A DNA stretch of 64,000 nucleotides from Oscillospiraceae bacterium. GTDB lineage: Bacteria; Bacillota; Clostridia; Oscillospirales; CAG-272. Position 1 is the stretch's first letter. Each line of letters starts with the position of its first letter. The notes beneath the pieces were generated by a model. It was given only the letters and a program-made list of their open reading frames with translations. It did no database searches and was not told where the DNA came from. Below, piece after piece: positions 1 to 64,000 of the stretch. The stretch is from contig SVSX01000003.1 of NCBI GenBank assembly GCA_015064085.1, positions 9,145 through 73,144 of the forward strand. The letters run 5' to 3'. The position numbers were made by a program, and so were the translations under genes.

Positions 1-1
1 G

Positions 2-289
2 ACCAAGGAGCTCTCCGCACAGCTCGGAACGGCAAGACTTTCCTTTGGGGAGGCGGAGTATATGGAAAGGTATCTCGATATCCTCCCAGGAGCTGTCAGC
101 GTTATGGGGCTGATGAATGATAAAGAAGGGGAGGTCACCCTGCTCATAGACGAGGATCTTCTTAAAGATGAGTACATAGGCTGTCACCCTTGCGTCAATA
201 CCGCAAGTCTCAAGCTGAGGACCGAAGACGTGCTGGAAAAATTTCTCCCCGCCACGGGACACAGCTATAGAAGGGTTAAGCTTTCTTAA
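2..289 (+). CDS. YbaK/ProX-type aminoacyl-tRNA editing domain protein, C-terminal part (5' end outside window)
   Basis: Frame is open from the window edge. Translation ...LSFGEAEYMERYLDILPGAVSVMGLMND...CHPCVNTASLKL fits the prolyl-tRNA-synthetase-associated (YbaK/ProX) domain pattern. Confidence 0.6.
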   Translation, partial: TKELSAQLGTARLSFGEAEYMERYLDILPGAVSVMGLMNDKEGEVTLLIDEDLLKDEYIGCHPCVNTASLKLRTEDVLEKFLPATGHSYRRVKLS

Positions 290-308
290 ATAATTAAAGT
301 TGAAAATA

Positions 309-564
309 GGGGCTGTCTCAAATGTAAATTTGAGTCAGCCCCTTTTAGGGGATAGTCAGATTTGAGCAAGAAGCGTCGTTCTTCGGGGCGAAAGGCGTAC
401 AGGTGTACGTCGAGCCCCGAAAACGGCGGTAGAAAAAGTCCATAAAATTTGAAGAATTTCGAAGAAATTCAACCTATTACTGTCTCATTTTCGTTTTTTC
501 GTGCGTAAACGGGATTTTTTATTTATTCTTGGACTTTTTCGGTCTTGCCAAATGTGACAGCCCC
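309..564. mobile_element. 256-bp MITE-like structured repeat, a short internal-deletion copy of the element at 33099-34156
   Basis: Left arm 309-~495 and right arm ~502-564 are near-identical to 33099-~33286 and 34093-34156. Ends carry the 12-bp inverted motif GGGGCTGTC(T/A)CA ... TGTGACAGCCCC. Left end is a 34-nt hairpin at 309-342. Confidence 0.7.
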
Positions 565-568
565 TCGT

Positions 569-1474
569 TTATTTCGTCCAGCCCTTGCCTCCGCATTCGT
601 GAGCGCGGTGGATAGTTGTGAAGGCAGAGGGATCTGCCTCCTTGATTATCGTCATAAGGGTGGAATATTGGTTCATCGTAAAGGTCACGCTTACCATCTT
701 GCGCTCCTCACCCGTGTAACCGCCGATGGCGTTGAATATGGTGGTGGTCCTGCCGAGCTTCTCGATGATCTGCTTGTTTATTTCATCGTGCCTCTGAGTG
801 ACTATCTGCGCCACAAAGGCTTGATTTCCGCCAAGAAATACCTTGTCGATCACGATGGCGCTGATAAGGACGGAAAGAATTCCGAGAAGGGTCATAATAA
901 TATCGTTGATGATGAAAAGACCGAGAACGATCGCCGCGCCGTCAACGCAGAAGATCACCACAGAGCTGCGGAGCTTCTTGAAGACCTTGCAGATCGTGAA
1001 TGCGATAATGTCCGTGCCTCCCGTCGAGCCACCTCCAAGAAAGGCAATGGCGCAGCCGAGACCTATCAGCACACCTCCCGCTACCGCGGCGGCAAGTAGA
1101 GTCAGCTCGGAGTGGGAGTTGGTCTCAAGGCAGAGAAATCCACCGAAGAAGGAGGGGTCTGTCATCTTCAAAAAGAGAGATATCGCGATCGGGTAAACTA
1201 TAGTCGAAATAAGGGTCTTTATGGCAAAATCTTTACCGAGGACTATAAGTCCTATGAAAAAGAGAGTCCAGGTGATTATCGTGATGATCAGGTCTATGCT
1301 GATATCGAAGGGAAGTATCTTTTCAAAAATTATGGCGTATGAGGATATTCCACCGACAAGGAGGTCGAAGGGCAGAATGAAGATAGCCGTTCCAAAGGCG
1401 AGTATAACAGTTCCCGCCACAACGAAAAAAATATTTTTTGAGATTCTTACTATGTCTTGTTTTTTTAGTTTCAT
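569..1474 (-). CDS. YitT family membrane protein (DUF161/DUF2179)
   Basis: Multi-TM N-terminal region plus a C-terminal DUF2179-like domain (VAQIVTQRHDEINKQIIEKLGRTTTIFNAIGGYTGEERKMV). Start moved to the internal MKLKKQD Met at 1474, since the upstream extension overlaps the AraC gene. Confidence 0.8.
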   Translation of the reverse strand: MKLKKQDIVRISKNIFFVVAGTVILAFGTAIFILPFDLLVGGISSYAIIFEKILPFDISIDLIITIITWTLFFIGLIVLGKDFAIKTLISTIVYPIAISLFLKMTDPSFFGGFLCLETNSHSELTLLAAAVAGGVLIGLGCAIAFLGGGSTGGTDIIAFTICKVFKKLRSSVVIFCVDGAAIVLGLFIINDIIMTLLGILSVLISAIVIDKVFLGGNQAFVAQIVTQRHDEINKQIIEKLGRTTTIFNAIGGYTGEERKMVSVTFTMNQYSTLMTIIKEADPSAFTTIHRAHECGGKGWTK

Positions 1475-1487
1475 TGGTTGTACTCCG

Positions 1488-2309
1488 TCAGATTGGTAGA
1501 GATGAGATGGGTGCGCGCTTATTTGATCGGTATTCACTGGGTGAGACGCCGATGTGCTTCGAAAAAGCACGGTTGAAGGTGCGCAGGGTGTTAAAGCCCA
1601 CCTTTTCGCTTATCTCGGTTATCGAAAGATCTGTGCTCAGAAGATATTTACAGGCATTCGAAACTCTCAGAGAATTTATGTAATAATTAAAGCCGATACC
1701 GAGCTTTGTGCTCATAACGTGAGAGATATAGTATCTGCTGATATGAAGCTCCTTCTCAAGCACCGAAAGCGAGAGAGGGGTATCGTAATTGTTTACGCAG
1801 TAGTTGAGGATCGTTCCGAGAATGTCGGTATCGTGAGTCCTTGTGTCGGAAAGATCCATCATACCAAATAGTCTTCCAAAAAAGGAGAGAAGATATCCGC
1901 GGACGATAATATCTCTGTAATTCTTATCTGAGTTGTAGGAATCCGAGATGCTGTAGGTCAGAGAGAGCAGCTCCTTGTCGTTGAGAGCTCCCTTTATCAG
2001 ATTGCTTTTTGGGATCATAGCAGTGAATATAGCCGAGAATTCGGGGAGAATATTCGGATTGAAAATGAAAAGATGATAATTTTCCTTTTCGAGGGTCTCA
2101 AACTGATGGATCTGGTTTGGGAAGCAGACAAAAATATCTCCTGCCTCGGCTTCATAGGTTTCGGTGTTTACGTGTATCGTGGTCCTTCCGCCGATGATAC
2201 AGCCTACCTCGATGTGGTAGTGGAGATGTGCCGTGCACTGAAGAGGTGCTTTCGAGCTACGGCTGTCACGCTGAACGAAGTCAACCGTTTTGTTTTCATA
2301 TTTAAACAT
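1488..2309 (-). CDS. AraC family transcriptional regulator (cupin sensor domain plus C-terminal HTH)
   Basis: N-terminal cupin-like HxH region (HLHYHIEVG). C-terminal AraC HTH signature (LSLSVLEKELHISRYYISHVM...ITEISEKVGFNTLRTFNRAFSKHIGVSPSEYR). Confidence 0.85.
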   Translation of the reverse strand: MFKYENKTVDFVQRDSRSSKAPLQCTAHLHYHIEVGCIIGGRTTIHVNTETYEAEAGDIFVCFPNQIHQFETLEKENYHLFIFNPNILPEFSAIFTAMIPKSNLIKGALNDKELLSLTYSISDSYNSDKNYRDIIVRGYLLSFFGRLFGMMDLSDTRTHDTDILGTILNYCVNNYDTPLSLSVLEKELHISRYYISHVMSTKLGIGFNYYINSLRVSNACKYLLSTDLSITEISEKVGFNTLRTFNRAFSKHIGVSPSEYRSNKRAPISSLPI

Positions 2310-2321
2310 CCTCTAACCTCC

Positions 2322-3515
2322 TTAGCCTTCGGTATAGATCCGCGGGGCTCTGGCTGAGACCAAGCAAAGTACCTCGTATTCTATGGTATTTGCAAGTCTT
2401 GCAAGTTCCGAAAGCTCCTCCGGGGAGTTTCCGAAGATCATTACCTTGTCGTCTACAGACGCTCCTGTGTCGGTAATGTCTATCATACACTGATCCATAC
2501 AGATGCGCCCCACGATGGGGGCTTTTTTTATGCCATTTTTGGTTATGACCGAGAGCTCTGCGTTGCCGTATGCTCTGATAAATCCGTCGGCATAGCCTAC
2601 GGGAAGGGTGGCTATCAGCCTATCCTCCTCCGCCGTGTATATTCCGCCGTAGCTTACCGAATCGCCCTTGCGTATCTTATGTATATGTGAGATTAGGGTA
2701 CAGAATTTCATAACCGGTCTCAGCGGGAGAGAGTCAATGACCTTTCCCGAGAGAGTGCCGTAAACGGCGATGCCCACACGGCAGGCATCAAAGTGATATG
2801 ATGGGAAAAATACAGTTCCCGCGGTGTTACAGAGGTGTCTGAAGCCGACGTCCACTCCGAGAGAAAGGAGTGCTTTGTCCACCTCGGCGAAGAGCGCTGC
2901 CTGACGGTCTGTGGTGAGGCGTTCGCTCTCGTCCGCTCTTGCGAAGTGAGTGAACATACCGCAGATATCGAGAGAGGAGTAAGCCGATATCCGAGCAATA
3001 TCCTCGGCGGTTTTTCTTGCCTCGTCCTCGCCTCGGGCGGGGAAGCCGATCCTGTTCATTCCCGTGTCAAGCTTGACGTGGCATTTCACCCGCACTCTGC
3101 TTTTCTCTGCCTCTGCCGCAAGCTTTTCGGCAAAATCAATATCCACGAGTGTGGTTATAATGTCGTATTTGGCGAGAAGACGTGCCTGAGAGGGGAAGAT
3201 ATAGCCGAGGATAAGTATATTTGCGTCGGTCTTCAGCTCATTGCAGATCTTTCGCAGGTCAATAGCCTCTTCGATAGACGAGACGGCAAAGAAGCGGCAG
3301 CCCTCTGAAAGGAGGGCGCGGCAGCATTCCTCAGCGCCGTGACCGTAGGCATCTGCCTTGAGAACGCAGATGAGCGAGGTGTTGGGAGAGGCGCTTTTTG
3401 CCTCATTTTGCAATATTCTATAATTATGCTTCAGTGCCGAGAGGTCGATCTCGGCGTAAGCCTTATAAGAGTCCAAAATCGGTAGAGAAGAATAAGGGCG
3501 ATGCTTGGTCTTCAT
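2322..3515 (-). CDS. alr: alanine racemase
   Basis: PLP-lysine motif VLKADAYGHG, with full-length alanine racemase N- and C-terminal domain pattern (397 aa). Confidence 0.92.
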   Translation of the reverse strand: MKTKHRPYSSLPILDSYKAYAEIDLSALKHNYRILQNEAKSASPNTSLICVLKADAYGHGAEECCRALLSEGCRFFAVSSIEEAIDLRKICNELKTDANILILGYIFPSQARLLAKYDIITTLVDIDFAEKLAAEAEKSRVRVKCHVKLDTGMNRIGFPARGEDEARKTAEDIARISAYSSLDICGMFTHFARADESERLTTDRQAALFAEVDKALLSLGVDVGFRHLCNTAGTVFFPSYHFDACRVGIAVYGTLSGKVIDSLPLRPVMKFCTLISHIHKIRKGDSVSYGGIYTAEEDRLIATLPVGYADGFIRAYGNAELSVITKNGIKKAPIVGRICMDQCMIDITDTGASVDDKVMIFGNSPEELSELARLANTIEYEVLCLVSARAPRIYTEG

Positions 3516-3645
3516 AATGCCATCCTTTCAAACAATGTCCGATATCTATTATTTTACCACAATATTTGTCTTATTTCAAGAGGGAGTGAATTAATTGAAA
3601 ATTTTTTTCATATTTTGTTTCGTAAGAGAAAATGGGGGGTATGCT

Positions 3646-4164
3646 ATGAAGGTGACGAGGTGTATTTTTCTGATTGGTGTAATTTTTTGTCTTTTATCAT
3701 CTTGTGCTTCCGAGGAGGCGAGTCTGCCAGATTGCTTTGAGGGGGGCTTTGAATGTGAGATATCCTTTGAGTGGGAGGGGCTTTCCTACAGAGTGGAGAT
3801 ACTGCGTGAGGCAGGATATGGCAGCGATCTGACCCTGAGCTTTCTTGAGCCCGAGGCAATGAAGGGGATAACTGTGAGCCGAAGAGACGGCAGTGAGAGC
3901 GTGAGGCTTTTTGGAAATGAATACACCGAGGTGGGAAGGCTTGGTTGGTTAGCGCTTGAGGATCTGTTTCTTGTTAGCGGAGGGGTAGTTGACAGCAGAC
4001 TTGAGGAATGCTGTGGTGTCAGCGCAAACAGGCTAACCTTTCGGCGTGAGGACGGAGTCGATGGGGTGATCTATCTCTCGGGCGAGGAAGAGCCGCTAAG
4101 GATATGCGGAGCGGTCGGCGGAAGATATGCCGACGCGACAATACTTAAATTCAGAAGGAAATGA
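3646..4164 (+). CDS. hypothetical lipoprotein
   Basis: Signal peptide with lipobox LLSSC when started at MKVTRC (3646), preceded by a G-rich RBS. No recognisable domain. Confidence 0.55.
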   Translation: MKVTRCIFLIGVIFCLLSSCASEEASLPDCFEGGFECEISFEWEGLSYRVEILREAGYGSDLTLSFLEPEAMKGITVSRRDGSESVRLFGNEYTEVGRLGWLALEDLFLVSGGVVDSRLEECCGVSANRLTFRREDGVDGVIYLSGEEEPLRICGAVGGRYADATILKFRRK

Positions 4165-4167
4165 TAA

Positions 4168-6183
4168 ATGAAGATTTTAATGGCGGTTGCGTCTCTTGAT
4201 ATAGGAGGTGCGGAGACTCATATTTGTCAGCTGGCGACGGAACTCAGAAAGATGGGAGAGGAAGTAACGGTGGTGTCGTCGGGCGGGGAGAACCTGCGGC
4301 TGCTTTGCAGAGCGGGGGTCGCTCACAGATATATTCCGCTGAATTCCCATTCTCCTTTGAAGCTTATGAGCGCCTATTTCGGGCTTTTGTCACTTGTGAG
4401 GAAGGAGCGCTTTGATATTATACACGCCCATTCGAGGATCGCGGCGTTTATCTGCGAAAGGGTGGCAAGAAAAAGAGGTCTGCCCTTTGTTACCACGGTA
4501 CACGCCGCCTTCAGTCTGTCTCCAATAAAAAAGTATATGACAAGGTGGGGGTATTATGTGTCTGCGGTCAGTCCCGACCTTGCTATCTACCTCAGGGAGA
4601 ATTATGGGGTAGCTCCCGAAAGGATAAGAATAATACCGAACGGTGTCGATACCGATCGTTTTTCGCCATTCTTTGAGGCAGGCGGACCGCCGAGGATAGT
4701 TTTTATGAGCAGACTCGATTCGGATTGCTCCCTTGGCGCTGAGTGTCTTATTGATATCTCCTCGACTCTTGCCGAGGAATACCGCGGGGTGGTGATAGAT
4801 ATTATTGGCGGCGGAAGTGAATACGCTTCGATCTCGGAAGAGGCGAGACGGAAGAACCGCGAGATCGGTTACGAATGTGTGAGGCTTCACGGGGCGCAGA
4901 GCTCTCCCGAGAAGATCTTGCGGGGCGGAACTGTCTTTGTAGGAGTATCCCGTGCCGCTCTTGAGGCAATGTCGTGCGGTCTTCCCACGATACTTGCGGG
5001 GAACGAGGGCTTTTTTGGGATCGTTGACGAGGGAAATTACCCCGCGGCATCCGAGAGCAATTTCTGCGGACGGGGTGAGAAGCCGCTTTCAAAAAAAATT
5101 TTGCTTCGCGATCTACGACGGCTGCTCGATATGAGCGACGGTGAGCGATGGGTACGGGGAGAGAAGCTGAGGAATCTTACCGTCAGGCTTCACGGGGGGA
5201 AAAGAATGTCGAAAATGACTCTGGATTTTTACAGACACGCTATCGAAAATCTCTCGACTCACGGTGGAGAGGTCTGTCTTTGCGGGTATTACGGTTACGG
5301 AAATCTCGGAGACGATACTCTTTTGCTGAAAAACATCGAACGGGCAAGGAGTCTCGGGTACAGAAAAATTTCGGCGCTTACTGCCCGTCCGAGCCGAGAC
5401 AGATATACCTTCTCTGTCGAGTGCAGGTCGAGAAGCTCTCTTTTTTCGGTGGTATCGGCTATCAGGAAAAGCGACCTTCTGGTCTTTGGCGGCGGAACGC
5501 TTATTCAGGACAGGACAAGCCTTCGCTCCTTACTTTATTACTGTGCGCTCTCTGAGATAGCTCGGTTCTTTTCTGTTCCTATGGAGCTCTGGGCAAACGG
5601 TATAGGTGAGATAAGCTCTCCTCTTGGACGTTTTTTTGTGAGGAGGCTTCTCTCATACACCCGTCAGGTGGGAGTCCGTGACAGATGTTCGCGGAGGATA
5701 TCGGAGGAGCTTTCGGTTACTCCTGAGAAAATTGTCTTCGAGAGAGACCCCGCATTTTTTTGCGGAGGAGTTTTTGGTTTGTGGAGGAAAAGGCTTCTCG
5801 GTATCTGCGGTGAGGGGTACATCGTGGTCTGTCTTAAGAGCGGTGGGGCTGAGCTTGAGTATCGGGAGCTTGAGGCGAAGGTCTCGGAGCATCGTGAAAA
5901 GAAGATGATAGTCCTTTCGGCATATCCTCGTGAGGACAGAAGGATCTCGACCGTATTTTGCCAAGAGTATGGCGGAATATACGTTGAGTCGCTGAGCGGC
6001 GAGGAGCTGGTCACTCTCCTTTCGGGCGCTTCACTGTGTATTTCAATGCGTCTGCATCCGCTTATTTTCTCTCATATTGCGGGTATCCCGTTTTTCGGAG
6101 TCGGTGATGATATCAAGATCAAAGCCTTTTGCGAAGAATACGGTGACCTGGAAAATAAAGAAAAAAGGCAGGACGGAATGTAA
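4168..6183 (+). CDS. fusion protein: N-terminal GT4 glycosyltransferase and C-terminal CsaB-like polysaccharide pyruvyl transferase
   Basis: N-terminus MKILMAVASLDIGGAETH and a GT4 C-domain (EAMSCGLPTILAGNEG). The second half starts with GYYGYGNLGDDTLL, typical of CsaB/pyruvyl transferases. Confidence 0.75.
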   Translation: MKILMAVASLDIGGAETHICQLATELRKMGEEVTVVSSGGENLRLLCRAGVAHRYIPLNSHSPLKLMSAYFGLLSLVRKERFDIIHAHSRIAAFICERVARKRGLPFVTTVHAAFSLSPIKKYMTRWGYYVSAVSPDLAIYLRENYGVAPERIRIIPNGVDTDRFSPFFEAGGPPRIVFMSRLDSDCSLGAECLIDISSTLAEEYRGVVIDIIGGGSEYASISEEARRKNREIGYECVRLHGAQSSPEKILRGGTVFVGVSRAALEAMSCGLPTILAGNEGFFGIVDEGNYPAASESNFCGRGEKPLSKKILLRDLRRLLDMSDGERWVRGEKLRNLTVRLHGGKRMSKMTLDFYRHAIENLSTHGGEVCLCGYYGYGNLGDDTLLLKNIERARSLGYRKISALTARPSRDRYTFSVECRSRSSLFSVVSAIRKSDLLVFGGGTLIQDRTSLRSLLYYCALSEIARFFSVPMELWANGIGEISSPLGRFFVRRLLSYTRQVGVRDRCSRRISEELSVTPEKIVFERDPAFFCGGVFGLWRKRLLGICGEGYIVVCLKSGGAELEYRELEAKVSEHREKKMIVLSAYPREDRRISTVFCQEYGGIYVESLSGEELVTLLSGASLCISMRLHPLIFSHIAGIPFFGVGDDIKIKAFCEEYGDLENKEKRQDGM

Positions 6184-6198
6184 ATTTTTTCACATTAC

Positions 6199-6227
6199 TT
6201 GAAAAATAAGGGCGGGTGTGGTATAAT
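6199..6227 (+). promoter_or_regulatory. sigma-A type promoter upstream of ddh
   Basis: TTGAAA (6199-6204), 17-nt spacer, TGg-TATAAT (6222-6227), about 40 nt upstream of the ddh start. Confidence 0.6.
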
Positions 6228-6269
6228 TGTATTCGGTAATTTATTCTACACTATTTGTGAGGCGATATT

Positions 6270-7256
6270 ATGAAGATAAGAGTTGGTATTTACGGTTACG
6301 GAAATCTTGGCAGGGGAGTTGAGAACGCTCTGAAGCAGAATCAGGATATGGAGCTTGTGGCGGTCTTTACGAGACGTCCTCCCGAGACTCTCAAAATATT
6401 CACGGCGGGTGTTCCCGTGGTGTCGGCAGCTTCTGTGCTTGATTACGTGGGGCGCATCGACGTTATGGTGATCTGCGGAGGAAGCGCTACCGACCTGCCC
6501 GAGCAAACACCCTATCTCGCGAGATATTTTTCGGTTATAGACAGCTTCGACACTCACGCGAAGATACCCGAGCATTACGCAAAGGTTGACGCTGCGGCAA
6601 AGGAGGGCGGAAACACGGCTATGATCTCGGTCGGCTGGGACCCCGGTATGTTCTCGCTCAACCGTCTCCTCGGTGAGGCTGTGCTCCCCGACGGAAAGGA
6701 CTATACCTTCTGGGGAAGAGGGGTTAGTCAGGGACACTCGGACGCTATACGCAGAATTGAGGGCGTGGCTGACGCAAAGCAGTATACCATTCCGATAGAT
6801 TCGGCGCTCGAGGCAGTGAGGCGCGGAGAAAATCCTCAGCTTACGGCGCGAGAGAAGCACCTTCGCGAGTGCTTTGTCGTTGCGAAGGAGGGGGCTGACA
6901 AGGAGAGGATCGAGAGAGAGATCAAGGAGATGCCCAACTACTTTGCCGATTACGACACTATTGTTCACTTCATCGACGCTGAGGAGCTGGCACGGGATCA
7001 CAGCGGTATCCCCCACGGCGGCTTTGTTATCCGAAGCGGAAGAACCGGGGCTGAGCTCGAGCACAGTCACATTATCGAATACAGACTCAAGCTCGATTCA
7101 AACCCCGAGTTTACCGCATCGGTCATTGTGGCATACGCGAGAGCGACCTGCAGAATGAAGCGAGAGGGAATGGTCGGCTGTAAAACGGTATTTGACGTTC
7201 CCCCCGCATACCTTTCTCCGAGAAGCTACGGAGAGATAATTTCGACACTTCTTTGA
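6270..7256 (+). CDS. ddh: meso-diaminopimelate D-dehydrogenase
   Basis: N-terminal Rossmann motif MKIRVGIYGYGNLGRG and overall Ddh-like pattern (328 aa). Confidence 0.85.
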   Translation: MKIRVGIYGYGNLGRGVENALKQNQDMELVAVFTRRPPETLKIFTAGVPVVSAASVLDYVGRIDVMVICGGSATDLPEQTPYLARYFSVIDSFDTHAKIPEHYAKVDAAAKEGGNTAMISVGWDPGMFSLNRLLGEAVLPDGKDYTFWGRGVSQGHSDAIRRIEGVADAKQYTIPIDSALEAVRRGENPQLTAREKHLRECFVVAKEGADKERIEREIKEMPNYFADYDTIVHFIDAEELARDHSGIPHGGFVIRSGRTGAELEHSHIIEYRLKLDSNPEFTASVIVAYARATCRMKREGMVGCKTVFDVPPAYLSPRSYGEIISTLL

Positions 7257-7341
7257 CAACAGAATAGATTGTCCGAGATATTGGGCGTAATTACGTGAAA
7301 ACAGCACATAATAAGAAAAAAGATATTTTCAGGAGATTAGT

Positions 7342-8238
7342 ATGAAAAAAATTATTTGCGCGGTTCTTACGGCGATCATCGCCCTTATGGCTCTGTCCTC
7401 CTGCGGCAGCAGAGAGAATGAGTATACTCTCGGAATAGGAGGCAGTGCCGAAGCAAAGACGGCAAACCTCACCTTAGTCGAGACGGTAGCTGCCGTGGTG
7501 CTTGACAGAGAGGGGAAAATAATTCTTTGTCGGGTCGATTCGGTGGATGCAAGGGCTGTCTATCTTGACGGAGCTATTGAGAAGAAGAGCTATAAATCAA
7601 AGGCTGAGCTTGGCGACAGCTACGGAATGCTGAGCCCGGGCGGCTCGGATCTCGCCGAGTGGGACGATCAGGCAAGATTCTTTGAGGACTACGTCGTGGG
7701 CAAAACTATCGACGAGGTGAAGGGAATAAAGAGCGGAGAAGGGGAGCTGGCAAGCGGCTGCACCATTGACGTTTCTCCCTTTATCAAGGCTATCGGCGCG
7801 GCTGTGAGCAGTGAGCGCAAGACGGTATTTAAAGCCAAGGGAGATATTACGCTCGGCGTGGCTATCGACTGCTCTGTGTCAGACAAGGGCGGAAGCGCGG
7901 CTTATACCGCGAATATGTCGGCATCTGTTATAAACGACGGAAAGATAGCGGCGGCGCTCATAGATTCCCGTGAATCGACTATAATAGCCGAGGAGGGAGT
8001 CGGAGTGGAATACAAGCCGTCGAAGACCAAGCTTGAGCTTGGGGATGAATATAATATGGTGGAGTACGGCGGTGCGTCTGCCGAGTGGTACGTTCAGGCG
8101 AAGACCTATGCGGACAGTGCTGTCGGAAAGACAAAAAGTGAGCTTTCGGGACTTGCTACCGAGGGCGTGGCGGGCTGTACTATCGGGGTAGAGGACTACA
8201 AGAAGGTCCTTATCCTCGCTTCCGAACGGGCAAGATGA
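7342..8238 (+). CDS. lipoprotein with two tandem FMN_bind-like repeats (candidate ApbE substrate)
   Basis: Lipobox LSSC. Two internally homologous halves each end in an FMN_bind-like segment (ELASGCTIDVSPFIKAIGAAV and EGVAGCTIGVEDYKKVL). Sits immediately upstream of apbE. Confidence 0.6.
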   Translation: MKKIICAVLTAIIALMALSSCGSRENEYTLGIGGSAEAKTANLTLVETVAAVVLDREGKIILCRVDSVDARAVYLDGAIEKKSYKSKAELGDSYGMLSPGGSDLAEWDDQARFFEDYVVGKTIDEVKGIKSGEGELASGCTIDVSPFIKAIGAAVSSERKTVFKAKGDITLGVAIDCSVSDKGGSAAYTANMSASVINDGKIAAALIDSRESTIIAEEGVGVEYKPSKTKLELGDEYNMVEYGGASAEWYVQAKTYADSAVGKTKSELSGLATEGVAGCTIGVEDYKKVLILASERAR

Positions 8239-8243
8239 TCTTT

Positions 8244-8280
8244 GGGCTGAGTCTTCCGCGATCGAATGACTCAGCCTTTT
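8244..8280 (+). terminator. rho-independent terminator-like hairpin between the lipoprotein gene and apbE
   Basis: GGCTGAGTC (8244-8252) pairs with GACTCAGCC (8267-8275), followed by a T-run. Confidence 0.6.
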
Positions 8281-8294
8281 TATATGGAGTTAAT

Positions 8295-9326
8295 ATGAAA
8301 GCACGTATCATATCGGTCTTTTTGGCGACAGTCCTGCTGTTTTTGACCCTTTTCGGGTGTGGGGCAGAGGCTGAGCCGAGATCAAAAACATATTTTGAAT
8401 ATTTCGACACCGCGAGTGCTATCTATTCCTATGCCGAGGAGTCGGAGGAAAGCTTTATCGGAAACTGTGAAGCCGTGGCGGCGCTCTTTTCCGATTACCA
8501 CAAGCTTTTTGATATTTATTACGAATACTCGGGTGTGAATAATCTTTGTACCGTCAATAAAAACGCGGGTGTTGCCCCCGTCAGTGTGGATATTCGGCTC
8601 ATTGATTTTCTCGAGTATGCCGTCGGTATCTGCAAGGAGTGCGGTCTTGAGACCAATATCGCTATGGGCTCGGTCCTTTCTCTCTGGCACGAGGCTCGGG
8701 AGAATGCCGACGGAGGTGAGGCGCACCTGCCCTCCGAGGCTGAGCTCAGGGCGGCGGGAGAGCACGTGAGCCTTGACGCTATCGTCATAGACAGAGGAGC
8801 GGGAACGGTCTATATTTCCGACGCTGAGGTGTCTATTGACGTGGGCGCTTTGGGAAAGGGCTATGCCGTTATGAAGGCTACCGAGCTTCTGAAGGAGAGA
8901 GGCGCTGACCGTTACGTGCTGAACGTTGGCGGAAATATTTCGGCTATAGGTGAGAAAGCGAACGGCAAGGGCTGGGTGACGGGAATAACAAATCCCGACG
9001 GCGGAGATTTTTCCGCGAGAATAGAGCTTAAGGACGGCTATTGCGTTACCTCGGGAGACTATGAAAGATATTTTGAGGTCGATGGGGTGAGATATCATCA
9101 TATTATTGACAAGGATACTCTGATGCCCGCGAAGCATTTCCGCTCGGTCAGCGTGATCTCTGACGACGGAGCACTTGCCGACGCGCTGTCTACGGCGCTC
9201 TTCTGTATGCCCTATGAGGAGGGAGTGAAGCTTCTTCAGCGCTTTGATGGGGTCGATGCCTTTTGGATATTTTCCGACGGTCAGAGGAGAATGACGGAGG
9301 GGTTTGAAAAAATTACACTGAAATAG
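8295..9326 (+). CDS. apbE: FAD:protein FMN transferase (ApbE family), lipoprotein
   Basis: Start at MKARIIS with a GGAG RBS. Lipobox LFGC. ApbE pattern (AMGSVLSLWH, IDVGALGKGYA, GGNISAIG, VTSGDYERYF, HHIIDKDT). Confidence 0.88.
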   Translation: MKARIISVFLATVLLFLTLFGCGAEAEPRSKTYFEYFDTASAIYSYAEESEESFIGNCEAVAALFSDYHKLFDIYYEYSGVNNLCTVNKNAGVAPVSVDIRLIDFLEYAVGICKECGLETNIAMGSVLSLWHEARENADGGEAHLPSEAELRAAGEHVSLDAIVIDRGAGTVYISDAEVSIDVGALGKGYAVMKATELLKERGADRYVLNVGGNISAIGEKANGKGWVTGITNPDGGDFSARIELKDGYCVTSGDYERYFEVDGVRYHHIIDKDTLMPAKHFRSVSVISDDGALADALSTALFCMPYEEGVKLLQRFDGVDAFWIFSDGQRRMTEGFEKITLK

Positions 9327-9379
9327 TACGATGTTCCTTGTTTTCCGTCAAAACGCATATCTATTTTTTATAAATCTTC

Positions 9380-9408
9380 TTGACAGGGAATAGGAAAAAC
9401 TGTATAAT
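9380..9408 (+). promoter_or_regulatory. consensus sigma-A promoter of the rnf operon
   Basis: TTGACA (9380-9385), 17-nt spacer, TATAAT (9403-9408), about 90 nt upstream of rnfC. Confidence 0.7.
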
Positions 9409-9495
9409 ATAATTGTATAAAAAATTGGCGCACTTTTAGGATATATATCTTCACGTGCGCCTTTTTCACAAATATAAATACGGAAGGTATTCGTT

Positions 9496-10830
9496 ATGCT
9501 CGCATTTCGTTTTTTAGGTAAAACTCATTTGCCACATAATAAAAATACGTCGATGCTTTCTGCGGTGGAAATGCCGCCTCCCGCAGAGGTGCTTATTCCA
9601 TTGCTTCAGCACATAGGCGCGCCCGCAGAGGCTATCGTGAAGAACGGTGACTACGTGAAGGTCGGTCAGAAGATCGCCGAGGCATCGGGATACGTCTCGT
9701 CGCCGATATACGCGTCGGTATCAGGTACTGTCGGAAAGCCCGAGGAGTATCTTCGTGCCGACGGAAGAAAAGTTCCCGCTATAAGAATAGTGTCCGACGG
9801 TGAAATGGCGCTTTTTGAAGAGATAGCTCCTCCCACAGTGTCGGATCTTGACTCGCTGATCCTTGCGGCAAGAGAGTCGGGTGTTGTGGGACTTGGCGGC
9901 GCGGGATTTCCTCTTTCCGTGAAGCTTGACGCTCTGAAAAAGGGAAATATCGACACGGTGGTCTTCAACGGCGCTGAGTGTGAGCCGTATATTACAAGCG
10001 ACACAAGAACTATGATCGATCAGGCCGACAGAATAAAATACGGTCTTGAGCTTATAGAAAAGTACGCGCCTACAGTCAAGAAATTTATTTTTGGAATAGA
10101 GAAAAACAAGCCCGAGGCGATAGCTAAGATGAGGCAGATCTTCTCGGGTTCGGACAAGGTCACGGTGAAGCCTCTTCATCCGAGATATCCTCAAGGCGCT
10201 GAGAAGGTGCTCATATTCAATACCACGGGACGTACAGTACCCGAGGGCAAGCTCCCCGCTGACGTTGGCGTTCTGGTTATGAACGTCAGCACACTTGCGG
10301 CATTCGCGGAATACTGCGAGAGCGGTATGCCCCTTGTCAGCAGGAATATCACTCTCGACGGAGGCGCTGTAGCAAAGCCAATGAATATAAAAGCTCCTAT
10401 AGGAACGGCTATCCACGATATAATCGAGTTTGGCGGCGGTACTAAGGAGAATGTCGGAAAGATACTTCTCGGCGGACCTATGATGGGAAGCGCTGTATAT
10501 TCCTCTGACGAGCCCGTGACAAAGACCACGGGAGCTATCACAGTGCTCGGCATCAAGGAATCGTTACAGCCTACAGAATCCCCCTGTATTCGCTGCGGAA
10601 GGTGCGCGGAATCCTGCCCTCATAACCTGATACCCGACAGCTTTTCAAAGGCTCTTGAGCTTGATAACAAGGAGGAGAGAATAAACCTGCTTGAAAAGAA
10701 CAAGATAATGCTTTGTATGGAGTGCGGCTGCTGCTCCTACGTCTGCCCCGCGGGAAGACCGCTGGTGCAGAACAACAAGCTTGCAAAGGCGGAGTACCGT
10801 GCGCATCTTGCAAGTCTTAAGGATAAATAA
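9496..10830 (+). CDS. rnfC: Rnf electron transport complex subunit C
   Basis: RnfC pattern with an NADH/FMN-binding region (GLGGAGFP) and two C-terminal 4Fe-4S motifs (CIRCGRCAESCP, CMECGCCSYVCP). Confidence 0.92.
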   Translation: MLAFRFLGKTHLPHNKNTSMLSAVEMPPPAEVLIPLLQHIGAPAEAIVKNGDYVKVGQKIAEASGYVSSPIYASVSGTVGKPEEYLRADGRKVPAIRIVSDGEMALFEEIAPPTVSDLDSLILAARESGVVGLGGAGFPLSVKLDALKKGNIDTVVFNGAECEPYITSDTRTMIDQADRIKYGLELIEKYAPTVKKFIFGIEKNKPEAIAKMRQIFSGSDKVTVKPLHPRYPQGAEKVLIFNTTGRTVPEGKLPADVGVLVMNVSTLAAFAEYCESGMPLVSRNITLDGGAVAKPMNIKAPIGTAIHDIIEFGGGTKENVGKILLGGPMMGSAVYSSDEPVTKTTGAITVLGIKESLQPTESPCIRCGRCAESCPHNLIPDSFSKALELDNKEERINLLEKNKIMLCMECGCCSYVCPAGRPLVQNNKLAKAEYRAHLASLKDK

Positions 10831-10845
10831 GGGAAGGAGATAGTA

Positions 10846-11784
10846 ATGGAACATCTGGTCGTAAGCTCGTCACCCCACATACACACGGGAACAAATACGA
10901 GCAAGATAATGCGCGACGTTGTGATCGCACTTTTGCCCGCGGCGGTAGCTTCGGCTCTGCTTTTCGGTCTTAAGGCGCTGGCTATCATACTTGTATCTGT
11001 GGCAAGCGCGGTGCTCTCCGAGTATCTCTTTAACCTTGCGTGTAAGAAAAAACAGACCGTCACCGACCTCAGCGCTGTGGTCACAGGTCTTCTGTTAGCG
11101 CTCAATCTGCCCCTTAAGGTCGAGCTCTGGCAGTGCGCTGTAGGCGCGGCTTTCGGTATCGTTGTGGTAAAATGCTTCTTCGGAGGTATCGGAAAGAACT
11201 TTGCAAACCCCGCTATTGCCGCGAGAGTATTTCTTATAATCGCTTTCGGACAGGTGGCGGGAGGCTCTGCCACAAGATTTGCCGAGCTCGAAAGCGGAGC
11301 AACCCCCCTTGTGGTCATTGAAAGCGGAGAGGGAAGTCTCCCCTCGCTTTTCGAGATGTTTATAGGAAACAGAGGAGGAGCTATAGGTGAGACCTGCGCC
11401 CTCGCTCTGATAATCGGATTTGTCTATCTTCTTGTGAGAAAGGTGATAAGCTGGCATACCCCCGTTTTCTTTGTGGCAACGGTATTTGTGCTTTCGCTTA
11501 TTGTTAAGCAGGATCTTACCCTTGCGCTCTACGAGGTGCTCAGCGGAGGTCTGCTTATCGGCGCTATATTTATGGCGACCGATTACGTTACCTCGCCGAC
11601 TCACAAGACGGGAAAGGTCATCTTTGCCATTGGCTGCGGAATTATCACCATACTTATAAGATTCTGGGGCTCTTACCCGGAGGGCGTTTCCTTTGCGATA
11701 CTCTTTATGAATATCCTCGCGCCCTATATTGAAAAGATAAATATAAAGAAGCCGCTGGGAGGTATAAAAGATGGTAAAAAGTAA
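10846..11784 (+). CDS. rnfD: Rnf complex subunit D (membrane, flavinylated)
   Basis: N-terminus SSSPHIH. Polytopic membrane protein with an NqrB/RnfD pattern and conserved position in rnfCDGEAB order. Confidence 0.9.
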   Translation: MEHLVVSSSPHIHTGTNTSKIMRDVVIALLPAAVASALLFGLKALAIILVSVASAVLSEYLFNLACKKKQTVTDLSAVVTGLLLALNLPLKVELWQCAVGAAFGIVVVKCFFGGIGKNFANPAIAARVFLIIAFGQVAGGSATRFAELESGATPLVVIESGEGSLPSLFEMFIGNRGGAIGETCALALIIGFVYLLVRKVISWHTPVFFVATVFVLSLIVKQDLTLALYEVLSGGLLIGAIFMATDYVTSPTHKTGKVIFAIGCGIITILIRFWGSYPEGVSFAILFMNILAPYIEKINIKKPLGGIKDGKK

Positions 11785-12934
11785 GCTTATGCCAACTATT
11801 GTGCTTTCAGCTATATGCGTCGCGGTGGCGCTTCTCCTTGCGGGGGTCAATACCTTTACCCTGCCGAGGATAGAGGCGGCTCAGGCGGAAAAGGCAAATG
11901 CCGCTCTGATTGAGGTGTTGCCCGGCGGAGGCGATTTCGAGGAGATCCCGATCGAGGGAATGCCCACGGAGGTCACGGCGGCGTACAAGTCGTCAAACGG
12001 AGGATACGTCTTTCAGATGACGGTTACGGGATATAAGCCCGGGCTTGTGATAATGTGCGGAATAGACTCCGACGGAAAGATCGCGGGAGCGAAATTTATT
12101 CAGTCAAACGAGACCCTTTCAGCCGAGGTCGGTCTTGGTGATAAGTTTGTGGGATACGACAGAGAGTCGATAACTACAGACATAATCGCAGGACCTACCG
12201 CGAAGCTTACCACAAACGCGTACTATCAGGCTATTGAGGCGGCGCTTAACGCCTTTGAGATCGCTAACGGAGGAAGCGTTGATCTTCGCACTCCCGAGGA
12301 GATACTGCAGGATAACTGCAATGACGCTATGGGCAGCGAGGGAGTCAGATATGAAAAATGGTTTGCCTATGAGGCGCTTGGCGAGTCCACAGAGATATAT
12401 ACTGCCGAGGACGGCAGCGCTGTGGTCCTTGTCGGAGAGACCTACGTAGGTATAAAAAATGACGGAAGCTTCGCTAAGGAGAGTGAGCTTTCGGCAGAGA
12501 TCAAGGAAAAGGCAAAAGCCGCTTACGGTATATACTCATCGGCTGAGCTTACCGAGGTCGTAAAGCCTGAGGGTGTGAGCTCCGACGTTGAGAAGATCTA
12601 CGTCAGCGGAAGCGGAAATTATCTCTTTGAGCTTCGGGCGCGGGGCTACGGAATAGTTGGAGACAAGTACGCCTCGGGCGAGTTCATAAAGCTTAAGCTT
12701 GTGATCGGTAAGGACGGAAGGATAATGTCTATCCTCACCACGTATCAGAAGGAATCTCCGAACGTTGGTGACGTCACGATAGATCCCGAATACTACGAGC
12801 AGTATAACGGAAAGGGCGCTTCGGACTACGAGAGCGTTGCTACAGTGTCGGGCGCTACCGTTTCTACCACGGGATATAAGAACGCAATAAAGATAGCCTT
12901 TGAGGCTTATGAAATACTGAAGGGAGGAAACTGA
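11771..12934 (+). CDS. rnfG: Rnf complex subunit G, about twice the usual length, with two FMN_bind-like modules
   Basis: N-terminal TM anchor. The first module ends IIAGPTAKLTTNAYYQAIEAAL (degenerate). The second ends with canonical VATVSGATVSTTGYKNAIKIAF. 387 aa. Confidence 0.85.
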   Translation: MVKSKLMPTIVLSAICVAVALLLAGVNTFTLPRIEAAQAEKANAALIEVLPGGGDFEEIPIEGMPTEVTAAYKSSNGGYVFQMTVTGYKPGLVIMCGIDSDGKIAGAKFIQSNETLSAEVGLGDKFVGYDRESITTDIIAGPTAKLTTNAYYQAIEAALNAFEIANGGSVDLRTPEEILQDNCNDAMGSEGVRYEKWFAYEALGESTEIYTAEDGSAVVLVGETYVGIKNDGSFAKESELSAEIKEKAKAAYGIYSSAELTEVVKPEGVSSDVEKIYVSGSGNYLFELRARGYGIVGDKYASGEFIKLKLVIGKDGRIMSILTTYQKESPNVGDVTIDPEYYEQYNGKGASDYESVATVSGATVSTTGYKNAIKIAFEAYEILKGGN

Positions 12935-12935
12935 A

Positions 12936-13637
12936 ATGTCGGGAACTAAAAAGCTTTCTATCCTTCTTCAGGGAATAATCAAGGAAAACCCCGTTCTGAT
13001 ACTCGTTCTCGGAACGTGTCCCACACTTGCAACGACCTCCTCTGTGATATCGGCTCTGTCTATGGGAATTGCGGCAACCTTTGTGCTTGTAGGCTCGAAC
13101 GCCGTTATTTCAGCACTCAGAAACGTGATCCCCGACACTGTCAGAATTCCTTGCTATATAGTCATCATAGCGGGATTCGTTACGGCACTGCAGATGCTGC
13201 TTCAGGCATATCTGCCGTCTATTTACGATATGTTGGGTGTATATCTCGCGCTTATTGTGGTAAACTGTATTATACTCGGAAGGGCTGAGATGTACGCGAG
13301 AAAAAACAGCGTTGTTGATTCTGCTCTCGACGGACTCGGAATGGGTCTTGGATTCCTTTTCGCACTGCTCGTTATGTCTACCATTCGCGAGGTCATCGGC
13401 GCGGGTTCATTTGCGGGAATTGCAATACCCTTTGTTGAAAACTATAAGATCCCGATACTCACTCAAGCCCCCGGAGGATATCTTGTTTTCGGTATCGTTA
13501 TAGCTACCATGAACAAGCTGACCTCAAAGCGCGGCGGAGTGAAGAGAAAATCCTTCTCCTGCGAGGGCTGTCCATCGGCTGAGGGCTGCTCGGGCGGTTG
13601 CAATGCGGAGAAGGGAGAGGAGGAAGCAGACGTATGA
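12936..13637 (+). CDS. rnfE: Rnf complex subunit E with Cys-rich C-terminal tail
   Basis: NqrD/RnfE polytopic pattern (NPVLILVLGTCPTLATT). Extra tail SCEGCPSAEGCSGGCNAEKGEEEADV. Confidence 0.9.
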   Translation: MSGTKKLSILLQGIIKENPVLILVLGTCPTLATTSSVISALSMGIAATFVLVGSNAVISALRNVIPDTVRIPCYIVIIAGFVTALQMLLQAYLPSIYDMLGVYLALIVVNCIILGRAEMYARKNSVVDSALDGLGMGLGFLFALLVMSTIREVIGAGSFAGIAIPFVENYKIPILTQAPGGYLVFGIVIATMNKLTSKRGGVKRKSFSCEGCPSAEGCSGGCNAEKGEEEADV

Positions 13638-14230
13638 TTTATAAGGAATTGATACTGATACTTATGGGTGGAGTTCTTGTTAACAACTACGTTCTTCAAC
13701 AGTTCCTCGGAATTTGTCCCTTCCTCGGAGTATCAAAAAAATTCGATCAGGCAAGCGGAATGGGAATAGCGGTAACCTTCGTAATGCTCTTTGCGACGGC
13801 GGCGACCTGGCCTATCTACAGCTATCTGCTGAAGCCTATGAAGCTTGAATTTTTGCAGATAATCGTTTTCATACTTGTTATAGCGACTCTTGTGCAGTTC
13901 GTTGAAATAATACTGAAGCGTTTTATTCCCGCCCTGTTCAAGGCGCTGGGTGTATATCTTCCCCTTATAACCACAAACTGCGCGGTTCTTGGTGTCACAC
14001 TTAACAACATAACCGACGGATACGGATTTCTTGAGTCTATGGTATCCTCGCTTGGAGTCGGACTTGGCTTCTGGCTTGCGATGGTGCTCTTTGCGGGAGT
14101 CAGATCGAGAATAGAGCCTAAAGCTCCCACCAAGGCACTCAGAGGTCTTCCCGTGACGTTGGCGGCGGCATCCATAGTCGCGATGGCATTCTACGGCTTC
14201 TCGGGCGTGGTCGAAAATTTATTGGCATAG
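13634..14230 (+). CDS. rnfA: Rnf complex subunit A
   Basis: Start MIYKELIL overlaps the rnfE stop (ATGA). NqrE/RnfA pattern (NNYVLQQFLGICPFLGVS). Confidence 0.9.
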   Translation: MIYKELILILMGGVLVNNYVLQQFLGICPFLGVSKKFDQASGMGIAVTFVMLFATAATWPIYSYLLKPMKLEFLQIIVFILVIATLVQFVEIILKRFIPALFKALGVYLPLITTNCAVLGVTLNNITDGYGFLESMVSSLGVGLGFWLAMVLFAGVRSRIEPKAPTKALRGLPVTLAAASIVAMAFYGFSGVVENLLA

Positions 14231-14240
14231 AGGTGAGTTT

Positions 14241-15053
14241 ATGATAATATTAATTCCCGTTCTTATCTGTCTGGGAATTGCCGTTGTGTGTGCCGTGATA
14301 CTTACGGTGACCTCGGTATTTTTCTCGGTCAAGGAAGACGAGAAGGCGGTCCGTCTGCGTGACTGTCTTGCGGGGGCTAACTGCGGCGCTTGCGGATACA
14401 GCGGCTGTGACGGATATGCCAAGGCGCTTTACGACGGAAGCTGCGACAAGGTCAACCTTTGTACGCCCGGCGGTGACGCGGTGGCAAAGGAGCTTTCGGA
14501 AATACTCGGAGTTGAGGCTCAGGACGTGGTTGAGCAGGTGGCTTACGTTGCCTGTAACGGAAATTGCGACGCTATTCCGAGGAGATATAACTATCAGGGA
14601 ATACAGAGCTGCAAGGCGGCAAATATGAACTATTCGGGAGATAAGTTCTGTACATACGCTTGTCTTGGATACGGAGACTGCGCGGCGGTCTGCCCCAACG
14701 ATGCCATCGAGATAAAGGACGGCGTCGCTCAGGTAATAAGCAGAAAATGTATCGGCTGCGGAATGTGCGCAAGGGCTTGTCCCAACGGTATAATCCACCT
14801 TATTGCCGACGTTTCACGCGTTGCTGTCGTTTGCTCAAACAAGGACAAGGGCGCTCTCACGAGAAAATATTGCAACAGTGGCTGTATCGGCTGCGGAATG
14901 TGCAAACGCCACTGTCCCGAGGGAGCTATTTCGATCGAGAACAATCTTGCGGTGATAGATTACGAAAAATGCTCGAGGTGCGGAAAATGTACCGAGGTAT
15001 GCCCCGTAGGCTGTATCAAGGAAGCCGACTATACGGGCGCAACTAAACACTGA
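14241..15053 (+). CDS. rnfB: Rnf complex subunit B (polyferredoxin)
   Basis: N-terminal TM helix, then a CxxCxxxxC cluster (CGACGYSGC) and several CxxCxxCxxxCP ferredoxin motifs. Confidence 0.9.
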   Translation: MIILIPVLICLGIAVVCAVILTVTSVFFSVKEDEKAVRLRDCLAGANCGACGYSGCDGYAKALYDGSCDKVNLCTPGGDAVAKELSEILGVEAQDVVEQVAYVACNGNCDAIPRRYNYQGIQSCKAANMNYSGDKFCTYACLGYGDCAAVCPNDAIEIKDGVAQVISRKCIGCGMCARACPNGIIHLIADVSRVAVVCSNKDKGALTRKYCNSGCIGCGMCKRHCPEGAISIENNLAVIDYEKCSRCGKCTEVCPVGCIKEADYTGATKH

Positions 15054-15073
15054 TTTTTTGGAGGCAGAGCCTT

Positions 15074-15442
15074 ATGGAGAAAAAAAGAAGGATATTTTAC
15101 GACGTTCTTTTGATCTCGGTATTGCTCTGCCTTTCGCTTTGCCTTCTGCTCGTGACCTTTCTTACCAAAAGGAGCGGAGAGCTGGTTTGTGTTGAGGTAA
15201 ACGGTGAGGCTGTGGCTGAGTACCGTCTTTCTGAGGATGGGGAATACTCGCTTAACGGTGGGACAAATCTGCTGAAGATCGAGAACGGCGAGGCGTATCT
15301 CACGTATGCCGACTGTCCTGACAAGACCTGCGTGAAAACGGGAAGGATCAGATACGTAGGGCAGAGCATTGTCTGCCTTCCGAACAAGGTGACCGTTGTG
15401 GTCCGCGGAAGCGGCAGTGGCGGTGTGGATCTTGTGTCATAA
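15074..15442 (+). CDS. NusG domain II-containing membrane-anchored protein
   Basis: N-terminal TM helix, then a small beta domain with CPDKTCV...IVCLPNKV, typical of the NusG_II/DUF1312 family that pairs with Gx transporters. Confidence 0.65.
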   Translation: MEKKRRIFYDVLLISVLLCLSLCLLLVTFLTKRSGELVCVEVNGEAVAEYRLSEDGEYSLNGGTNLLKIENGEAYLTYADCPDKTCVKTGRIRYVGQSIVCLPNKVTVVVRGSGSGGVDLVS

Positions 15443-15451
15443 GGAGGGAAT

Positions 15452-15949
15452 ATGGACAGAATAAAAAAGACGGTGCTTCTGGCAATGATGTCTGCCGTGG
15501 CGCTGGCTCTCTCGTTTCTTGAGTCCCAGATACCGACCTTTATCGCGATTCCCGGTGTCAAGCTCGGACTTGCGAATATCGCCGTGATCTTTGTGCTCTA
15601 CAAGCTTGGCGCGAAGGAGGCATTTGCCGTATCATTTGTGAGACTTATCGCCGTATTTTTACTTTTTGGCGGTGTGATGCCGCTTATATACAGTATTGCG
15701 GGTGCGCTTCTCAGCCTTTGTGTGATGCTGATATTAAAAGGACTTCCCACCTTTTCCGAGATCGGAGTCAGCGTGGCTGGGGGCGTTGCCCACAATATAG
15801 CTCAGGTGCTTGTGGCGGTATTCCTTCTTGACAGCTCGGCAATATTCCTTTATCTTCCCGCGCTGCTGCTTTCGGGAACGGTAGCGGGAGTGGTGATAGG
15901 CATTATTTCCGCTATACTTGTTAAAAGAGTTAAAATAAAAACGCTTTGA
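15452..15949 (+). CDS. Gx transporter family protein (heptaprenyl diphosphate synthase component I-like, PF07456-type)
   Basis: 165-aa five-TM protein. Pattern LSFLESQIP...PGVKLGLANI...GGVAHNIAQV. Confidence 0.7.
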   Translation: MDRIKKTVLLAMMSAVALALSFLESQIPTFIAIPGVKLGLANIAVIFVLYKLGAKEAFAVSFVRLIAVFLLFGGVMPLIYSIAGALLSLCVMLILKGLPTFSEIGVSVAGGVAHNIAQVLVAVFLLDSSAIFLYLPALLLSGTVAGVVIGIISAILVKRVKIKTL

Positions 15950-15976
15950 CTGACGAGCAGTCAAAGCGTTTTTTTA
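15941..15976. terminator. bidirectional rho-independent terminator between the rnf-associated operon and the convergent transketolase genes
   Basis: 12-bp perfect stem ACGCTTTGACTG / CAGTCAAAGCGT with an A-run on the left and a T-run on the right. Confidence 0.8.
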
Positions 15977-15987
15977 TGTTATTAAAA

Positions 15988-16926
15988 TTACTTCTTAAGA
16001 GCGATAGCAGCCTTAGCCTTCTCAACGATGTGAGCAGGTGTGAGACCGTACAGCTCAAGGAGAGGCTGGACCTTACCCGAACGGCCGAACTTATCCTCGA
16101 TACCGACGCGGAGTACGGGAGCGGGGCAACCTTCGCAAACTGCCTCGGATACAGCAGAACCGAGACCGCCCATAAGGTTGTGCTCCTCAGCGGTAACGAT
16201 AGCGCCTGTTTCCTTAGCCGCCTTAACGATGATATCCTTATCAAGAGGCTTGATGGTGTGGATATTGATAACTCTTGCGGAGATACCCTCCTCAGCGAGA
16301 AGCTTTGCAGCCTCAAGAGCCATATTTACCATAATACCTGTTGCAACGATGGTAACGTCCTTACCGTCAGCCATCTGAACGCCCTTACCGAGCTCGAACT
16401 TGTAATCCTCAGCGTTTACGTTCGGAACAGCCATACGTCCGAATCTGAGGTAAACAGGACCGTTTATGTTAAGAGCTGCCTCAACTGCCGCCTTTGCCTC
16501 AATAGCGTCTGCGGGGTTGATAACTACCATACCGGGGATAGAACGCATAAGAGCGATATCCTCAAGGCACTGGTGTGTTGCTCCGTCCTCACCGACGGTG
16601 ATACCCGCGTGGGTAGCGCCGATCTTAACGTTGAGGTGGGGGTAACCGATCGAGTTACGAACCTGCTCGAAGGCTCTTCCTGCCGCGAACATAGCGAAGG
16701 AGGATGCGAAAACCGGCTTGCCTGTGGTTGCGATACCTGCCGCAACGCTTACCATATTGCCCTCTGCGATTCCGCAATCAAAGAATCTCTCGGGGAATTT
16801 CTTCTTGAATACACCTGTTTTTGTTGCTGCCGCAAGGTCTGCGTCCATAACAACGAAATCATACTTATCGCCAAGCTCAGCAAGGGCTGCGCCGTAGGCT
16901 TCTCTTGTAGCTATTTTATCTGCCAT
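15988..16926 (-). CDS. transketolase, C-terminal (pyrimidine-binding) subunit
   Basis: 312-aa protein with transketolase Pyr and C-terminal domain pattern (FFDCGIAEGNMVSVAAG). Adjacent to the N-terminal subunit gene. Confidence 0.9.
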   Translation of the reverse strand: MADKIATREAYGAALAELGDKYDFVVMDADLAAATKTGVFKKKFPERFFDCGIAEGNMVSVAAGIATTGKPVFASSFAMFAAGRAFEQVRNSIGYPHLNVKIGATHAGITVGEDGATHQCLEDIALMRSIPGMVVINPADAIEAKAAVEAALNINGPVYLRFGRMAVPNVNAEDYKFELGKGVQMADGKDVTIVATGIMVNMALEAAKLLAEEGISARVINIHTIKPLDKDIIVKAAKETGAIVTAEEHNLMGGLGSAVSEAVCEGCPAPVLRVGIEDKFGRSGKVQPLLELYGLTPAHIVEKAKAAIALKK

Positions 16927-16938
16927 GATAGTTCCTCC

Positions 16939-17778
16939 TTAAAGCGTTGCCTTGATATCGGCTACTGCTGTTGCGTACTGCTCGTCGTTGGGAGCTGCTC
17001 CGTGCCAGCTTACCTGATTTTCCATAAAGGATACGCCCTTACCCTTTGTTGTGTTAGCGATAATTGCGGTGGGCTTACCCTTTACAGTCTTAGCTGCTGC
17101 GAGAGCTGCCGCGATCTGATCGAAATCGTGACCGTCGATTGTGATGACGTTCCAGCCGAATGCCTCAAATTTCTTATCGTGAGGAGCGGGGTTCATAACC
17201 TCTGCGATAGGACCGTCGATCTGGAGACCGTTGAGGTCAACGAAGATGCAGAGATTGTCGAGCTTGTAGTGAGCGGCAAACATAGCTGCCTCCCAAACCT
17301 GACCCTCCTGTGTCTCACCGTCGCCGAGGATGGCGTAGGTTCTGTAGTCCTTGCCGTCGATCTTAGCCGCGAGAGCCATTCCGCAGGCTGCCGAGATGCC
17401 GAGACCGAGAGATCCCGAGGTCATATCAACACCGGGAGTCCCCTTCATATCGGGGTGACCCTGAAGGTAGGAGTCAACGTGACGGAATGTCTTGAGGTCC
17501 TCCTTGGGGAAGAATCCCTTTTCAGCGAGGATCGCGTAGAGCGCGGGCGCTGTGTGTCCCTTGGAGAGAACGAGTCTGTCTCTGTTGGGATCTTTGGGGT
17601 TCTTGGGGTCAACGTTCATTTCTTCAAAATAGAGATATGTGATGATATCTGCGATTGAGAGAGAGCCGCCGGGATGTCCCGAGCTTGCGCTGTGGACCTC
17701 CTCCAGAATGTCCAGACGGACATCTGCAGCGATCTTCTTTAAACGGTTAAGTTTTGCTTGTTCCATTTTTTTAATCAC
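16939..17778 (-). CDS. transketolase, N-terminal (thiamine diphosphate-binding) subunit
   Basis: SGHPGGSLS and GDGETQEG ThDP-binding motifs. 279 aa. Confidence 0.9.
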   Translation of the reverse strand: MIKKMEQAKLNRLKKIAADVRLDILEEVHSASSGHPGGSLSIADIITYLYFEEMNVDPKNPKDPNRDRLVLSKGHTAPALYAILAEKGFFPKEDLKTFRHVDSYLQGHPDMKGTPGVDMTSGSLGLGISAACGMALAAKIDGKDYRTYAILGDGETQEGQVWEAAMFAAHYKLDNLCIFVDLNGLQIDGPIAEVMNPAPHDKKFEAFGWNVITIDGHDFDQIAAALAAAKTVKGKPTAIIANTTKGKGVSFMENQVSWHGAAPNDEQYATAVADIKATL

Positions 17779-17858
17779 CTTTCATTAATTGTTACTTAAT
17801 TATATTACATTATTCTCAAAAAGTCAATAGCTTGACAATTATTCCACAATATTTATTA

Positions 17859-19295
17859 TCAATTTATTTTGAAAGTAGTACCCTGAGGGGTATCTATGAG
17901 GGTCACGCCCTTATCGGAAAGCTCCTTGCGTATTGCGTCGGCTTTCGCGTAATCCTTAGCTGCCTTTGCCGCGCGGCGCTCGGCGATCTTTGCTTCTATC
18001 TCGGCGATGAATGGATCGTCGGATATCGGCTTTTCCTCTTCCTTGGTTGCCTCAAGGAGCTTCTTAGCTGCCTTTGTGAGGTCGAGACCGAGGACGGTAT
18101 CATATTCGTCGACAAGCGCGAGCTTTGTTGCGGCGTTGGTCTTTGCCTTAAGCAGATCATAGAGGGCGGTGATGGCGAGGGAGGTGTTCAGATCGTTGTC
18201 AAGTGCTGCCTTGAAGCCTGCTCTGAGTGTCTCGGCATCAGCCTCGTTTACGGGAGCTGTGTCATTTTCCTTGATAAGCGCCGCAATTCTCTGAGCCAGC
18301 TTATTGTATGCGATCACTGTATTGTCGAGGTTCTCATAAGAGAAGACAAGTGACTTGCGGTAGTGAGACTGGAGGCAGAACATACGGTAAACGAGGGGAT
18401 CGTATCCCTTGCTTTCAAGGAGAGAAACGGTAAGGAATTCGCCGCTTGACTTGCTCATCTTGCCCGAATTGGTGTTCAGGTGGTGGACGTGAAACCAATA
18501 ATTACACCATTTATGACCAACGTATGCCTCGCTCTGTGCGATCTCGTTGGTGTGGTGGGGGAATGCGTTATCTATTCCGCCGCAGTGGATATCGAGGTAT
18601 TCGCCGAGGTTTTTCATACTGATGCAGGAGCACTCGATATGCCAACCGGGGTAGCCGATACCCCAGGGGCTATCCCATTTAAGCTCCTGATCGTCAAATT
18701 TCGACTTTGTAAACCAGAGAACGAAGTCAGCCTTGTTTTTCTTGTTGGTGTCCTCCTCAACTCCCTCGCGGACGCCCACAGCGAGGTCGTCCTCCTTAAA
18801 GTCGTTGAAGACGTAATACTGCTTGAGCTTCGAGGTGTCGAAATAGATATTTCCGCCAGCCTCGTAGGCGTATCCTTTTTCGATAAGCGAGGTGATGACC
18901 TCGATGAAGCTATCGATACAGGAGGTTGCGGGGGCAACCACGTCGGGGGTCTTGATGTTCAGCTTTGCGCAATCGGCGAAGAAGGCATCGGTATAGAATT
19001 TAGCTATCTCCATAACGGTCTTCTTTTCTCGCTTAGCGCCCTTGAGCATTTTGTCCTCGCCCTCGTCGGCGTCGCTTGTGAGGTGACCGACATCGGTGAT
19101 GTTCATAACTCGCTTTACGTCATAGCCCGAATAGCGGAGGTGCTTTTCAAGCACGTCCTCCATAATATAGCTGCGAAGATTTCCTATGTGGGCATAGTGA
19201 TATACCGTTGGTCCGCAGGTATACATATTTACCTTGCCGGGAACGTTCGGTATGAATTCTTCTCTTTTTCTTGAGAGGGAATTGTAGATAAGCAT
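17859..19295 (-). CDS. cysS: cysteine--tRNA ligase
   Basis: Class I motifs (CGPTVYHYAHIGN for HIGH, KMSKS present). 478 aa. Confidence 0.93.
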   Translation of the reverse strand: MLIYNSLSRKREEFIPNVPGKVNMYTCGPTVYHYAHIGNLRSYIMEDVLEKHLRYSGYDVKRVMNITDVGHLTSDADEGEDKMLKGAKREKKTVMEIAKFYTDAFFADCAKLNIKTPDVVAPATSCIDSFIEVITSLIEKGYAYEAGGNIYFDTSKLKQYYVFNDFKEDDLAVGVREGVEEDTNKKNKADFVLWFTKSKFDDQELKWDSPWGIGYPGWHIECSCISMKNLGEYLDIHCGGIDNAFPHHTNEIAQSEAYVGHKWCNYWFHVHHLNTNSGKMSKSSGEFLTVSLLESKGYDPLVYRMFCLQSHYRKSLVFSYENLDNTVIAYNKLAQRIAALIKENDTAPVNEADAETLRAGFKAALDNDLNTSLAITALYDLLKAKTNAATKLALVDEYDTVLGLDLTKAAKKLLEATKEEEKPISDDPFIAEIEAKIAERRAAKAAKDYAKADAIRKELSDKGVTLIDTPQGTTFKIN

Positions 19296-19321
19296 TTCTG
19301 TCTCCTTTTTATATCTTGATC

Positions 19322-20062
19322 TTACTGATTGTTTGCTTTTTTGACCTGCTTTTCAAGCTCATTGAGCTTAGCCTCAAGGGCTTTTATCTGCTGAGCGATG
19401 GGGTCGGGAATATTGACGTGGTCAAGGGGATCTACCTTCTGACCCTCGCGCTTTACTATCTTCGCGGGGATTCCCACAGCCGTGCAGTTCTCGGGTATCT
19501 CCTCAAGGACTACGGCGTTTGCGGCGATCTTGGTGTTATCTCCTATCTTGAAAGGACCGAGGACCTTAGCTCCCGCACCTACCATAACACCGTTTCCGAG
19601 TGTTGGGTGTCGTTTGCCCTTGTCCTTACCCGTACCTCCGAGGGTAACTCCCTGATATATTGTGCAATCGTCTCCGATGACTGTCGTCTCTCCGATGACG
19701 ACTCCCATACCGTGGTCGATGACAAGACCCTTGCCGATCTCAGCACCGGGGTGGATCTCAATACCTGTGAGATGTCTTGCTGTCTGGCTTATGGCTCTTG
19801 CGGCGAGATATTTTTCCTTGATATGAAGCTCGTGGGCTACTCTGTACGCGATAAGGGCGTGGAGTCCCGAATAAAGGAGCACGACCTCGGCGGTGCTTTT
19901 TGCGGCGGGGTCTCTTTCCTTTATAGCCTTTATATCGTATTTGATATATTCGCTGAGCTTCGCGATATTTTCCTTTGCCGCGACAGCCTTCTTTTTAAGC
20001 TCTGCTTTTTTTTCTTCGGCTTTTTTAGGGTCTTTTACGATAACGATCTTTGCGACTCGCAT
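19322..20062 (-). CDS. cysE: serine O-acetyltransferase
   Basis: Start MRVAKIV with a GGAGG RBS. Hexapeptide-repeat core (HPGAEIGKGLVIDHGMGVVIGETTVIGDD). Lys-rich N-terminal and coiled-coil-like C-terminal extensions. Confidence 0.85.
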   Translation of the reverse strand: MRVAKIVIVKDPKKAEEKKAELKKKAVAAKENIAKLSEYIKYDIKAIKERDPAAKSTAEVVLLYSGLHALIAYRVAHELHIKEKYLAARAISQTARHLTGIEIHPGAEIGKGLVIDHGMGVVIGETTVIGDDCTIYQGVTLGGTGKDKGKRHPTLGNGVMVGAGAKVLGPFKIGDNTKIAANAVVLEEIPENCTAVGIPAKIVKREGQKVDPLDHVNIPDPIAQQIKALEAKLNELEKQVKKANNQ

Positions 20063-20074
20063 AAATCTACCTCC

Positions 20075-20345
20075 AAATAAAAATGAAGCCTCTGTACCCA
20101 AAGGTACAGAGGCATATTAACGCGGTTCCACTCTGCTTCAAAGACGAGTGTCTTTGATCTCTTGTCCGTAACGGGGACTAAGCGCTGAAGATCAGGACCT
20201 CCCGAGCGCACATTTCCGCTTCTCGCCATACCGCTCACAGCCAAGGCGGTAATTCTCTGAGGCGAGGTAAACGCGTTTTTCTTCCCGTTCATCGGTCAAA
20301 ATATATTACATCACATATTATACACGATAATATTAGTTTTGTAAA
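20075..20345 (-). promoter_or_regulatory. promoter plus T-box riboswitch leader (Cys specifier) controlling cysE-cysS
   Basis: Minus strand reads TTTACA, 17 nt, TATAAT (20345-20317). Stem I carries AGAGA and GAAAUGUGC (UGU/UGC codons). T-box sequence AGAGTGGAACCGCG. Terminator GCCTCTGTACC-TTTG-GGTACAGAGGC plus U-run lies just before the cysE RBS. Confidence 0.8.
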
Positions 20346-20359
20346 CAGTTTTTTGAAAT

Positions 20360-20581
20360 TTAGTTTTCGGATTTATCGCCCTCAAGGAATTCCGAGATAT
20401 CAATCTCCCTGAGCTTTGCCTCGGGGATCTTACCCTTTGTTCTCTCGAAATAGGCGATATTGTTTCTCAGCATAAAGTTGAACTGATTTGAGGGGGTTCT
20501 TTTTTCCGCCTCGCAGATATAGAGAAGCCTTTTCAGCATATCCTCGGAGAGGCGTACGTTGATGCTATAGCTGTTTTTCAT
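20360..20581 (-). CDS. small ribbon-helix-helix (Arc/CopG-like) protein
   Basis: 73 aa. N-terminal INVRLSEDMLKRLLYICEAEKRT fits the RHH beta-strand/helix pattern. Assignment is tentative. Confidence 0.45.
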   Translation of the reverse strand: MKNSYSINVRLSEDMLKRLLYICEAEKRTPSNQFNFMLRNNIAYFERTKGKIPEAKLREIDISEFLEGDKSEN

Positions 20582-20593
20582 ATTGACTTTTCC

Positions 20594-21682
20594 TTATTTC
20601 TTCTTATTCTGAGTGTTATTCTTTCTTACGGTTGTTGTATTCTTACCCGCATTCTTCTTTTCGGAGCGAATGAGGAAGACAGCCGCTACCGCGATACCGA
20701 TGAGAACTATCGCGAAGATGGCAATTGAAACGTAGGTGGAAGGACCGACCTCATCCTCGGTCTCATTTTCATCATTATCGGTTGTCTCTGCGGGGACATC
20801 GTTCTTAGTATAGGTCACGGTCTCCTCACGGTTTGCGCCGTAAAGATATCCCGAGACAGTCAGCTTATCCGCCGTATATCCCTCTATTGCGGGGGAAACG
20901 ATGCTGTAAGATCCGCCGTAGGGGATAGCATCTCTTGTTTCGGGGGCGTGGAGCTCATTGCCCTCGGTGTCGAGGTACTTCACGGTGATCGACGCATCAG
21001 CGGAAGAAGACTCTGTTCTTGAAGCGTCAGCGGCGGTCTTTTTGCAGTCCTCGAAGGCGTTTGCGGCGATCATATCGTCGCCTATAGCTGAGTTGAGGAG
21101 CAGCTTATCGAGAGAGCGACAGCCCTTGAAGGTCCACTCGGGAATGCTGACGGGAGCAAGGACAGCCGCGTCTGTAACAGCCGAGCAGAAGGCGAAGGCT
21201 CTAGCACCCATTGTCTGCACTCCTGCGGGAACGAAAGCCGCGGTAAGTGCGGAGCAGCCCTCGAAGGCAGACTCACCTATAGAGATGAGAGACGCGGGAA
21301 GGGAAATGTTCTTAAGAGCCGTGTTAAAGGCGAAGGAGCATTTTCCGAGAGAGGTCACCGAATCGGGTATCGTTACGTTTTCGAGTACCGAGAAGCTATA
21401 GAAGGCATAAGCGCCGACCTTTGTTACACCGTTCGAGATGGTGACAGTTTTCGCGGAGGTGGCAACAGCCGCCCAAGGCGCTTCGGAGGAGCTTGTGAAG
21501 TCCTTCATCTCGCCGCTGCCCGAGATGCTCAGGGTCTTGGTATCGGAATCGTATTTCCAGACGAGTCCGTTTTCGCACGTTCCCTCAGCGCTTTTAGCGT
21601 TTGACTTACCGCAGGCGGTGAGAGAGAGGATAAGTAAGAGCGACACCAAAAGGAGCGCCGTTATTCTGATGGTTCTTTTCAT
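20594..21682 (-). CDS. cell-surface BspA-type leucine-rich repeat protein with MucBP-like domain and C-terminal TM anchor
   Basis: Lipobox LTAC. LRR_5-type repeats (VTIPDSVTSLGKCSFAFNTALKNISLPASLISIGESAFEGCSAL). ITVKYLDTEGNEL MucBP-like module. C-terminal TM plus a Lys-rich tail. Confidence 0.75.
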   Translation of the reverse strand: MKRTIRITALLLVSLLLILSLTACGKSNAKSAEGTCENGLVWKYDSDTKTLSISGSGEMKDFTSSSEAPWAAVATSAKTVTISNGVTKVGAYAFYSFSVLENVTIPDSVTSLGKCSFAFNTALKNISLPASLISIGESAFEGCSALTAAFVPAGVQTMGARAFAFCSAVTDAAVLAPVSIPEWTFKGCRSLDKLLLNSAIGDDMIAANAFEDCKKTAADASRTESSSADASITVKYLDTEGNELHAPETRDAIPYGGSYSIVSPAIEGYTADKLTVSGYLYGANREETVTYTKNDVPAETTDNDENETEDEVGPSTYVSIAIFAIVLIGIAVAAVFLIRSEKKNAGKNTTTVRKNNTQNKKK

Positions 21683-21742
21683 TTTCTTTTACCTTTCAAA
21701 AATAAGTAATCTATACTATCACATTATATTATACAATATTTC

Positions 21743-22903
21743 TTATTCTCTGTCAATGGTGATTACGGCAAAATAATTGGGATCGAGCCGTGAAATTTCG
21801 GTGGAAATACTCTCTTTGAGCTGAATGTCGGAGAGCTTTAGCTCAAAGGGGGCGAGAACGTCGAAGATCAGATTTGAGTGAGTAGAGCCGCTGACGTATC
21901 TGAAATCGTGGATATCGAGCTCGGGGGATACTCTTTTTACAGCCTCGCGGACGCTGTTTCGGAGAGCTGTGACCTTTTCGTCATCGGTGACTATTGGGTC
22001 GAGGTGTACCGTCGCTTTGACAGACATCTCGGAAAAGAGCCGCTTTTCCAGATTATCTATAGCGTCGTGAGTCTCAAATATATTTTTTGAGCCGTCTACC
22101 TCGGCGTGAAGGGAGGCTATGGTGTTTCCCGCGCCGTAGTTGTGTACTATCAGATCGTGAATTCCGATTATCTCGGGATATTCGGCGGCGATGCTTCTTA
22201 TCTTTTCTATGACCTCGGGGTCGGGAGCTCCGCCAAGTATCGAATTTTTTGCTTCAAGAAGTACCTTTACTCCCGCGATGAAGATTATCACCGACACCGC
22301 AACTCCCATATATCCGTCGGTAACGAAGCCCGTAAAGTGGGTTATTATCATAGATACAAGGACCGCCGAGGTGGCGATAGCGTCGCAGAGGCTGTCGAGG
22401 GCGGTGGCTTTTACGACCGAAGAGCCTATCCTCTTGCCTATCTTTCCGTTGAAGAGAGATATCCAAAGCTTTGTGGCAATAGAGAGAATAAGTATTGCGG
22501 CGCTCATAGCTCCGAGCTTTGTGGGCTCGGGAGAGATTATCTTTTCCACCGAGGAGGAGAAGAGCTTGAAGGAGATCGTGATTATGATAAAGGAGACGAT
22601 CATCGAGGCGAAGTACTCAAATCTCGCGTGACCGAAGGGGTGGCCTCGGTCCGCGGGCTTCACCGATATCTTAAAGCTTATGAGCGATATTACCTGCGAC
22701 ATAGCGTCGGAGAGATTGTTGACGGCGTCGGCTGTGACCGATACCGAAGCCGAGAGCACACCCGCTGTGAGCTTCGCTATGGCGAGGAGAATGTTGAATA
22801 TTATTCCCACCGCGCTTGAGAGCGTGCCGTAGGCGCTCCTCACGGTAGGATCATTGAGCTTTTCTCTGTTTTTAATAAAGATACGGCATAGGAGTTCTGT
22901 CAT
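21743..22903 (-). CDS. cation diffusion facilitator family transporter
   Basis: Six TM segments with CDF motifs (SVSVTADAVNNLSDA, HPFGHARFEY) and a C-terminal cytoplasmic domain. Confidence 0.85.
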   Translation of the reverse strand: MTELLCRIFIKNREKLNDPTVRSAYGTLSSAVGIIFNILLAIAKLTAGVLSASVSVTADAVNNLSDAMSQVISLISFKISVKPADRGHPFGHARFEYFASMIVSFIIITISFKLFSSSVEKIISPEPTKLGAMSAAILILSIATKLWISLFNGKIGKRIGSSVVKATALDSLCDAIATSAVLVSMIITHFTGFVTDGYMGVAVSVIIFIAGVKVLLEAKNSILGGAPDPEVIEKIRSIAAEYPEIIGIHDLIVHNYGAGNTIASLHAEVDGSKNIFETHDAIDNLEKRLFSEMSVKATVHLDPIVTDDEKVTALRNSVREAVKRVSPELDIHDFRYVSGSTHSNLIFDVLAPFELKLSDIQLKESISTEISRLDPNYFAVITIDRE

Positions 22904-22918
22904 AATGTCACCTGAAAA

Positions 22919-24352
22919 TTAAAACTTGAAATATAGGAAGGGATTGTATCCCGAGTTTACAAGATAAGCCACCGAAAGCAGGATAGCCGACAGCGAGAGG
23001 GCGTTCTGAAGGAAGGATAACGACGTCCTCCGTCTTTCGCCTCTGAGGGCAGCTAAGGTCAGCTTTTTCGGTATATCTGTTGAGGCTATCGCCATTATCG
23101 CAAGGACTGTGAGACTGCGGAGCAGTGTATAAAGGCTATCCGAGGTATATAGCGCTGTGCCGCCAAATCCTATAAGGATCTTAAGGGCGGCGAGGCTGTC
23201 CGAGACCGAAAATCCGTTGGCAGTGCCATCGGCGGCGAAGATCAGCCACCCGACGGCTATGAGCAAAAGAGAGTAGGCTCGGCGCAGGAGCGAGGGAAGT
23301 CTTTCAAGCCATTTCAGAAGAAAGGCTTTCTCCAGCGAGAGGATAAGAAAATAATAGAGTCCCCACAAAAGAAAATTGAGTCCCGCCCCGTGCCAGAGCC
23401 CTGTTAAGCTCCAGACAATGAGGAGATTCAGATAGGTCCGCGGCTTTCCTCTGCGGTTTCCGCCGAGGGGGATATAAAGGTAGTCTCTGAAAAAGCTTGA
23501 GAGGGTGATATGCCACCTTCTCCAGAATTCGGTTATACTCCTTGAGATATAGGGGTAATTGAAATTTTCGGGGAATGAAAAGCCGAATATCTTTCCAAGA
23601 CCGATAGCCATATCGGAGTATCCCGAAAAGTCAAAATAGATCTGGAACGAGAAGAATATAACTCCGAGCCAGACCGAAAGAAGGTCGGAGTCTCTTGTGA
23701 AGCCGAGGGCGAAGGTCTCCCACATCTCTCCCGCGGTGTTCGCGAGAATGACCTTCTTAGAAAGCCCCACAGAAAAGCGCCTGACTCCCTCAGCCGCAAG
23801 GGTGAGTGAATGTCTGCGCCCTCTCATATCCTTTTCTATATCGCCGTATTTTACGATAGGACCTGCTATGAGCTGTGGAAAAAGAGTGACGTAGGTAGCG
23901 GGAATAAAAGGGTCTTTCGCCGCTTTTACCTCGCCCCTGTAGATATCGATCACATAGGAGAGCGACTGGAAGGTATAAAAGGAGATGCCTATCGGCAGAG
24001 GAATATTAAGAGGCTTTAGTGAGCTTCCCAGAAGGATATCCGAGAGAAGCTCGGTGAATGCTCCGAAATATTTGAAAAAGGCAAGGAGCGAGAGGTTAAA
24101 GGTCACAGCGAGGATAAGAACTCCCTTTGGGTCTTTGCCTCTCTCCCGCTTTTTTTCTATAAGCCGTCCGAAAATATAGTCGGATAGGATAGTGAAAAGC
24201 ATCAAAAAAAGATATACGGGCTCTCCCATAGCATAAAAAACAAGGCTGAAGAGGAGAAGCACGTAATTTCCCGCTTTTCTTGGGAGAATAAAATAGACGG
24301 CGATGCAAAGCGGAAGAAAGAGAAAGAGAAATTCAAGTGAGGAAAAAAGCAT
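22919..24352 (-). CDS. MBOAT family O-acyltransferase (AlgI/DltB-like)
   Basis: N-terminus MLFSSLEFLFLFLP. Conserved FWRRWHITLSSFFRDYLYIPLGGNR histidine motif. Confidence 0.88.
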   Translation of the reverse strand: MLFSSLEFLFLFLPLCIAVYFILPRKAGNYVLLLFSLVFYAMGEPVYLFLMLFTILSDYIFGRLIEKKRERGKDPKGVLILAVTFNLSLLAFFKYFGAFTELLSDILLGSSLKPLNIPLPIGISFYTFQSLSYVIDIYRGEVKAAKDPFIPATYVTLFPQLIAGPIVKYGDIEKDMRGRRHSLTLAAEGVRRFSVGLSKKVILANTAGEMWETFALGFTRDSDLLSVWLGVIFFSFQIYFDFSGYSDMAIGLGKIFGFSFPENFNYPYISRSITEFWRRWHITLSSFFRDYLYIPLGGNRRGKPRTYLNLLIVWSLTGLWHGAGLNFLLWGLYYFLILSLEKAFLLKWLERLPSLLRRAYSLLLIAVGWLIFAADGTANGFSVSDSLAALKILIGFGGTALYTSDSLYTLLRSLTVLAIMAIASTDIPKKLTLAALRGERRRTSLSFLQNALSLSAILLSVAYLVNSGYNPFLYFKF

Positions 24353-24409
24353 TTTTCAAGCTCCCGTAAAATGAATATGTAATTTCTCTTTCTCTTTATC
24401 TATTCGGAT

Positions 24410-25666
24410 CTACTCGAGCTCCAGCATTGCCTCGACGGCAGACATTATTCCGATCCTGCCGCTTTCGTAGGTGAGTCCTCCCTGAAGGTAGGCGGTGTAT
24501 GGGGGGCGAAGAGGTCCGTCTACCGAGAGCTCTATCGACGAGCCTTGCGTAAACGCTCCCGCCGCCATAATGACCTCGTCAGTGTACCCCGGCATTGCCC
24601 AGGGCTCGGGGGTCACGAAGGAGTCTATGGGTGAGCCCGCCTGAATACCTCTGCAAAGGGCGCAGAGCTTTTCGGGGGATCTTGTGAGTACGGTCTGTAT
24701 TATATCATATCTCGGCTCATTCCATTTGGGCTCGACCTCATATCCGAGAGCGTCGAACATATAGGCGGCAAGATGTGCCGTTTTGATAGCCTGAGCCGTT
24801 GTGTGGGGGGCATAGAAAAGCCCCTTGAAGATGCTCTTGGTCTGACCGAGAGTAGCGCCGACCTCACAGCCGACACCGACCGACGTCAGACGGTAGGAGG
24901 CAAGCTCCACCGCCTTTGCGCTTCCCGCGATATATCCGCCGCTTTCAGCCATACCGCCGCCGGGATTTTTGATGAGCGAGCCGATTATCATATCCGCGCC
25001 GTGTGCGGTGGGCTCTTCTGTTTCGGTAAATTCGCCGTAGCAGTTATCCACCACCACGTAAGAGTCGGGAGATATCTTTTTGACGAACGCCGTGACCTCG
25101 GCGATCTGAGCGACGCTGAGGGTCTTTCTGTTGAGATATCCCTTTGAGCGCTGAATGAATACCACCTTTACCTTGCTTTTGTGCTCGGTGAGGACGGCAC
25201 TTATCCGCTCAAGGTCGAAGCTTCCGTCGGGAAGAAGGTCGGACTGCATATATGAGACTCCGAAATCCTTAAGAGAGCCGTTACCCGCCTCTCCAACGTT
25301 TCCTATGACCTCGTCGAGGGTATCGTAAGGCTTACCCGCTATAGAGAACATAATATCCCCAGGGCGGAGAAGACCGAAAAGACCTATGGTCAGCGCCTGA
25401 GTTCCGTTTACGATGCTGTGACGGACAAATGCCGCCTCAGCTCCCATAACGTCAGCCCATATTCTGTCGAGGGTATCTCTTCCTCTGTCATCGTAGCCAT
25501 ATCCGCTCGTTGGAGCAAACATAGCCTCGCTCACTCTGTGCTCGGCGAATGCCCTCATAATTTTTTCGGTGTTCGCAAAGGAGATAGCGTCTACTCTCGC
25601 GAAAACCTCCTTGAGCTTTTCCTCGGCTTCCGCCGCGAGTCCTAAAACTTTATCAGAAAATATCAT
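24410..25666 (-). CDS. PLP-dependent methionine gamma-lyase family protein (YnbB / aluminium-resistance type)
   Basis: 418 aa. Pattern YGYDDRGRD...SGTQAL...GSLIKNPGGG, typical of the PF06838 family. Confidence 0.75.
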   Translation of the reverse strand: MIFSDKVLGLAAEAEEKLKEVFARVDAISFANTEKIMRAFAEHRVSEAMFAPTSGYGYDDRGRDTLDRIWADVMGAEAAFVRHSIVNGTQALTIGLFGLLRPGDIMFSIAGKPYDTLDEVIGNVGEAGNGSLKDFGVSYMQSDLLPDGSFDLERISAVLTEHKSKVKVVFIQRSKGYLNRKTLSVAQIAEVTAFVKKISPDSYVVVDNCYGEFTETEEPTAHGADMIIGSLIKNPGGGMAESGGYIAGSAKAVELASYRLTSVGVGCEVGATLGQTKSIFKGLFYAPHTTAQAIKTAHLAAYMFDALGYEVEPKWNEPRYDIIQTVLTRSPEKLCALCRGIQAGSPIDSFVTPEPWAMPGYTDEVIMAAGAFTQGSSIELSVDGPLRPPYTAYLQGGLTYESGRIGIMSAVEAMLELE

Positions 25667-25677
25667 ATCAGTCTCCG

Positions 25678-26679
25678 TTATTTCAGTTGGTTTATAAATT
25701 CCACAGTGAGGTCGGCACAGGCTTTCGCATCGTTAAGGTCGCAGAGCTCATTCTGGGTGTGGATATATCTTGTGGGGATAGAGAGCGCGCCTGCCTTGCA
25801 GCCCATACCCGTCATCTGCACCGAGCTGGTATCCGTTCCTCCGTAGGTGAGTATTTCGTGCTGGTAGGGGATCTTCTTTTCCTTTGCGATCTCGGTGAGC
25901 ATCTCTACGACCTCTCTGTGGCAGATGACAGAGCTGTCCTTTATTTTGATAGCCGCGCCCTTTCCGACGGAACACGCCATAGGCTTAGCTCCCTCGGCGT
26001 CACCTGTTCCCGTAACGTCGTATATCAGCGCGTAATCGGGCGCGATAGCGAAGGACGCGGGCTTTGCTCCTCGGCAGCCTACCTCCTCCTGAACCGAGAA
26101 GACGTAGTAAACGTCGTGCGCGAGCTCCTTTTCGCTGAGAGCTTCGGCTATGCTTATGAGCACAGCGCAGCCTACTCTGTCGTCAAGGGGTCTGCCCGAG
26201 ACTCTGCTTGAGGTCAGCCTTCTGAGCGAGGGCTCGACAACGAAGAAGTCGCCGATCTTTACCCGTCTTTCGGCATCCTTTTTGTTTTTTGCCCCGATGT
26301 CGATGATGAATTTATCAGCAGAGAAGTCGGAGGATTTCACTCCGCTCTCGCAGATGACGATACCGTGAACGCCTTTTTCGGACACTACTCCCGCGGCGTA
26401 AGCCGCCACAAGGCTTATGCCTCCGACGCTTGACACGCGGATAAATCCGTTATCCTGAATATAGGTGACGAGAAAGCCGATCTCGTCCATATGAGCGCAG
26501 AGCATTATCTTTTTTTTATTTTCACCCTTGCCCTCTTTTTTTGCGATAAGGTTGCCCATATTGTCGGTAAAGACCGAGTCGGCGTAGGGTGAGATGATCT
26601 CAGAGAGCTTAGCCGAGACGGCGGTCTCCCTTCCCGAGACCGAGGGGATAAGGCAGAGTGTTTTCAGTGTGTTGTACAT
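25678..26679 (-). CDS. M42 family metallopeptidase (paralog 3 of 3)
   Basis: M42/FrvX pattern (AHMDEIGF, DDRVGC, QEEVGCRGA). Third gene of a tandem trio. Confidence 0.85.
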   Translation of the reverse strand: MYNTLKTLCLIPSVSGRETAVSAKLSEIISPYADSVFTDNMGNLIAKKEGKGENKKKIMLCAHMDEIGFLVTYIQDNGFIRVSSVGGISLVAAYAAGVVSEKGVHGIVICESGVKSSDFSADKFIIDIGAKNKKDAERRVKIGDFFVVEPSLRRLTSSRVSGRPLDDRVGCAVLISIAEALSEKELAHDVYYVFSVQEEVGCRGAKPASFAIAPDYALIYDVTGTGDAEGAKPMACSVGKGAAIKIKDSSVICHREVVEMLTEIAKEKKIPYQHEILTYGGTDTSSVQMTGMGCKAGALSIPTRYIHTQNELCDLNDAKACADLTVEFINQLK

Positions 26680-26694
26680 AATCTATCCTTTCTG

Positions 26695-27765
26695 TCAGAT
26701 CGCGGCGAGCACGTCGGATACGAGCAATGCCGAGAGGAGCTTTATCATTGAGAAATAATCCTCCTTATCCACCACGCAGGCGGGGGAGTGAAGGTATCTT
26801 GTGGGAGCGGAGAGTGCGAGGGTACGCACACCAACGCCACTCTTATGAATATGGGAGGCGTCGTTTCCGCCCGACACGTATTTCTTTATCTGTACGGGGA
26901 TATTCTCCCTCCCCGCGATAGCGAGGAGCGCGTCGACCATAGGACGGTCGTAGATGGTGGAGCGGTCCATAAGCGAGATAGCTCCGCCCTCTCCCTGTAT
27001 CGCCACCTTAGCCGAGTCCTTTGTACCTGCTATATCGGCGACGGCGGTTGTTTCAAGAACGATAGCCATATCGGGCATTATCGTTTGCGCCGCTACCTGA
27101 GCTCCCGAGATGCCTATCTCCTCACGTACGGTGAAGCAGAAATAAAGGTCATAGGGAAGAGTGTCCCTTATCCCATAGAGCTCACGCATAAGGAGTATCA
27201 GCACGGCACAGCCGAGTCTGTCATCCAGAGCCTTTCCCTTTATCTTTCCTCCGTCCTTGCCGAATTCGTAAAATTCCGAGCTGAAGGTGGCATAGCTTCC
27301 AACGTCGATACCGAGGTCCGACGCCCCTTCCTTTGAGGAGAGACCGATGTCGATATAGAGAGAGGAGGTCTTCGGGACTTTTTCTCTCTCGTCGGATTTT
27401 TTCAGGTGTATCGGCTTAGAGCCTATAACACCCTCAACAGTACCGTCCTTTGTTTCGACCGAGACGTTCTTTCCCGAAAGAACGCGGTTGTCGATCCCGC
27501 CGACAGTGTCAAATTTCAGATAACCCTCATCGGTGACCTCGGTCACCATAAATCCCACCTCGTCCATATGAGCCGACAGCATTATCTTCTTTCGACTTCC
27601 GCTTCCGATATGGGCGATGATATTTCCAAGTCTGTCTTTTTTCAGACTGTCGCAGCAGTCCTTTATCTCTTCAGAAATGAATTCCGAGACAGCTCCCTCG
27701 CAGCCCGAAGGACCGAAGAGGAGACAGAGCTTCCGCAAAAGCTCAATTTCGTCAAGCTTTTTCAT
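26695..27765 (-). CDS. M42 family metallopeptidase (paralog 2 of 3)
   Basis: AHMDEVGFMVT, LDDRLGC and REEIGISGA motifs. Confidence 0.85.
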   Translation of the reverse strand: MKKLDEIELLRKLCLLFGPSGCEGAVSEFISEEIKDCCDSLKKDRLGNIIAHIGSGSRKKIMLSAHMDEVGFMVTEVTDEGYLKFDTVGGIDNRVLSGKNVSVETKDGTVEGVIGSKPIHLKKSDEREKVPKTSSLYIDIGLSSKEGASDLGIDVGSYATFSSEFYEFGKDGGKIKGKALDDRLGCAVLILLMRELYGIRDTLPYDLYFCFTVREEIGISGAQVAAQTIMPDMAIVLETTAVADIAGTKDSAKVAIQGEGGAISLMDRSTIYDRPMVDALLAIAGRENIPVQIKKYVSGGNDASHIHKSGVGVRTLALSAPTRYLHSPACVVDKEDYFSMIKLLSALLVSDVLAAI

Positions 27766-28808
27766 TCCGCAAACGCCTCCTTTATCTCGTTACTGCAAAC
27801 AAATTCGCGAAGTAGCGCACCGAGAGTCTCGGCATCCTCAAGGTTAAGTATCTCATTATAGGTGTGCATACTCTTTATCGGCAGACCGATATCGACCGTC
27901 GGCACTCCTCTTCCCACAAGATTGAGGGCGGGGGTATTTGTTCCCGTTGTGGAGGGAGCGGCGACCCTTGCGAATTTAATATCCTTTGAGCGGCAGAGCT
28001 CCTCGGTCATAAGTGTAAGTCTTCTGTCGGTTATGGGGGAGTGAGCTATAGACACGCCGCCCTTAAGCTCCAGGGTTTCAGCCTTTGGAGTGTCGGGAGT
28101 CCTGGCGAAGTTAACGTCGATGACCATTGCGTAGTCGGGATCAAGTGAAAAGGCGGCGGGGGCGATGCCTCCTATGCGCACCGTCTCCTCGTGGCAGGAG
28201 AGAACGAGATAAACGTCGCCCGCAAGCTCATCGGCACTTATTTTTGAGAGTGCGTGGAGAGCTACAGCGGCGCACGCCTTGTCGTCAAAGGATTTTCCCG
28301 CGATACAGCCGTCAAGAAGCTCGGTATATCTCGGCGCGAAGCCTACGGCAGAGCCTATAGGCACGAGCTCACATATCTCCTCCTTTGAGTATCCCGTGTC
28401 AATGAGAAGCTCATCGATCGGAACGGTCTTGTCCGAGTCACCCGAGCCTCTGAGGTGAGGGGGAGTTGAGGCGATAACACCTCTGAGTTTTTCCTTTCCG
28501 TAGATCACCACGTCGGATGCCTGAAGGATAGATCTGTCAAGACCGCCTATAGAGGTGACCGAAAGAAATCCGCCCTCCTTAACGTCGGTGACCATCATTC
28601 CTATCTCGTCGAAATGGGTATCGACAAGTATCTTCGGAGGGTTCTCCTTGTTGCATTTACGCAAAAGGATAATATTGCCCACAGCGTCCTGCTTTATTTC
28701 GTCAAAATCATTATTCAAAAGCCTTTTCAGCTCATCGAACGACCCTTCCTCAAAGGAGGACACCGTCATAAGTGAGCATAGGGAAAATATCAGTTCCTTA
28801 AGTTCCAT
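27762..28808 (-). CDS. M42 family metallopeptidase (paralog 1 of 3)
   Basis: THFDEIGMMVT, FDDKACA and HEETVRIGG motifs, more divergent metal-ligand context. Its stop overlaps the next start by 4 nt. Confidence 0.8.
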   Translation of the reverse strand: MELKELIFSLCSLMTVSSFEEGSFDELKRLLNNDFDEIKQDAVGNIILLRKCNKENPPKILVDTHFDEIGMMVTDVKEGGFLSVTSIGGLDRSILQASDVVIYGKEKLRGVIASTPPHLRGSGDSDKTVPIDELLIDTGYSKEEICELVPIGSAVGFAPRYTELLDGCIAGKSFDDKACAAVALHALSKISADELAGDVYLVLSCHEETVRIGGIAPAAFSLDPDYAMVIDVNFARTPDTPKAETLELKGGVSIAHSPITDRRLTLMTEELCRSKDIKFARVAAPSTTGTNTPALNLVGRGVPTVDIGLPIKSMHTYNEILNLEDAETLGALLREFVCSNEIKEAFAE

Positions 28809-28826
28809 TTTGTCTCCGTTCGGGTC

Positions 28827-30368
28827 TCAGCCCCAATATTTTTTGTCAAGGCTCCTGTATTGGATAGCCTCGGCGATATGCTTGGCGTCGATCATTTCGC
28901 ACTTGTCAAGGTCGGCAATAGTCCTTGCCACCCTCATTATTCTGTCGTATCCGCGGACAGACATTCCCATTCTTTCATAAGCAGCCTTCAGCAGTATTCC
29001 TGCCGAGTCGGTCATCTTGCAGTATTTGCCGATGTCGGCGGCGCTGAGCTGCGCGTTGCAGAATATCCGCGAGTCCTCACTGAGCCTCGCACGTGCGAAC
29101 TCTCTCGCCTCGCAGACTCTCTTTCTGATATCCGCGGAGCTTTCCGCCGTCTCGGGCGCTTTATTTATTTCGTCGTATGAAAGAGAGGGAAGCTCGATCT
29201 GTATATCTATTCTGTCGAGCATAGGTCCGCTTATCTTGGATATGTAGCGCTTTACGTCGACAGGTGAGCAGGTGCATTTTTGTGTTGGGTGACCGAAATA
29301 TCCGCATCTGCAGGGATTCATAGCTCCCACAAGCATAAAGGAGCAGGGATAGGTCACTCGTCCGTTGGCACGGGTTATAGTTACCTGTCTGTCCTCAACG
29401 GGCTGACGGAGAGCGTCTGTGACCGCCTTCGGAAATTCGGGCAGCTCGTCGAGAAAAAGTACGCCGTTGTGTGAAAGAGAGACCTCACCGGGCAGGGGAT
29501 TGATACCGCCGCCGACAAGGCTCACGGTGCTCATCGTGTGATGAGGGGAGCGGAAGGGGCGCTGAGAAAGGAGCGAGATATTCTCGGGGAGAGTTCCCGC
29601 TACCGAATGTATCTTGGTAGTCTCTATCGCCTCGTCGAAGGTCATAGGAGGGAGAATGGTGGAAAGTCTTTTGGCAAGCATAGACTTTCCCGTTCCGGGA
29701 GGTCCTATGAGGAGAATGTTGTGTCCGCCCGCGGCGGCGATCTCCATAGCTCTCTTTGCCATTGCCTGACCTCGGACGTCGGAAAAATCAATGGGAGAAG
29801 CCCCGAGGGCGCTCTTTCCCTCGTTCGGGATATATCTCACGGGCTCAAGGAGCGCCGTGCCGTTCAGGTGCTCTACAAGCTCTCTCATATTTTTCGGCGC
29901 GTATACAGTTATTCCCTCAACAGCCGCCGCCTCGGCGGCGTTTTCGGGCGGAGCGTAAAATTCCTTAAATCCCGAGTCTCTTGCCGAGGCGCACATACAG
30001 AGGACGCCTCTGACCGAGCGGAGCTCTCCCGAAAGCGAAAGCTCACCCGTAAAGCATTTATTTGAAAAATCCACCTCGTGGCGGACGATACCGCCGCATC
30101 TCAGTATCGAGAGCAATATTGCCGTATCGAGGGATGAGCCCTCCTTCTTTCTGTCTGCGGGGGCGAGATTTATGGTCTTGTCGAGAGGGGGGAAGCGAAA
30201 GCCGCTGTTTTCGCATGCGGTACGTACTCGCTCCTTTGCTTCCTTGACCGCAAGGTCGGGAAGACCCACAAGCTCGAATTTCGGTATGTTTGATCGGGAA
30301 TTGCACTCTACGGTAACGATATAGCCGTCTATTCCGTAAAGACCCGCGCTGTAAACTGTTGAGAGCAT
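28827..30368 (-). CDS. YifB/ComM family Mg-chelatase-like AAA+ ATPase
   Basis: N-terminal Lon-like domain, Walker A GPPGTGKS and a C-terminal ChlI-like region. 513 aa. Confidence 0.9.
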   Translation of the reverse strand: MLSTVYSAGLYGIDGYIVTVECNSRSNIPKFELVGLPDLAVKEAKERVRTACENSGFRFPPLDKTINLAPADRKKEGSSLDTAILLSILRCGGIVRHEVDFSNKCFTGELSLSGELRSVRGVLCMCASARDSGFKEFYAPPENAAEAAAVEGITVYAPKNMRELVEHLNGTALLEPVRYIPNEGKSALGASPIDFSDVRGQAMAKRAMEIAAAGGHNILLIGPPGTGKSMLAKRLSTILPPMTFDEAIETTKIHSVAGTLPENISLLSQRPFRSPHHTMSTVSLVGGGINPLPGEVSLSHNGVLFLDELPEFPKAVTDALRQPVEDRQVTITRANGRVTYPCSFMLVGAMNPCRCGYFGHPTQKCTCSPVDVKRYISKISGPMLDRIDIQIELPSLSYDEINKAPETAESSADIRKRVCEAREFARARLSEDSRIFCNAQLSAADIGKYCKMTDSAGILLKAAYERMGMSVRGYDRIMRVARTIADLDKCEMIDAKHIAEAIQYRSLDKKYWG

Positions 30369-30544
30369 TTAAAAACCTTCCATAAAAATATAATTACACT
30401 TATTTTATCATATAATTCACCTCTTTACAATAACAATGGAAAAATTTTAATAATTTCTTTTCAATCTGTCTCAAGTGATGGTTGAAAGAAATCCTCTTCG
30501 CGGTTATTGCAAAAAAGCGAAGCAGTGTATAATCAATATAAAAA

Positions 30545-30579
30545 GCGGTTGTCCCAATTTTTTATTCGAGACAGCCGCC
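30545..30579. terminator. bidirectional terminator-like hairpin downstream of the nucleoside hydrolase gene
   Basis: GCGGTTGTC ... GACAGCCGC stem flanked by an A-run and a T-run. Confidence 0.55.
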
Positions 30580-30590
30580 TTTTTTATTAT

Positions 30591-31499
30591 TTATCTTTTT
30601 TCTGAAAGAGTCCTGAAGAGCTCGGCGTAGATCGGGTTTCGCTGAAGTCTGCGCACGTAGATATAGGGTGCTCTTGCCATATCGAAGGAGTATTTCATCT
30701 CAGAGGTTATGAACGGGCGGGGAATGACCACCGTTTCGAACGCCTCGGGAATGGTGAGGATAGCGGGAGCGGTTACGTCCCAGATGACCTTAGACCATCC
30801 GTATTCCGACCTTCCGAGCTCCTTGTTATAGCTTTTGGTGAGTGTTACAAGATAGTCGCAGAGCTCATTTTTGCCCGACAGATAATACTCGAGCTCGGGT
30901 ACTGTGGTGATGAGCTCAGAGCACATACCGCGGCAGGGAATGTGAATTATCGGTATGCCGCTGTCAAAGACTACTTGAGAGGCGAGAAGGTCGCCGCGCA
31001 GATTGAATTCCGCTGTGTCGGGGCAGTGAAGGGCGTGTCCGCCAAGCCAGATGACCACAGCCTTGTCAACTATCTCGGGATATTTGATTATTGCCGAGGC
31101 GACATTCGTGATAGCGCCGACGGCGGCAATATACACAGTTTCCTCAGAGGAGAGGACCAGCTCGGCGATCTTGTCTGCCGCCTCTGACTCCACGGGTGTG
31201 TCTGCGGAGCTAAGGAATTCCGACGAGCCTCTGTATATGGGGGTGGAATAGCTCGGGTCTGTCAGCTTAGCTATCTTGAATATCTCGTGATAGCTTTGCT
31301 CCATTCCGTCGCCTGCAGAACTTGATCGACTGTTGAAAAAGGGAGCGGCGCAGATCGCCATAAGATTTATCTTCTCGGAGGAGAGCATCGAGTAGGCAAT
31401 GGCGTACTGATCGTCTACCTCGTTGTACGCGTCGGTGTCGAGGATCATATTCTTTTTTGTGGGGCTCTTGATGTCGAGCAGAATGTCATTCATATTCAT
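30591..31499 (-). CDS. nucleoside hydrolase (IUNH family)
   Basis: N-terminal aspartate cluster ILDTDAYNEVDDQYAI. The Met at 31499 has a GAGG RBS. The ORF is open to 31520. Confidence 0.8.
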   Translation of the reverse strand: MNMNDILLDIKSPTKKNMILDTDAYNEVDDQYAIAYSMLSSEKINLMAICAAPFFNSRSSSAGDGMEQSYHEIFKIAKLTDPSYSTPIYRGSSEFLSSADTPVESEAADKIAELVLSSEETVYIAAVGAITNVASAIIKYPEIVDKAVVIWLGGHALHCPDTAEFNLRGDLLASQVVFDSGIPIIHIPCRGMCSELITTVPELEYYLSGKNELCDYLVTLTKSYNKELGRSEYGWSKVIWDVTAPAILTIPEAFETVVIPRPFITSEMKYSFDMARAPYIYVRRLQRNPIYAELFRTLSEKR

Positions 31500-31523
31500 A
31501 GCGTTTACCTCTGAAATCATTAG

Positions 31524-32138
31524 TCAATCAAAATTTTTCTTGATCTCAGCTCCAAAATGAAGCGGATCAAAATGATCGTTTATCTCCCATAAGTAGCTGT
31601 ACAGATACAGAATATGTGTGTAATGAGGGGGCTTGACTATATATTGCTTATAATCGGCAAAGCGTTCCCAAAACTCGTCCGATGTGTAACGTTCGGGAAG
31701 ATCGGATAATAATTTCGCGAAGGAATCTGCCTGATCGTCAGAAAGTGACATCCGAACGCTGTAAACCGAAGGATTTGGCAAATTTGGTGATTTGTCAAAT
31801 TTTTCTTTTGCTTTTGGATTTTCTGCAAAAGCGGCTTCAATTGCCATCGCTGTATCGTGCGAAACGGGCTGACAATTTTTTGCGTCAAGAAATTCGCAGG
31901 CATTGCTTGGCTTCATTTTGGGGGTAAAGCCCTTTTTGAGGACTACCCAATCTCCGAGCCTGTCACCCTTTTTCCAGGACAGACCGTTATAAGAATAATC
32001 CTCATCTGCATATTTTGGAAAAATGGCAACAACCTTCCAATAACCCGCGCTATATTGTGTAACCCAATCTCCGATCTTTAACGCGGTTAAGGGCTGATTT
32101 GTTTTTTCTTTCTTCCTGAACGCATCAAACATTCCCAT
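31524..32138 (-). CDS. hypothetical protein, 204 aa, AT-rich gene
   Basis: AGAGG RBS. No recognisable motif. Repeated GDWV segments (IGDWVTQYSAGYWKVV, LGDWVVLKKGF). Stop lies 4 nt before the extended nucleoside hydrolase ORF. Confidence 0.6.
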   Translation of the reverse strand: MGMFDAFRKKEKTNQPLTALKIGDWVTQYSAGYWKVVAIFPKYADEDYSYNGLSWKKGDRLGDWVVLKKGFTPKMKPSNACEFLDAKNCQPVSHDTAMAIEAAFAENPKAKEKFDKSPNLPNPSVYSVRMSLSDDQADSFAKLLSDLPERYTSDEFWERFADYKQYIVKPPHYTHILYLYSYLWEINDHFDPLHFGAEIKKNFD

Positions 32139-32182
32139 ATTTTTTACCTCTTGTTCTTTTTATTGTACAGCTTCATTATTTT

Positions 32183-32314
32183 TTAGTCGGTATCAAGCTC
32201 CTTCGCGATAGCTTCAAGGTCTAAAGCAAAATATTCGCTTATAGAGGCCTTTCTTTCGTCCCATTTATCAAAGTTTCTGGTATCATAATCAAGTAGGTTG
32301 TAAGCTATTGTCAT
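32183..32314 (-). CDS. possible small ORF (43 aa), not in the supplied ORF track
   Basis: Hand translation MTIAYNLLDYDTRNFDKWDERKASISEYFALDLEAIAKELDTD fills the gap between two same-strand genes. RBS is weak. Confidence 0.25.
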   Translation of the reverse strand: MTIAYNLLDYDTRNFDKWDERKASISEYFALDLEAIAKELDTD

Positions 32315-32344
32315 TTCCGAGAATGTAAAAATGACGGATAAGGA

Positions 32345-33028
32345 TTATTCAACAATGAATTTGGTTACCCATTCTTCGGGTAAAACATACTCAACACCAT
32401 CGATCGTTATTGAATAAGCTTTATCGTCAAATGACATTACCACCAAAGGTATAAATATATTGACATCTTCCTGTATAATGCCGCAGACATATCCGTAAGC
32501 ATAACAATTTTTTAGCATGCCGTCAGGCTGCGTTATTAAATCATACAGACCTGCATCTTTTGCTGTTTGTCCGGCTTTGATTTCAGTCAAAAATCGCTCG
32601 CAGTCGGTAATGCTTTTTTTGGAGATTTGGTTAGCCTCGTGAAAAAGAGTTGCTTTCACAAACTCAAATCTGATGCAATTTTCGAGAGTGACTTCTGTTG
32701 TCAGTAAATCGGATTTTACGTATATAGCGGCAAACTCATTATCAGGAAAATATCTTACCAAAACATCCCGACTGCCATTAACAGAATACATTCCTGTTTT
32801 AATCGTACTTCTGAGATGATCAAATTGCTTTTTTTCTCCTTTTATATGACCGATAAACTCCCACTCACCAAAGCAATAAACTATGCCTTCGTTGCCGACA
32901 AAAGTATATTCCGTGCCGTCATTTGCCACTACAGCTTTGTTATCGATTTCTTTAAATTTGGTGTTGCTACAAGATACAAATGAACACACGATTGCCAAAC
33001 AGAGAATAACAGCTAATACTTTTTTCAT
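32345..33028 (-). CDS. hypothetical lipoprotein, AT-rich gene
   Basis: AAGGAG RBS. Signal peptide with lipobox FVSC. No recognisable domain. Confidence 0.65.
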   Translation of the reverse strand: MKKVLAVILCLAIVCSFVSCSNTKFKEIDNKAVVANDGTEYTFVGNEGIVYCFGEWEFIGHIKGEKKQFDHLRSTIKTGMYSVNGSRDVLVRYFPDNEFAAIYVKSDLLTTEVTLENCIRFEFVKATLFHEANQISKKSITDCERFLTEIKAGQTAKDAGLYDLITQPDGMLKNCYAYGYVCGIIQEDVNIFIPLVVMSFDDKAYSITIDGVEYVLPEEWVTKFIVE

Positions 33029-33298
33029 AGCAGGATCTCCTTTTTTAAATCAGATTTCACATTTTTATTATACTATATCCAATCCCAAAAGTCAATAAGG
33101 GGCTGTCACAAATGTGAATTTGTGACAGCCCCTTTTAGGGGATAGTCAGATTTGAGCAAGAAGCGTCGTTCTTCGGGGCGTGAGGCGTACAAAGGTACGT
33201 CGAGCCCCGAAAACGGCGGTAGAAAAAGTCCATAAAATTTGAGAATTTCGAAGAAATTCGACCTATTACTGTCTCATTTTCGTTTCTTTATTGATGTA

Positions 33299-33327
33299 TT
33301 GACAGAATTTGAGAAAAATGCTATAAT
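33299..33327 (+). promoter_or_regulatory. consensus-like sigma-A promoter motif inside the element
   Basis: TTGACA (33299-33304), 17 nt, TATAAT (33322-33327). The -10 box overlaps the first plausible ATG (33326) of the cargo ORF, so either the promoter or the start assignment is uncertain. Confidence 0.4.
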
Positions 33328-33706
33328 GGATGCTGTTGAAAATGCATGTGTTATCACAAAAGACGGAAAAGTATATAAATGCTTTGGTGTTAAAGATCGT
33401 GTATTCCCTGATTTTGATCTTGGGGAAGAATTTTTTGGTGCCACAATGTCACATAATCATCCTATTACAGAAACTATGTTTTCATTCAGCAAAGATGACC
33501 TTGACCTGTTTGAAAAATATCATCTTGAGATGTTACGTGGTTGTGATGAAAAATATACATACCAGTTTACACGAAACGCAAAGGACATTGACGAATTCGT
33601 TGATTATGATATTACCAAAATAACCGAAGAAGTTTACCAGCATTCAAGGGTTATTCAAATGGCACAGCAATATGGTATTGGATATAGGCGGTGGAAAAAT
33701 GAATAA
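33326..33706 (+). CDS. small JAB/MPN (RadC-like) domain protein, tentative
   Basis: SHNHPITETMFSFSKDD resembles the RadC/JAMM HNHPxxxxxxSxxD motif, with an upstream Glu (AVENACVITKDGKV). The start is uncertain and the ORF is open from 33239. Confidence 0.45.
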   Translation: MDAVENACVITKDGKVYKCFGVKDRVFPDFDLGEEFFGATMSHNHPITETMFSFSKDDLDLFEKYHLEMLRGCDEKYTYQFTRNAKDIDEFVDYDITKITEEVYQHSRVIQMAQQYGIGYRRWKNE

Positions 33707-33896
33707 AGAACAAGCCAAAACAGAATATATTAAAATCCTTAACGAATCCATAAAGGAAGAAGAAAGGATCACACAAGAAGCCAAGAAAAACGGAACTTGG
33801 AAAATGGGACTTGATTCAAATAAAGAATTATTCACCGAACTTCATAAAAAAACCATTGAAAAAATCAATTTACTTAAATCAATGATAGATGAATAA
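33699..33896 (+). CDS. small helical (coiled-coil-like) protein, 65 aa
   Basis: MNKEQAKTEYIKILNESIKEEERITQEAKK... The start overlaps the upstream ORF stop by 8 nt, suggesting translational coupling. Confidence 0.45.
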   Translation: MNKEQAKTEYIKILNESIKEEERITQEAKKNGTWKMGLDSNKELFTELHKKTIEKINLLKSMIDE

Positions 33897-33903
33897 AAAC
33901 AAA

Positions 33904-33976
33904 AGCACTTTGCATCCGCAAGGTGCTTTTATAATACAACAATTCCACCACAGGACAACAATCCTGTGGTGTTTTT
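33904..33976 (+). terminator. two consecutive hairpin plus T-run terminators after the cargo ORFs
   Basis: AGCACTTTGC/GCAAGGTGCT plus TTTT (33904-33930) and CACCACAGGA/TCCTGTGGTG plus TTTTT (33946-33976). Confidence 0.6.
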
Positions 33977-34162
33977 GTAAGCACATCCAATTGGGTGTGT
34001 TTTTTTTATACCCAAAAACATCGTGGTGGATGTAAAAACACTATTCCAAAAATATCAAGATCGAAAACTTGTAAAAAGCGTAAAGAAAGGAATGCGTAAA
34101 TGGGATCTTTTTATTTATTTTCGGACTTTTTCGGTCTTGCCAAATGTGACAGCCCCTTACTT

Positions 34163-34273
34163 TTACATCTTCATTTTTTTGTCAAAGGATGGGTTACAAG
34201 CGTAGAAATTTTTGGAGTCCAGATTGTCCTGAGCTATCCGCAGAGCCTCGGCGAGGAGGTCAATATGAAGCAT
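34163..34273 (-). pseudogene. duplicated 3' fragment of the Mn-catalase (cotJC) gene
   Basis: 34155-34250 is identical to 35288-35383. It encodes ...AEALRIAQDNLDSKNFYACNPSFDKKMKM, the CotJC C-terminus. Only 36 codons remain. Confidence 0.8.
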
Positions 34274-34279
34274 TTTTAA

Positions 34280-35197
34280 TTAACCGATATCAACCGGATT
34301 ATAGTATGAATGAACCTTTACGTTGGGATTGCAATATTTTCTGATTTCTTCTGCATCTTTTTCCAAAAAATAAATTTCTTCAAGCTTTTCCAAGCCGGTT
34401 AAATCCGGGATAATCTCTACCTTTTTTTGATTTGAAATAATGATCTTTTTCAAATTTGGAAATTGAAGTAAAAAGCTCAAATCGGTTAGTTTTTTGTTCA
34501 TCCATAAACTAACTTCTTCAATTGATTCGTTTGTTCCAAAAGTGTCAAAATATGCAATGTTCTGTAAACTAAGGTATATTTTTCGCACCTGCATTTCTCG
34601 GAGAAAACTATAATCCTTTATGTCAACCGATCTTAAATAGAGTTTTTTCAAATTCTCAAATTCGCTTAATTTATCTAAGCCTTTTTTTACATTTCTAATC
34701 CCAAGGCTTTCAAGATCAGTCATATGAAGAATATCTTTGATATCCATTTTATATGTTTTATCTTCCAACTCTACAGTTAAACCTTTAATAGAGGGACTGA
34801 CGTTTTTTAAAAAGCCATAATCTTTCACATGAAAACAACTTAATGCTAAAAAATCTAAATTCATTTTCTCAAGAACATCAATGTTTTCTATTTCACTCCA
34901 TATATCCAAGTGAAGCGATTTTAAATGAGTCAATTGAGATAAATAGGATATGTCTACGCTTTTACTACTCCAGCTATAGTCTCTAAAAGCGATGTTGGGA
35001 TTAATTCTGAATATCTCATCTAAAATATAAAGTTCATTGCTTGATGGCGTTTTTGTGGTTTGTATATGACTCAACTCCGAATTCGCAAGAGCATCAATTA
35101 TTGTTTTATCACTTGCTGTTAGAGCAAATGCATCTTTATGTAAATCACTTCTAAATGGCAATTGAAAAAACTTGGCTGTGCTAACGTAAGAACCCAT
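34280..35197 (-). CDS. leucine-rich repeat protein with no signal peptide, very AT-rich gene
   Basis: AAGGAG RBS before MGSYVST. Repeated LxxLxL units (LTHLKSLHLD, LESLGIRNV, LKKLYLRSV, LKKIIISN, LEKLEEIYF). Confidence 0.7.
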   Translation of the reverse strand: MGSYVSTAKFFQLPFRSDLHKDAFALTASDKTIIDALANSELSHIQTTKTPSSNELYILDEIFRINPNIAFRDYSWSSKSVDISYLSQLTHLKSLHLDIWSEIENIDVLEKMNLDFLALSCFHVKDYGFLKNVSPSIKGLTVELEDKTYKMDIKDILHMTDLESLGIRNVKKGLDKLSEFENLKKLYLRSVDIKDYSFLREMQVRKIYLSLQNIAYFDTFGTNESIEEVSLWMNKKLTDLSFLLQFPNLKKIIISNQKKVEIIPDLTGLEKLEEIYFLEKDAEEIRKYCNPNVKVHSYYNPVDIG

Positions 35198-35263
35198 AAC
35201 ATTTCTCCTTTTATCAATTAAGAACTCTGTACAATTATACCATATACAATTCAAAATGTAAAC

Positions 35264-35289
35264 AGGGCGGCTTGATTTTTCAAGCCGCC
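35264..35289 (-). terminator. hairpin terminator downstream of cotJC
   Basis: GGCGGCTTGA-loop-TCAAGCCGCC immediately after the cotJC stop (35296). Confidence 0.55.
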
Positions 35290-35295
35290 TTACTT

Positions 35296-35904
35296 TTACA
35301 TCTTCATTTTTTTGTCAAAGGATGGGTTACAAGCGTAGAAATTTTTGGAGTCCAGATTGTCCTGAGCTATCCGCAGAGCCTCGCCGAAGCGCTGGTAATG
35401 GACCAGCTCTCTTTCTCTGAGAAATTTGATCGGCTCTCGCACGTCGGGGTCATCTGCGATACGGAGAATATTGTCATAGGTCGTTCTTGCCTTCTGCTCT
35501 GCGGCAAGATCCTCGTTAAGGTCGGTGAGGATATCTCCTTTTATTCCAACGTATTTCATATCAAAGGGAACTCCCGCAGCCGACACGGGGTAGACTCCTG
35601 TGGTGTGGTCCACAAAATAGCTCGCAAAGGGTGAAGCGGCTATCTCCTCCTCGGAAAGGTTTCTTGTGAGCTGATAGATTATCGATGCCACCATTTCAAG
35701 ATGTGCCAGCTCCTCTGTTCCCACGTCGGTGAGGATTCCCGTCACTTTATCATAAGGGCAGGAATATCTCTGATGGAGATATCTCATAGATGCTCCCAGC
35801 TCTCCGTCAGGTCCGCCGAGCTGTGATACTATCGCCGTTGCGAGTTTTGGGTTGGGGTTCTTGATCTTTACGGGAAATTGCAGTTTTTTCTCATATATCC
35901 ACAT
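35296..35904 (-). CDS. cotJC: manganese catalase family spore coat protein CotJC
   Basis: MWIYEKKLQFPV...GELGASMRYLHQRY...EELAHLEM di-metal ferritin-like motifs. Downstream of cotJA/cotJB. Confidence 0.9.
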   Translation of the reverse strand: MWIYEKKLQFPVKIKNPNPKLATAIVSQLGGPDGELGASMRYLHQRYSCPYDKVTGILTDVGTEELAHLEMVASIIYQLTRNLSEEEIAASPFASYFVDHTTGVYPVSAAGVPFDMKYVGIKGDILTDLNEDLAAEQKARTTYDNILRIADDPDVREPIKFLRERELVHYQRFGEALRIAQDNLDSKNFYACNPSFDKKMKM

Positions 35905-35917
35905 AGTACTTCTCCTC

Positions 35918-36214
35918 TCAGTTTGCGTCTGTTTCCCAAGGCCACGGACCTTTTGTCCAGGTCCAGCACTCGGTGCTTGTGTTTTCGCGGTGGGTCATCG
36001 GCATATCGGATGCTCCAAGCATTTCAGACAGCTTCTTCCTCTCGGAGAGGAGCTTGTGGTAATAGCAGAGTGCCTTTTGACAGTTCGGGTATGCGTCAAG
36101 ATAAAGAACGGTATCGTAGAGGGCGAAATCTATCATCTGAAGCTTTTTCTTCAGTGAGTCTCCGCCTCCTCCGCATCCGCAGGAAGAGCCTCTTCTGTAA
36201 TTGTTATTTAACAC
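35918..36214 (-). CDS. cotJB: spore coat protein CotJB
   Basis: IDFALYDTVLYLDAYPNCQKALCYYHKL...GPWPWE signature. GTG start at 36214 preceded by AAAGGAGG. The longer 189-aa ORF extension overlaps cotJA. Confidence 0.8.
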   Translation of the reverse strand: MLNNNYRRGSSCGCGGGGDSLKKKLQMIDFALYDTVLYLDAYPNCQKALCYYHKLLSERKKLSEMLGASDMPMTHRENTSTECWTWTKGPWPWETDAN

Positions 36215-36518
36215 AGCCGCAGCCTCCTTTCTTTTCTCCGCAAAGGAAGGGAAGGTCGAGCTCCTTGAAGATAGTTCCTCTCTGGAAGCCCGTTTCAAGC
36301 TCGTAGATCTCCTGCCATTCCTGTATCGGCGAGAAGACAGATGCCAAGGGGTAGCCGTGAAGCCCCCACGTGCTTCCCTCGCGTTCGCATTCGCACTCAT
36401 GTGACTGTCTTTGCTCTCGGCGGCAGCCTGTGTGCCTTGTGAGCTCCTCGAAGGCGCGCTGCTGCAGAGGGCAGACAGAGCCCTCACGGGAGGGTGTCGT
36501 TTTGTTGTCGTTATACAT
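36204..36518 (-). CDS. cotJA: spore coat-associated protein CotJA
   Basis: C-terminal ...PIQEWQEIYELETGFQRGTIFKELDLPF matches the CotJA signature. First gene of the cotJABC order. Confidence 0.8.
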   Translation of the reverse strand: MYNDNKTTPSREGSVCPLQQRAFEELTRHTGCRREQRQSHECECEREGSTWGLHGYPLASVFSPIQEWQEIYELETGFQRGTIFKELDLPFLCGEKKGGCGCVK

Positions 36519-36628
36519 AATGATCTTTAAAGCCTTTCGCGTATTGGCACGGTGTGCCTACTTTGAGTATATGCTTTTTTGTCGGTGGCTGTCAAAAAAG
36601 ATAAAATAAAAAATTTTTTTGGATATAC

Positions 36629-36657
36629 TTAACTTTTTGCTCTGTTTGTGGTACAAT
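36629..36657 (+). promoter_or_regulatory. extended -10 promoter upstream of the small winged-helix gene
   Basis: TTAACT, 17 nt, TGg-TACAAT (36652-36657). Confidence 0.45.
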
Positions 36658-36688
36658 ATGCTTGAGGCTGAGAACGGAGGATTTGAAT

Positions 36689-36973
36689 GTGAGACGGGAC
36701 AGGCATTTGCTTTTTGACGAGAGCAAGAAAAAGGTATATTATCTCAGATACGATATGAAGCTGACCGAGAGGGAGTATGATGTGCTGGATGCCATATCGC
36801 TTCTTGGCAGAGCGGGAACGGATGAGATAATCGAGCATTGCGGACTTTCAGATAAAAGCCGTGGGAATGTTGCGGTACATATCTGTTCGTTGAACAGGAA
36901 GGCGGATATAATCGGTGAAAGAAGGTTGATACTGTATGCCGATCACAAATATTTTCTTAACGAGAAAATGTGA
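36689..36973 (+). CDS. small winged-helix (OmpR/PhoB C-terminal-like) DNA-binding protein
   Basis: LTEREYDVLDAI...VAVHICSLNRK resembles the trans_reg_C effector domain without a receiver. GTG start preceded by GGAGG. Confidence 0.5.
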   Translation: MRRDRHLLFDESKKKVYYLRYDMKLTEREYDVLDAISLLGRAGTDEIIEHCGLSDKSRGNVAVHICSLNRKADIIGERRLILYADHKYFLNEKM

Positions 36974-37006
36974 CGAAAAATAACATTTAACGAGAGTCGG
37001 GTTTAT

Positions 37007-37615
37007 ATGAATAAAATAAATTATCAAAAGCTGCTTGACGAGGTGATAGCGAGTGTCGTAAAAAACGATGTGAAGCCGAGACTTCTGCTCCACGCCTGCT
37101 GCGCACCCTGTTCAAGCTATGTATTGGAATATCTTTCCGAATTTTTTGAGATCACTCTTTACTTTTATAATCCTAATATTTTTCCGAGCGAGGAGTATGC
37201 TTTTCGAGCGGAGGAGCTTAAAAGACTTGCCTGTGAAATGACTTTGCCTGAGTCGGTCAAGGTCGAGGTCGAAGACTATAACAGTGATGAATTTTATAAT
37301 AAGATTGCTGGTCGTGAGCGTGATCCCGAGGGAGGCGCAAGATGCAAGATCTGCTATGAGCTAAGGCTTCGCCGTGCTGCCGAATACGCTGCCGAACACC
37401 GATTTGACTATTTTACCACGACCCTTTCCATAAGTCCTTATAAGAATAGCGTCTGGATAAATGAGATCGGGGAGTCGATGGCAAAGGAATATGGGGTGAA
37501 GCATCTGCCATCGGATTTCAAGAAGAATAACGGATATAAGCGCTCTATCGAGCTTTCAAAGGAGTATGAGCTCTACAGGCAGGACTACTGTGGCTGCGAA
37601 TATTCCAAAAAGTAA
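37007..37615 (+). CDS. queH: epoxyqueuosine reductase QueH (DUF208)
   Basis: LLLHACCAPCSSY and RCKICYELR ... DYCGCEYS Cys motifs. Confidence 0.88.
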   Translation: MNKINYQKLLDEVIASVVKNDVKPRLLLHACCAPCSSYVLEYLSEFFEITLYFYNPNIFPSEEYAFRAEELKRLACEMTLPESVKVEVEDYNSDEFYNKIAGRERDPEGGARCKICYELRLRRAAEYAAEHRFDYFTTTLSISPYKNSVWINEIGESMAKEYGVKHLPSDFKKNNGYKRSIELSKEYELYRQDYCGCEYSKK

Positions 37616-37769
37616 GCCGAAAACAAATGATAATAAAAAACACACAATGAACATTTAAAAGCATTTAAAATACTGATTATATAAAAATAAAACATAAATA
37701 AAACGCATAAAATTTGCTTGTTGGACCTCGACGCATTTTTTAATAATTTGTGAAAAATGCAATAAGGGC

Positions 37770-37798
37770 TTGAAAAAAAGTAAAATATGCTATATAAT
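37770..37798 (+). promoter_or_regulatory. sigma-A promoter upstream of the sufC-like gene
   Basis: TTGAAA (37770-37775), 17 nt, TATAAT (37793-37798), in a strongly A-tract-rich region. Confidence 0.6.
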
Positions 37799-37834
37799 AT
37801 ATAAATTAAATTTCATAAGCAAAGGAGGACAAAT

Positions 37835-38548
37835 ATGCTGGAGTTTAAGAACGTATCCTACGCCGTTCCCGACGGGCGCGAGATACTTAAAGATATAAAT
37901 CTGGAAATAAACGATCGTTTTGTGGCGATCACAGGACCTAACGGAAGTGGAAAATCCACAATGGCTAAGCTTATTGCGGGTATAATCACTCCTACGTCGG
38001 GCAAGATCTATTTCGACGGTGAGGATATCACCGATATGGGGATTACAGAGAGGGCTAAAAACGGAATAAGCTTTGCTTTTCAGCAGCCTGTTAGATTTAA
38101 GGGAATAACCGTGAAGCGTCTTCTTTCGCTTGCGGCGGGCAAGAATGCGAGTGTTTCCGAGGCTTGTCGCTACCTTTCCGAGGTCGGACTTTGCGCTAAG
38201 GACTATATAAACCGCGAGGTCGACGGCTCTCTTTCGGGAGGCGAGCTCAAGAGGATAGAGATCGCTATGATAAACGCGAGAGGAACTAAGCTCTCTGTCT
38301 TTGATGAGCCCGAGGCGGGAATCGACCTTTGGAGCTTCAACAATCTCATAAAGGTGTTTGAAAATATGCACGAAAGAACTCACGGAAGTATAGTTATCAT
38401 CTCTCATCAGGAGAGAATTCTTAACATTGCCGATAAGGTAGTGGTGCTTTCGGATGGCGGAATTGCCGAATACGGCACGAAGGATGAGGTGCTTCCCAAG
38501 CTTCTCGACGTTCGCGCGGGTTGCAGATTTACCAAGGAGGGCGTGTGA
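37835..38548 (+). CDS. sufC: SufC-like ABC ATPase
   Basis: Walker A GPNGSGKST, signature LSGGELKR, Walker B LSVFDEPEAGID, H-loop ISHQ. Followed by a SufB/D gene. Confidence 0.8.
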   Translation: MLEFKNVSYAVPDGREILKDINLEINDRFVAITGPNGSGKSTMAKLIAGIITPTSGKIYFDGEDITDMGITERAKNGISFAFQQPVRFKGITVKRLLSLAAGKNASVSEACRYLSEVGLCAKDYINREVDGSLSGGELKRIEIAMINARGTKLSVFDEPEAGIDLWSFNNLIKVFENMHERTHGSIVIISHQERILNIADKVVVLSDGGIAEYGTKDEVLPKLLDVRAGCRFTKEGV

Positions 38549-38549
38549 T

Positions 38550-39467
38550 ATGGATAAGATACAGCAAAATCTTCTTGAACAGATCGCGGGAATACACGAA
38601 GTGCCTCAGGGTGCGTATTCGCTGCGTATAAACGGAAGTCTATATGGCAAAAATTCCTCGGAAAACATTGAGATCGTTAAAAAAGAGGACAAGCCCGGTA
38701 TTGATATTTATATCAAGGCGGGAACGAAGAATGAAAGCGTTCATATTCCTGTTCTTTTGTCTCAAACGGGACTCAAAGAGCTTGTTTATAACGATTTTCA
38801 CATCGGTGAGGACTGTGATGTCACTATAGTTGCGGGGTGCGGAATACACAATTCCGGTTCTGAAGCCTCCGAGCACAGCGGTATTCACTCGTTTTACCTC
38901 GCGGACAGAGCGAAGGTGAGGTATATAGAGAAGCATTACGGCGACGGCGACGGAAACGGTGAGAGGATAATGAATCCCACTACTTACGCTGAGCTTGCCG
39001 AGGATGCTTATCTTGAGATGGAAACGGCGCAGATAAAGGGTGTTGACTCTACTGACAGAGTGACACGAGCTGTTGTTGGGAAGGGAAGTAAGATCATTGT
39101 TCGCGAGAAGATAATGACTCACGGAAAGCAGTACGCGAGAACCGAATTTGAGGTCGATCTCAACGGTGAGGGCTCGGGCGCGCACGTTGTTTCGAGATCT
39201 GTTGCCAGAGATAACTCGGAACAGAAGTTCGTTTCAAGGATAAATGGAAATAACCGTTGCTCGGGACATACCGAATGTGACGCGATAATTATGGACTCGG
39301 CGAAGGTGATCGCTGTTCCTGAGATATTGGCTACCAACCCGGATGCATCGCTTATTCACGAGGCGGCGATTGGAAAGATAGCAGGGGAACAGCTTATAAA
39401 GTTGATGAGCCTTGGACTTACCGAAAAAGAGGCTGAAGAAGAGATCGTAAACGGATTTCTTGGTTGA
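38550..39467 (+). CDS. SufB/SufD family Fe-S cluster assembly protein
   Basis: Start at MDKIQQN. C-terminal beta-helix pattern ...HTECDAIIMD...IHEAAIGKIAGEQLIKLMSLGLTEKEAEEEIVNGFL. Confidence 0.8.
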   Translation: MDKIQQNLLEQIAGIHEVPQGAYSLRINGSLYGKNSSENIEIVKKEDKPGIDIYIKAGTKNESVHIPVLLSQTGLKELVYNDFHIGEDCDVTIVAGCGIHNSGSEASEHSGIHSFYLADRAKVRYIEKHYGDGDGNGERIMNPTTYAELAEDAYLEMETAQIKGVDSTDRVTRAVVGKGSKIIVREKIMTHGKQYARTEFEVDLNGEGSGAHVVSRSVARDNSEQKFVSRINGNNRCSGHTECDAIIMDSAKVIAVPEILATNPDASLIHEAAIGKIAGEQLIKLMSLGLTEKEAEEEIVNGFLG

Positions 39468-39473
39468 TTAGAG

Positions 39474-39516
39474 GCGTTCTTCACGGCATTGTGCCGTGAA
39501 GAACGCTTGCTTTTTT
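39474..39516 (+). terminator. rho-independent terminator after sufBD
   Basis: 15-bp perfect stem GCGTTCTTCACGGCA / TGCCGTGAAGAACGC followed by a T-run. Confidence 0.85.
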
Positions 39517-39992
39517 ATCTTCGAAGAACGATTTAAACACAAAAAGACAGATTAGTAAATAAAAGGTATTTATACACAAAAAATCCATAAATTCCGTTAA
39601 TATAGGGATTTGAACGCATAGCGATGTGAGTATTTGAAAAATAATTTAAAATTTGAGGGTGTAGAAAATTTGAGTTGAAATTTGTGCAAAAATCACAAAA
39701 GAACTTGGCGGTTTTTGGAAAATCCAAATTTCGACATTTTTTGAAAGTGTAAATTAAATTTACTCAATGGTTAATCCGAGCTGAATGATGCTTGAATGTG
39801 GTGAAAAATGCACAAAAAACCCGTTTGATTGACATTAAAATGGAATAATTGAGGTAAAAATAATTTACTATTGTTCTGTGAGGGATGACAATTATGTCAA
39901 AATGACGATTTTAAAAAAGTTTGTCATAACCTCTTGACAAGAAATGTCGACAGTTGGGACTCTGATGGGGCGGTTCTTGGAAAGAGTCGCAC

Positions 39993-40021
39993 TTGACATT
40001 TTTGCTCCGATATGATAATAT
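39993..40021 (+). promoter_or_regulatory. promoter of the large ABC cassette
   Basis: TTGACA (39993-39998), 17 nt, TGa-TAATAT (40016-40021). Leaves a leader of about 230 nt. Confidence 0.55.
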
Positions 40022-40251
40022 ATCGTTACAAAATTGCGGCAAAAACGATCCTGCGGGCTGTTGAAAGCCCGATTTCGTTTTGCCCGTTTAACAATGCAAA
40101 AAAGCATTGGTTAGTTTCGACACCGTAGCGTTTCTGCCGTATGCCGACGGTATACGCGCGTTCCGCGCGGTCGCGCTCGGTGTCAAAGCCCTTTGACGTG
40201 TCTTCCCACGTCTCTGGGTCAATTCTCAAATTCAGCAGGAGGAAAATTCAA

Positions 40252-43200
40252 ATGAGAAAGACGAAATTTCAAAGAATAACCGCTTTTGCGCTGGCTTTGG
40301 TATTTCTGCTTTGCGGTGGTGTTGGTATCAGCGCGGCTGACGTTGGATCATCCGTTACCGACACATCCTTGAGCGACATTAAGGAATTGCTGAACTCAAT
40401 TTCTTATGAGACCTACAGGGAAAACAACGCGGCAGTTCCGCGCGCAGAGGCAGAGGTGGTTATTGACGCTGCTGCGAATTATGTATTCGTGGCTGCTGAC
40501 GGCACAACTGTTTATACACAGGATTCGGTTATCGAAGAGGGTGTAGACAAGAAGAACGTAGCCTATAAGACGGAGTACGACGGCGTAAGCGGTCTGTATG
40601 TTCCCGGTATGGGTACGGTCTCCTGGACGACGGATCAGATCAAGACCGCTGCTAAGTACAGCATTGAGATCGAATACTATCCCGTTCAGAACAAGGCAGC
40701 TTCCATAGAGAGAGTATTTATGGTAAACGGCGCTGTTCCCTTTGCGGAGGCACGTTATCTGACTATCTCCAAGGTATGGAAGAACGTATATGAGGACGGC
40801 GTCTTCAAGCTCGAAGAGGGCGAGAGCGCAGAGTCTTACGTTACTAAGGCTGCGGAGCTTGGCATTAATGCTGTTTCCGAGGCGAGAAGCGACGGAACTT
40901 ACATTATATATAAAATGCCCTCCGTATGGACAAAGGATGTATCCGAGCTTGTTGATTCTCAGACTATCCGCTTCTTCAAGGAAGACATAGATAGAAACGA
41001 GATCAGAGCAAGCCTTGAGCAGGCTCCCGTATGGACCTCTTACGAGTTCCGTGATGCGAACGGCTTCTATCAGGAGTCCTTCGAGTTTGTTCTTGAGCCT
41101 GACGAGAACGGTCTTGTTACCATCTCTCTTGAGTCGGTAAACGAGCCTATCGCTATATCGAAGATCAAGCTTGTTCCTCATACGGGATATATGACCTATG
41201 AGGAGTATATCAAGCAGTACGAGAACGAGCCCGCGGGAACAGATAGAGTAAAGATAGAGGCAGAGTATTTTGCTAACGCTTCTTCTCAGACGATCTATCC
41301 TCTCGAGGACAAAGCGAGTGCTATCACCTCTCCTACGGCTACCGACAGAACTGTTCTCAACACCATAGGCGGTGAGAAGTGGCAGACTGCGGGTCAGTGG
41401 GTAACATATCAGATGCAGGTTGATGCCAGCGGTATGTACGAGATCGCGGCGCGTTACCGCCAGGCGGTGCTCGACGGTATGTTCGTATCCCGTTCACTTC
41501 ACATTTACAGTGATTCCACTGTTGCTCCCGGCGAAAAAGGATATTACAACGGCATTCCCTTTGCTGAAGCAGCTAACCTTCGCTTTGGATATTCTTCGGA
41601 TTGGCAGTCCGATACAGTTAACGACGGTGAGATAGACACATTCAAGTTCTATTTCAAGGAAGGCGTCGTTTACACGATCAAGATTGAGGTTACTCTTGGA
41701 AGTATGGGAGCGATCGTTAATACGGTCCAGAACTCTCTTGACTCGATCAACCAGGATTACCTTAATATACTTAAGCTCACAGGATCTGAGCCCGACGATA
41801 CCCGTGACTACGGCTTCTCAAGAGTAATGCCCGACACGATGGTCGACCTTATCATCCAGTCCCGCACACTTACTAAGGTTGCTGAGCAGCTCGCTGAGGT
41901 AGCGGGAGACAAGAGCTCGATGACCGCTTCTCTTGAAAAGGTCGCAAGACTTCTTGATACTATGGGTAAGGATGAGGACGAGGTCGCTAAGAACCTTGAA
42001 CAGCTCAAATCCAATATCGGTACTCTTGGTACGTGGCTCGGCGATGCGAAGACCCAGCCTCTCCAGCTTGACTTTATCGTCGTTCAGGGTGACGGACAGG
42101 AGCTCCCCGAGGCAGAAGCAAACTTCTTTAAGGCTATGGTTTACGAGTTCACGAGATTCTTCCAGAGCTTCTTCAGAAACTACGACCGTATGGGCGCTCT
42201 TGAGGAGATAGACGAGGAGGATTCCGTTGAGGTATGGCTTGCGTACGGACGTGACCAGACACAGGTTATCCGAAGCCTTATCAACAACGACTTCACACCT
42301 AAGACGAACGTTGCTGTTGACCTTAAGCTCGTTGCGGGCGGTACACTGCTTCCTTCCATTCTTTCGGGAATGGGTCCTGAGGTCTATATAGGACTCGGAC
42401 AGTCTGACGTTATCAACTACGCTATTAGAGGCGCGCTCCTTCCTATTGATAATCAGGCGACCTTTGATGACGCGATCAAGGAGTTCAACGAGGCGGCAAT
42501 GATCGTTCTCGGAATTGAGAACTCCGCAGGTGAGTTCCATTACTATGGACTCCCCGAAACACAGGCGTTTAATATGATGTTCGTTCGTGAGGACGTTCTC
42601 GCGGACCTTGAGATAGAGATCCCCAGAACATGGGATGACGTTCTTGAGGCTATCCCGATACTTCAGGCGAACAATATGATGATCGGTATGCACACCGACT
42701 ACAAGGTATTCCTTTACCAGATGAACGGTGAGCTTTATGCCGACAACGGAATGAGAATCAACCTCGATTCCAACGTTGCGCTTAACGCGTTCAACACAAT
42801 GTGTAACATGTTTACGATGTACTCATTCCCCTACAAGTATGACTTTGCAAACCGTTTCAGAACGGGTGAAATGCCTATCGGATTCGCGGCTTACGCAGCA
42901 ACCTACAACCAGCTCAAGGTATTCGCAACCGAGATCGAAGGTCTTTGGGGCTTCTACCCGATGCCCGGTTACGAGCAGGCTGACGGAAGCATCAACAATG
43001 TTTCGGTTTCCTCAGTATCCGCGATCGTTATGCTTACAGGCTGCCAGGATGAGGCTGGCGCTTGGGAATTTATGAAGTGGCATTCGGGCGCGTCCTGCCA
43101 GATCGAGTACTCCAACGAGATGGTTGCTCTTATCGGTCCTTCCGCTAAGCACTCTACCGCTAACATTGCGGCTCTTGAGAGTATGCCTTGGACGAATGAG

Positions 43201-43680
43201 GAATACATTCAGCTTTCTTACCAGTTCGATAACCTCGCTTCTATTCCTAACTACCCCGGAAGCTATATTATCGACCGTTACACCAACTTCGCGTTCCTTG
43301 ACGCATTCAACAATGCGGCAGACCCCGTAACAGAGCTTCAGAGCTACATTACGACGATCAACAAGGAGATCACACGTAAGCGTACTGAGTTTGAGCTTGA
43401 AACTCTCGATTATGTCGGACAGACACTCGCAGAGAAGAGAATGACTCAGGCAGCAGAAAAGATCGAGGAGCTTAAGACCTCCTCGGGATACACCGCAACA
43501 TACGACGCTGTCTGCCAGAGAGCGATCGACACAATGGATGGCGGTGAAACAGATGACTATGCTTCTCTCAGATCGGCAGCAGATGCTTTTGAAGAAGCAA
43601 ATGCCGAATTCTTCGCCGACGTTATCAAGTATTTGAGAAGCGCCGCAGATTCACTTGAATCGTACGAAGCATATAAATAA
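40252..43680 (+). CDS. giant secreted solute-binding protein: two CBM-like beta-sandwich modules, helical linker, family-1 SBP domain and helical tail
   Basis: AGGAGG RBS before MRKTKFQRI and a signal peptide. CBM6/35-like segment KIEAEYFANASS...GQWVTYQMQVDASGMYEIAARY. SBP core VEVWLAYGRDQTQVIRSLINNDFTPKTNVAVDLKL... Confidence 0.75.
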   Translation: MRKTKFQRITAFALALVFLLCGGVGISAADVGSSVTDTSLSDIKELLNSISYETYRENNAAVPRAEAEVVIDAAANYVFVAADGTTVYTQDSVIEEGVDKKNVAYKTEYDGVSGLYVPGMGTVSWTTDQIKTAAKYSIEIEYYPVQNKAASIERVFMVNGAVPFAEARYLTISKVWKNVYEDGVFKLEEGESAESYVTKAAELGINAVSEARSDGTYIIYKMPSVWTKDVSELVDSQTIRFFKEDIDRNEIRASLEQAPVWTSYEFRDANGFYQESFEFVLEPDENGLVTISLESVNEPIAISKIKLVPHTGYMTYEEYIKQYENEPAGTDRVKIEAEYFANASSQTIYPLEDKASAITSPTATDRTVLNTIGGEKWQTAGQWVTYQMQVDASGMYEIAARYRQAVLDGMFVSRSLHIYSDSTVAPGEKGYYNGIPFAEAANLRFGYSSDWQSDTVNDGEIDTFKFYFKEGVVYTIKIEVTLGSMGAIVNTVQNSLDSINQDYLNILKLTGSEPDDTRDYGFSRVMPDTMVDLIIQSRTLTKVAEQLAEVAGDKSSMTASLEKVARLLDTMGKDEDEVAKNLEQLKSNIGTLGTWLGDAKTQPLQLDFIVVQGDGQELPEAEANFFKAMVYEFTRFFQSFFRNYDRMGALEEIDEEDSVEVWLAYGRDQTQVIRSLINNDFTPKTNVAVDLKLVAGGTLLPSILSGMGPEVYIGLGQSDVINYAIRGALLPIDNQATFDDAIKEFNEAAMIVLGIENSAGEFHYYGLPETQAFNMMFVREDVLADLEIEIPRTWDDVLEAIPILQANNMMIGMHTDYKVFLYQMNGELYADNGMRINLDSNVALNAFNTMCNMFTMYSFPYKYDFANRFRTGEMPIGFAAYAATYNQLKVFATEIEGLWGFYPMPGYEQADGSINNVSVSSVSAIVMLTGCQDEAGAWEFMKWHSGASCQIEYSNEMVALIGPSAKHSTANIAALESMPWTNEEYIQLSYQFDNLASIPNYPGSYIIDRYTNFAFLDAFNNAADPVTELQSYITTINKEITRKRTEFELETLDYVGQTLAEKRMTQAAEKIEELKTSSGYTATYDAVCQRAIDTMDGGETDDYASLRSAADAFEEANAEFFADVIKYLRSAADSLESYEAYK

Positions 43681-43703
43681 AATCTGATAAGGAGAGAAAA
43701 GCA

Positions 43704-44651
43704 ATGTCACAAAAAACGGCAGAGAAAAAGGCTGTTGCGCGCAAGGACATGACAAAGATGCAATGGACGCTTAAAGAGATCAAGCGTAATAAAGTTGCGT
43801 ATTTCATGATCGCGCCTTACATGCTCATCTTTACTTGCTTTACAGTATTGCCTGTTGTGCTTTCGATGTTTATGAGCCTTACCGACTTTAACATGTTGGA
43901 AATGCCCAATATCGTCTGGCTCGACAACTACATCAGACTCTTCCTTGATGATGACATCTTCCTTATAGCCGCTAAGAATACACTTATCTTCGCGGTGATC
44001 GTAGGACCTGTGTCTTATATCATGTCATTTATGGTGGCGTGGTTCATCAACGAATTGTCACCGAAGATAAGAGCTCTCGTAACTCTCGTCTTCTATGCAC
44101 CTTCCATTTCAGGTCAGGTTTACCTCGTATGGGCGACCCTCTTCTCGAGTGACTCCTACGGTTGGGCAAACGCTTGGCTGATGAAGCTTGGAATTATAAC
44201 AAAAGAAATAAACTTCTTCCAGGATGCGAAATACGTAATGCCTCTTTGTATCGTAGTTGCTCTCTGGACGTCTCTCGGTACTTCGTTCCTTTCCTTCATC
44301 GCGGGTCTTCAGGGTGTTGACAGAGCACTCTTTGAGGCAGGCGCTGTTGACGGAATCAAAAACAGATGGCAGGAGCTCTGGTATATCGTACTTCCCAGTA
44401 TGAGACCTCAGCTGATGTTCGGTGCGGTTATGGCTATCACCTCTTCCTTCGGCTTCGGCGGAATAGTTACCGCGCTCTGCGGCTTCCCCTCGGTTGACTA
44501 CGCGGCGCACACCATAATGCACCATCTTGATGACTACGGCTCTCAGCGTTTTGAGATCGGTTACTCATCAACGATAGCGGTTATATTGTTTGCCGTGATG
44601 ATCGGCGCAAATATGCTGGTTAAAAAAGTTCTTTCAAAGGTGGGCGAGTAA
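43704..44651 (+). CDS. sugar ABC transporter permease (MalF/LplB-like), pair 1
   Basis: LplB-type N-terminus (LKEIKRNKVAYFMIAPYML). EAA loop region ALFEAGAVDGIKNRWQELWYIVLP. Confidence 0.85.
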   Translation: MSQKTAEKKAVARKDMTKMQWTLKEIKRNKVAYFMIAPYMLIFTCFTVLPVVLSMFMSLTDFNMLEMPNIVWLDNYIRLFLDDDIFLIAAKNTLIFAVIVGPVSYIMSFMVAWFINELSPKIRALVTLVFYAPSISGQVYLVWATLFSSDSYGWANAWLMKLGIITKEINFFQDAKYVMPLCIVVALWTSLGTSFLSFIAGLQGVDRALFEAGAVDGIKNRWQELWYIVLPSMRPQLMFGAVMAITSSFGFGGIVTALCGFPSVDYAAHTIMHHLDDYGSQRFEIGYSSTIAVILFAVMIGANMLVKKVLSKVGE

Positions 44652-44652
44652 T

Positions 44653-45525
44653 ATGGCAAAGTTAAGAACAAGAAAACATAAAGTCGTACTTGCCCGTTCC
44701 GTCGGTGGTGACATGGGAATCACGGTGATACTGTTCATACTCGGTATTTTCATGTTCCTTCCTATGTATTATACGGTCATCCAGTCTCTCAAGCCTCTTG
44801 ATGAGCTCTGGATGTTCCCCCCGAGATTTTACGTAACACGTCCTACGGGCAGAAACTACACAGACCTGTTCACACTTATGGATACGTCTGTAGTACCTTT
44901 CACAAGATACATCTTCAATACCGTCTTCACATCGGTAACAGGTACATTCGGAAACCTCTTCTTCTCGTCCCTCGCGGCTTACGCAATGGCTAAGATCGCG
45001 TTCCCCGGCGGAAAGACGATGTTTAAGCTGGTAAGAACATCTCTTATGTTCCACCAGACGGTTACCGCGGTAACAAGCTTTATCCTTATGAGTGCTTTCC
45101 ATATCATCGATACATATTGGGCGATCATAATTCCTGCTTGGGCAACCTCCCTTGGACTTTACCTTATGAAGCAGTTTATGGATACCCACGTTAATGACTC
45201 GGTGCTTGAAAGTGCAAGACTTGACGGAGCGAGCGAGCTTAAGACCTGGTGGGTCATCGCAATGCCTATGGTTAAGCCCGCGTGGCTCACACTTATAATC
45301 TATTCGTTCCAGGACCTCTGGAACAGAGGCGCGTCTATCTACATTCACTCCGAGGATCTCAAGTCGTTTAACTACGCGATCCAGCAGATCACAGCCGGAG
45401 GAATCAAGCGTGCCGGTGCAAGTGCGGCGGCAACCGTTATTATGATGATGGTTCCGATACTTGTATTCGTTATAACCCAGTCTAACATCATTGAAACAAT
45501 GGGTTCGAGTGGTATGAAGGACTAA
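44653..45525 (+). CDS. carbohydrate ABC transporter permease (MalG/LplC-like), pair 1
   Basis: EAA motif ESARLDGASELKTWWVIAMPMVKP. Six TM segments. Confidence 0.85.
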   Translation: MAKLRTRKHKVVLARSVGGDMGITVILFILGIFMFLPMYYTVIQSLKPLDELWMFPPRFYVTRPTGRNYTDLFTLMDTSVVPFTRYIFNTVFTSVTGTFGNLFFSSLAAYAMAKIAFPGGKTMFKLVRTSLMFHQTVTAVTSFILMSAFHIIDTYWAIIIPAWATSLGLYLMKQFMDTHVNDSVLESARLDGASELKTWWVIAMPMVKPAWLTLIIYSFQDLWNRGASIYIHSEDLKSFNYAIQQITAGGIKRAGASAAATVIMMMVPILVFVITQSNIIETMGSSGMKD

Positions 45526-45540
45526 TCGGAGGAGGAGAAA

Positions 45541-47772
45541 ATGAAAAAATTAACATCTATTATATGTTTGATGTTTGCGTTTGTTCTGATATTGGCTCTT
45601 CCTGTAAGCGCATCCGCGCCGTATGAGACCTATACCTACTCCATTAACGGAACAGCTCTTTCGTCACCCGACGCGTACATTCCCGTAAAAACGGTCGATG
45701 CTATCGCAATGGGTCTCAATGATGATGCAACATTTAAGGAGTTATATCCTGATCTGACAAATGCAAAGACAATTGAGGCTAAGAAGACTCTTGCAAACCC
45801 CGCAGACCTTGAGGTCGATGATCAGATGAACGTTTATATCGCTGATACCGATAATAACAGAATTCTGGTTCTTGACCGTTACTACAAGATAAAGTTCGTT
45901 ATCGAGGGATTCGTTAACGATCAGGGCGTTAAGGATGCTCTTGCAGGTCCTAAGGGTGTGTTTATCACATCCGACAAGGTCGTAAACGGTGAGGTCGTTC
46001 CCGGACGAATCTTCGTTTGCGATACAGTAAACAGCAGAATCGTAACCTTTAACCGCGACGGTGAATTCCTTGGAATAATTCCTCAGCCCGAGTCCGAGCT
46101 CTTCGAGGAAGGCGCAGTTTATAAGCCTGTTGCCGTGGCTGTTGACCAGTACGACAGAATGTATGTCGTATCCGAGACAACCTATCAGGGTATCATCGTT
46201 ATGACTGACACCGGAGAATTCACAGGATTTATCGGAGCACAGAAGGCTACTGTAGGACTTTGGGACCTTATCTGGAGAAGATTCCAGACAGAGGCTCAGA
46301 GAGCAAAGACCGATAAGGTCCTCTCAACAGAGTTCAACAACATCACCATTAATGATGGCGGATTTATCTACGTTACCACATCCTCTATCGAGGAGGCGAG
46401 CGTTGCTTCCGCTATCAACAGTAAGAGTAAGAGCGGTGAGTACGCTCCCGTTAAGATGCTCAACGCGGCAGGTGAGGAGATCATGAGACGTAACGGTTTC
46501 TATCCTCCTTCCGGTGAAGTTGATATGGCAAAGGCAAAGGTAACCGACACCGCTCTTGGTCCGTCCAAGATCGTTGACGTTGCCATAGGTCCTGAGCAGA
46601 CCTGGTCGATCATAGACCAGAAGCGAAGCAAGGTGTTCACATATGACTATGACGGAAACCTCCTCTTCGCGTTCGGTGATACGGGTGAACAGCTCGGTAA
46701 TATCACATCCCAGGGACTTAACGCGATCGTATATCAGGGCGACACAATGCTTCTCCTTGATAAGACCGCAAAGTCTATTTCGGTTTTCCAGCGTACAGAG
46801 TATGGTGATATCATCGTAAAGGCACTTGAAAACCAGAACAACCGCCAGTATGATAAGTCGATTGACGACTGGATGGAGATCCTTAAGAGAAACTCTAACT
46901 TTGACGCAGCTTACATCGGAATCGGAAACGCTCTTTACAGAAGCGGTCAGTTCGAGGAAGCTATCGAGTATTACAAGGCTGCATACGATACAGAAAACTA
47001 CTCCAACGCATACAAGGAGCTCAGAAAAGAGTGGATCTCCAAGTATATCATTTGGATCCCGATCGTTGCTATCGCTATTATCGTCGCTTGGTCAAAGTTT
47101 ATGAAGTTTGCCAAGAAGGTCAATAAGCGTACAGCGACCGCGGGCGGAAAACGTACATACGTTCAGGAATTGCTCTACGTGTTCCACGTAATGTTCCATC
47201 CCTTTGACGGCTTCTGGGATATGAAGCACGAGAAGAGAGGTTCGGTAAGAGCAGGTGCAACGATCCTTGTTATAGCACTTGCGGCATTCTACTACCAGAA
47301 TATCGGTTCGGGTTACATTAACAATCCTCAGGAGATCTATGGAACGATCTTCTCCGTATCCCTCGGAGTTATCATTCCTCTCGTTCTCTGGATTGTCGCA
47401 AACTGGTGTCTCACAACACTGTTCGACGGAGAGGGAAGCATCAAGGATATCTTTATAGCAACAACATACTCCTTAGCTCCTCTCGTTCTCTGTATGGTTC
47501 CCGCAACCATCGCGTCCAACTTCGTTGTCGCTGCAGAAGCTGATATCGTCAGCCTGCTTGTAACACTTGGATTTATCTGGGCAGGACTTCTCATATTCCT
47601 CGGAATGATGGTCACACACGACTACTCCCTTGGAAAGAACGTTCTCACCAGCCTTGGAACAATCGTTGGAATGGTTTGCATAATGTTTATAGCAATACTC
47701 TTCACAACACTTTTGGGCAAGCTCGTAAGCTTTGTTTCCAACATCGTTATCGAGCTCCAGTACCGAGCGTAA
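45541..47772 (+). CDS. secreted NHL-repeat beta-propeller, TPR and C-terminal Yip1-type polytopic membrane domain protein
   Basis: Signal peptide. About six NHL-like blades (VYIADTDNNRILVLD, IFVCDTVNSRIVTFNRDGEF ...). TPR-like YRSGQFEEAIEYYKAAY. C-terminal five-TM Yip1-like region (FHPFDGFW...). Confidence 0.7.
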   Translation: MKKLTSIICLMFAFVLILALPVSASAPYETYTYSINGTALSSPDAYIPVKTVDAIAMGLNDDATFKELYPDLTNAKTIEAKKTLANPADLEVDDQMNVYIADTDNNRILVLDRYYKIKFVIEGFVNDQGVKDALAGPKGVFITSDKVVNGEVVPGRIFVCDTVNSRIVTFNRDGEFLGIIPQPESELFEEGAVYKPVAVAVDQYDRMYVVSETTYQGIIVMTDTGEFTGFIGAQKATVGLWDLIWRRFQTEAQRAKTDKVLSTEFNNITINDGGFIYVTTSSIEEASVASAINSKSKSGEYAPVKMLNAAGEEIMRRNGFYPPSGEVDMAKAKVTDTALGPSKIVDVAIGPEQTWSIIDQKRSKVFTYDYDGNLLFAFGDTGEQLGNITSQGLNAIVYQGDTMLLLDKTAKSISVFQRTEYGDIIVKALENQNNRQYDKSIDDWMEILKRNSNFDAAYIGIGNALYRSGQFEEAIEYYKAAYDTENYSNAYKELRKEWISKYIIWIPIVAIAIIVAWSKFMKFAKKVNKRTATAGGKRTYVQELLYVFHVMFHPFDGFWDMKHEKRGSVRAGATILVIALAAFYYQNIGSGYINNPQEIYGTIFSVSLGVIIPLVLWIVANWCLTTLFDGEGSIKDIFIATTYSLAPLVLCMVPATIASNFVVAAEADIVSLLVTLGFIWAGLLIFLGMMVTHDYSLGKNVLTSLGTIVGMVCIMFIAILFTTLLGKLVSFVSNIVIELQYRA

Positions 47773-47791
47773 ACAGATAGGAGGAAGAAAA

Positions 47792-50700
47792 ATGATGATA
47801 AAAAGAATACTTTCGACCTTTTTAGCTGTGATTATGCTTATGGGATCATTTGCGGTCCTTACCTTCGCTGAGGAAGGCGCAGGTGAAACGACAGAGACAG
47901 AAAAGGTAGAATATACATACAATACCACGTCAGAAAAGCCCTCGATGGACTACCTTAAGGGTATGACTATCGTAGAGCTTGACAAAGACGGTAATCCCGT
48001 TGTTGAGGGAGCAGTACCTACTCCCATCGTAACAAAGGAAGATAAGCTCGCAACCATGGACCTTCGCTTCGAGAAGGACGGCTACCGCCTTTACGTAGAC
48101 GCCTACAGCGGAGAGGTCGCAACTGTTTGCGTAGCAACGGGTGAAATACTCTTCACAAACCCTTATAACACGGGAAGCCAGAAGGCACAGCCCGAAATTA
48201 AGGAAAAGCTGCTCTCCCAGATCGTCGTTAAGTATGCCGACAAGGCAAACAACGGTGAGACCAAGGAGTTCTACAGCTTTGAGGAAACAATTCAGGGTGA
48301 GTCGGATGATACCCCTTACCCTCCCAGCCAGATCGACGTAAAGAATATCAAGAACGGTATTCGTGTTGAGTACACGATCGGTCGTGAAGAGGCAAGAATG
48401 CTTCTTCCTATGCAGATCGAAAAGTCTGCTTTCGAGACCAAGATCCTCGAGGTTATGGCATCCAACCTTGATGACGGAGTAAAGAACTTCACATACAGAC
48501 AGTTCGAATCCTTCTACAGACTTCAGGACCCCGATGCAGCGCCCAGTGAGGAAATGAGAAAGCTTATGCTGGATCTTTACCCCATCACAAAGAAGATGGA
48601 CGTTTATATACTCGATTCCTCCCTCACGTCCGTTAAGAAGGCAAGAGCAGAGTCCTACATCAAGACCTACTGCCCCAGCTACACTTACGAGCATCTGGAA
48701 GAGGACCATCTCTACGCAGAATATGAGGCTAAGGACGAGAATCCTCCTCTGTTCAAGATGGCACTTGAGTATACTCTCGGAACTGACGGAGTTAGCGTAA
48801 GACTTCCTTCGAACGGTATCCGTTTCAATGAGTCGCTCTACCAGCTCGAGCATATCGAGATCCTCCCCTTTATGGGTGCGGGTGCTAACCCCAACGCGGG
48901 TTATACCTTCTATCCCGACGGATCGGGCGCTCTCTTCGATTTCCAGAAGATAGCTAACTCGGGTACAAAGACCGTCGTTACGGGTAAGATATACGGTCAG
49001 GACTACGTTTACCACGAGATCATAGGTAAGCATCAGGAGATCGTAAGATATCCTGTATTCGGACTCGTTGAGACCGAAAGCTACGTTGTAACAAAGGATA
49101 CCGGAAAGGTAGATCCCGAAACGAACACTGCTATTACCGAGGAAGTAACAGAATATCAGGATCGCGGATTCTTCGCGATAGTTGAAGAGGGTGAGGCTCT
49201 TATGGAGCTGACCACCGAGCATGAGGTCAAGCAGCATCCCTTCAATACAGTTAAAATGAAGGTTCGTCCCAGACCTTCCGACAAGTATAACGTCGCGGAC
49301 GCTATCTCTGTTGGTGAAAACAAGGAATTTACCGTTGTTTCGCCCAGAAAGTACGCGGGAAGCTTCAAGGTCAAGTATATTATGCTGACCGATGAGGACC
49401 TTGCTAAGGAAAAGGGACTTGAGAACACATACGATACCGATTATATGGGAATGGCTAAGGCATACAGAGATTATCTCGAAAAGAACGGCACTCTTACCAG
49501 ACTCACAGAAGAGGATGTATCCGAGGATATTCCTCTCTACATCGAGACATTCGGTGCTCTCGAAACAACAAAGAAGGTTCTTTCCATCCCTGTAAGCACA
49601 ATGGCTCCTCTTACATCCTTTGAGGATATCAAGACGATGCACAAGGAGCTCAGCGCAGAGGGCGTAAAGAATATCAACTTTATCCTTACAGGCTATACCA
49701 AGGGCGGTATGACCGAGATCGCTTATCCTTCTGATCTTAAGTGGGAAAAGGCGGTCGGCGGTGAGGAAGGATTCGAGGATCTCGTTGCTTACGCAAAAGA
49801 GAACAAGATCGGAATATTCCCCGACTTTGACTTCGTATTCCTCGCAAACAACACACTTACAGACGGCGTAAGCCTTAAGAATCACGCTGTTAAGACTATC
49901 GATAACAGATATACAAGTAAGCGTGTTTACAGTGCTACCAAGCAGACACACATAAGCTACTATGAGCTTGCGATCTCTCCCGCATATTTCCACGAGTTCT
50001 ATGAGGGCTTCACTGAGAAATATCTCGAGAGCGATCCTATCGGTATTTCGGTTTCAACTCTCGGATATTATCTTAACTCCGACTTTGACGAGGATGAGCC
50101 TTACAACCGTGAGGACTCCAAGGAGTTCACCATTGACGCGTTCAAGCACTTTGATGAGAAATACTCCAAGGTAATGACCTCAGGCGGTAACTCCTACTCT
50201 TGGAAGTACGTTGACTACATTACCGACGTTGCTCTTGACTCCAGCCGTTACGCTCAGGCAGCGGCATCTGTACCTTTCCTTGGAATCGTTCTCCACGGTT
50301 ACGTTCAGATCGCGGGAACACCTATCAATATGGAAGGTAACATCGATTACACCCTTCTTAAGGCAATCGAAAACGGCGCATCGCTCAACTTTATCCTTTC
50401 TTATCAGAACACAGACCTCCTCAAGGAGTCTGTAATATACAACCAGTATTACTCTGTAAGATATGATATCTGGTTCAGCGACGTTGTAAACCTTTATAAT
50501 GAGCTTAACGCACTCCTTAAGGATCTTCAGACGAGCGTTATCGTTGACCACAAGTTCCTTGTAGGTGAGCGTGTTCCCGATGCGGATGAGCTTGAGGCTG
50601 ATGCTCGCGCAGAGCTTGAAGCGGCAATAGAGCTTGAAAAGGCTCTCAAGGAAGCTGCTACAGAGAGTGAGAGAAAGGCGATCCGCGCGGCACTCGACGG

Positions 50701-51382
50701 AATTGTTACAAACACAAATCAGGTATCCACATACCTCAGCTCGATAGAGACAAAGCTCGTGTCTCTCGCAAAATATGATTTCGATGCCGCAATGGCAGCT
50801 GTTGACGCAGCAAAGCTTGCTTACGATGCAGACGTTAATTCCGCTGATCTCAAGAAGGCGTATGAAGATGCAGTAACCGCTGCAACCAATACACTTAATA
50901 TGATCTACGGATACGCGGAGGGTATTTCAACCGACGCTCAGTTTGCAGATCGTTACCAGGGATTTGCTAAGGAAAACATAGACTTCATTATTGCAAACTC
51001 CAAGCTTAGCGATGCTGTCATCAATGACTACCAGCTCGTTGTTGACGCAAGTGCTGCAGTAAATGCTCAGATCCAGGCAAAGGCTGCTGATATAAAGGCT
51101 ATCGCAGTTGCTGCATACGAAAAGATCAAGGTTCACGAGACCACAACAGCTAAGCCCTTCGAGGATAAGCTTATAAATCCTGTAACTCCTCCTCCCGCAG
51201 GAACGGTAGAGGAAGAGGAGAAGCCTGTTTCCAGATATATTTCTGACGACAACAAGATCATTCTTGTTTCGTACAGCAATGGAACATCCTTCATTCTTAA
51301 CTTCAACGATTACGACATTACAACAGTCGTAAACGATACAGTTTACACAGTCGTATCTTACGGATACGTTGTACTCAAATAA
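47792..51382 (+). CDS. 1196-aa secreted protein of unknown function (possibly DUF5696-like, possible glycosidase-like core) with Ala/Asp/Glu-rich helical C-terminal region
   Basis: GGAGGAAG RBS before MMIKRIL and a signal peptide. Central region with IGIFPDFDFVF, SGGNSYSWKY, FLGIVLHGY. C-terminal ~250 aa helical, then a small beta domain. Confidence 0.6.
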   Translation: MMIKRILSTFLAVIMLMGSFAVLTFAEEGAGETTETEKVEYTYNTTSEKPSMDYLKGMTIVELDKDGNPVVEGAVPTPIVTKEDKLATMDLRFEKDGYRLYVDAYSGEVATVCVATGEILFTNPYNTGSQKAQPEIKEKLLSQIVVKYADKANNGETKEFYSFEETIQGESDDTPYPPSQIDVKNIKNGIRVEYTIGREEARMLLPMQIEKSAFETKILEVMASNLDDGVKNFTYRQFESFYRLQDPDAAPSEEMRKLMLDLYPITKKMDVYILDSSLTSVKKARAESYIKTYCPSYTYEHLEEDHLYAEYEAKDENPPLFKMALEYTLGTDGVSVRLPSNGIRFNESLYQLEHIEILPFMGAGANPNAGYTFYPDGSGALFDFQKIANSGTKTVVTGKIYGQDYVYHEIIGKHQEIVRYPVFGLVETESYVVTKDTGKVDPETNTAITEEVTEYQDRGFFAIVEEGEALMELTTEHEVKQHPFNTVKMKVRPRPSDKYNVADAISVGENKEFTVVSPRKYAGSFKVKYIMLTDEDLAKEKGLENTYDTDYMGMAKAYRDYLEKNGTLTRLTEEDVSEDIPLYIETFGALETTKKVLSIPVSTMAPLTSFEDIKTMHKELSAEGVKNINFILTGYTKGGMTEIAYPSDLKWEKAVGGEEGFEDLVAYAKENKIGIFPDFDFVFLANNTLTDGVSLKNHAVKTIDNRYTSKRVYSATKQTHISYYELAISPAYFHEFYEGFTEKYLESDPIGISVSTLGYYLNSDFDEDEPYNREDSKEFTIDAFKHFDEKYSKVMTSGGNSYSWKYVDYITDVALDSSRYAQAAASVPFLGIVLHGYVQIAGTPINMEGNIDYTLLKAIENGASLNFILSYQNTDLLKESVIYNQYYSVRYDIWFSDVVNLYNELNALLKDLQTSVIVDHKFLVGERVPDADELEADARAELEAAIELEKALKEAATESERKAIRAALDGIVTNTNQVSTYLSSIETKLVSLAKYDFDAAMAAVDAAKLAYDADVNSADLKKAYEDAVTAATNTLNMIYGYAEGISTDAQFADRYQGFAKENIDFIIANSKLSDAVINDYQLVVDASAAVNAQIQAKAADIKAIAVAAYEKIKVHETTTAKPFEDKLINPVTPPPAGTVEEEEKPVSRYISDDNKIILVSYSNGTSFILNFNDYDITTVVNDTVYTVVSYGYVVLK

Positions 51383-51401
51383 TTAAAGGGAGGTAATGAA
51401 A

Positions 51402-52355
51402 ATGACAAAAGACGTAAAAGTAAAAGCACCCAAAAAGAGAAAATCAGCCTCCCTTGAAAGACGTAAGGCGCGTGGCGGATGGATATTTGTCGCACCCTTC
51501 GTTATCGGATTTTTGCTGATCTACCTTCCTATGGTAGTTGATTCGATCACATACAGCTTTAACACAATTAAGGTCATCCCCGGCGTAGGATATGAGCTTA
51601 TTCCTGTTGGATGGGCAAACTACTACGAAGCGCTCTTCGATGACCCCGACTACCTGCAGACCCTTATCAAGGGATTGCAGACACTCGCCCTTGACGTTCC
51701 TATGATAATCATCTTCTCGCTCTTTATGGCGGTTCTTCTGAACCAGAAGATGGCAGGACGCGCGGCGTTCAGAGCGATCTTCTTCCTCCCCGTTATTCTT
51801 TCAACGGGTATTATGGAGGAGATCAGAGCATCCAACGCATTTACCGAGTACGCGGGAAGCACTGAGGGTATCGACGACGGATCGGGACAGAACGCATCCT
51901 CCGAGATCGTTTCCTCGATGGACGTTGAGCGACTCTTCTCGGGAATGGCAGTTGGTGAAGGACTTGTTGAGTACGTAGCTCAGGCAATCAACAACATTTA
52001 CAACATTGTAAACCGTTCAGGTGTACAGATGCTTATATTCCTTTCGGGTCTTCAGTCTATCTCTCCCGCTATCTATGAGTCGGTTCAGATCGACGGAGCA
52101 ACCGCTTGGGAGACCTTCTGGAAGATAACATTCCCGATGATAACGCCTATGATCCTAGTTAACGTGGTCTATACGATCATTGACTCGTTTACGACCAACT
52201 CCAACCAGGTCATGGTATTTATCCAGAATATGTACACAGAGAACAACGTTCTCAGCTCTGCAATGGCGTGGATTTATTTCCTGGTAGTAATACTGATCCT
52301 TGCTGTGGTATCTGCCATTATGTCGGCATTCGTATTCTACCAGAGACGTGATTGA
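51402..52355 (+). CDS. sugar ABC transporter permease (MalF-like), pair 2
   Basis: GGGAGG RBS. Basic N-terminus then TMs. EAA region YESVQIDGATAWETFWKITFPMITP. The alternative ATG at 51396 is too close to the RBS. Confidence 0.8.
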   Translation: MTKDVKVKAPKKRKSASLERRKARGGWIFVAPFVIGFLLIYLPMVVDSITYSFNTIKVIPGVGYELIPVGWANYYEALFDDPDYLQTLIKGLQTLALDVPMIIIFSLFMAVLLNQKMAGRAAFRAIFFLPVILSTGIMEEIRASNAFTEYAGSTEGIDDGSGQNASSEIVSSMDVERLFSGMAVGEGLVEYVAQAINNIYNIVNRSGVQMLIFLSGLQSISPAIYESVQIDGATAWETFWKITFPMITPMILVNVVYTIIDSFTTNSNQVMVFIQNMYTENNVLSSAMAWIYFLVVILILAVVSAIMSAFVFYQRRD

Positions 52356-52368
52356 GAGGAGGATAACA

Positions 52369-53484
52369 ATGAACGCACAACAGATCGATAATAAGCCGAA
52401 GGTACAGAAAGAGTCTAAGAATAAAATAAGAGTTGAGTTTGAGAGAACACCTCTTAAAGAAAGACTCAAGGCTAAATTCCTCTCATTGTTCTTCCTTAAG
52501 AAGGTAGTTTGGTACATCTTCAGACTTGTTCTTCTTATTGGTATCGCGTACGTGGTACTTTTCCCCTTCTTCTCCGAGGTCGCGGGCTCAATAATGGCGC
52601 CTCAGGACTTCAAGGACGTTGAAGTTAGACTTATTCCTAAGAATTTTTCACTTGATATCTACAAAGCAATATGGACCGAGCTTGAGTACGTAAAGGCGTT
52701 TACCAATACCCTCATTCTCGCACTTGTAACGGCTTTGATCCAGACCTTCATATGCAGCTTCGTTGCATACGGTCTCGCAAAGTTTAAGTTCAAGGGCAAC
52801 AAGCTTGTATTCTTTGCAGTTATCTTCTCGCTGGTAGTTCCTCATCAGACACTTCAGCTCTCGCTCTTTATGGAGTTCCGTTATTTCGATATTCTCGGAA
52901 TAGCAAAGCTGCTCAACGGCGGCGGAATCGAGCTCTTCGGACGCACATTCCTTCAGTCGATAGACGTGATCCCCGATTCGTGGAAGCTCTTCACACCCGG
53001 TGGAATTACACTTACAAACACCTATTGGCCTTGGATAATCCTCTCCCTTTCGGGTCTCGCGTTTAAGAACGGTCTTTACATCTTCTTGCTCAGACAGTTC
53101 TTCAAGGGCGTTCCCGATGAGCTTGAGGAGTCGGCGTACATGGACGGCTCGGGTATTATAAAGACATTCTTCTCTATAATCCTGCCTCTTTCCGTGCCTA
53201 TGATGATCACGGTATTCCTCTTCGCCTTCTCTTGGCAGTGGACAGATACCTTCTACACAGACACATTCTTCACGATCCAGGATAAGGCAAAGCTCCTTCC
53301 CAAGATCGTTGGAATTCCCGACTCTCTTTCGGGAGTGGTCGACCCCGCTTACCAGAATCTCTACTATGCGGCGATCAGAAACACCTGCGGAATTATGATA
53401 ATAGCTCCGCTGGTCGTACTCTATCTCTTCTGCCAGAGATTCCTTGTTCAGGGTATCGAGCGTTCGGGACTTACAGCGGATTGA
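52369..53484 (+). CDS. carbohydrate ABC transporter permease (MalG-like) with long N-terminal extension, pair 2
   Basis: GAGGAGG RBS before MNAQQID. EAA region ESAYMDGSGIIKTFFSIILPLSVP. Confidence 0.8.
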   Translation: MNAQQIDNKPKVQKESKNKIRVEFERTPLKERLKAKFLSLFFLKKVVWYIFRLVLLIGIAYVVLFPFFSEVAGSIMAPQDFKDVEVRLIPKNFSLDIYKAIWTELEYVKAFTNTLILALVTALIQTFICSFVAYGLAKFKFKGNKLVFFAVIFSLVVPHQTLQLSLFMEFRYFDILGIAKLLNGGGIELFGRTFLQSIDVIPDSWKLFTPGGITLTNTYWPWIILSLSGLAFKNGLYIFLLRQFFKGVPDELEESAYMDGSGIIKTFFSIILPLSVPMMITVFLFAFSWQWTDTFYTDTFFTIQDKAKLLPKIVGIPDSLSGVVDPAYQNLYYAAIRNTCGIMIIAPLVVLYLFCQRFLVQGIERSGLTAD

Positions 53485-53522
53485 TCGAAAAAATTCGCAA
53501 AAACTCAAAAAAACAAAAAATA

Positions 53523-53557
53523 CCCACGGTTTCTTTACGAAGCCGTGGGCTTTTTTT
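53523..53557 (+). terminator. rho-independent terminator ending the ABC cassette
   Basis: CCCACGGTTTC / GAAGCCGTGGG stem followed by a TTTTTTT run. Confidence 0.8.
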
Positions 53558-53610
53558 ATATAAAAATAGGAAATTTTTTGCGAAAAGAGGGAAGAGGTTA
53601 AATAATTCTC

Positions 53611-53639
53611 TTGACAAAAGGAATAATTTCGTGTACAAT
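53611..53639 (+). promoter_or_regulatory. sigma-A promoter upstream of rny
   Basis: TTGACA (53611-53616), 17 nt, TACAAT (53634-53639). Confidence 0.6.
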
Positions 53640-53776
53640 ATAATTATATATGTGTCATAAGATGCGATAGTGTTTTACGTTATTGTGATATATAAGAAAA
53701 GCAGTCAGGTGAAGGAAGGTCCTTTATATGATTGCATTCAGCTCAGGAATTCAAATTAAAACAAGGAGGTGTCATA

Positions 53777-55327
53777 ATGGAATTATGGGGTTGGATCTTG
53801 CTTGTTGGCGCGTGTATCCTTACAACTGTTGTCGGTATCGTGATCGGAATAGTGATCCGTAAAAGTATCGGTGAAAGAAAAATAGGATCAGCGGAAAACG
53901 AAGCAAAACGAATAAGAGACGATGCGGCAAAAGAAGCCGAGTCGATGAAAAAAGAAGCGCTTATCAGTGCGAAGGAAGATATTCTGCGTCAGAGAAATGA
54001 GGCGGAAAAGGAACTTAAAGAACGAAGAACCGAAATAACAAGAACCGAGAGAAGAATCTCCCAGAAGGAAGAAAATCTTGACAAAAAGGCAGAGGGACTT
54101 GAGCGTAAGAACGAACAGCTTGATAAAAAGCTCAAGGAGAACGATGCCGTAAGAGAGCAGATAAACGCACTGCTTAAAAAAGAAGAGGAGGTTCTCGAAA
54201 AGATCGCCGGTATTTCGGCTGATGAGGCGAAGGAGGAGCTTATAACCAGAGTTGAGTCTGAGGTAAAGAACGAGCTTGCTCAGCGCCTTGCCGACCTTGA
54301 GGCAAAATTCAAGGAGGAAGCCGATACAAAGGCAAAGAACATAATCTCTCTCGCAATTCAGCGTTGTGCCGCGGATCACGTGGCTGAAACGACTATCTCG
54401 GTCGTGTCGCTTCCCAACGAGGATATGAAGGGAAGAATAATCGGACGAGAGGGAAGAAACATTCAGATGATAGAAAAGCTGACGGGTATCGAGCTTATAA
54501 TCGACGATACACCCGAGGCGATCACACTTTCGGGATTTGATCCCGTCAGAAGAGAAGTGGCAAGGATCACCCTTGAGAAGCTCATTTCCGACGGAAGAAT
54601 ACATCCCTCGAGAATTGAGGAGACCGTTGAAAAGGCAACTAAGGAGGTCGAAACAACGATCAAGCAGGCAGGAGAGAGGGCAACCTTTGACGTGGGAATC
54701 CACGGCATAAATCCTGAGCTTGTGAAAATGCTCGGACGTCTGAGATTCCGTACAAGCTACGGTCAAAACGTACTGAAGCACTCAATTGAGGTGGCGCTTA
54801 TAGCGGGAATGATAGCTGACGAGCTCGGAGTTGACAGCACCCTTGCCAAGAGAGCGGGACTGCTTCACGACATCGGTAAAGCGCAGACCCACGAGATGGA
54901 GGGCTCACATATTGAGCTCGGTGTAAATCTCGCAAAGAGATATAAAGAAAACCGCGATGTTATTCACGCAATCGAGGCTCACCACGGCGACGTGGAGGCT
55001 AAAACGATCACGGCAGTTATAGTCCAGGCGGCAGATGCGATATCGGCTGCGAGACCCGGAGCGCGCCGCGAGGATCTTGAGAATTATATCAAGAGACTTG
55101 AAAAGATCGAGGAAATTGCGAAGGGCTTCTCGGGAGTAGAAAAGGCATTTGCTGTTCAGGCGGGCAGAGAGATACGCGTTATGGTTAAACCCGAAGAGGT
55201 CAACGACGCGGGAATGACTGTTATCGCAAGAGAAATGGCAGCAAAGATCCAGGAAGAGGTCAACTACCCCGGACAGATCAAGATAAACGTCATAAGAGAA
55301 AGCCGCGCGATCGATTACGCAAAGTAA
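53777..55327 (+). CDS. rny: ribonuclease Y
   Basis: AGGAGG RBS before MELWGW. N-terminal TM, long coiled coil, KH domain ([12 protein letters not shown]) and HD domain (LLHDIGKA ... IEAHHGD). Confidence 0.93.
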
Positions 55328-55419
55328 TTGCGAAATTTTATCCCCTATGGGTATATATATATTTAATATAAAACCAATAAGGAATAAAGACGGTAAAGCC
55401 GTTTCAGATAGATGACTCG

Positions 55420-55460
55420 CAAGGCACAGAGCGAAATGCTCTGTGCCTTGTGTGCTTTTC
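55420..55460 (+). terminator. terminator hairpin downstream of rny
   Basis: 13-bp stem CAAGGCACAGAGC / GCTCTGTGCCTTG followed by a T-rich tract. Confidence 0.65.
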
Positions 55461-55480
55461 TATTATGAGTAGAACATGTT

Positions 55481-55517
55481 AGCAAAAGAAAAGCACACCC
55501 GCTTTTGCGGATGTGCT
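55481..55517 (-). terminator. terminator of the tRNA operon
   Basis: Minus strand AGCACATCCGC-AAAA-GCGGGTGTGCT followed by TTTCTTTT. Confidence 0.7.
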
Positions 55518-55523
55518 TTTTTC

Positions 55524-55601
55524 TGGGGAGAGATATGGGATTCGAACCCACGGCCTTCAGGGCCACAACCTGACGCGCTAACCAACTGCGCTAATCCCTC
55601 C
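55524..55601 (-). tRNA. tRNA-His (GTG), encoded CCA and G-1
   Basis: Hand-folded cloverleaf. Acceptor GAGGGAT/ATCTCTC, extra 5' G opposite C73, anticodon loop TTGTGGC, T-loop TTCGAAT. Confidence 0.85.
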
Positions 55602-55604
55602 ATA

Positions 55605-55681
55605 TGGCGTGCCTTAAGGGATTCGAACCCCCGACCTACTGCTTAGAAGGCAGTTGCTCTATCCGGCTGAGCTAAAGGCAC
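55605..55681 (-). tRNA. tRNA-Arg (TCT), encoded CCA
   Basis: Acceptor GTGCCTT/AAGGCAC, anticodon stem-loop ACTGC-CTTCTAA-GCAGT, T-loop TTCGAAT. Confidence 0.85.
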
Positions 55682-55719
55682 ATCTTGAATAAATGGCGCA
55701 TCATCGTGCGCCATTTAGA

Positions 55720-55793
<74 letters not shown>

Positions 55794-55822
55794 ATATAAG
55801 TGTTACTCAAAACTGCCTTAAT

Positions 55823-55851
55823 ATAATATCATAAAGATTCTCCTTTGTCAA
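55823..55851 (-). promoter_or_regulatory. promoter of the tRNA Gly-Arg-His operon
   Basis: Minus strand TTGACA (55851-55846), 17 nt, TGa-TATTAT (55828-55823). Confidence 0.6.
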
Positions 55852-55899
55852 TAGCTTTTTGAAAAAATTTTTAGTTTTTTTTGTTTTTTTCAAAATCTA

Positions 55900-55928
55900 T
55901 TGCCTAAGGGGGTTTTATATGGTACAAT
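55900..55928 (+). promoter_or_regulatory. extended -10 promoter upstream of yqeG
   Basis: TTGCCT, 17 nt, TGg-TACAAT (55923-55928). Divergent from the tRNA promoter. Confidence 0.5.
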
Positions 55929-55960
55929 AAGGTGAAAATAAACTTGTAAGGAAGCTGAAT

Positions 55961-56494
55961 ATGTCTAAGAAAAGCTATTCTCTTAAATATCTTTTGACAC
56001 CCGACTATATGTTTGAAACCTTTGATAAGATCACACCCGAATTTTTGGAGAGCATAGGTGTCAAAGCATTGCTGATAGATATAGATAACACCCTTGCTCC
56101 CTACGAGCAGCCCGAGCCCGACGACAGAATAAGAGGCTGGTTTGACCGACTTCAAGGTAGAGGGATCAAGGCGTCACTTATATCCAACAACCACCCACCG
56201 AGAGTCGAGCTTTTTAACCGTACGTTGGGGCTTGACGCATATCCCGACAGCGGAAAGCCGAAGGCGCGTACTCTTCTGATCGCAATGGAGAAAATGGGCT
56301 CGGACAGAAGCAATACCGCGGTCATAGGAGATCAGCTCCTCACAGACGCGCTGGCGGCGCACAATCTTGGACTTAAGGCGCTGATAGTTCCGCCTATAAA
56401 GGATAAGACCACCCCATTCTTTAAATTCAAGAGATGGATAGAGAAGCCGTATATAAAAAGATATTGGAAATTGCAGAAAGAGGAAAAGAAATGA
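55961..56494 (+). CDS. yqeG: YqeG family HAD-IIIA phosphatase
   Basis: DIDNTL motif I, SNN motif II, GDQLLTD motif IV. 177 aa. Confidence 0.85.
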   Translation: MSKKSYSLKYLLTPDYMFETFDKITPEFLESIGVKALLIDIDNTLAPYEQPEPDDRIRGWFDRLQGRGIKASLISNNHPPRVELFNRTLGLDAYPDSGKPKARTLLIAMEKMGSDRSNTAVIGDQLLTDALAAHNLGLKALIVPPIKDKTTPFFKFKRWIEKPYIKRYWKLQKEEKK

Positions 56495-57354
56495 TAATTG
56501 ACAGACCTACCTTCGGTCCTGGAGGAAACAGTGAGTCCTTCTACGCGGAAGGCAACAAGGGGACGGTAAACGCCCCGAAATGGGTTAAGGAAAAGGGACT
56601 TGACGCCTATGAATTTGAGGCAGGTAACGGGCTTAACGCAACAGAGCCAACACTGCGCAAGATAGGCGAGGAGGCTAAGGCTCACGGGGTGCTTATGTCA
56701 CTGCACACTCCGTATTTTATCTCGCTTTCGGGTATCGAAGAGGAAAAAAGACTTCGCAGCCTTGATTATATAAGGAAGTCTTTGTGGGCGGCGGAGCTCC
56801 TTGGAGCGGATACTATTGTTGTTCACAGCGGAAGCGCCGCTAAAATAAGCCGCGAGGAGGCTATGGCATTGGCATCTGACACACTGAGAAGAGCCGCTCT
56901 GGAGTTTGCCGACACCTCTGTGCATATAGGGCTTGAAACTATGGGAAAAATAAACCAGCTGGGAACTCTTGAAGAGGTGCTGGCCTTGTGTGAAATCTCT
57001 CCAATATTCCATCCTGTTGTGGATTTCGGACATATGAACGCGAGAAATATCGGCGGTTATTTTACCGACATTGACAGCTACAGAGCGGTTTTTGACAAGA
57101 TAGGAGACCGTCTCGGCGAGGCATACGTGAAAAATCTTCACTGCCATTTCTCAAAGATCGAATACACCAAGGCGGGTGAGAAGAAGCATCTGACCTTTGC
57201 TGACAGCGAGTACGGACCTGAGTTTGAGCCCCTTGCTGAGGCAATAGTGAGAGAGGGCGTTTGTCCGAGGATAATCTGCGAGTCGGACGGAACGATGGCT
57301 GAGGATGCTCTCCGTATGAAAATGCTGTGGCAGAGCGCCGTGGGAGGAAATTGA
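56491..57354 (+). CDS. TIM-barrel AP endonuclease family 2 (endonuclease IV-like) protein
   Basis: Start MIIDRP overlaps the yqeG stop (ATGA). Pattern YEFEAG...LHTPYFISL...VVHSG...GLETMG...DFGHMNA...HCHFS. Confidence 0.7.
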   Translation: MIIDRPTFGPGGNSESFYAEGNKGTVNAPKWVKEKGLDAYEFEAGNGLNATEPTLRKIGEEAKAHGVLMSLHTPYFISLSGIEEEKRLRSLDYIRKSLWAAELLGADTIVVHSGSAAKISREEAMALASDTLRRAALEFADTSVHIGLETMGKINQLGTLEEVLALCEISPIFHPVVDFGHMNARNIGGYFTDIDSYRAVFDKIGDRLGEAYVKNLHCHFSKIEYTKAGEKKHLTFADSEYGPEFEPLAEAIVREGVCPRIICESDGTMAEDALRMKMLWQSAVGGN

Positions 57355-57355
57355 A

Positions 57356-58444
57356 ATGAACAGAATGCTTGATGGACTCAGAAAAGAGCTCATAGAAAAC
57401 AAAGGTGACTCGGTGCTGATCTCGTCAAATATAAACCAGAGATACGTGTCGGAATTTGATTTCAGCGACGGATATATTTTTGTCCTTCAAAACAAGGCAT
57501 ACGTTATTACCGATTTCAGGTACGTAGAGGCGGCAAAGGCTTCGGTGGATCAGAAGGAGTTTACCGTAGTTTGCGCAAAGGGCTCGATGATCGGTGAGAT
57601 AATGAGGATCGCCGAGGAAGAGGGCGTATATAACATCTTTATTGAGGAAATGAGCGTCTCCTGCGGAATGCACGAGCGTTTTCGGAGTGAGCTAAGCTGT
57701 AACTTTAAGCTCAGCTTCGGAGCGTCGGCGGCTTTTAGTAAGCTCAGGGCAGAGAAGAGCGACAGCGAGCTTTTGAAGATCGCTAAGGCTCAAGCGGTTA
57801 CAGATAAGGCGTTTGAGCATATTCTCAAGGTGCTTGATCCGAAAATGACCGAGATCGACGTGGCGCTTGAGCTCGAGTTCTTTATGAGAAGAAACGGAGC
57901 TGAGGGACTTGCCTTTGATACTATTGCCGTGTCGGGCAGCGCCTCTTCATTGCCTCACGGTGTTCCGAGGAACGTTCAGCTTGAGAAGGGATTTTTAACG
58001 ATGGATTTCGGTGCTCGTGTTGACGGATACTGCTCGGATATGACCCGAACTGTCGTTATCGGACGTGCCGATGATGAGATGAAGCGGCTTTACAACACAG
58101 TGCTTACGGCACAGCGCGCGGCGCTTGATTTCCTCGCTGAGGGAGTGGTCTGCCGTCAGGTGGATAAAATAGCCCGTGATATTATAAATTCCGCGGGGTA
58201 CGAGGGTTGCTTCGGACACAGCCTCGGTCACGGTATCGGGATGGTGGTACACGAAGCCCCGAGATTTGCCCCATCCGCTCACGAAAGCTCCTTGCTCTCA
58301 AGGGGAAACGTTATGTCGGTCGAGCCCGGTATCTATATTGAGGGAAAATACGGCTGCCGTATCGAGGATATGATCGCCGTGAATTCCGAGGGTAAGGTCA
58401 TCAATATGACCCACTCCCCGAAGGAGCTTATTGAAATATACTAA
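57356..58444 (+). CDS. pepP: M24 family Xaa-Pro aminopeptidase
   Basis: Creatinase-like N-domain plus M24 metal ligands (DFGARVDGYCSDMTRT, GHSLGHGIG, SVEPGIY, CRIED). Confidence 0.88.
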   Translation: MNRMLDGLRKELIENKGDSVLISSNINQRYVSEFDFSDGYIFVLQNKAYVITDFRYVEAAKASVDQKEFTVVCAKGSMIGEIMRIAEEEGVYNIFIEEMSVSCGMHERFRSELSCNFKLSFGASAAFSKLRAEKSDSELLKIAKAQAVTDKAFEHILKVLDPKMTEIDVALELEFFMRRNGAEGLAFDTIAVSGSASSLPHGVPRNVQLEKGFLTMDFGARVDGYCSDMTRTVVIGRADDEMKRLYNTVLTAQRAALDFLAEGVVCRQVDKIARDIINSAGYEGCFGHSLGHGIGMVVHEAPRFAPSAHESSLLSRGNVMSVEPGIYIEGKYGCRIEDMIAVNSEGKVINMTHSPKELIEIY

Positions 58445-58522
58445 TGTAAAAAACAGAGTTAACTTGATCCCGAGGGGGAGTCGTTAACTCTGTTTTCTTG
58501 TTCTGAGATTGAATTCTTGGGG

Positions 58523-59155
58523 TTATTCCGCCATCTCCGCAAATCTGATCGAGCTTATAATAACAGCCTTCTTAGGCATATCGTTTGAGTTTGTGGCAAC
58601 CCCTGCGATCTCGTCAACTACCTCTATACCCGCAACGGTGAATCCGAAAGCGGCGTACTCTCCGTCAAGGTGAGGAGAGGTCTGGTGCATAATAAAGAAC
58701 TGAGAGGACGCGGAGTCCTTAACGTTTGTACGAGCCATAGAAATGACGCCTCTTACGTGTTTAAGGTTGTTTTCAAAGCCGTTGCTTGAGAACTCGCCCT
58801 TGATAGTGTCGGCATCCTTTTCACTGTATTCCTGAGTGATACCGCCGCCCTGGATCATAAAGCCCTCTATAACGCGGTGGAAGATGAGTCCGTCGTAGAA
58901 TTTTTTGGAGACGAGCTTCTTGAAGTTTTCAACGGTTTCGGGGGCAACGTCGGGGAAGAGTCTGACAACGATCTTTCCGTAGCTTCCAACGTCGATAATG
59001 ACGTAGTCGGTCTCTTTGTCTGTTTCGGTGAATTTGCTTATATCCACCTGACTGAAATCAAGGTCTTCGTGAGCGGGGGGAACGCGCTCCTCGCAGGATG
59101 TAAGCGGAAGCGCTATCATCAGTATTGCGATGACGATGCAAAAAAATCTTTTCAT
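58523..59155 (-). CDS. cyclophilin-type peptidyl-prolyl isomerase, lipoprotein
   Basis: Lipobox LTSC. FHRVIEGFMIQGG and SQFFI motifs. Confidence 0.88.
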   Translation of the reverse strand: MKRFFCIVIAILMIALPLTSCEERVPPAHEDLDFSQVDISKFTETDKETDYVIIDVGSYGKIVVRLFPDVAPETVENFKKLVSKKFYDGLIFHRVIEGFMIQGGGITQEYSEKDADTIKGEFSSNGFENNLKHVRGVISMARTNVKDSASSQFFIMHQTSPHLDGEYAAFGFTVAGIEVVDEIAGVATNSNDMPKKAVIISSIRFAEMAE

Positions 59156-59292
59156 ATCGAATTCCTTTCGAAAAATATTTTAACTATATCATTTTAACAG
59201 ATATTCTCCTCTTTGTCAATAAAATTTATAAAAATGAAATATTTTGCCATAAGGACAACATAATAATTAGGTATAAAATCAAAGGAGGAAAT

Positions 59293-60384
59293 ATGGAGAG
59301 GAGAGGATATGGCGACCTTGCGGCGCGTCTTTTTTGTATTATTTGCGGGATCTTGCTTTTGTGGTTTGTTTTCGAATATGCGCTCGGAATAATCTTGCCG
59401 TTTTTTTTCGCCTTATGTGTGGGCGTACCGATATACAGAGCCTCGGGGGTCATATCGAAAAGGATAGGACTTCACAGAAGGCTTTGCGCTTTGCTTTTGC
59501 TTGTCTCGGTCATCTTTGCGGTCGGGGCTGTTATTTATCTTGCGCTGAACCGACTTTTCAGAGAGATCGAGGAGCTAGTTATCTGGGCACGAGAGGATAG
59601 CGGGGGTGTGAGTGAGATGGTCGGTGTTGTCTTCGGATACGTTGAGGATATTTCCTCGAAGATCCCTTTCATAAAAGAGATAGAGGAGATCGGCGGTGTG
59701 GAGAATTTTGGCGAGAGCATAAACAACGCTCTCGGCGGAGTGTTCAACAGATTTGTGGATATGCTGACAACCAATCTTCCCCTTTGGGCGGTGAATGTAA
59801 TAAAGAATACCCCGAAGGTCATAATAACGCTGCTTGTGAGCGTAATATCCTGCTTTTATTTTGCCCTTGATTACGGACGGGTCCGTGAGGCGGTGCTCGA
59901 GATCTTTTCTGCGAACACGAGAGGGAAGGCGGAGCGCTACGTTGCGCTTGTGTCTGCCGCGCTAAAGAAATATGCCAAGGCATATATTCTCATAATGCTT
60001 CTGACCTTTCTCGAGGTCTTTGTGGGGCTGTTGGTCCTTGGCAACCGCTATGCGTTCGTAGTCGCTTTTATTGTTGCGATCGTTGATATCTTGCCTGTAT
60101 TCGGAGCGGGAACTGTTCTTCTGCCTTGGGCTCTTGTTTCCCTCGCGGCCGGTAACAGAGGTATGGGGGTGGGGCTTCTTATCCTTTACGGAGTTGTTAC
60201 AATTGTCAGACAGATAGCAGAGCCGAGGATCGTGGGCTCAAGTCTCGGTATTCACCCTTGCATCACGCTCTTTACAATGTTCGCGGGGCTGAAGCTCTTC
60301 GGCGTCGCGGGAATGATATTAGGGCCTGCCGCGTTATTGCTGATCGTTGAGATCTCGGGCGTTGGAGCTAAAAGGCTTGAGTGA
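59293..60384 (+). CDS. ytvI: sporulation integral membrane protein YtvI (AI-2E/PerM family)
   Basis: AAAGGAGG RBS. Polytopic AI-2E family pattern with a YtvI-like N-terminus. 363 aa. Confidence 0.75.
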   Translation: MERRGYGDLAARLFCIICGILLLWFVFEYALGIILPFFFALCVGVPIYRASGVISKRIGLHRRLCALLLLVSVIFAVGAVIYLALNRLFREIEELVIWAREDSGGVSEMVGVVFGYVEDISSKIPFIKEIEEIGGVENFGESINNALGGVFNRFVDMLTTNLPLWAVNVIKNTPKVIITLLVSVISCFYFALDYGRVREAVLEIFSANTRGKAERYVALVSAALKKYAKAYILIMLLTFLEVFVGLLVLGNRYAFVVAFIVAIVDILPVFGAGTVLLPWALVSLAAGNRGMGVGLLILYGVVTIVRQIAEPRIVGSSLGIHPCITLFTMFAGLKLFGVAGMILGPAALLLIVEISGVGAKRLE

Positions 60385-60431
60385 CCGTGGAGTCCGAGAC
60401 ATATTTATACATCTATGAAATGCAGACTAAA

Positions 60432-60476
60432 AAAGCACTTATGACGGCGAATGAGAATCGCTTGTCATAAGTGCTG
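60432..60476. terminator. bidirectional terminator between ytvI and the convergent hypothetical gene
   Basis: AGCACTTATGAC ... GTCATAAGTGCT 12-bp stem flanked by an A-run and a T-rich tract. Confidence 0.7.
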
Positions 60477-60480
60477 TTTG

Positions 60481-61278
60481 TTATAGGTTTATTTCGGGGA
60501 CGTTATCGTCGCCGTGCTCTTCCATCCAGTCAAGAGCAACGTCGTAAGCCTCGTAGTCGAGATCTGCCATAGTGTTCGTGTGGAAGACAACGCCTTCGGC
60601 TTCTCCCTTCATTATCTTGTCATAGGCAAAATCAAGCTGGAATTTTACCGCATCGGCGGTAGCCTGCTTATTTTCGCCGAAATTGTACAGATAAAGACCT
60701 ATCATACGGCGTGTGTTAGGGGTGTATTTTTTCAATATTTCGAATTTTTCGGGGATCAGCGGAACGTCGCGTTCCTTCCAAGTCCACATAATTATGCCGT
60801 CAAAGGCATCCATATACGGCTGAAAATCCGCGTCGTCCTTTTCGTCCTTTCCAAATTGGTTGGTGTATAACACCATCCAAACGTCAAGCGGCTTTACTTC
60901 ATTATTGTGTGCGCGGTCTATTGCTTTATAAAGATTGTCTATTGATATCTGATCGCAAAAGGGACCCTTGAAATCGTCGAAGACAACGCAGTTTATATTG
61001 GTAAATTCCTTTGCTTCCTCGAGTAATACACCAAGGCTTTCGGTTCCGTCAAGAGCCGAATTATTGCACTCCCAGCCGACGCTTCTGAGCCTTTTGAAGG
61101 ATTTGTTATACTGACGTCTGTTGATCTCCCACTCGACCGGCACCATAAAGGTATTGCGTATCCCGAGATAGCTGCAGAATTCCATAGGGGTCATTCTTGA
61201 CTCTCTCTCGTTTCCAAACAAGCCGTTGTATCTGCCCTCGGGATGGCCCCAAAGCCAACATAGATCTCTGAATTTCAT
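60481..61278 (-). CDS. hypothetical cytoplasmic protein, 265 aa
   Basis: AAGGGAG RBS and a consensus promoter upstream. No motif I can name. Confidence 0.6.
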   Translation of the reverse strand: MKFRDLCWLWGHPEGRYNGLFGNERESRMTPMEFCSYLGIRNTFMVPVEWEINRRQYNKSFKRLRSVGWECNNSALDGTESLGVLLEEAKEFTNINCVVFDDFKGPFCDQISIDNLYKAIDRAHNNEVKPLDVWMVLYTNQFGKDEKDDADFQPYMDAFDGIIMWTWKERDVPLIPEKFEILKKYTPNTRRMIGLYLYNFGENKQATADAVKFQLDFAYDKIMKGEAEGVVFHTNTMADLDYEAYDVALDWMEEHGDDNVPEINL

Positions 61279-61320
61279 TGTTGTTCTCCCTTCTTTGCTT
61301 CTGCAAATTTATCTTAAATC

Positions 61321-61377
61321 ATTATAAATCAACAAAAAGGATTTGTCAATGTCTTCGAAAAAATTCTTCGAAAAAAT
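61321..61377 (-). promoter_or_regulatory. consensus promoter with an abutting perfect 13-bp tandem repeat
   Basis: Minus strand TTGACA (61349-61344), 17 nt, TATAAT (61326-61321). TCTTCGAAAAAAT occurs twice in tandem at 61352-61377, directly upstream of the -35 box. Confidence 0.6.
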
Positions 61378-61453
61378 ACTGTTGACAGATATTAATTTGT
61401 TTTTTTACCGAAGGTTCAAACGATCATATCCGTAAAGCAGGCGGTTTGATTTC

Positions 61454-62377
61454 TTAAGTGAAGAGCTCTGTTGAAAGATATCTGTCTCCCGTGTCGGGGA
61501 GGATAACGGCGATGCGGATATTTTTGTGCTCGGGTTTTGAAGCGAGGCTTATCGCCGCGGAGAGTGCCGCCCCCGAGCTTATTCCGCAGAGCAGACCCTC
61601 GGTCCTTGCAAGCTTTCTTGCGGCGGAGTAGGCTTCCTCCTCGGTAACGGCTATTATTTCATCAATAAGATCTCTGTCAAGATTTTCGGGAACGAAGTTC
61701 GCGCCTATTCCCTGAATTCCGTGAGCGCCCGCGTATCCCTTGGAGAGCAGGGGAGAGGCAGCGGGCTCGACAGCTACGATCTTTATTTCGGGATTCTTTT
61801 CCTTGAGGTATCTTGCGCAGCCCGAAAGTGTGCCTCCCGTGCCGACACAAGCTACGAATATATCGATATTTTCCTCGGAATCCTCCCATATCTCGGGAGC
61901 GGTGGACTCGGTGTGCGCCTTCGGATTTGCGGGATTGTCAAACTGAGAGGGAATGAAGCCTCCCTCTATGGTTGCCGCAAGCTCCTCTGCCTTTGCGATA
62001 GCGCCCTTCATTCCGAGCGCTCCCTCGGTCAGGACTATCTCAGCGCCGTACGCCGCAAGAAGCCGTCTGCGCTCAATGCTCATTGTCTCGGGCATTGTGA
62101 GGATCGCTCTGTATCCCTTTGACGCCGCAATGGCGGCAAGTCCTATTCCCGTATTTCCGCTGGTTGGCTCTATTATGACCGAGCCTTCCCTGAGCAATCC
62201 TTTTTCCTCGGCATCCTCTATCATTGAGAGGGCAACGCGATCCTTGATGCTTCCCGCGGGATTGAGGTATTCGAGCTTCAGAAGAAGCTGAGCCTTGAGC
62301 TCGAGAGACTCGGTGAGGTTTTCGGGGCAGAAAAGGGGGGTTTTTCCGATCAGCTCGGAGATCTTTGAATAAATCAT
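61454..62377 (-). CDS. cysK: cysteine synthase A (O-acetylserine sulfhydrylase)
   Basis: Start MIYSKISELIGKTPL. PLP-lysine context NPAGSIKDR, and GTGGT loop (VGTGGTLSG). Confidence 0.92.
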   Translation of the reverse strand: MIYSKISELIGKTPLFCPENLTESLELKAQLLLKLEYLNPAGSIKDRVALSMIEDAEEKGLLREGSVIIEPTSGNTGIGLAAIAASKGYRAILTMPETMSIERRRLLAAYGAEIVLTEGALGMKGAIAKAEELAATIEGGFIPSQFDNPANPKAHTESTAPEIWEDSEENIDIFVACVGTGGTLSGCARYLKEKNPEIKIVAVEPAASPLLSKGYAGAHGIQGIGANFVPENLDRDLIDEIIAVTEEEAYSAARKLARTEGLLCGISSGAALSAAISLASKPEHKNIRIAVILPDTGDRYLSTELFT

Positions 62378-62443
62378 AAATTTTCCTTTCAGAATAAAAA
62401 GTAAATAACCGTACATAGCGGTGAGAACTATGCACGGTTAAGA

Positions 62444-62704
62444 TTACATATTGTTGATAGCTTTTGTGAACTGGCTCTTTTTGCGTGCAGCAGCATTCTT
62501 ATGAATGATTCCGCGTGCAGCAGCCTGGTCTATTTTCTTTACTGCAGCCTTGTATGCAGCCTGAGCAGCGGCATTGTCGCCGGATGCGAGAGCAGCCTGA
62601 TACTTCTTGATGTCAGTCTTGAGCTGAGTGCGGAACATCTTGTTTCTGAGTGTTTTTGTTTCAGTAACGATAACACGCTTCTTTGCACTTTTAATATTCG
62701 GCAT
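62444..62704 (-). CDS. rpsT: 30S ribosomal protein S20
   Basis: MPNIKSAKKRV... basic 86-aa protein with GGAGG RBS. Confidence 0.93.
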   Translation of the reverse strand: MPNIKSAKKRVIVTETKTLRNKMFRTQLKTDIKKYQAALASGDNAAAQAAYKAAVKKIDQAAARGIIHKNAAARKKSQFTKAINNM

Positions 62705-62865
62705 TGATATTCACCTCCGTAAAAATCATTAGTGTCTGGGCGGCTTGCCTGAGAGGATGCGCACCGCCTTCATCCATACAGTTACATATCATATCACAAA
62801 ATTCTTATAATTGCAATAGGTTTTTAAAAATTTTTTTGAAAAAGTTATTTTTTTCTTAAAAAGGC

Positions 62866-62894
62866 TTGACAACTTGAAATAAACGTGCTATAAT
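62866..62894 (+). promoter_or_regulatory. consensus sigma-A promoter with AT-rich UP-like region, upstream of rpoB
   Basis: TTGACA (62866-62871), 17 nt, TATAAT (62889-62894). Preceded by a long A/T run. About 240-nt leader to rpoB. Confidence 0.7.
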
Positions 62895-63134
62895 TGTAAA
62901 CTGCATTATAATGCCACATCTATCGGATAGATGGATTTGGCAGGTGTTTGTTTCGTTATAATATATATACGGATTTTTGTCGTAGCATGTCAAAAACCGC
63001 CGTTTTGTCCGCGTCCTTGGGTTTTGAAGGCTTGTGGACAGGGCAGAGCCGAAAAAACAATTATAGCGGCGCAAGCATTCGCCCCGCGGGTTTGATCCGC
63101 AGTGCAAAGTATTTTGAATGGAGTGATTGAATTA

Positions 63135-64000
63135 ATGGTCAATGTAAAAGAGCAGAAGCTTGGTCAGAACACAAGAATGAGCTTTTCAAGATCCCGTTTT
63201 TCTCTCGATCTTCCCAATCTGGTGGAGGTTCAGACAAAATCCTTCAAGTGGTTCTTTGAGGAAGGACTTATGGAGGTGCTCAGAGACGTATCTCCCATAA
63301 CCGACTACTCGGGAAATCTTGTTATCGAGTTCGTCTCCTACTCTATCGATTCCAAGCCGAAATATTCGGTTGAGGAATGTAAGGAGAGAGACGTTAACTA
63401 CGCAGCCCCCTTGAAGGTGAACGTTCGTCTGACAAACAAGCAGACGGGTGAGGTCAAGCAGACCGACATCTTTATGGGCGAGTTCCCGATTATGACTGAA
63501 ACGGGTACGTTCGTTATCAACGGCGCTGAGAGAGTTATCGTATCCCAGATAATCCGTTCTCCCGGAATGTATTATTCGTCCGATATCGACAAGACGGGTA
63601 AGGAGACCTACGCGGCAACGGTTATCCCCTACCGCGGAGCGTGGCTTGAATACGACATTGACGTGAACGGCGTTATGTACGTTCGTATAGACAAGAACCG
63701 CAAACTGCCCTTGACTATGTTTATAAGAGCGCTTGGCGTTGAGTCGAGAGAGGATATCTCTGCCCTCTTTGGAGAAGAGGAGAGTCTTATTCCCACCTTT
63801 GAGAAGGATGAAAGTGAAGCTCTCGCGCTCAGCAATCATTCGACGATAGGCGTTGAAGCCCTCAAGGAGATCTATAAGAAGCTCCGTCCCGGTGAGCCTC
63901 CTCTCGTTGAGTCTGCGCAGACCCTCATCAATAACTATTTCTTCGACGCGAGAAGATATGACATTGCTCCCGTCGGACGCTATAAATTCGATAAGAAGGT
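63135..64000 (+). CDS. rpoB: DNA-directed RNA polymerase subunit beta, N-terminal part (continues beyond window)
   Basis: Hand translation [45 protein letters not shown]...[19 protein letters not shown]. No stop before the window end, so it is absent from the ORF track. Confidence 0.92.

What the first reader, a model, noticed from the sequence alone, without database searches (positions are those of the whole stretch)
309..564. 256-bp structured repeat that is an exact internal-deletion derivative of a 1-kb element 33 kb away
Positions 309-~495 match 33099-~33286, and ~502-564 match 34093-34156, with only scattered substitutions. The short copy is therefore the two arms of the long element joined with about 6 nt between them, as in a MITE. 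Both copies begin with a GC-rich hairpin. Between copies, one stem base pair is changed on both sides (T-A in copy 1, A-T in copy 2), which preserves pairing. An internal stem-loop GGCGTAC-NNNN-GTACGTC keeps its stem while the loop differs (AGGT versus AAAG), and the flanking junction also differs (GAAAGG versus GTGAGG). An 11-nt inverted match (GAAAAAGTCCA at ~433-443 against TGGACTTTTTC at ~530-540) links the left and right arms. Both insertions are preceded by AATA and have no obvious target duplication. Together these features resemble hairpin-ended single-strand transposons such as IS200/IS605-type PATEs, or some other structured mobile RNA/DNA, but no transposase is present in the window.
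Basis: seen in the sequence. Interest (0 to 1): 0.65.

Follow-up and report, generated by a model that had tools for sequence, protein, structure and literature searches.

The report
Structured dispersed repeat behind terminator hairpins
A ~255-base non-coding repeat with a strongly conserved folded shape is scattered through genomes of uncultured gut/rumen Oscillospiraceae, nearly always just behind a terminator-like hairpin between converging genes; one copy here has picked up a two-gene phage fragment, so this is a new family of small, probably mobile structured repeats, not a local duplication.

Summary
Window 309-564 equals the two arms of 33099-34156 at about 94% identity.

The interpretation needs changing. 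I recovered 15 copies at unrelated loci in at least 8 genomes or metagenome contigs. Fourteen are short or truncated; only the window's second copy carries cargo. That cargo is not a transposase. It is a phage gene pair: a JAB-like C-terminal domain of MuF minor-capsid proteins plus its 65-aa partner. It sits in the loop of the element's variable apical hairpin, so the long copy is most likely a short copy with an insertion.

The unit is a conserved palindromic hairpin, a short spacer and a 219-nt core of six helices. Covariation is strong: 23 of 59 pairs change on both sides, 97% of cells pair, and no shuffle reaches these values. The + strand is the structured one, by G·U counts and by folding energy in all 13 copies.

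Copies cluster by genome (up to 99% identical) and are absent from the orthologous site in relatives. They show no target duplication, an A-rich left flank and a T-rich right flank. The right end usually abuts a converging gene's stop codon.

There is no Rfam, phage or plasmid match, and no transposase in the window. Best reading: a new non-autonomous, terminator-associated structured repeat with an unknown mobilising enzyme.

The parts
309..342 (+). Hairpin 1 of the short copy (GGGGCTGTCTCAAAT-GTAA-ATTTGAGTCAGCCCC); an A-rich flank lies to its left and T343-346 follows it
   Evidence: Conserved in sequence in 13 of the 14 copies whose upstream side was recovered, counting the truncated L003b and L022, with 5 covarying pairs. 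Replaced by an unrelated terminator hairpin in L005.
343..346 (+). T-tract spacer between hairpin 1 and the core
   Evidence: TTTT(T) in most copies; AAA in L025; 14 nt in L024 and L027.
347..565 (+). 219-nt structured core. P1 347-351/561-565; P2 357-371/543-556; P3 372-389/414-430; P4 394-400/405-411; P5 432-441/531-540; P6 454-460/464-470
   Evidence: RNAalifold on 13 copies. Pair counts with shuffle and slide controls. Window coordinates.
480..490 (+). Conserved unpaired motif CTGTCTCATTT, a near-copy of the 5' half of hairpin 1
   Evidence: Replaced together with hairpin 1 in L005. No covarying helix found for it.
491..530 (+). Variable apical region with a small lineage-specific hairpin (492-496/507-511). 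Its loop (499/502) is the point where the long copy carries cargo
541..565 (+). Right end GGTCTTGCCAAATGTGACAGCCCC(T), the most sequence-conserved segment. It lies 4 nt from the stop codon (569-571) of the converging YitT gene
33099..33132 (+). Hairpin 1 of the long copy
   Evidence: scored terminator-like on the - strand.
33137..33288 (+). Left arm of the core in the long copy (P1-P6 5' parts and the conserved motif)
33289..34092 (+). 804-nt cargo inserted in the apical loop
   Evidence: GC content about 0.33.
33299..33327 (+). Perfect sigma-70-type promoter TTGACA-17(TG)-TATAAT inside the 5' end of ORF1
   Evidence: 12 of 12 matches.
33299..33706 (+). Cargo ORF1 (possible TTG start at 33299, or ATG at 33326): the JAB/MPN-like C-terminal domain family of phage MuF minor-capsid proteins
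33699..33896 (+). Cargo ORF2 (65 aa), the conserved partner gene of ORF1 homologues in prophages
   Evidence: 42% identity, E = 3e-17, to the gene after the ORF1 homologue in L010.
33912..34002 (+). Three terminator-like hairpins that close the cargo
34093..34157 (+). Right arm of the long copy; its end lies 1 nt from the stop codon of a duplicated cotJC 3' fragment

Best explanation
The finding is a member of a previously undescribed family of non-autonomous dispersed repeats in Oscillospiraceae. The unit is a palindromic hairpin, a short T-rich spacer and a 219-nt core of six helices whose two ends pair with each other.

I propose that it spreads within genomes by copy-and-paste, through a trans-acting enzyme that is not in this window. 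That enzyme would recognise the hairpin-like ends in a single-stranded + strand form, RNA or ssDNA.

The element lands directly behind a GC-rich hairpin followed by a T-run. That hairpin can be an intrinsic terminator, hairpin 1, or the right end of a resident copy. The element therefore ends up in the terminator slot between converging genes. There hairpin 1 and the closing helix P1 plus T-run can themselves serve as terminators, which would make insertions tolerated.

The 1-kb copy is a short copy whose apical loop received an 804-nt phage-derived cassette: a MuF C-terminal JAB-like domain, its small partner gene, a promoter and terminators.

Shown: multi-copy dispersal, the structure with covariation, the strand asymmetry, the context rule, absence from orthologous sites, and the identity of the cargo.

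Inferred: mobility itself, terminator targeting, the single-stranded intermediate, and the terminator function.
For: Dispersal:
- Copies occur in Oscillospiraceae MAG SIG646 (4 copies), Eubacteriales fecal_MAG_18 (2 copies), the window's organism (2 copies) and seven further metagenome or MAG contigs.
- The flanking proteins of the copies are unrelated to each other.
- A profile of the translated element finds 82 protein clusters (representatives at 50% identity) of spurious short ORFs in 1.84 billion representative proteins, 31 of them at E <= 1e-10.

Recent spread:
- Copies cluster by genome: win1-win2 95%, L001-L004 99%, L002-L005 96%, against 69-93% between genomes.
- Assemblies break inside the element.
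- Truncated copies exist (L003b, L022).

Gain at the window locus:
- The syntenic YitT-ProX intergenic region in relatives with 89% and 79% YitT identity holds only an ordinary, unrelated terminator. It measures 100 nt and 40 nt, against 279 nt in the window.

Structure:
- There are 59 pairs, 23 with changes on both sides, and 97.1% of cells are paired.
- None of 500 shuffles reaches any of the measures. The slid controls stay at or below 49% paired and at or below 10 covarying pairs.

Strand:
- There are 46 G.U cells on the + strand against 7 on the - strand.
- The + strand is more stable in all 13 copies, by 16 kcal/mol on average with RNA parameters and by 6-14 kcal/mol with DNA parameters.

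Context:
- In the 14 copies whose upstream side was recovered, the core is preceded by a GC-rich hairpin: hairpin 1 in 13, counting the truncated L003b and L022, and an unrelated terminator in L005.
- The translated sequence P0181 shows the left end of one copy 3 nt from the right end of another. This indicates a tandem arrangement.
- The right flank is T-rich and the left flank A-rich, with no target duplication.
- The right end lies within 21 nt of a converging ORF's stop codon in 10 of 13 full-length copies.

Not coding: substitutions show no codon periodicity, and L008 has no start codon.

Cargo.
Against: - No enzyme partner was found in the window or in any fetched locus.
- No clean empty-versus-filled pair was found. 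In the relatives the whole intergenic region differs, so exact insertion boundaries and the target are not proven.
- No autonomous copy is known.
- Clustering by genome could also come from gene conversion.
- Sampling is biased. Most copies were found with probes from the left arm, so which kinds of truncation occur is uninformative.
- The + strand has no conserved promoter and lies behind a hairpin with a U-run. In most copies it is the - strand that must be transcribed, as the 3' UTR of the converging gene. This fits an RNA role for the + strand poorly and leaves RNA versus ssDNA undecided.
- The tandem-copy evidence rests on protein translations only.
Confidence: 0.5

Rival explanations
1. 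A cis-acting structured RNA module, not an actively transposing element. It would be a 3'-UTR or terminator-associated element (termination insulator, RNA-stability element or protein-binding platform) that host selection keeps between converging genes. It would spread occasionally by recombination or gene conversion.
For: - Very strong covariation and strand asymmetry.
- Constant position relative to stop codons and terminators.
- No transposase anywhere.
- No target duplication.
Against: - Copies lie next to unrelated genes.
- Two loci in one MAG are 99% identical.
- The element is absent from the orthologous site in relatives.
- Tandem and truncated copies exist.
- The better-folding + strand is not the one obligatorily transcribed from the adjacent gene.
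Confidence: 0.2
2. An IS200/IS605-type PATE. Hairpin-ended single-strand transposition would be driven by an HUH TnpA encoded elsewhere, possibly with an omega-RNA-like scaffold.
For: - No target duplication.
- One strand is the structured strand, which suits a single-stranded intermediate.
- Hairpin 1 sits at the left end, and like the IS200 left-end hairpin it looks like a terminator (my own knowledge of IS200).
- The stem of hairpin 1 and the closing helix P1/P2 have similar sequences, so one protein could bind both.
Against: - There is no conserved 4-5-nt target motif 5' of the left end; the flanks are merely A-rich.
- The right end has no local subterminal hairpin.
- The ends form a 22-bp inverted repeat, which IS200/IS605 elements lack.
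- No Y1_Tnp or TnpB was found in the window or loci.
- No Rfam match to omega-RNA-type families.
Confidence: 0.1
3. A classical MITE derived from a DDE-type insertion sequence. The long copy would be the ancestral form or a mobile insertion cassette, and the short copy its internal-deletion derivative.
For: - Imperfect terminal inverted repeats, small size, multiple copies and no ORF.
- The long copy carries passenger genes between the same ends.
Against: - No target duplication in 13 copies.
- The internal helices covary far beyond what inverted-repeat ends require.
- The cargo is a phage head-module fragment, not a transposase.
- Fourteen of 15 copies lack cargo, and each lineage has its own apical hairpin at that point.
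Confidence: 0.08
4. Two local copies produced by a segmental duplication within this 64-kb region.
For: Only two copies lie in the window.
Against: - At least 15 copies occur at unrelated loci in several genomes.
- The flanks of the two window copies share nothing.
Confidence: 0.01

Closest known systems
REP/REPIN elements mobilised by RAYT transposases
   Same: Non-coding palindromic units in intergenic space, often between converging genes and acting like terminators. Two inverted half-sites form a hairpin. They form non-autonomous populations inside a genome that depend on an enzyme encoded elsewhere (definition from PMC3337134). Hairpin 1 alone looks like a REP doublet.
   Different: The unit here is about 255 nt, with a 190-nt multi-helix interior conserved by covariation. 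No GTAG-type conserved head is present and no RAYT was found. REPINs are mainly known from Proteobacteria (my own knowledge).
Bacterial MITEs that fold as long RNA hairpins (ERIC, Correia/CREE, pneumococcal BOX/RUP/SPRITE)
   Same: Small, inverted-repeat-ended, multi-copy and intergenic. They are co-transcribed with neighbouring genes, and larger variants carry internal insertions (overview in PMC3184786; details from my own knowledge).
   Different: There is no target duplication. The element has six helices including a three-helix left domain rather than a simple long hairpin. It has a separate leading hairpin and a fixed orientation relative to an upstream terminator-like hairpin.
IS200/IS605 PATEs
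   Same: Hairpin-containing ends, no target duplication, strand-specific structure, and no coding capacity.
   Different: No conserved target tetranucleotide, ends that are inverted repeats, no right-end local hairpin, and no TnpA or TnpB found.
Bacterial class C (IIC) group II introns
   Same: They work alike in where they sit: directly behind an intrinsic-terminator hairpin, in the terminator's orientation, without target duplication, and sometimes in tandem (my own knowledge).
   Different: A 219-nt core is far too small. It has no GUGYG/AY ends, no domain V and no Rfam intron hit. No reverse transcriptase was found.
Mobile insertion cassettes (such as MIC231) and orphan polymorphic-toxin cassettes
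   Same: The long copy has passenger genes between the ends of a non-autonomous element. The passengers belong to the MuF-associated C-terminal-domain system of temperate phages (PMC5576092, PMC12226406).
   Different: Only one cargo-bearing copy is known, so there is no evidence that the cargo moves with the element. ORF1 is JAB/MPN-like and has not been shown to be a toxin.

Membership tests
Classical MITE (DDE-IS derived) | Terminal inverted repeats | tested here: met
   P1/P2: 17 pairs between 347-371 and 543-565. The outermost GGGGCTGTCNCA is shared by the 5' half of hairpin 1 and the reverse complement of the right end.
Classical MITE (DDE-IS derived) | Target-site duplication of fixed length | tested here: not met
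   The left flanks are A-rich and the right flanks T-rich. No direct repeat appears in 13 copies under either choice of boundary.
Classical MITE (DDE-IS derived) | Parent IS with the same ends that encodes a transposase | tested here: inconclusive
   None in the window, in the fetched loci, or in the phage, plasmid and viral collections. Whole genomes could not be scanned.
IS200/IS605 PATE | Conserved 4-5-nt target/cleavage motif immediately 5' of the left end | tested here: not met
   The left flanks are GAAAATA, TCAATAA, AAAAAT, GAAAAT, ATAATAA, AAAAAA, TTGAAC, GCACTG and so on.
IS200/IS605 PATE | Similar subterminal local hairpins at both ends on the same strand, with no terminal inverted repeats | tested here: not met
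   Only the left end has a local hairpin. The right end pairs with the left end of the core over about 190 nt.
IS200/IS605 PATE | Cognate Y1 HUH TnpA (with or without TnpB) in the genome | not testable with these tools
   Absent from the window and loci.
REPIN/REP-RAYT | Two inverted REP units of about 20-25 nt separated by a short spacer | tested here: inconclusive
   Hairpin 1 fits (15 + 15 nt with a 4-7-nt loop). The core fits only if a 190-nt structured spacer is allowed.
REPIN/REP-RAYT | Single-copy RAYT gene flanked by REPs | not testable with these tools
   Not in the window; the genomes could not be scanned.
Any Rfam 15 RNA family | Covariance-model score at or above the gathering threshold | tested here: not met
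   Only three tRNAs in the window reach threshold. The best hit on the element is Clostridiales-1 at 18.3 bits against a threshold of 48. No family hits the core in six other copies.
Group IIC intron | Six-domain ribozyme with GUGYG...AY ends and domain V | tested here: not met
   The core is 219 nt, starts AGGGGAUAG, ends ACAGCCCCU, and has no intron hit in Rfam.
Group IIC intron | Insertion directly 3' of a terminator hairpin in the same orientation | tested here: met
   A GC-rich hairpin lies upstream of the core in all 14 copies whose upstream side was recovered, counting the truncated L003b and L022. In L005 it is an unrelated native terminator.
Protein-coding small ORF (the MDFFYRRF... 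frame on the - strand) | Codon-position bias of substitutions and a conserved start codon | tested here: not met
   Variable columns fall 8, 6 and 11 on codon positions 1, 2 and 3. L008 lacks a start codon.
MuF-associated C-terminal domain with partner gene (cargo) | Homology and synteny with the genes directly after a Phage_Mu_F gene | tested here: met
   - The ORF1 homologue P0010 (59% identity) directly follows a Phage_Mu_F gene in a prophage head module and is followed by an ORF2 homologue.
- Longer homologues carry the MuF C-terminus.
- The predicted fold matches phage minor capsid proteins, E = 4.6e-10, TM 0.81.

The most novel reading that the evidence does not exclude
The core could be a mobile structured RNA, or an ssDNA copy of one, that homes to the 3' side of terminator-like hairpins. 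It would do so either as a protein-less retro-mobile element served in trans by a reverse transcriptase, or as a guide- or bridge-RNA-like module for a trans-encoded recombinase. In the second case the conserved unpaired CTGTCTCATTT motif would read the hairpin or the element's own right end. The joint replacement of hairpin 1 and this motif in L005, and the three-way change in L026, would then be retargeting events.
Probability: 0.1. Interest if true: 0.85.

Novelty: new variant of a known kind. Interest (0 to 1): 0.45.

Why it matters
If correct, this adds a family of small mobile repeats from a poorly studied but abundant gut and rumen clade. Its multi-helix fold is under clear selection, and it occupies the terminator slot between converging genes. 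That makes it a candidate both for a new structured nucleic-acid motif, absent from Rfam, and for a way that terminators are replaced or donated by mobile DNA.

There are practical consequences too:
- The element breaks metagenome assemblies.
- It has seeded public protein databases with dozens of spurious 'hypothetical proteins'.
- It can act as a landing pad for a phage-derived gene cassette.

The unresolved conflict between the strand that folds best and the strand that must be transcribed is a concrete, testable question.

Tried and rejected
- **Rfam.** Searches at gathering and at permissive thresholds on the window and on six other copies found only tRNAs and generic hairpin noise.
- **Phage, plasmid and viral collections.** BLASTN of the element and of five divergent copies found nothing. 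Three exact-pattern scans of viral contigs found nothing.
- **Chance matches.** L006 (28 nt) and L007 (21 nt) are chance matches and were discarded.
- **Coding hypothesis.** I rejected the conserved ATG-started frame on the - strand. I then used that frame as a probe, which recovered further copies.
- **Riboswitch-like terminator/antiterminator idea.** I considered pairing between hairpin 1 and the core's ends or the internal motif. No covarying extra helix was found.
- **Promoter for the + strand.** I looked in hairpin 1 and the spacer and found none.
- **Empty site.** Same-species contigs all carry the element. Relatives lack it, but their intergenic regions have diverged, so no exact insertion point emerges.
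- **Solo hairpins.** One hairpin-1-like terminator lies at 30546-30585. A second candidate, in L003, lies in coding sequence and is not a hairpin.
- **Literature.** A search for the end sequences found nothing relevant.

Full report
**1. The observation**

Window 309-564 aligns with 33099-33288 (93.7% over 191 nt) and with 34093-34156 (93.8% over 64 nt). The long copy has 804 nt where the short copy has 2 nt.

- the leading GC-rich hairpin with one pair switched from T-A to A-T;
- the GGCGTAC/GTACGTC stem with different loops;
- the 11-nt inverted match between the arms.

The short copy folds at -113.2 kcal/mol on the + strand (z = -9.5) and -94.4 kcal/mol on the - strand.

**2. More copies**

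An exact 20-mer from the left arm found five real loci in the one-genome-per-species collection. Four copies lie on three contigs of Oscillospiraceae MAG SIG646, and two lie in Eubacteriales fecal_MAG_18. A right-end 21-mer found one diverged copy in metagenome contigs, L008.

That frame happens to be open. I searched for spurious gene calls with a profile of these peptides. This returned 14 short 'hypothetical proteins'. Fetching six of them gave five more copies of the core (L021, L024-L026, and L027, whose contig ends inside hairpin 1) and one truncated copy, 69-86% identical to the window's.

The same approach against 1.84 billion representative proteins gives 82 clusters at E <= 0.001 and 31 at E <= 1e-10. 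The family is therefore much larger than my sample.

All copies but the window's second one are short or truncated. Their flanking proteins are unrelated. Nothing similar exists in the phage, plasmid or viral-contig collections.

**3. Anatomy**

The unit has three parts.
- Hairpin 1 has the consensus GGGGCTGTCTCAAAT-loop-ATTTGAGACAGCCCC.
- A spacer follows. It is usually TTTT(A), but AAA in L025 and 14 nt in L024 and L027.
- The 219-nt core comes last.

In the core, the ends pair with each other (P1, P2). A second long-range helix (P5) closes the apical part. The left domain holds P3 with the nested P4, followed by the small hairpin P6. Then come a conserved unpaired motif, CTGTCTCATTT, and a variable region with a lineage-specific small hairpin.

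On 13 copies, 59 pairs are predicted and 23 of them show changes on both sides. In all, 97.1% of cells are standard pairs. None of 500 column shuffles reaches the observed value on any of five measures. Sliding the 3' partners by 1-3 columns drops pairing to 36-49% and the covarying pairs to 2-10. Hairpin 1 also covaries.

The structure is therefore under selection.

The sequence is not coding. Substitutions fall 8, 6 and 11 on the three codon positions of the open frame, and L008 has no start codon.

No Rfam family matches the core in any copy.

**4. Which strand**

G.U pairs sit on the + strand in 46 cells (15 pairs). Only 7 cells (6 pairs) would be G.U on the - strand. This gives 97.1% pairing on the + strand against 92.0% on the - strand.

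Two wobble positions are U.G or G.U in 10 of 13 copies and a Watson-Crick pair in the other three.

All 13 cores fold more stably as the + strand. The mean difference is 16 kcal/mol with RNA parameters and 6-14 kcal/mol with DNA parameters.

The constrained molecule is therefore a single + strand. These data cannot tell RNA from ssDNA.

**5. Context**

In 10 of 13 full-length copies, the right end lies 1-21 nt from the stop codon of an ORF that converges on it. The hairpin 1 side usually faces the end of another converging gene.

Left flanks are A-rich and right flanks T-rich. There is no target duplication.

In L005, hairpin 1 is replaced by an unrelated terminator hairpin followed by TTTTT and the core. 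In L025 a native terminator lies upstream of hairpin 1.

One translated sequence (P0181) reads from the left end of one copy, across 3 nt, straight into the right end of another. A second (P0189) shows a right-end fragment between hairpin 1 and the core.

So the core always follows a GC-rich hairpin-like end. The 3' half of hairpin 1 is nearly the same sequence as the element's right end. Hairpin 1 may therefore be a collapsed older copy, or the preferred target.

**6. Evidence for movement**

- Copies cluster by genome: 95% in the window's organism, 94-99% in SIG646 and 96% in fecal_MAG_18, against 69-93% between genomes.
- Contigs of the same species from four other samples carry the element at site 1, and several end inside it.
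- In relatives whose YitT is 89% and 79% identical, the gene upstream of yitT is the same. In the 89% relative the full Alr-AraC-YitT-ProX-SecG order is also the same. The intergenic region there holds only an unrelated ordinary terminator (100 nt and 40 nt, against 279 nt in the window).
- The whole spacer differs in these relatives, so the exact insertion point cannot be read off. It looks as if the native terminator stem-loop was replaced.

**7. The cargo**

ORF1 has 34 homologues, none with a Pfam family.

One homologue, 59% identical, sits directly after a Phage_Mu_F gene in a prophage head module. It is followed by a 67-aa gene that is 42% identical to ORF2. Longer homologues are fused to the C-terminal end of MuF proteins.

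The AlphaFold model has pLDDT 84.5. It matches the C-terminal part of phage 'minor capsid proteins' in BFVD (E = 4.6e-10, TM 0.81). It matches JAB/MPN and RadC proteins more weakly. It has no significant match among solved structures.

MuF proteins with variable C-terminal domains and a downstream partner gene are the MuF polymorphic-toxin family of temperate phages (PMC5576092, PMC12226406). I did not show that ORF1 is toxic.

The cargo also has a 12-of-12 promoter inside the 5' end of ORF1 and three terminator-like hairpins. It sits in the loop of the variable apical hairpin.

No transposase, integrase or reverse-transcriptase family hits any window ORF tested. The 1-kb copy is therefore not an autonomous parent. 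It is most simply a short copy that took up an insertion.

**8. Interpretation**

My best reading has confidence of about 0.5. This is a new family of non-autonomous, structure-dependent dispersed repeats. It spreads within Oscillospiraceae genomes through an unknown trans-acting enzyme. It comes to lie behind terminator-like hairpins between converging genes, where its own hairpins can serve as terminators.

The rivals are these:
- a purely host-selected cis-acting RNA module (0.2);
- an IS200/IS605 PATE (0.1);
- a classical DDE-type MITE with the long copy as parent (0.08);
- a local duplication (refuted).

Three things remain unexplained.
- The strand that folds best is antisense to the gene whose 3' UTR must contain the element, and it has no conserved promoter.
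- The conserved unpaired motif resembles a half-site of hairpin 1. It is replaced together with hairpin 1 in L005, and it changes together with both P2 strands in L026. Each case is a single example, and no covarying helix was found.
- The enzyme is unknown.

**9. Comparison and novelty**

The element works most like REP/REPIN elements and RNA-folding MITEs. In where it sits, it resembles class C group II introns. It fails defining tests for each:
- no target duplication, so it fails the MITE test;
- no conserved target motif and no right-end local hairpin, so it fails the IS200/IS605 test;
- no ribozyme domains, so it fails the group II intron test;
- no Rfam family.

I therefore file it as a new variant of a known kind, the small structured dispersed repeat. 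It is of moderate interest. It would be of clearly higher interest if the single-stranded, terminator-homing mechanism proves real.

Noticed in passing
window 34155-34254 and 35288-35387: A 100-nt direct repeat at 99% identity. The 3' end of the cotJC-like Mn-catalase gene (35296-35904, - strand) is duplicated, and the two copies flank an LRR-protein gene (34280-35254). This looks like a single-crossover insertion. Other assemblies of this organism break here. The right end of the long element abuts the stop codon of the orphan cotJC fragment, so it probably sat next to the intact gene originally.
   Followed up: partly
window ~31500-35290: A low-GC island (0.30-0.40, against 0.50-0.56 on either side) holds a 204-aa protein, a 227-aa lipoprotein, the long element with its cargo, and the LRR gene.
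   Followed up: partly
window 33299-33327: A perfect extended sigma-70-type promoter (TTGACA-17-TG-TATAAT) lies inside the first codons of cargo ORF1. Transcription from it would skip the ORF1 start and could mainly express the 65-aa ORF2.
   Followed up: no
window 33299-33706 (ORF1) and homologues P0002-P0034: This is a Pfam-less domain family with an invariant HNH(P)...S..D motif and a GIGYRRW C-terminus. It occurs free or fused to the C-terminus of phage MuF minor-capsid proteins. The predicted fold is JAB/MPN-like.
   Followed up: partly
P0155-P0241 (public protein collections): Dozens of short 'hypothetical proteins' in public databases are translations of this non-coding element.
   Followed up: yes
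window 30546-30585: A solo bidirectional terminator lies between comM and the nucleoside-hydrolase gene. Its 3' half (ATTCGAGACAGCCGCC + T-run) resembles the 3' half of hairpin 1. It could be a target-like site or a coincidence.
   Followed up: no
L005:588-842 (- strand) compared with L002: In this one copy, both hairpin 1 and the conserved internal motif CTGTCTCATTT are replaced by different sequences. The rest of the copy is 96% identical to its sister copy in the same MAG.
   Followed up: partly
window 9380-9413 and 21723-21756: A 34-nt inverted repeat (88% complementary) contains TTGACA...TATAAT. It is a shared promoter-like sequence upstream of the rnf operon and of a cation-efflux gene.
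   Followed up: no
window 55527-55793 (- strand): A cluster of three tRNA genes.
   Followed up: no

What the first reader, a model, noticed from the sequence alone, without database searches (positions are those of the whole stretch)
7342..8238. Lipoprotein with two FMN_bind-like repeats whose flavinylation motif reads G-C-T instead of G-A-T, directly upstream of apbE
The protein is an internal duplication. Compare ELGDSYGMLSPGGSDLAEWDDQARFFEDYVVGKTIDEV...LASGCTIDV with ELGDEYNMVEYGGASAEWYVQAKTYADSAVGKTKSEL...VAGCTIGV. Each half ends where FMN_bind domains carry the S-G-A-T sequence whose Thr is flavinylated by ApbE. RnfG in this same window has the canonical VSGATVS. Here both repeats have Cys at the Ala position. 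The next gene is a lipoprotein ApbE, so this is probably an extracytoplasmic double-flavinylated redox protein. The adjacent Cys could change flavin chemistry or form an additional linkage. This motif variant is not one I know to be described.
Basis: partly seen in the sequence, partly recalled or inferred. Interest (0 to 1): 0.6.

Follow-up and report, generated by a model that had tools for sequence, protein, structure and literature searches.

The report
Two-flavin lipoprotein beside ApbE and Rnf
This gene encodes a membrane-anchored protein made of two divergent flavin-binding domains that the neighbouring enzyme ApbE most likely loads with flavin; it belongs to a large, recently noticed but untested family, and its odd Gly-Cys-Thr attachment motif is typical of that family, not a special chemistry.

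Summary
ORF 7342-8238 encodes a 298-aa lipoprotein that is an internal duplication (halves 40% identical, E 6e-18). Each half ends in G-C-T, a lipoprotein ApbE follows, and RnfG in the window reads VSGATVS.

Pfam's FMN_bind model does not hit it. Remote homology is still solid:
- Family profiles hit PDB 2KZX, a PF04205 member (E 3.6e-9).
- hhalign against RnfG FMN_bind domains gives 91% probability.
- Both align the Thr of G-C-T on the flavinylated Thr of S-G-A-T.

The family is large (2104 clusters at 50% identity) and has 2, 4 or 6 domains. It matches the 'FMN-bind2' subtype that Huang et al. described in 2024 from AlphaFold models. Cys at -1 is about 95% conserved in this clade. The sister clade has Val there, and some proteins mix Cys and Val. 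Cys therefore looks like a structural substitute for Ala, not a second flavin link.

ApbE lies directly downstream in 80 of 86 related loci. The pair sits beside rnfCDGEAB-eetA-eetB, or in Listeria-type extracellular electron transfer loci at the PplA position.

Best reading: a PplA-like, doubly flavinylated extracytoplasmic electron carrier. It is a new member of a known kind, and flavinylation is untested.

The parts
7253..7282 (+). sigma-70-like promoter candidate (TTGACA-18-GATATT) upstream of the lipoprotein gene
   Evidence: Consensus scan, 10 of 12 matches. This is a pattern match only.
7331..7335 (+). ribosome-binding site AGGAG, 6 nt before the ATG
   Evidence: Read from the sequence.
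7342..8238 (+). CDS of the 298-aa two-domain FMN-bind2-type lipoprotein (PplA-like)
   Evidence: ORF. There are 141 close homologues and 2104 clusters at 50% identity in the superfamily. The AF2 model has pLDDT 94 and pTM 0.88.
7342..7404 (+). lipoprotein signal peptide with lipobox L-S-S-C; Cys21 (7402-7404) is the lipidated residue
   Evidence: Sequence. Cys21 is at least 90% conserved.
7411..7815 (+). repeat 1 (residues 24-158): three long beta-strands, then helices
   Evidence: BLASTP of the two halves, E 6e-18. Single-domain AF2 model, pLDDT 91.6. Domain profile A2.
7753..7764 (+). site 1 motif S138-G139-C140-T141; T141 is the predicted FMN phosphoester acceptor
   Evidence: Aligned on the SGAT of 2KZX and of RnfG. 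C in 115/121, T/S in 119/121.
7816..8235 (+). repeat 2 (residues 159-298)
8170..8181 (+). site 2 motif A277-G278-C279-T280; T280 is the predicted acceptor, with Glu274 at -6
   Evidence: C in 116/121, T/S in 121/121, Glu at -6 in 89/121.
8244..8282 (+). hairpin (GGGCUGAGUC...GACUCAGCC) plus U-run between the lipoprotein gene and apbE: possible intrinsic terminator or attenuator
   Evidence: RNA fold dG -18.8 kcal/mol, z -2.96, 0 of 200 shuffles as stable. The consensus scan missed it because of its loop limit.
8295..9326 (+). apbE (FAD:protein FMN transferase), a lipoprotein (lipobox L-F-G-C)
   Evidence: PF02424, E 5.9e-63. An ApbE gene lies directly downstream of the homologue in 80/86 loci.
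9380..9408 (+). perfect sigma-70-like promoter (TTGACA-17-TATAAT) ahead of rnfC
   Evidence: 12 of 12 matches. This is a pattern match only.
9496..15053 (+). rnfC (9496-10830), rnfD (10846-11784), rnfG (11771-12934, double-length), rnfE (12936-13637), rnfA (13598-14230), rnfB (14241-15053)
   Evidence: Pfam hits. The synteny is conserved.
15074..15442 (+). eetA-like gene (NusG_II, PF07009)
   Evidence: E 1.5e-27. The eetA-eetB pairing is described in PMC9973259.
15452..15949 (+). [quoted passage not shown]
   Evidence: E 3e-39. Function is taken from PMC9973259.

Best explanation
The gene encodes a lipid-anchored, extracytoplasmic electron-carrier protein. It is built from two divergent FMN-binding domains of the 'FMN-bind2' subtype, which pack into one pseudo-symmetric unit.

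Proposed steps:
1. After export and lipidation at Cys21, the neighbouring lipoprotein ApbE transfers the FMN moiety of FAD onto Thr141 and Thr280 as phosphoesters. The FAD is exported by the EetB-type ECF subunit encoded at the end of the cluster.
2. The resulting di-flavoprotein works like Listeria PplA. It takes electrons at the outer face of the membrane and passes them to extracytoplasmic or extracellular acceptors. The source here is most plausibly the extracytoplasmic flavins of the adjacent Rnf complex, whose RnfG is itself a two-domain version.
3. The Cys in G-C-T is the family's usual small hydrophobic replacement for the canonical Ala at -1. The sister clade has Val there. The Cys is not a second flavin ligand.

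Shown here: gene, duplication, lipobox, motif conservation, remote homology to FMN_bind, conserved synteny. Inferred: flavinylation, electron-carrier role, Rnf as donor.
For: Remote homology:
- Profile A1 hits 2KZX at E 3.6e-9, and domain profile A2 hits it at E 5.7e-8, with a-g-C-T aligned on S-G-A-T.
- The 2KZX fragment scores 25.6 bits against PF04205, above the cut-off of 22. PMC4348036 lists 2KZX as a PF04205 member.
- hhalign of A2 against 39 RnfG C-terminal domains gives probability 90.9%, E 1.1e-6, with Thr on Thr.

The site:
- The acceptor is Thr/Ser in 119/121 and 121/121 sequences.
- It sits in the loop just before the last helix of the AF2 models.

Compartment and enzyme:
- Both this protein and ApbE have lipoboxes.
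- ApbE lies directly downstream in 80/86 loci. Rnf lies within 10 kb in 24/25 loci with full flanks, and eetB in 19/25.

PplA-like role:
- In L004, L005 and L087 the homologue is the only candidate flavinylation substrate in loci holding Ndh2-like, polyprenyl synthase, UbiA (not found in L087), eetA, eetB and apbE genes.

FMN-bind2 fit:
- No Pfam or InterPro signature, domains of 135-165 aa with long strands, and copy numbers of 2 (133 proteins), 4 (9), 6 (2) and 5 (1).

Tolerance at -1:
- An A-to-V substitution still gave about 50% flavinylation in K. pneumoniae fumarate reductase (review PMC12052999).
- Val occurs at -1 in 9/44 RnfG N-terminal domains.
Against: - PF04205 does not hit the protein or any of 41 homologues at E<=1.
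- The motif departs from D-x-x-[ST]-G-A-[ST] at -3 (Ala/Ser) and at -1 (Cys). The acid at -6 is only partly conserved at site 1.
- No FMN-bind2 protein has been shown experimentally to carry flavin in anything I could read.
- A hairpin with a U-run separates the gene from apbE, and rnfC has its own promoter-like site. Co-transcription is therefore not shown.
- Rnf needs ApbE for RnfG and RnfD anyway, so the Rnf linkage could be indirect.
Confidence: 0.72

Rival explanations
1. The conserved Cys is functional. It could tune the flavin, form a second (thioether) bond to the isoalloxazine giving a bicovalent FMN, or act as a redox-active or persulfide thiol next to the flavin.
For: Cys is about 95% conserved at both sites across homologues that share only 30-55% identity. 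It makes up 257 of 319 domains among the top cluster representatives. Cysteinyl-flavin links exist in other flavoproteins (general knowledge; mentioned in PMC10339131).
Against: Val replaces Cys throughout the EET-linked Lachnospiraceae clade. Fifteen proteins mix residues at -1, for example P0239 alternates ASVTV and ASCTV. The residue aligns with the canonical Ala. It lies next to the phosphoester Thr, at the phosphate end of FMN and far from C6/C8-alpha of the ring (inference from NqrC-type geometry). No paper mentions it.
Confidence: 0.08
2. The protein is not a terminal electron carrier. It is an accessory factor of extracytoplasmic flavinylation, for example a flavin/FAD-handling partner that receives cofactor from the EetA/EetB exporter and presents it to ApbE, or an assembly factor for RnfG/RnfD.
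For: The gene's tightest and most invariant neighbour is apbE (80/86 loci, same order and strand), whether Rnf lies upstream, downstream or is replaced by Ndh2. [quoted passage not shown]
Against: The near-invariant Thr/Ser at the aligned acceptor position is what a substrate needs, not what a carrier needs. Multi-copy versions with 4-6 domains fit electron relay better. In Listeria no such factor is required beyond FmnA, EetB and FmnB.
Confidence: 0.12
3. The repeats are not flavin domains at all. They would be an IscU/NifU-like fold whose conserved Cys binds a metal or an Fe-S cluster.
For: The best Foldseek PDB hits of the single-domain model are IscU chains (E 6e-3, prob about 1.0, TM 0.40). 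hhalign against E. coli IscU aligns AGCTI on IHCSI (Cys106) and VVGKTxxEV on VKGKSLDEA (E 1.3e-3, but probability only 18%).
Against: IscU Cys37 and Cys63 have no Cys counterparts. Repeat 2 has a single conserved Cys. Val replaces the Cys in a whole clade. The protein is an exported lipoprotein. Sequence evidence for FMN_bind is orders of magnitude stronger. The profile does not find IscU in the PDB at E<=10.
Confidence: 0.03

Closest known systems
'FMN-bind2' domain proteins (Huang, Meheust, Barquera & Light 2024, mSystems; exemplar NTW96865.1, Erysipelotrichaceae, 2 domains; WP_312031774.1, Hujiaoplasma, 6 domains)
   Same: There is no InterPro or Pfam signature. The domains are larger than the ~120-aa FMN-bind1, with an extended beta-sheet. 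Copy numbers are even (2, 4, 6). The two-domain unit is confidently packed and has two predicted flavinylation sites.
   Different: I could not obtain the exemplar sequences, so identity with that group is inferred from its defining features. The paper does not mention the [AS][GS][CV][TS] motif, the apbE adjacency or the Rnf/EET context, and it shows no flavinylation experiment for this subtype.
PplA (Lmo2637) of the Listeria monocytogenes flavin-based extracellular electron transfer system
   Same: Both are surface lipoproteins with two FMN-binding domains, encoded next to an ApbE-type transferase (FmnB) and together with eetA/eetB. Relatives of the window protein sit at the PplA position in Ndh2/DMK-type EET loci.
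   Different: In this window Rnf replaces Ndh2 and the quinone-synthesis genes. Sequence relatedness to Lmo2637 could not be tested, and the motif has Cys where the consensus has Ala.
PDB 2KZX (Clostridium thermocellum, single-domain PF04205 protein, NMR, apo)
   Same: It is the only solved structure found by sequence. It shares Y-x-M-x-x-Y-G-G-A-x-A-E-W-x-x-Q-A and the C-terminal helix, and its S-G-A-T aligns on a-g-C-T.
   Different: It is a single domain of 131 aa with the canonical D-A-I-S-G-A-T. It reaches the Pfam threshold whereas the window protein does not.
RnfG / NqrC FMN_bind domains (PF04205)
   Same: hhalign gives 91% probability over the G-K...[SGAT]...helix segment. Both are extracytoplasmic and depend on ApbE, and RnfG is encoded in the same cluster.
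   Different: Only about 40 columns align. RnfG and NqrC are membrane-anchored subunits of ion-pumping complexes with S-G-A-T, whereas this is a free-standing lipoprotein with a paired-domain architecture.

Membership tests
Pfam FMN_bind (PF04205) / ApbE-flavinylated FMN-binding domain | Significant match to the PF04205 HMM | tested here: not met
   No Pfam family at E<=1 for the protein. None of the 42 family members hits FMN_bind.
Pfam FMN_bind (PF04205) / ApbE-flavinylated FMN-binding domain | Detectable homology to bona fide members | tested here: met
   The family profile hits 2KZX at E 3.6e-9 and 5.7e-8. 2KZX is a PF04205 member. hhalign against RnfG C-terminal domains gives probability 90.9%, E 1.1e-6.
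Pfam FMN_bind (PF04205) / ApbE-flavinylated FMN-binding domain | Ser/Thr acceptor at the end of the motif, just before the C-terminal helix | tested here: met
   T141 and T280 align on the SGAT Thr. T/S is present in 119/121 and 121/121 sequences. The site lies in a loop before the last helix.
Pfam FMN_bind (PF04205) / ApbE-flavinylated FMN-binding domain | Full consensus D-x-x-[S/T]-G-A-[S/T] | tested here: not met
   The family consensus is [DE/x]-x-x-A-[GS]-C-[TS]. The -3 residue is Ala in 107/121, and the -1 residue is Cys in about 95%.
Pfam FMN_bind (PF04205) / ApbE-flavinylated FMN-binding domain | Extracytoplasmic location with a cognate ApbE | tested here: met
   Both proteins have lipoboxes. 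ApbE is adjacent in 80/86 loci.
Pfam FMN_bind (PF04205) / ApbE-flavinylated FMN-binding domain | Covalently bound FMN (phosphoester) | not testable with these tools
   This needs co-expression with ApbE, UV-SDS-PAGE and mass spectrometry.
FMN-bind2 subtype (Huang et al. 2024) | Enlarged domain (~160 aa) with an extended beta-sheet relative to FMN-bind1 | tested here: met
   Domains are 135-165 aa. They have three strands of 11-17 residues followed by helices.
FMN-bind2 subtype (Huang et al. 2024) | Even number of domains per protein | tested here: met
   Copy numbers are 2 (133 proteins), 4 (9), 6 (2) and 5 (1). In one search they are 2 (217), 4 (12), 3 (5) and 1 (1).
FMN-bind2 subtype (Huang et al. 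2024) | Beta-sheet faces of neighbouring domains pair into a pseudo-symmetric two-flavin unit | tested here: inconclusive
   The two-domain model has pTM 0.88 and pLDDT 94, which implies confident inter-domain packing. Coordinates could not be inspected.
FMN-bind2 subtype (Huang et al. 2024) | Sequence similarity to the exemplars NTW96865.1 / WP_312031774.1 | not testable with these tools
   Only accession numbers are given. The sequences could not be retrieved.
PplA-type EET lipoprotein (Listeria) | Lipoprotein with two flavinylation sites beside an ApbE/FmnB gene | tested here: met
   The sites are predictions.
PplA-type EET lipoprotein (Listeria) | Encoded in a locus with ndh2, DMK synthesis genes, eetA and eetB | tested here: not met
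   The window has eetA, eetB and apbE but Rnf instead of Ndh2/DMK genes. Relatives in L004 and L005 do sit in such loci, and L087 holds most of the set.
PplA-type EET lipoprotein (Listeria) | Sequence homology to Lmo2637 | not testable with these tools
IscU/NifU Fe-S scaffold | Three conserved Cys cluster ligands | tested here: not met
   Only the Cys106 position aligns with a Cys. The Cys63 position aligns with Met and Cys37 is unaligned. Val replaces the Cys in the sister clade.
IscU/NifU Fe-S scaffold | Fold similarity | tested here: inconclusive
   Foldseek gives E 6e-3, TM 0.40 and rmsd about 6 A. hhalign probability is 18%.

The most novel reading that the evidence does not exclude
The lipoprotein, ApbE and EetA/EetB, together with an Rnf complex whose RnfG is itself a two-domain version, may form a quinone-independent, Rnf-fed extracellular electron-transfer branch in uncultured gut and rumen Oscillospiraceae, Acutalibacteraceae and Christensenellaceae. 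Electrons from ferredoxin or NADH would leave the cell via RnfG flavins and then the two flavins of this protein. A widespread FMN-bind2 family of more than 2000 clusters, with a non-canonical [AS][GS][CV][TS] ApbE motif, would be the missing PplA equivalent that Pfam-based surveys could not see.
Probability: 0.3. Interest if true: 0.65.

Novelty: new member of a known kind. Interest (0 to 1): 0.38.

Why it matters
Surveys of extracytosolic flavinylation were built on Pfam accessions. This family has no Pfam model, so its roughly 2000 clusters, mostly from uncultured gut and rumen Clostridia, are invisible to them and are annotated 'hypothetical protein'.

Three things would follow if ApbE is shown to accept [AS][GS][CV][TS]:
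- The working definition of the flavinylation motif would widen.
- There would be grounds for a new profile model.
- A concrete candidate would exist for how Rnf-containing fermenters pass electrons to the outside.

As it stands, this is a well-supported annotation of a known type, not a new mechanism.

Tried and rejected
- **Direct family scans.** Pfam and NCBIfam scans of the protein and of 42 homologues gave no FMN_bind hit, only lipoprotein signal-peptide noise.
- **Foldseek against the PDB.** Neither the two-domain model nor the single-domain model matched an FMN_bind structure. The best hits were IscU at TM 0.40.
- **IscU reading.** I considered it and rejected it as a function.
- **Genome scan.** It was redone with the closer alignment A4.
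- **ORF 15946-17658.** I first took this 570-aa ORF for a possible cluster member because it seemed to recur near homologues. It is a spurious antisense frame over a split transketolase.
- **Plasmid search.** The protein search returned one unannotated Acetoanaerobium record.
- **Light et al. 2018.** The paper on PplA sites is not held.
- **Extra gene in L008.** The gene between the homologue and apbE is an unrelated minus-strand ORF rich in Cys motifs (apparently radical-SAM/SPASM-like, judged by eye; no family scan run).
- **Rest of the window.** Ten further large ORFs showed no extracellular reductases or other flavinylation genes.
- **Unused search.** The third large homologue search was left unused because the FMN_bind link was already established.
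Full report
**Observation**

The ORF at 7342-8238 (+) is real and well formed. It has AGGAG 6 nt upstream of the ATG, a promoter-like site at 7253-7282, and encodes a 298-aa product. The product begins with a lipoprotein signal (MKKIICAVLTAIIALMALSSC, lipobox L-S-S-C).

The two halves align by BLASTP over 128 columns at 40% identity, E 6e-18, so the internal duplication is far beyond chance. The motifs are S138-G-C-T141 (nt 7753-7764) and A277-G-C-T280 (nt 8170-8181).

The next gene is ApbE (PF02424, E 5.9e-63). Its true start is the ATG at 8295, preceded by GGAG, not the 8235 start listed by the ORF finder. It has its own lipobox (L-F-G-C). RnfG (11771-12934) carries VSGATVS inside a PF04205 match.

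**Is it an FMN_bind domain?**

Pfam-A gives no family at E<=1 for this protein, and none of 42 aligned family members hits FMN_bind. NCBIfam sees only signal-peptide noise. The relationship appears at profile level instead:
- A profile of 42 full-length homologues (A1) finds PDB 2KZX at E 3.6e-9. A profile of 34 single repeats (A2) finds it at E 5.7e-8. 2KZX is the only significant match among the 177,635 distinct PDB sequences.
- That alignment places 'a-g-C-T-I' exactly on 'S-G-A-T-I' and shares the Y-x-M...A-E-W-x-x-Q-A block.
- The aligned 2KZX fragment scores 25.6 bits against PF04205, above the cut-off of 22. Borshchevskiy et al. list 2KZX among the PF04205 structures (PMC4348036).
- Independently, hhalign of A2 against 39 RnfG C-terminal domains collected from related loci gives probability 90.9%, E 1.1e-6. 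Again 'AgCTI' aligns on 'sGATv'.

AlphaFold2 models are confident: pLDDT 94 and pTM 0.88 for the whole protein, and pLDDT 91.6 for one repeat. Each repeat has three long antiparallel strands followed by helices, and the G-C-T lies in the loop before the last helix. This matches the 'minimal scaffold' of FMN_bind, a three-stranded sheet plus two helices.

**The motif**

The counts in 121 aligned homologues are as follows:

| Position | Site 1 | Site 2 |
|---|---|---|
| -1 residue | Cys 115, Val 4 | Cys 116, Val 5 |
| Acceptor | Thr 92, Ser 27 | Thr 116, Ser 5 |
| -2 residue | Gly 82, Ser 36 | Gly 109, Ser 11 |
| -3 residue | Ala 107 | Ala 107 |
| -6 residue | Glu 34, Asp 33, Ala 24 | Glu 89 |

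It is not special to this protein, and the Cys is not indispensable. A second search seeded with the most distant members returned more than 5500 proteins, mostly Lachnospiraceae, whose motif is [AS]-S-V-[TS]-[IV]. Among the 145 best cluster representatives, the 319 domains have C 257, V 41 and A 12 at -1. Fifteen proteins mix residues at -1, for example P0239 with ASVTV/ASCTV/ASVTV/ASCTV.

Val also occurs at -1 in 9 of 44 RnfG N-terminal domains. An Ala-to-Val change in a model substrate still allowed about 50% flavinylation (Bertsova et al. 2019, as summarised in PMC12052999).

The simplest reading is that -1 is a small hydrophobic, probably buried position in which Ala, Cys and Val are interchangeable.

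**What family is it?**

The family is large. It has 141 close homologues. At 50% identity, 2104 clusters match at E<=1e-3 and 831 at E<=1e-30. None carries a Pfam domain in the precomputed annotation. The source names are 'hypothetical protein', with one UniRef 'FMN-binding protein' for Mobilitalea sibirica. Domain copy numbers are 2 (133 proteins), 4 (9), 6 (2) and 5 (1).

This matches the 'FMN-bind2' subtype that Huang, Meheust, Barquera and Light described in 2024 from AlphaFold models. They report a larger domain with an extended beta-sheet, and usually two or four copies whose sheets pair into a pseudo-symmetric two-flavin unit. They found these domains by BLAST, and their exemplars lack an InterPro ID (PMC11334425). 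I could not retrieve their exemplar sequences, so the identification rests on those defining features. I found no later paper on FMN-bind2 and no flavinylation experiment for it.

**Context**

The window reads:
- lipoprotein (7342-8238)
- apbE (8295-9326)
- rnfC, D, G, E, A, B (9496-15053)
- eetA-like NusG_II gene (15074-15442)
- eetB-like PF07456 gene (15452-15949)
- a convergent split transketolase on the minus strand

I collected 86 related loci, 80 from one genome per species and 6 from exact look-ups. ApbE is the next gene on the same strand in 80 of them, and three of the six exceptions have under 1.6 kb of downstream sequence. Among the 25 loci with at least 9 kb on both sides, 24 have rnf genes within 10 kb and 19 have eetB. 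The lipoprotein-apbE pair lies either upstream of rnfC or downstream of eetB.

In three loci (L004, L005, L087) the same pair sits in a Listeria-type extracellular electron transfer locus. These loci hold a ~695-aa NADH dehydrogenase-like protein, polyprenyl synthase, UbiA (not found in L087), eetA and eetB. The homologue is the only candidate flavinylation substrate there, so it occupies the PplA position.

Rivera-Lugo et al. showed that EetB (PF07456) is the ECF substrate-binding subunit for FAD export needed for PplA flavinylation. They also reported that eetB colocalises with eetA in 3328 genomes, with apbE in 2169, and with Rnf in 572 Clostridia genomes (PMC9973259). The neighbourhood is therefore already known. 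What those Pfam-based surveys could not label is this lipoprotein.

The carriers are almost all uncultured gut and rumen Clostridia, including Oscillospiraceae, Acutalibacteraceae, Christensenellaceae and Lachnospiraceae. The window protein itself is identical to MBE6596227.1 from a Ruminococcaceae/Oscillospiraceae MAG.

**Mechanism proposed**

Shown here:
- an exported, lipid-anchored two-domain protein
- remote homology to FMN_bind, with a conserved Thr/Ser at the acceptor position
- an obligatory ApbE neighbour in the same compartment
- an FAD-export gene in the cluster

Inferred:
- ApbE attaches FMN to Thr141 and Thr280.
- The di-flavoprotein relays electrons at the outer membrane face as PplA does.
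- The donor here is the extracytoplasmic flavin of Rnf. RnfG in these organisms is a two-domain version, a type that Meheust et al. suggested gives Rnf a second, outward electron path.

The Rnf coupling is the weakest step. Rnf itself needs ApbE, so the adjacency could be indirect. The lipoprotein gene also has its own promoter-like site and is followed by a hairpin with a U-run (dG -18.8 kcal/mol, z -2.96), and rnfC has a perfect -35/-10 match.

**Rivals**

1. *Functional Cys (0.08).* Its high conservation in this clade argues for it. The Cys/Val exchange and its position at the phosphate end of the cofactor argue against it.
2. *Accessory or flavin-handling factor for ApbE (0.12).* The tighter link to apbE than to any electron source argues for it. 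The conserved acceptor residue and the multi-domain relatives argue against it.
3. *IscU-like metal or cluster binding (0.03).* It was suggested by Foldseek (E 6e-3, TM 0.40) and by an intriguing but weak hhalign match that puts the Cys on IscU Cys106 (probability 18%). Two of the three IscU ligands are absent, the protein is exported, and Val replaces the Cys in a whole clade.

**Novelty and score**

It is a new member of a known kind: an FMN-bind2, PplA-like ApbE substrate in an already reported eetB-apbE-Rnf neighbourhood.

Two points appear unreported in the literature I could search. One is the family-wide departure from S-G-A-T to [AS][GS][CV][TS]. The other is the near-obligatory lipoprotein-apbE pairing next to Rnf. 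Both are worth a bench test, because Pfam-based censuses miss this whole family. Interest 0.38.

The most novel reading not excluded is an Rnf-fed, quinone-independent extracellular electron-transfer branch in gut Oscillospiraceae (probability about 0.3, interest about 0.65 if true).

Noticed in passing
window 11771-12934 (rnfG), N-terminal half around residues 136-147: RnfG is double-length (387 aa) with two FMN_bind-like halves. In 43 homologues from related loci the N-terminal half mostly reads [AS]-G-A-T-x-[TS]. That pattern suggests doubly flavinylated RnfGs, although Pfam scored only the C-terminal half strongly. The window copy instead reads A-G-P-T-A-K-L-T, with Pro at -1 and a 2-residue insertion, so its first site may be degenerate.
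   Followed up: partly
window 8244-8282: A stable hairpin followed by UUUUU lies between the lipoprotein stop codon and the apbE start (dG -18.8 kcal/mol, z -2.96). It may be an intrinsic terminator or attenuator splitting a conserved gene pair. The consensus terminator scan missed it because of its loop-length limit.
   Followed up: partly
window 15946-17658 (+) versus 15991-16926 (-) and 16942-17778 (-): The 570-aa plus-strand ORF is a Cys-rich nonsense frame. It lies antisense to a split transketolase (Transketolase_N, and Transket_pyr plus Transketolase_C) on the minus strand. Its apparent 'homologues' near the lipoprotein in other loci are the same antisense artefact.
   Followed up: yes
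window 7411-7815 (repeat 1 model) and alignment A2: Foldseek's best PDB matches for one repeat are IscU Fe-S scaffold chains (TM 0.40). hhalign aligns VVGKTxxEV...AGCTI with IscU VKGKSLDEA...IHCSI (probability 18%). This could hint at a deep FMN_bind/IscU fold relationship, or it could be chance.
   Followed up: partly
window 7528-7530 (Cys63, strand 3 of repeat 1): A further Cys in the motif G-K-I-x-x-C-R-[IVL]-D is conserved in 105 of 121 homologues. The equivalent position in repeat 2 is Ala. Its role is unknown.
   Followed up: no
window 15074-15949: eetA-like (NusG_II) and eetB-like (PF07456) genes close the rnf cluster. This is consistent with the published FAD-export role for extracytosolic flavinylation in Firmicutes. 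NCBIfam has no model for either gene.
   Followed up: partly
window 40141-43677 (+) and 43704-44648 (+): An 1179-aa ORF and a 315-aa ORF have no Pfam match at E<=1e-5. They sit beside ABC-permease genes and a DUF5696 protein of 1216 aa. They were not examined further.
   Followed up: no
L008 10982-12082 (-), also L011 and L012: In the closest species-level relatives (51-53% identity) there is a gap of about 1.4 kb between the lipoprotein gene and apbE. In L008 it holds a minus-strand 366-aa ORF with Cys motifs that look radical-SAM/SPASM-like by eye (no family scan run). The pair therefore tolerates an insertion.
   Followed up: partly

What the first reader, a model, noticed from the sequence alone, without database searches (positions are those of the whole stretch)
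40252..43680. 1142-aa solute-binding protein carrying two CBM-like modules and long helical segments
The family-1 SBP fold occupies only about residues 690-1060. Upstream are two segments that read like carbohydrate-binding beta-sandwiches. The first contains GTVSWTTDQIKTAAKYSIEIEYYP...ERVFMVNG. The second contains KIEAEYFANASS...GQWVTYQMQVDASGMYEIAARY, which resembles CBM6/35. An Ala/Asp/Glu/Lys-rich helical linker follows them, and another helical tail follows the SBP domain. The N-terminus has a signal peptide but no good lipobox, so how it stays at the cell surface is unclear. Fusing CBMs to a transporter receptor would couple polymer binding to oligosaccharide hand-off.
Basis: partly seen in the sequence, partly recalled or inferred. 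Interest (0 to 1): 0.65.

Follow-up and report, generated by a model that had tools for sequence, protein, structure and literature searches.

The report
Giant sugar-transporter receptor with CBM35-like modules
This gene encodes a real, unusually large sugar-uptake receptor carrying two carbohydrate-binding-type modules; it belongs to a widespread but biochemically unstudied seven-gene uptake cassette of Gram-positive bacteria, whose only studied relative is switched on by xylan.

Summary
Window 40252-43680 (+) is a genuine 1142-aa gene with a strong ribosome-binding site.

Domain order:
- N-terminal signal or anchor helix, with no conserved lipobox.
- Two beta-jelly-roll modules, D1 and D2. 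D2 matches a CBM35 by profile (E=2.3e-8). D1's match is weak.
- A conserved helical domain, which is not a mere linker.
- A complete CUT1-type solute-binding fold (residues ~656-1050).
- A helical tail found only in this subfamily.

New here: the protein aligns along its length, apart from two additions, with XloE (Athe_0174/Csac_2419) of Caldicellulosiruptor (31% identity, E=6e-156). XloE is the predicted xylo-oligosaccharide receptor of the xylan degradation locus.

All seven genes of the window operon match that cassette one-to-one:
- receptor
- XloF/G-like permeases
- NHL-TPR-Yip1 membrane protein
- DUF5696 ("GH129") secreted protein
- AxoF/G-like permeases

The same gene order was seen in every one of the 81 close loci long enough to show it, and in Paenibacillus, Caldicellulosiruptor and Acholeplasmataceae.

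The most likely function is a surface glycan-capture receptor feeding an ABC importer. The substrate is unknown: there are no CAZymes nearby and the second receptor, AxoE, is absent. Glycan binding by the modules is inferred, not shown. I found no description of the CBM-like architecture in the searchable literature.

Verdict: new variant of a known kind, moderate interest.

The parts
39993..40021 (+). Promoter-like site (TTGACA-17-TAATAT with an extended TG). A leader of about 230 nt follows.
   Evidence: A strong terminator at 39472-39508 closes the upstream suf genes. No Rfam family matches the leader.
40252..43680 (+). XloE-like giant solute-binding protein, 1142 aa (the finding).
40252..40338 (+). 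N-terminal signal peptide or signal-anchor (residues 1-29), with an AxA-type site and no conserved lipobox.
40429..41187 (+). D1: jelly-roll module with weak CBM35 similarity (residues ~60-312).
   Evidence: CBM35 2vzp at E=0.023. D1 against D2 by hhalign, E~0.01. Cross-matches between D1 and D2 at E 8e-4 and 0.002.
40777..40971 (+). Alpha/beta insertion within D1 (residues ~176-240), absent from XloE and from most distant relatives.
   Evidence: Alignment gaps. Lowest conservation, 50%.
41227..41703 (+). D2: CBM35-like jelly-roll module (residues ~326-484).
   Evidence: Profile against PsCITase CBM35-1, E=2.3e-8. Sub-threshold Pfam CBM_35, CBM_6 and Golvesin_C. Invariant W451 aligns with the sugar-stacking Trp507 of PsCBM35-1.
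41704..42216 (+). Conserved helical domain plus a strand-helix connector (residues 485-655). No match in Pfam or PDB.
   Evidence: 69% identity; conserved in XloE.
42217..43401 (+). CUT1/family-1 solute-binding domain (residues ~656-1050).
   Evidence: 17 of 43 homologues hit SBP_bac_8 and 11 of 43 hit SBP_bac_1; 76% identity.
43402..43677 (+). Subfamily-specific four-helix tail ending in the conserved motif LESYEAYK.
   Evidence: Absent in P0250, P0147 and Csac_2419.
43704..44651 (+). Permease 1, XloF orthologue (54% identity).
44653..45525 (+). Permease 2, XloG orthologue (49% identity).
45541..47772 (+). Membrane protein: signal peptide, extracellular NHL beta-propeller and TPR, then a Yip1 multi-pass domain. 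Orthologue of Athe_0177.
47792..51382 (+). Secreted DUF5696 protein with a long C-terminal helical region. Orthologue of Athe_0178/Csac_2415, which is annotated 'putative GH129'.
   Evidence: The top PDB profile hit is GH129 NagBb 5wzn, at only E=0.015.
51396..52355 (+). Permease 3, AxoF orthologue (34% identity).
52369..53484 (+). Permease 4, AxoG orthologue (32% identity). The start is placed at the ATG that follows GAGGAGG.
53523..53549 (+). Intrinsic terminator closing the seven-gene operon.

Best explanation
The gene encodes the extracellular receptor of a CUT1-type ABC sugar importer. It is the XloE-type member of a conserved seven-gene cassette: receptor, XloF/G-like permeases, NHL-TPR-Yip1 membrane protein, secreted DUF5696/GH129-like protein, and AxoF/G-like permeases.

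**Proposed mechanism.**
1. The protein is exported by its N-terminal hydrophobic segment. It is held at the membrane either by that segment, if uncleaved, or by its partners.
2. The two N-terminal CBM35-like jelly rolls bind a glycan chain at their loop sites. Both keep the Trp that stacks on sugar in CBM35.
3. The secreted DUF5696 protein may trim the chain.
4. The C-terminal bilobed domain closes on an oligosaccharide and docks on the permeases.
5. Import is driven by a shared MsmK/MsmX-type ATPase encoded elsewhere.

**Shown here.**
- The folds.
- Family membership.
- One-to-one orthology with the Caldicellulosiruptor cassette, and conserved gene order.

**Taken from the literature, for the Caldicellulosiruptor orthologue only.**
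- Induction on xylan.
- Control by XynR.

**Inferred.**
- Glycan binding by D1 and D2.
- The identity of the substrate in this organism.
- The anchoring mode.
- Whether one receptor serves both permease pairs.
For: **SBP domain.**
- Fold match to CUT1 binding proteins: E 1e-15 to 1e-13, TM(target) 0.72-0.80.
- Sequence match to Lin1841, E=1.6e-4.
- SBP_bac_1 and SBP_bac_8 hits in homologues.

**Permeases.** Four type-I importer permeases with EAA loops follow in the operon.

**D2.**
- Profile hit to PsCITase CBM35-1 at E=2.3e-8.
- Invariant W451 aligns with Trp507, the canonical sugar-stacking residue of that CBM35.
- D1 keeps the equivalent W176.

**Fold of the N-terminal region.** Matches are almost all lectins or CBMs.

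**Homology to XloE.**
- Collinear alignment (apart from the D1 insertion and the helical tail) with Csac_2419: 31% identity, E=6e-156.
- P0387 was identified as Csac_2419 by gene order.
- All seven genes are one-to-one orthologues of the C. owensensis cassette.

**Conserved gene order.**
- Identical order in every close locus long enough to show it (81 loci).
- The same order in distant members.

**Literature on the orthologous cassette.**
- xloEFG-X-GH129-axoFGE belongs to the XynR/AraR regulon and is 4- to 100-fold up on xylan.
- msmK is the shared CUT1 ATPase (PMC8579813).
- XynR binds the Athe_0174 operator (PMC12285236).
- Csac_2412 and Csac_2417-2419 are up on xylan-rich biomass (PMC5658599).

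**ATPase.** None is present in the operon or the window apart from SufC. This fits use of a shared ATPase.
Against: - The window protein itself passes no Pfam or NCBIfam threshold, for SBP or for CBM.
- CBM35 similarity is at profile level only. D1 is marginal. The Gly/aromatic loop of that CBM35 is replaced by a family-specific motif, LNTIGGxKWQ.
- No binding data exist for any family member. XloE's own role rests on regulon and transcriptome data only.
- Identity to XloE is 31%, and neighbouring genes differ between lineages:
  - xylanases in Caldicellulosiruptor;
  - GH78 and GH43 in L082;
  - peptidoglycan-type enzymes in L094.
  The substrate therefore cannot be transferred.
- The 64-kb window holds only housekeeping genes among those scanned, with no plant-cell-wall glycoside hydrolase and no sugar regulator.
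- Two permease pairs with a single receptor is unexplained. No AxoE-like protein is found in the window or in the 81 close loci.
- The GH129 link of DUF5696 is weak (E=0.015; nothing).
Confidence: 0.6

Rival explanations
1. The protein is still a transporter receptor, but the N-terminal jelly rolls and the helical domain are assembly modules, not glycan binders. They would dock the receptor onto the NHL-TPR-Yip1 membrane protein, the DUF5696 protein, or the second permease pair. That would replace the missing lipid anchor.
For: - There is no lipobox anywhere in the family, so some other retention mechanism is needed.
- pTM of 0.70-0.72 for the multi-domain models suggests fixed packing rather than beads on a string.
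- The helical domain is more conserved than D1 or D2.
- Strict conservation of gene order across distant Firmicutes is typical of physically interacting products.
- No module reaches a CBM threshold.
Against: - The Trp at the canonical CBM35 sugar site is invariant in D2 and kept in D1.
- The loops at the CBM35 binding-site position are the most conserved part of D2.
- The N-terminal hydrophobic segment could itself be the anchor.
- The two roles are not mutually exclusive.
Confidence: 0.2
2. The architecture reading is right, but the cargo in this organism is not xylan-derived. It could be a different dietary, host or microbial glycan, for example GalNAc-containing or cell-wall-derived oligosaccharides. 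The DUF5696/GH129-like protein would be the only dedicated enzyme.
For: - No xylanase or other plant-cell-wall glycoside hydrolase was found among the window genes scanned or in a close relative's called genes.
- The cassette sits between the suf genes and rny. SufC is directly upstream in about 30 and SufBD in 24 of the 80 close loci.
- Neighbouring enzymes differ among lineages, including Amidase_2 and NamZ in Acholeplasmataceae.
- The only solved GH129 is an alpha-N-acetylgalactosaminidase.
- The permeases are 74-98% identical across the clade. That fits a single common substrate rather than diversifying plant-glycan specificities.
Against: - The only experimental data on any orthologue point to xylan.
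- The source clade is ruminant and herbivore gut Clostridia, where hemicellulose oligosaccharides are abundant.
- The GH129 link is weak.
Confidence: 0.35
3. The protein is not a functional transporter receptor. It could be a secreted adhesin or sensor built on an SBP scaffold, or a decaying gene.
For: - The window protein misses the Pfam SBP thresholds.
- No ATPase or regulator is nearby.
Against: - The SBP domain is the best-conserved region (76%), with dense invariant motifs.
- The fold is complete.
- The ORF is intact in hundreds of species and always lies directly upstream of two permeases.
Confidence: 0.04

Closest known systems
XloE (Athe_0174 in Anaerocellum/Caldicellulosiruptor bescii; Csac_2419 in C. 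saccharolyticus). It is the predicted xylan-oligosaccharide SBP and first gene of the xylan degradation locus operon xloEFG-X-GH129-axoFGE-xyn... (Rodionov et al. 2021, PMC8579813).
   Same: - Collinear homology through D1, D2, the helical domain and the SBP: 31% identity, E=6e-156.
- The same neighbours in the same order, each a one-to-one orthologue.
- No lipobox.
   Different: - The window protein has a ~60-residue insertion in D1 and a ~90-residue helical tail.
- Its cassette lacks the second receptor AxoE.
- It also lacks the downstream xylanases and any LacI-type regulator.
- XloE itself has only regulon and transcriptome support.
- I found no mention of its CBM-like architecture in the searchable literature.
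Canonical CUT1 oligosaccharide-binding proteins with solved structures. Examples: Lin1841 (sophoro-oligosaccharide BP, 5YSB-5YSF), the cycloisomalto-oligosaccharide BP 9XF5, and Tlet_1705 (5CI5).
   Same: The same bilobed fold over about 415 columns, TM(target) 0.72-0.80. The same kind of permease partners.
   Different: - Those proteins are about 380-440 residues and single-domain, with 14-20% identity to this one.
- This protein carries about 650 extra N-terminal residues and a helical tail.
CBM35 (and the related CBM6), for example PsCBM35-1 inserted in the GH66 CITase (5X7G) and the CsxA CBM35 (2VZP).
   Same: - Jelly-roll fold.
- Profile similarity, E=2.3e-8 for D2.
- The shared pattern G-x-Y...R-x-L-x-I/V-(D/N)-G...W.
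- A Trp at the canonical variable-loop sugar site.
   Different: - Below Pfam thresholds.
- The loop before the core strands carries a family-specific motif (LNTIGGxKWQ).
- The modules are attached to a transporter receptor rather than to an enzyme.
- Binding is untested.
SusD/SusE/SusF-type surface glycan-binding proteins of Bacteroidota polysaccharide utilization loci. This is a functional analogy only.
   Same: Would work alike: a surface protein that captures polymer next to a dedicated transporter and a surface enzyme. This rests on my own knowledge plus the review read.
   Different: - No homology.
- A different transporter class (TonB-dependent versus ABC).
- Here the capture modules and the transporter receptor are one polypeptide.

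Membership tests
CUT1 / family-1 ABC-importer solute-binding proteins | Bilobed alpha/beta periplasmic-binding-protein fold of the sugar-binding class. | tested here: met
   Foldseek on the AF2 model: E 3.7e-15, TM(target) 0.72-0.80, about 415 columns, with more than 850 PDB chains at E<=1e-3.
CUT1 / family-1 ABC-importer solute-binding proteins | Match to Pfam SBP_bac_1 or SBP_bac_8 at the curated threshold. | tested here: inconclusive
   The window protein has no hit at E<=0.01. Among close homologues, 17 of 43 hit SBP_bac_8 and 11 of 43 hit SBP_bac_1 at E<=0.01 (best 5.7e-18 and 7.4e-18); whether each passes the curated cut-off was not checked. Nearly all distant members listed carry precomputed hits to these families. 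phmmer against PDB finds Lin1841 at E=1.6e-4.
CUT1 / family-1 ABC-importer solute-binding proteins | Encoded next to a MalF/UgpA-like and a MalG/UgpE-like permease carrying EAA loops. | tested here: met
   This holds in every locus long enough to show it.
CUT1 / family-1 ABC-importer solute-binding proteins | Binds a solute and delivers it to the translocator. | not testable with these tools
   Needs ITC/DSF and transport assays.
XloE orthologous group (xloEFG-X-GH129-axoFGE cassette) | Full-length collinear homology to Athe_0174/Csac_2419. | tested here: met
   31% identity over 984 columns, E=6e-156. P0387 was identified as Csac_2419 from flanking genes.
XloE orthologous group (xloEFG-X-GH129-axoFGE cassette) | Same neighbours in the same order: two permeases, NHL/Yip1 protein, DUF5696, two permeases. 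| tested here: met
   One-to-one best hits for all seven genes. The order is conserved.
XloE orthologous group (xloEFG-X-GH129-axoFGE cassette) | Second receptor AxoE at the end of the cassette. | tested here: not met
   tblastn and blastp with the Caldicellulosiruptor AxoE-like proteins found nothing in the window or in the 81 close loci.
XloE orthologous group (xloEFG-X-GH129-axoFGE cassette) | Part of a xylan locus: adjacent xylanases, XynR/AraR control, induction on xylan. | tested here: not met
   No plant-cell-wall glycoside hydrolase or LacI/AraR-type regulator among the window genes scanned. Operator sites and induction were not testable.
CBM35 / CBM6 carbohydrate-binding modules | Beta-jelly-roll fold. 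| tested here: met
CBM35 / CBM6 carbohydrate-binding modules | Significant sequence similarity to family members, or a Pfam family threshold. | tested here: inconclusive
   - D2: the family profile hits PsCBM35-1 at E=2.3e-8.
- D1: E=0.023.
- Pfam CBM_35 scores 12.3 bits against a 28-bit cut-off for the window protein; best in the family is 1e-4 (7 of 19 members).
- CBM_6 is hit by 3 of 19 and Golvesin_C by 12 of 19.
CBM35 / CBM6 carbohydrate-binding modules | Aromatic platform at the variable-loop sugar site. | tested here: met
   Invariant W451 (D2) aligns with Trp507 of PsCBM35-1, the canonical-site residue mutated in that study. W176 of D1 aligns with W451. Alignments at this distance may be off by a residue.
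CBM35 / CBM6 carbohydrate-binding modules | Demonstrated carbohydrate binding; conserved Ca2+ site. | not tested
   Binding needs experiments. The Ca2+ ligands were not mapped.
GH129 (for the neighbouring DUF5696 protein) | Detectable homology to NagBb or Pfam Glyco_hydro_129. | tested here: inconclusive
   A diverse DUF5696 profile gives 5wzn as the top PDB hit, but only at E=0.015 over 66 residues. The narrower profile found nothing, and no member gave a Pfam hit. The label 'putative GH129' comes from PMC8579813.
Gram-positive SBP lipoproteins | Lipobox L-[AS]-[GA]-C at the end of the signal peptide. | tested here: not met
   The window protein has F-L-L-C, Cys21 is not conserved, and an AxA site is conserved. 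A loose lipobox pattern occurs in only 14 of 234 family members.

The most novel reading that the evidence does not exclude
The seven products form one cell-surface machine, a Gram-positive functional counterpart of a Sus-like system.
- The giant receptor captures polymer with its CBM35-like modules.
- The secreted DUF5696 enzyme cuts the polymer in place.
- The NHL-TPR-Yip1 protein scaffolds and anchors the complex.
- In this clade a single receptor feeds two different permease pairs.

Strict conservation of the gene order across Bacilli, Clostridia and Acholeplasmataceae would then mark an unrecognised, widespread glycan-uptake apparatus. Its substrate would be reprogrammed from lineage to lineage.
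Probability: 0.25. Interest if true: 0.75.

Novelty: new variant of a known kind. Interest (0 to 1): 0.5.

Why it matters
Gram-positive gut and biomass-degrading bacteria are thought to take up oligosaccharides with small lipoprotein receptors, after freely secreted or wall-anchored enzymes have done the cutting. A receptor with built-in polymer-binding modules would be a different solution to the capture problem.

This receptor is always encoded with a second permease pair, a propeller-bearing membrane protein and an uncharacterised secreted protein. The family is large:
- at least 1369 clusters at 50% identity;
- at least 582 species genomes.

It includes genetically tractable organisms (A. 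bescii, Paenibacillus), so the idea can be tested directly. The finding also flags that 'XloE', currently treated as an ordinary SBP in Caldicellulosiruptor models, is a five-part protein.

Tried and rejected
**Alternatives ruled out**
- Alternative start at 40141: rejected. There is no RBS, and homologues start at MRKTKF.
- Lipoprotein anchoring: rejected.
- Riboswitch or known RNA in the 780-nt upstream gap: none. The only hits are spurious miRNA matches on the terminator hairpin.
- A dedicated ATPase in the window: none. The only ABC ATPase is SufC.
- Recent duplication of the permease pairs: rejected. They share only 24-33% local identity.
- Helical tail as a family-wide docking peptide for the TPR: disfavoured. 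Relatives with the TPR partner lack the tail.

**Searches that found nothing useful**
- Direct Pfam and NCBIfam annotation of the target: nothing usable.
- phmmer of the N-terminal 569 residues against PDB: only coiled-coil noise.
- DUF5696 against PDB with a narrow profile: only helical noise.
- Pfam at permissive E-values on 16 DUF5696 proteins: no glycoside hydrolase family.
- Literature searches for DUF5696, for Yip1 with SBPs, and for CBM-SBP fusions: nothing relevant. A 2026 review of glycoside transporters does not mention CBM-bearing SBPs.
- My guess of Csac_2321-2326 was wrong. Those genes are nucleoside transporter genes.

- The search for related loci with the diverse N-terminal alignment failed because there was no conserved stretch.
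- VanFossen 2009 is not held.

Full report
**1. Is the feature there?**

Window 40252-43680 (+) is an open reading frame of 1142 codons. A longer frame opens at 40141. However, ATG 40252 lies about 8 nt after AGGAGG and begins a classic n-region and h-region (MRKTKFQRITAFALALVFLL...), and the closest homologues start at the same place.

A strong terminator (39472-39508) closes the upstream SufC/SufBD genes. A promoter-like site lies at 39993-40021. The next terminator is at 53523-53549, after six further co-directional genes, so the gene heads a seven-gene operon.

The gene is not a chance ORF:
- More than 850 homologues were scored, the best 120 nearly all full-length at 59-90% identity.
- The N-terminal 486 residues alone hit 1369 clusters at 50% identity, 977 of them at E<=1e-10. 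Nearly all hits are at the N-terminus of 930-1400-aa proteins.

**2. Anatomy.**

An AlphaFold2 model built on 43 homologues has mean pLDDT 77.5 and pTM 0.70. A second model of residues 55-483 has pLDDT 79 and pTM 0.72.

| Residues | Element |
|---|---|
| 2-20 | hydrophobic helix |
| ~60-312 | beta-rich module D1, interrupted by an alpha/beta insertion (~176-240) |
| ~326-484 | beta-sandwich D2 |
| 485-641 | block of helices with one strand |
| 659-1046 | alpha/beta domain (SBP) |
| 1059-1141 | four helices |

Mean identity to the window protein across the 42 homologues ranks the regions as follows:

| Region | Identity |
|---|---|
| SBP | 76% |
| helical block | 69% |
| D1b | 65% |
| D2 | 63% |
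| D1a | 60% |
| tail | 55% |
| D1 insertion | 50% |

The 'linker' is therefore a conserved domain, not a spacer. It has many invariant residues and no match in Pfam or PDB.

**3. The C-terminal domain is a sugar-type SBP.**

- Foldseek of the full model against the PDB gives more than 850 hits at E<=1e-3. They are led by CUT1 oligosaccharide-binding proteins (5CI5, 9XF5, 5YSB-F, GacH, MalE, Lmo0181) at E 1e-15 to 1e-13, TM(target) 0.72-0.80, over about 415 aligned columns.
- By sequence, the best solved relative is Lin1841 (E=1.6e-4, residues 660-920).
- The window protein itself misses every Pfam and NCBIfam model.
- Among close homologues, 17 of 43 hit SBP_bac_8 and 11 of 43 hit SBP_bac_1. 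Nearly all distant members listed carry precomputed hits to these families.

**4. The N-terminal modules are CBM35-like.**

*D2.*
- A profile of 19 diverse N-terminal regions (A3) hits five CITase sequences, best at E=2.3e-8.
- The matched stretch (chain 408-519 of 5X7G) lies inside domain B, PsCBM35-1, Gly421-Gly547 in the authors' numbering (PMC5408701).
- In that alignment the family's invariant Trp (W451, 'SSDWQS') pairs with Trp507. Trp507 is the stacking platform of the canonical CBM35 sugar site, and the authors mutated it. The mutagenic primers fix the numbering.

*D1.*
- D1 gives only marginal hits to CsxA CBM35 (E=0.023).
- It aligns in register with D2 by hhalign (E~0.01), W176 on W451.
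- BLAST against Csac_2419 gives D1-D2 cross-matches at E 8e-4 and 0.002.
- D1 is therefore probably an old duplicate of D2.

*Both modules.*
- Sub-threshold Pfam hits across the family are consistent: Golvesin_C in 12 of 19 members (best 4.4e-6), CBM_35 in 7 of 19 (1e-4) and CBM_6 in 3 of 19.
- Foldseek of the N-terminal model returns almost only jelly-roll lectins and CBMs: Nictaba, malectin-like ANX2, GH87 CBM35, 2VZR, 2W1W, CBM27 and CBM6. The E-values are weak, 5.6e-5 to 1e-2.
- None of this shows that the modules bind sugar.

**5. Export and anchoring.**

- Cys21 is frequent but not conserved, and its context (F-L-L-C) is a poor lipobox.
- An AxA-type site with invariant A28 is conserved.
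- Family-wide, only 14 of 234 full-length members have even a loose lipobox pattern. Several have long hydrophobic segments without an obvious cleavage site.
- The protein is therefore either cleaved by signal peptidase I and held by partners, or kept as an N-terminal signal anchor. I could not decide between these.
- The tail ends in a conserved LESYEAYK. The whole tail is missing from most of the family.

**6. The neighbourhood is a fixed cassette.**

Downstream genes, in order:
- two permeases;
- a protein with a signal peptide, an NHL propeller, a TPR, one TM helix and a Yip1 multi-pass domain;
- a secreted DUF5696 protein (E=1e-136) with a long helical C-terminal region;
- two more permeases.

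The two permease pairs are only distantly related to each other, and all four carry EAA loops.

A scan of species-representative genomes found at least 582 species with a relative. The best 80 are all uncultured gut Clostridia, Oscillospiraceae or Eubacteriales, mostly from ruminants. In every one of the 81 close loci long enough to show it, the order is identical: receptor, perm, perm, NHL/Yip1, DUF5696, perm, perm. The permeases are the best conserved, at 74-98%.

The same order holds in distant members:

| Member |
|---|
| P0250 |
| P0193 |
| P0147 |
| Caldicellulosiruptor |
| Paenibacillus silvisoli |
| an Acholeplasmataceae MAG |

**7. Link to what is known.**

The 90% cluster of P0380 contains ABP67996.1 of C. 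saccharolyticus. Its flanking genes are an AbrB-type regulator, a GT2 and a GH13 upstream, with two permeases, NHL/Yip1, DUF5696, two permeases and an SBP downstream. These match the published order Csac_2420, 2426, 2428 and Csac_2419 to 2412 (supplement of PMC5658599; Data Set S1A of PMC8579813).

[quoted passage not shown] The published operon is xloEFG-X-GH129-axoFGE-xynFED-xyn10A-xynXB, where:
- Athe_0177 is the 'NHL repeat-containing protein';

Published data on that operon:
- It belongs to the XynR/AraR regulons and is 4- to 100-fold up on xylan.
- msmK is the shared ATPase.
- XynR binding to the Athe_0174 operator was measured (PMC12285236).

The window protein aligns with Csac_2419 from D1 through the end of the SBP: 31% identity over 984 columns, E=6e-156. 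Gaps fall only at the D1 insertion, and the tail is missing. Each of the seven window genes has its one-to-one best hit in the C. owensensis cassette:

| Window gene | Orthologue | Identity |
|---|---|---|
| receptor | XloE | 30% |
| permease 1 | XloF | 54% |
| permease 2 | XloG | 49% |
| NHL/Yip1 protein | NHL/Yip1 | 29% |
| DUF5696 protein | DUF5696 | 26% |
| permease 3 | AxoF | 34% |
| permease 4 | AxoG | 32% |

A diverse DUF5696 profile has the GH129 enzyme NagBb (5WZN) as its top PDB hit, but only at E=0.015. Narrower searches saw nothing.

**8. What differs here.**

- The window clade has no AxoE-like second receptor.
- It has no plant-cell-wall glycoside hydrolase or sugar regulator among the genes scanned in the 64-kb window.
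- It has no ATPase other than SufC.
- The cassette sits between suf and rny. The SufC homologue is directly upstream in about 30 and SufBD in 24 of the 80 close loci, so it looks like a vertically inherited core locus.
- Elsewhere the cassette is flanked by different enzymes:

| Lineage | Flanking genes |
|---|---|
| Caldicellulosiruptor | xylanases |
| L082 | GH78 and GH43 |
| Paenibacillus | LacI and DUF5060 |
| Acholeplasmataceae | Amidase_2, NamZ and GHL10 |

The substrate probably varies between lineages and cannot be assigned here.

**9. Mechanism, with its status.**

- *Shown:* the folds, the homology and the synteny.
- *From the literature, for one orthologue only:* xylan-responsive expression.
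- *Inferred:*
  - D1 and D2 hold a glycan chain at the loop sites.
  - The SBP domain binds a released oligosaccharide and docks on the XloF/G-like pair, and perhaps also the AxoF/G-like pair.
  - The DUF5696 protein is the local enzyme.
  - A shared MsmK-type ATPase powers transport.
  - The NHL-TPR-Yip1 protein scaffolds the assembly.
- The main rival for the N-terminal modules is a protein-assembly role.
- The main uncertainty overall is the cargo.

**10. Novelty and verdict.**

The gene family is already annotated as SBPs. One orthologous cassette has been named and assigned to xylan uptake by regulon reconstruction, so this is not a new kind of system.

What I found no description of in the searchable literature:
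- the five-part architecture of the receptor, including tandem CBM35-like modules and a conserved helical domain;
- the absence of a lipid anchor;
- the strict, phylum-wide conservation of the seven-gene order;
- the single-receptor form seen in this clade.

I rate it a new variant of a known kind, with moderate interest (0.5).

Noticed in passing
window 51396-53484: A second, distantly related permease pair (AxoF/G orthologues) lies in the operon. The cognate receptor AxoE is absent from the window and from all 81 close loci. Two translocator pairs therefore share one receptor gene.
   Followed up: yes
window 45541-47772; L093 14804-16883; L094 14757-16860: The NHL-TPR-Yip1 membrane protein is always present in the cassette. 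In Paenibacillus silvisoli and an Acholeplasmataceae MAG it is split into two genes, propeller/TPR and Yip1. Its role is unknown. Athe_0177 is co-induced on xylan.
   Followed up: partly
window 47792-51382: The secreted DUF5696 protein has a ~200-residue Ala/Glu/Lys-rich helical C-terminal region that the 734-aa Caldicellulosiruptor orthologue lacks. The receptor in this clade also gained a helical tail. Whether the two extensions interact was not tested. DUF5696 length varies about two-fold among the close loci.
   Followed up: partly
window 40022-40251: A ~230-nt leader lies between the promoter-like site and the start codon. It contains two terminator-like hairpins (40054-40071 followed by a T-rich run, and 40092-40109). 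No Rfam family matches. It could be an attenuator or antiterminator target.
   Followed up: partly
L094 1-9940 and 21390-22916: In an Acholeplasmataceae MAG the same cassette is flanked by peptidoglycan-type enzymes (Amidase_2 with Big_2 repeats, NamZ, a beta-lactamase-fold protein, GHL10) and by an Ig-domain-bearing SBP. This hints at a cell-wall-fragment substrate in that lineage.
   Followed up: no
window 37835-39467: A two-gene SufC-SufBD unit lies directly upstream; a SufC homologue is found there in about 30 and SufBD in 24 of the 80 close loci. A distant relative (L083/L084) has NifS-NifU-MnmA in the same position. This is probably coincidental synteny.
   Followed up: partly
window 43654-43677: The C-terminus LESYEAYK is nearly invariant in this subfamily even though the rest of the tail is poorly conserved. 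It is a possible docking peptide.
   Followed up: partly
window 4168-6183: A 671-aa fusion of a GT4 glycosyltransferase with a polysaccharide pyruvyl transferase.
   Followed up: no
window 15946-17658; 32345-33028; 60481-61278; 63186-63839: ORFs of 570, 227, 265 and 217 aa have no Pfam match at E<=1e-5. ORF 34280-35254 has only a leucine-rich-repeat hit.
   Followed up: no
window 8235-15053: An ApbE gene is followed by RnfC-like and FMN_bind (RnfG-like) genes, apparently an Rnf electron-transport cluster. This is ordinary for anaerobic Clostridia.
   Followed up: no
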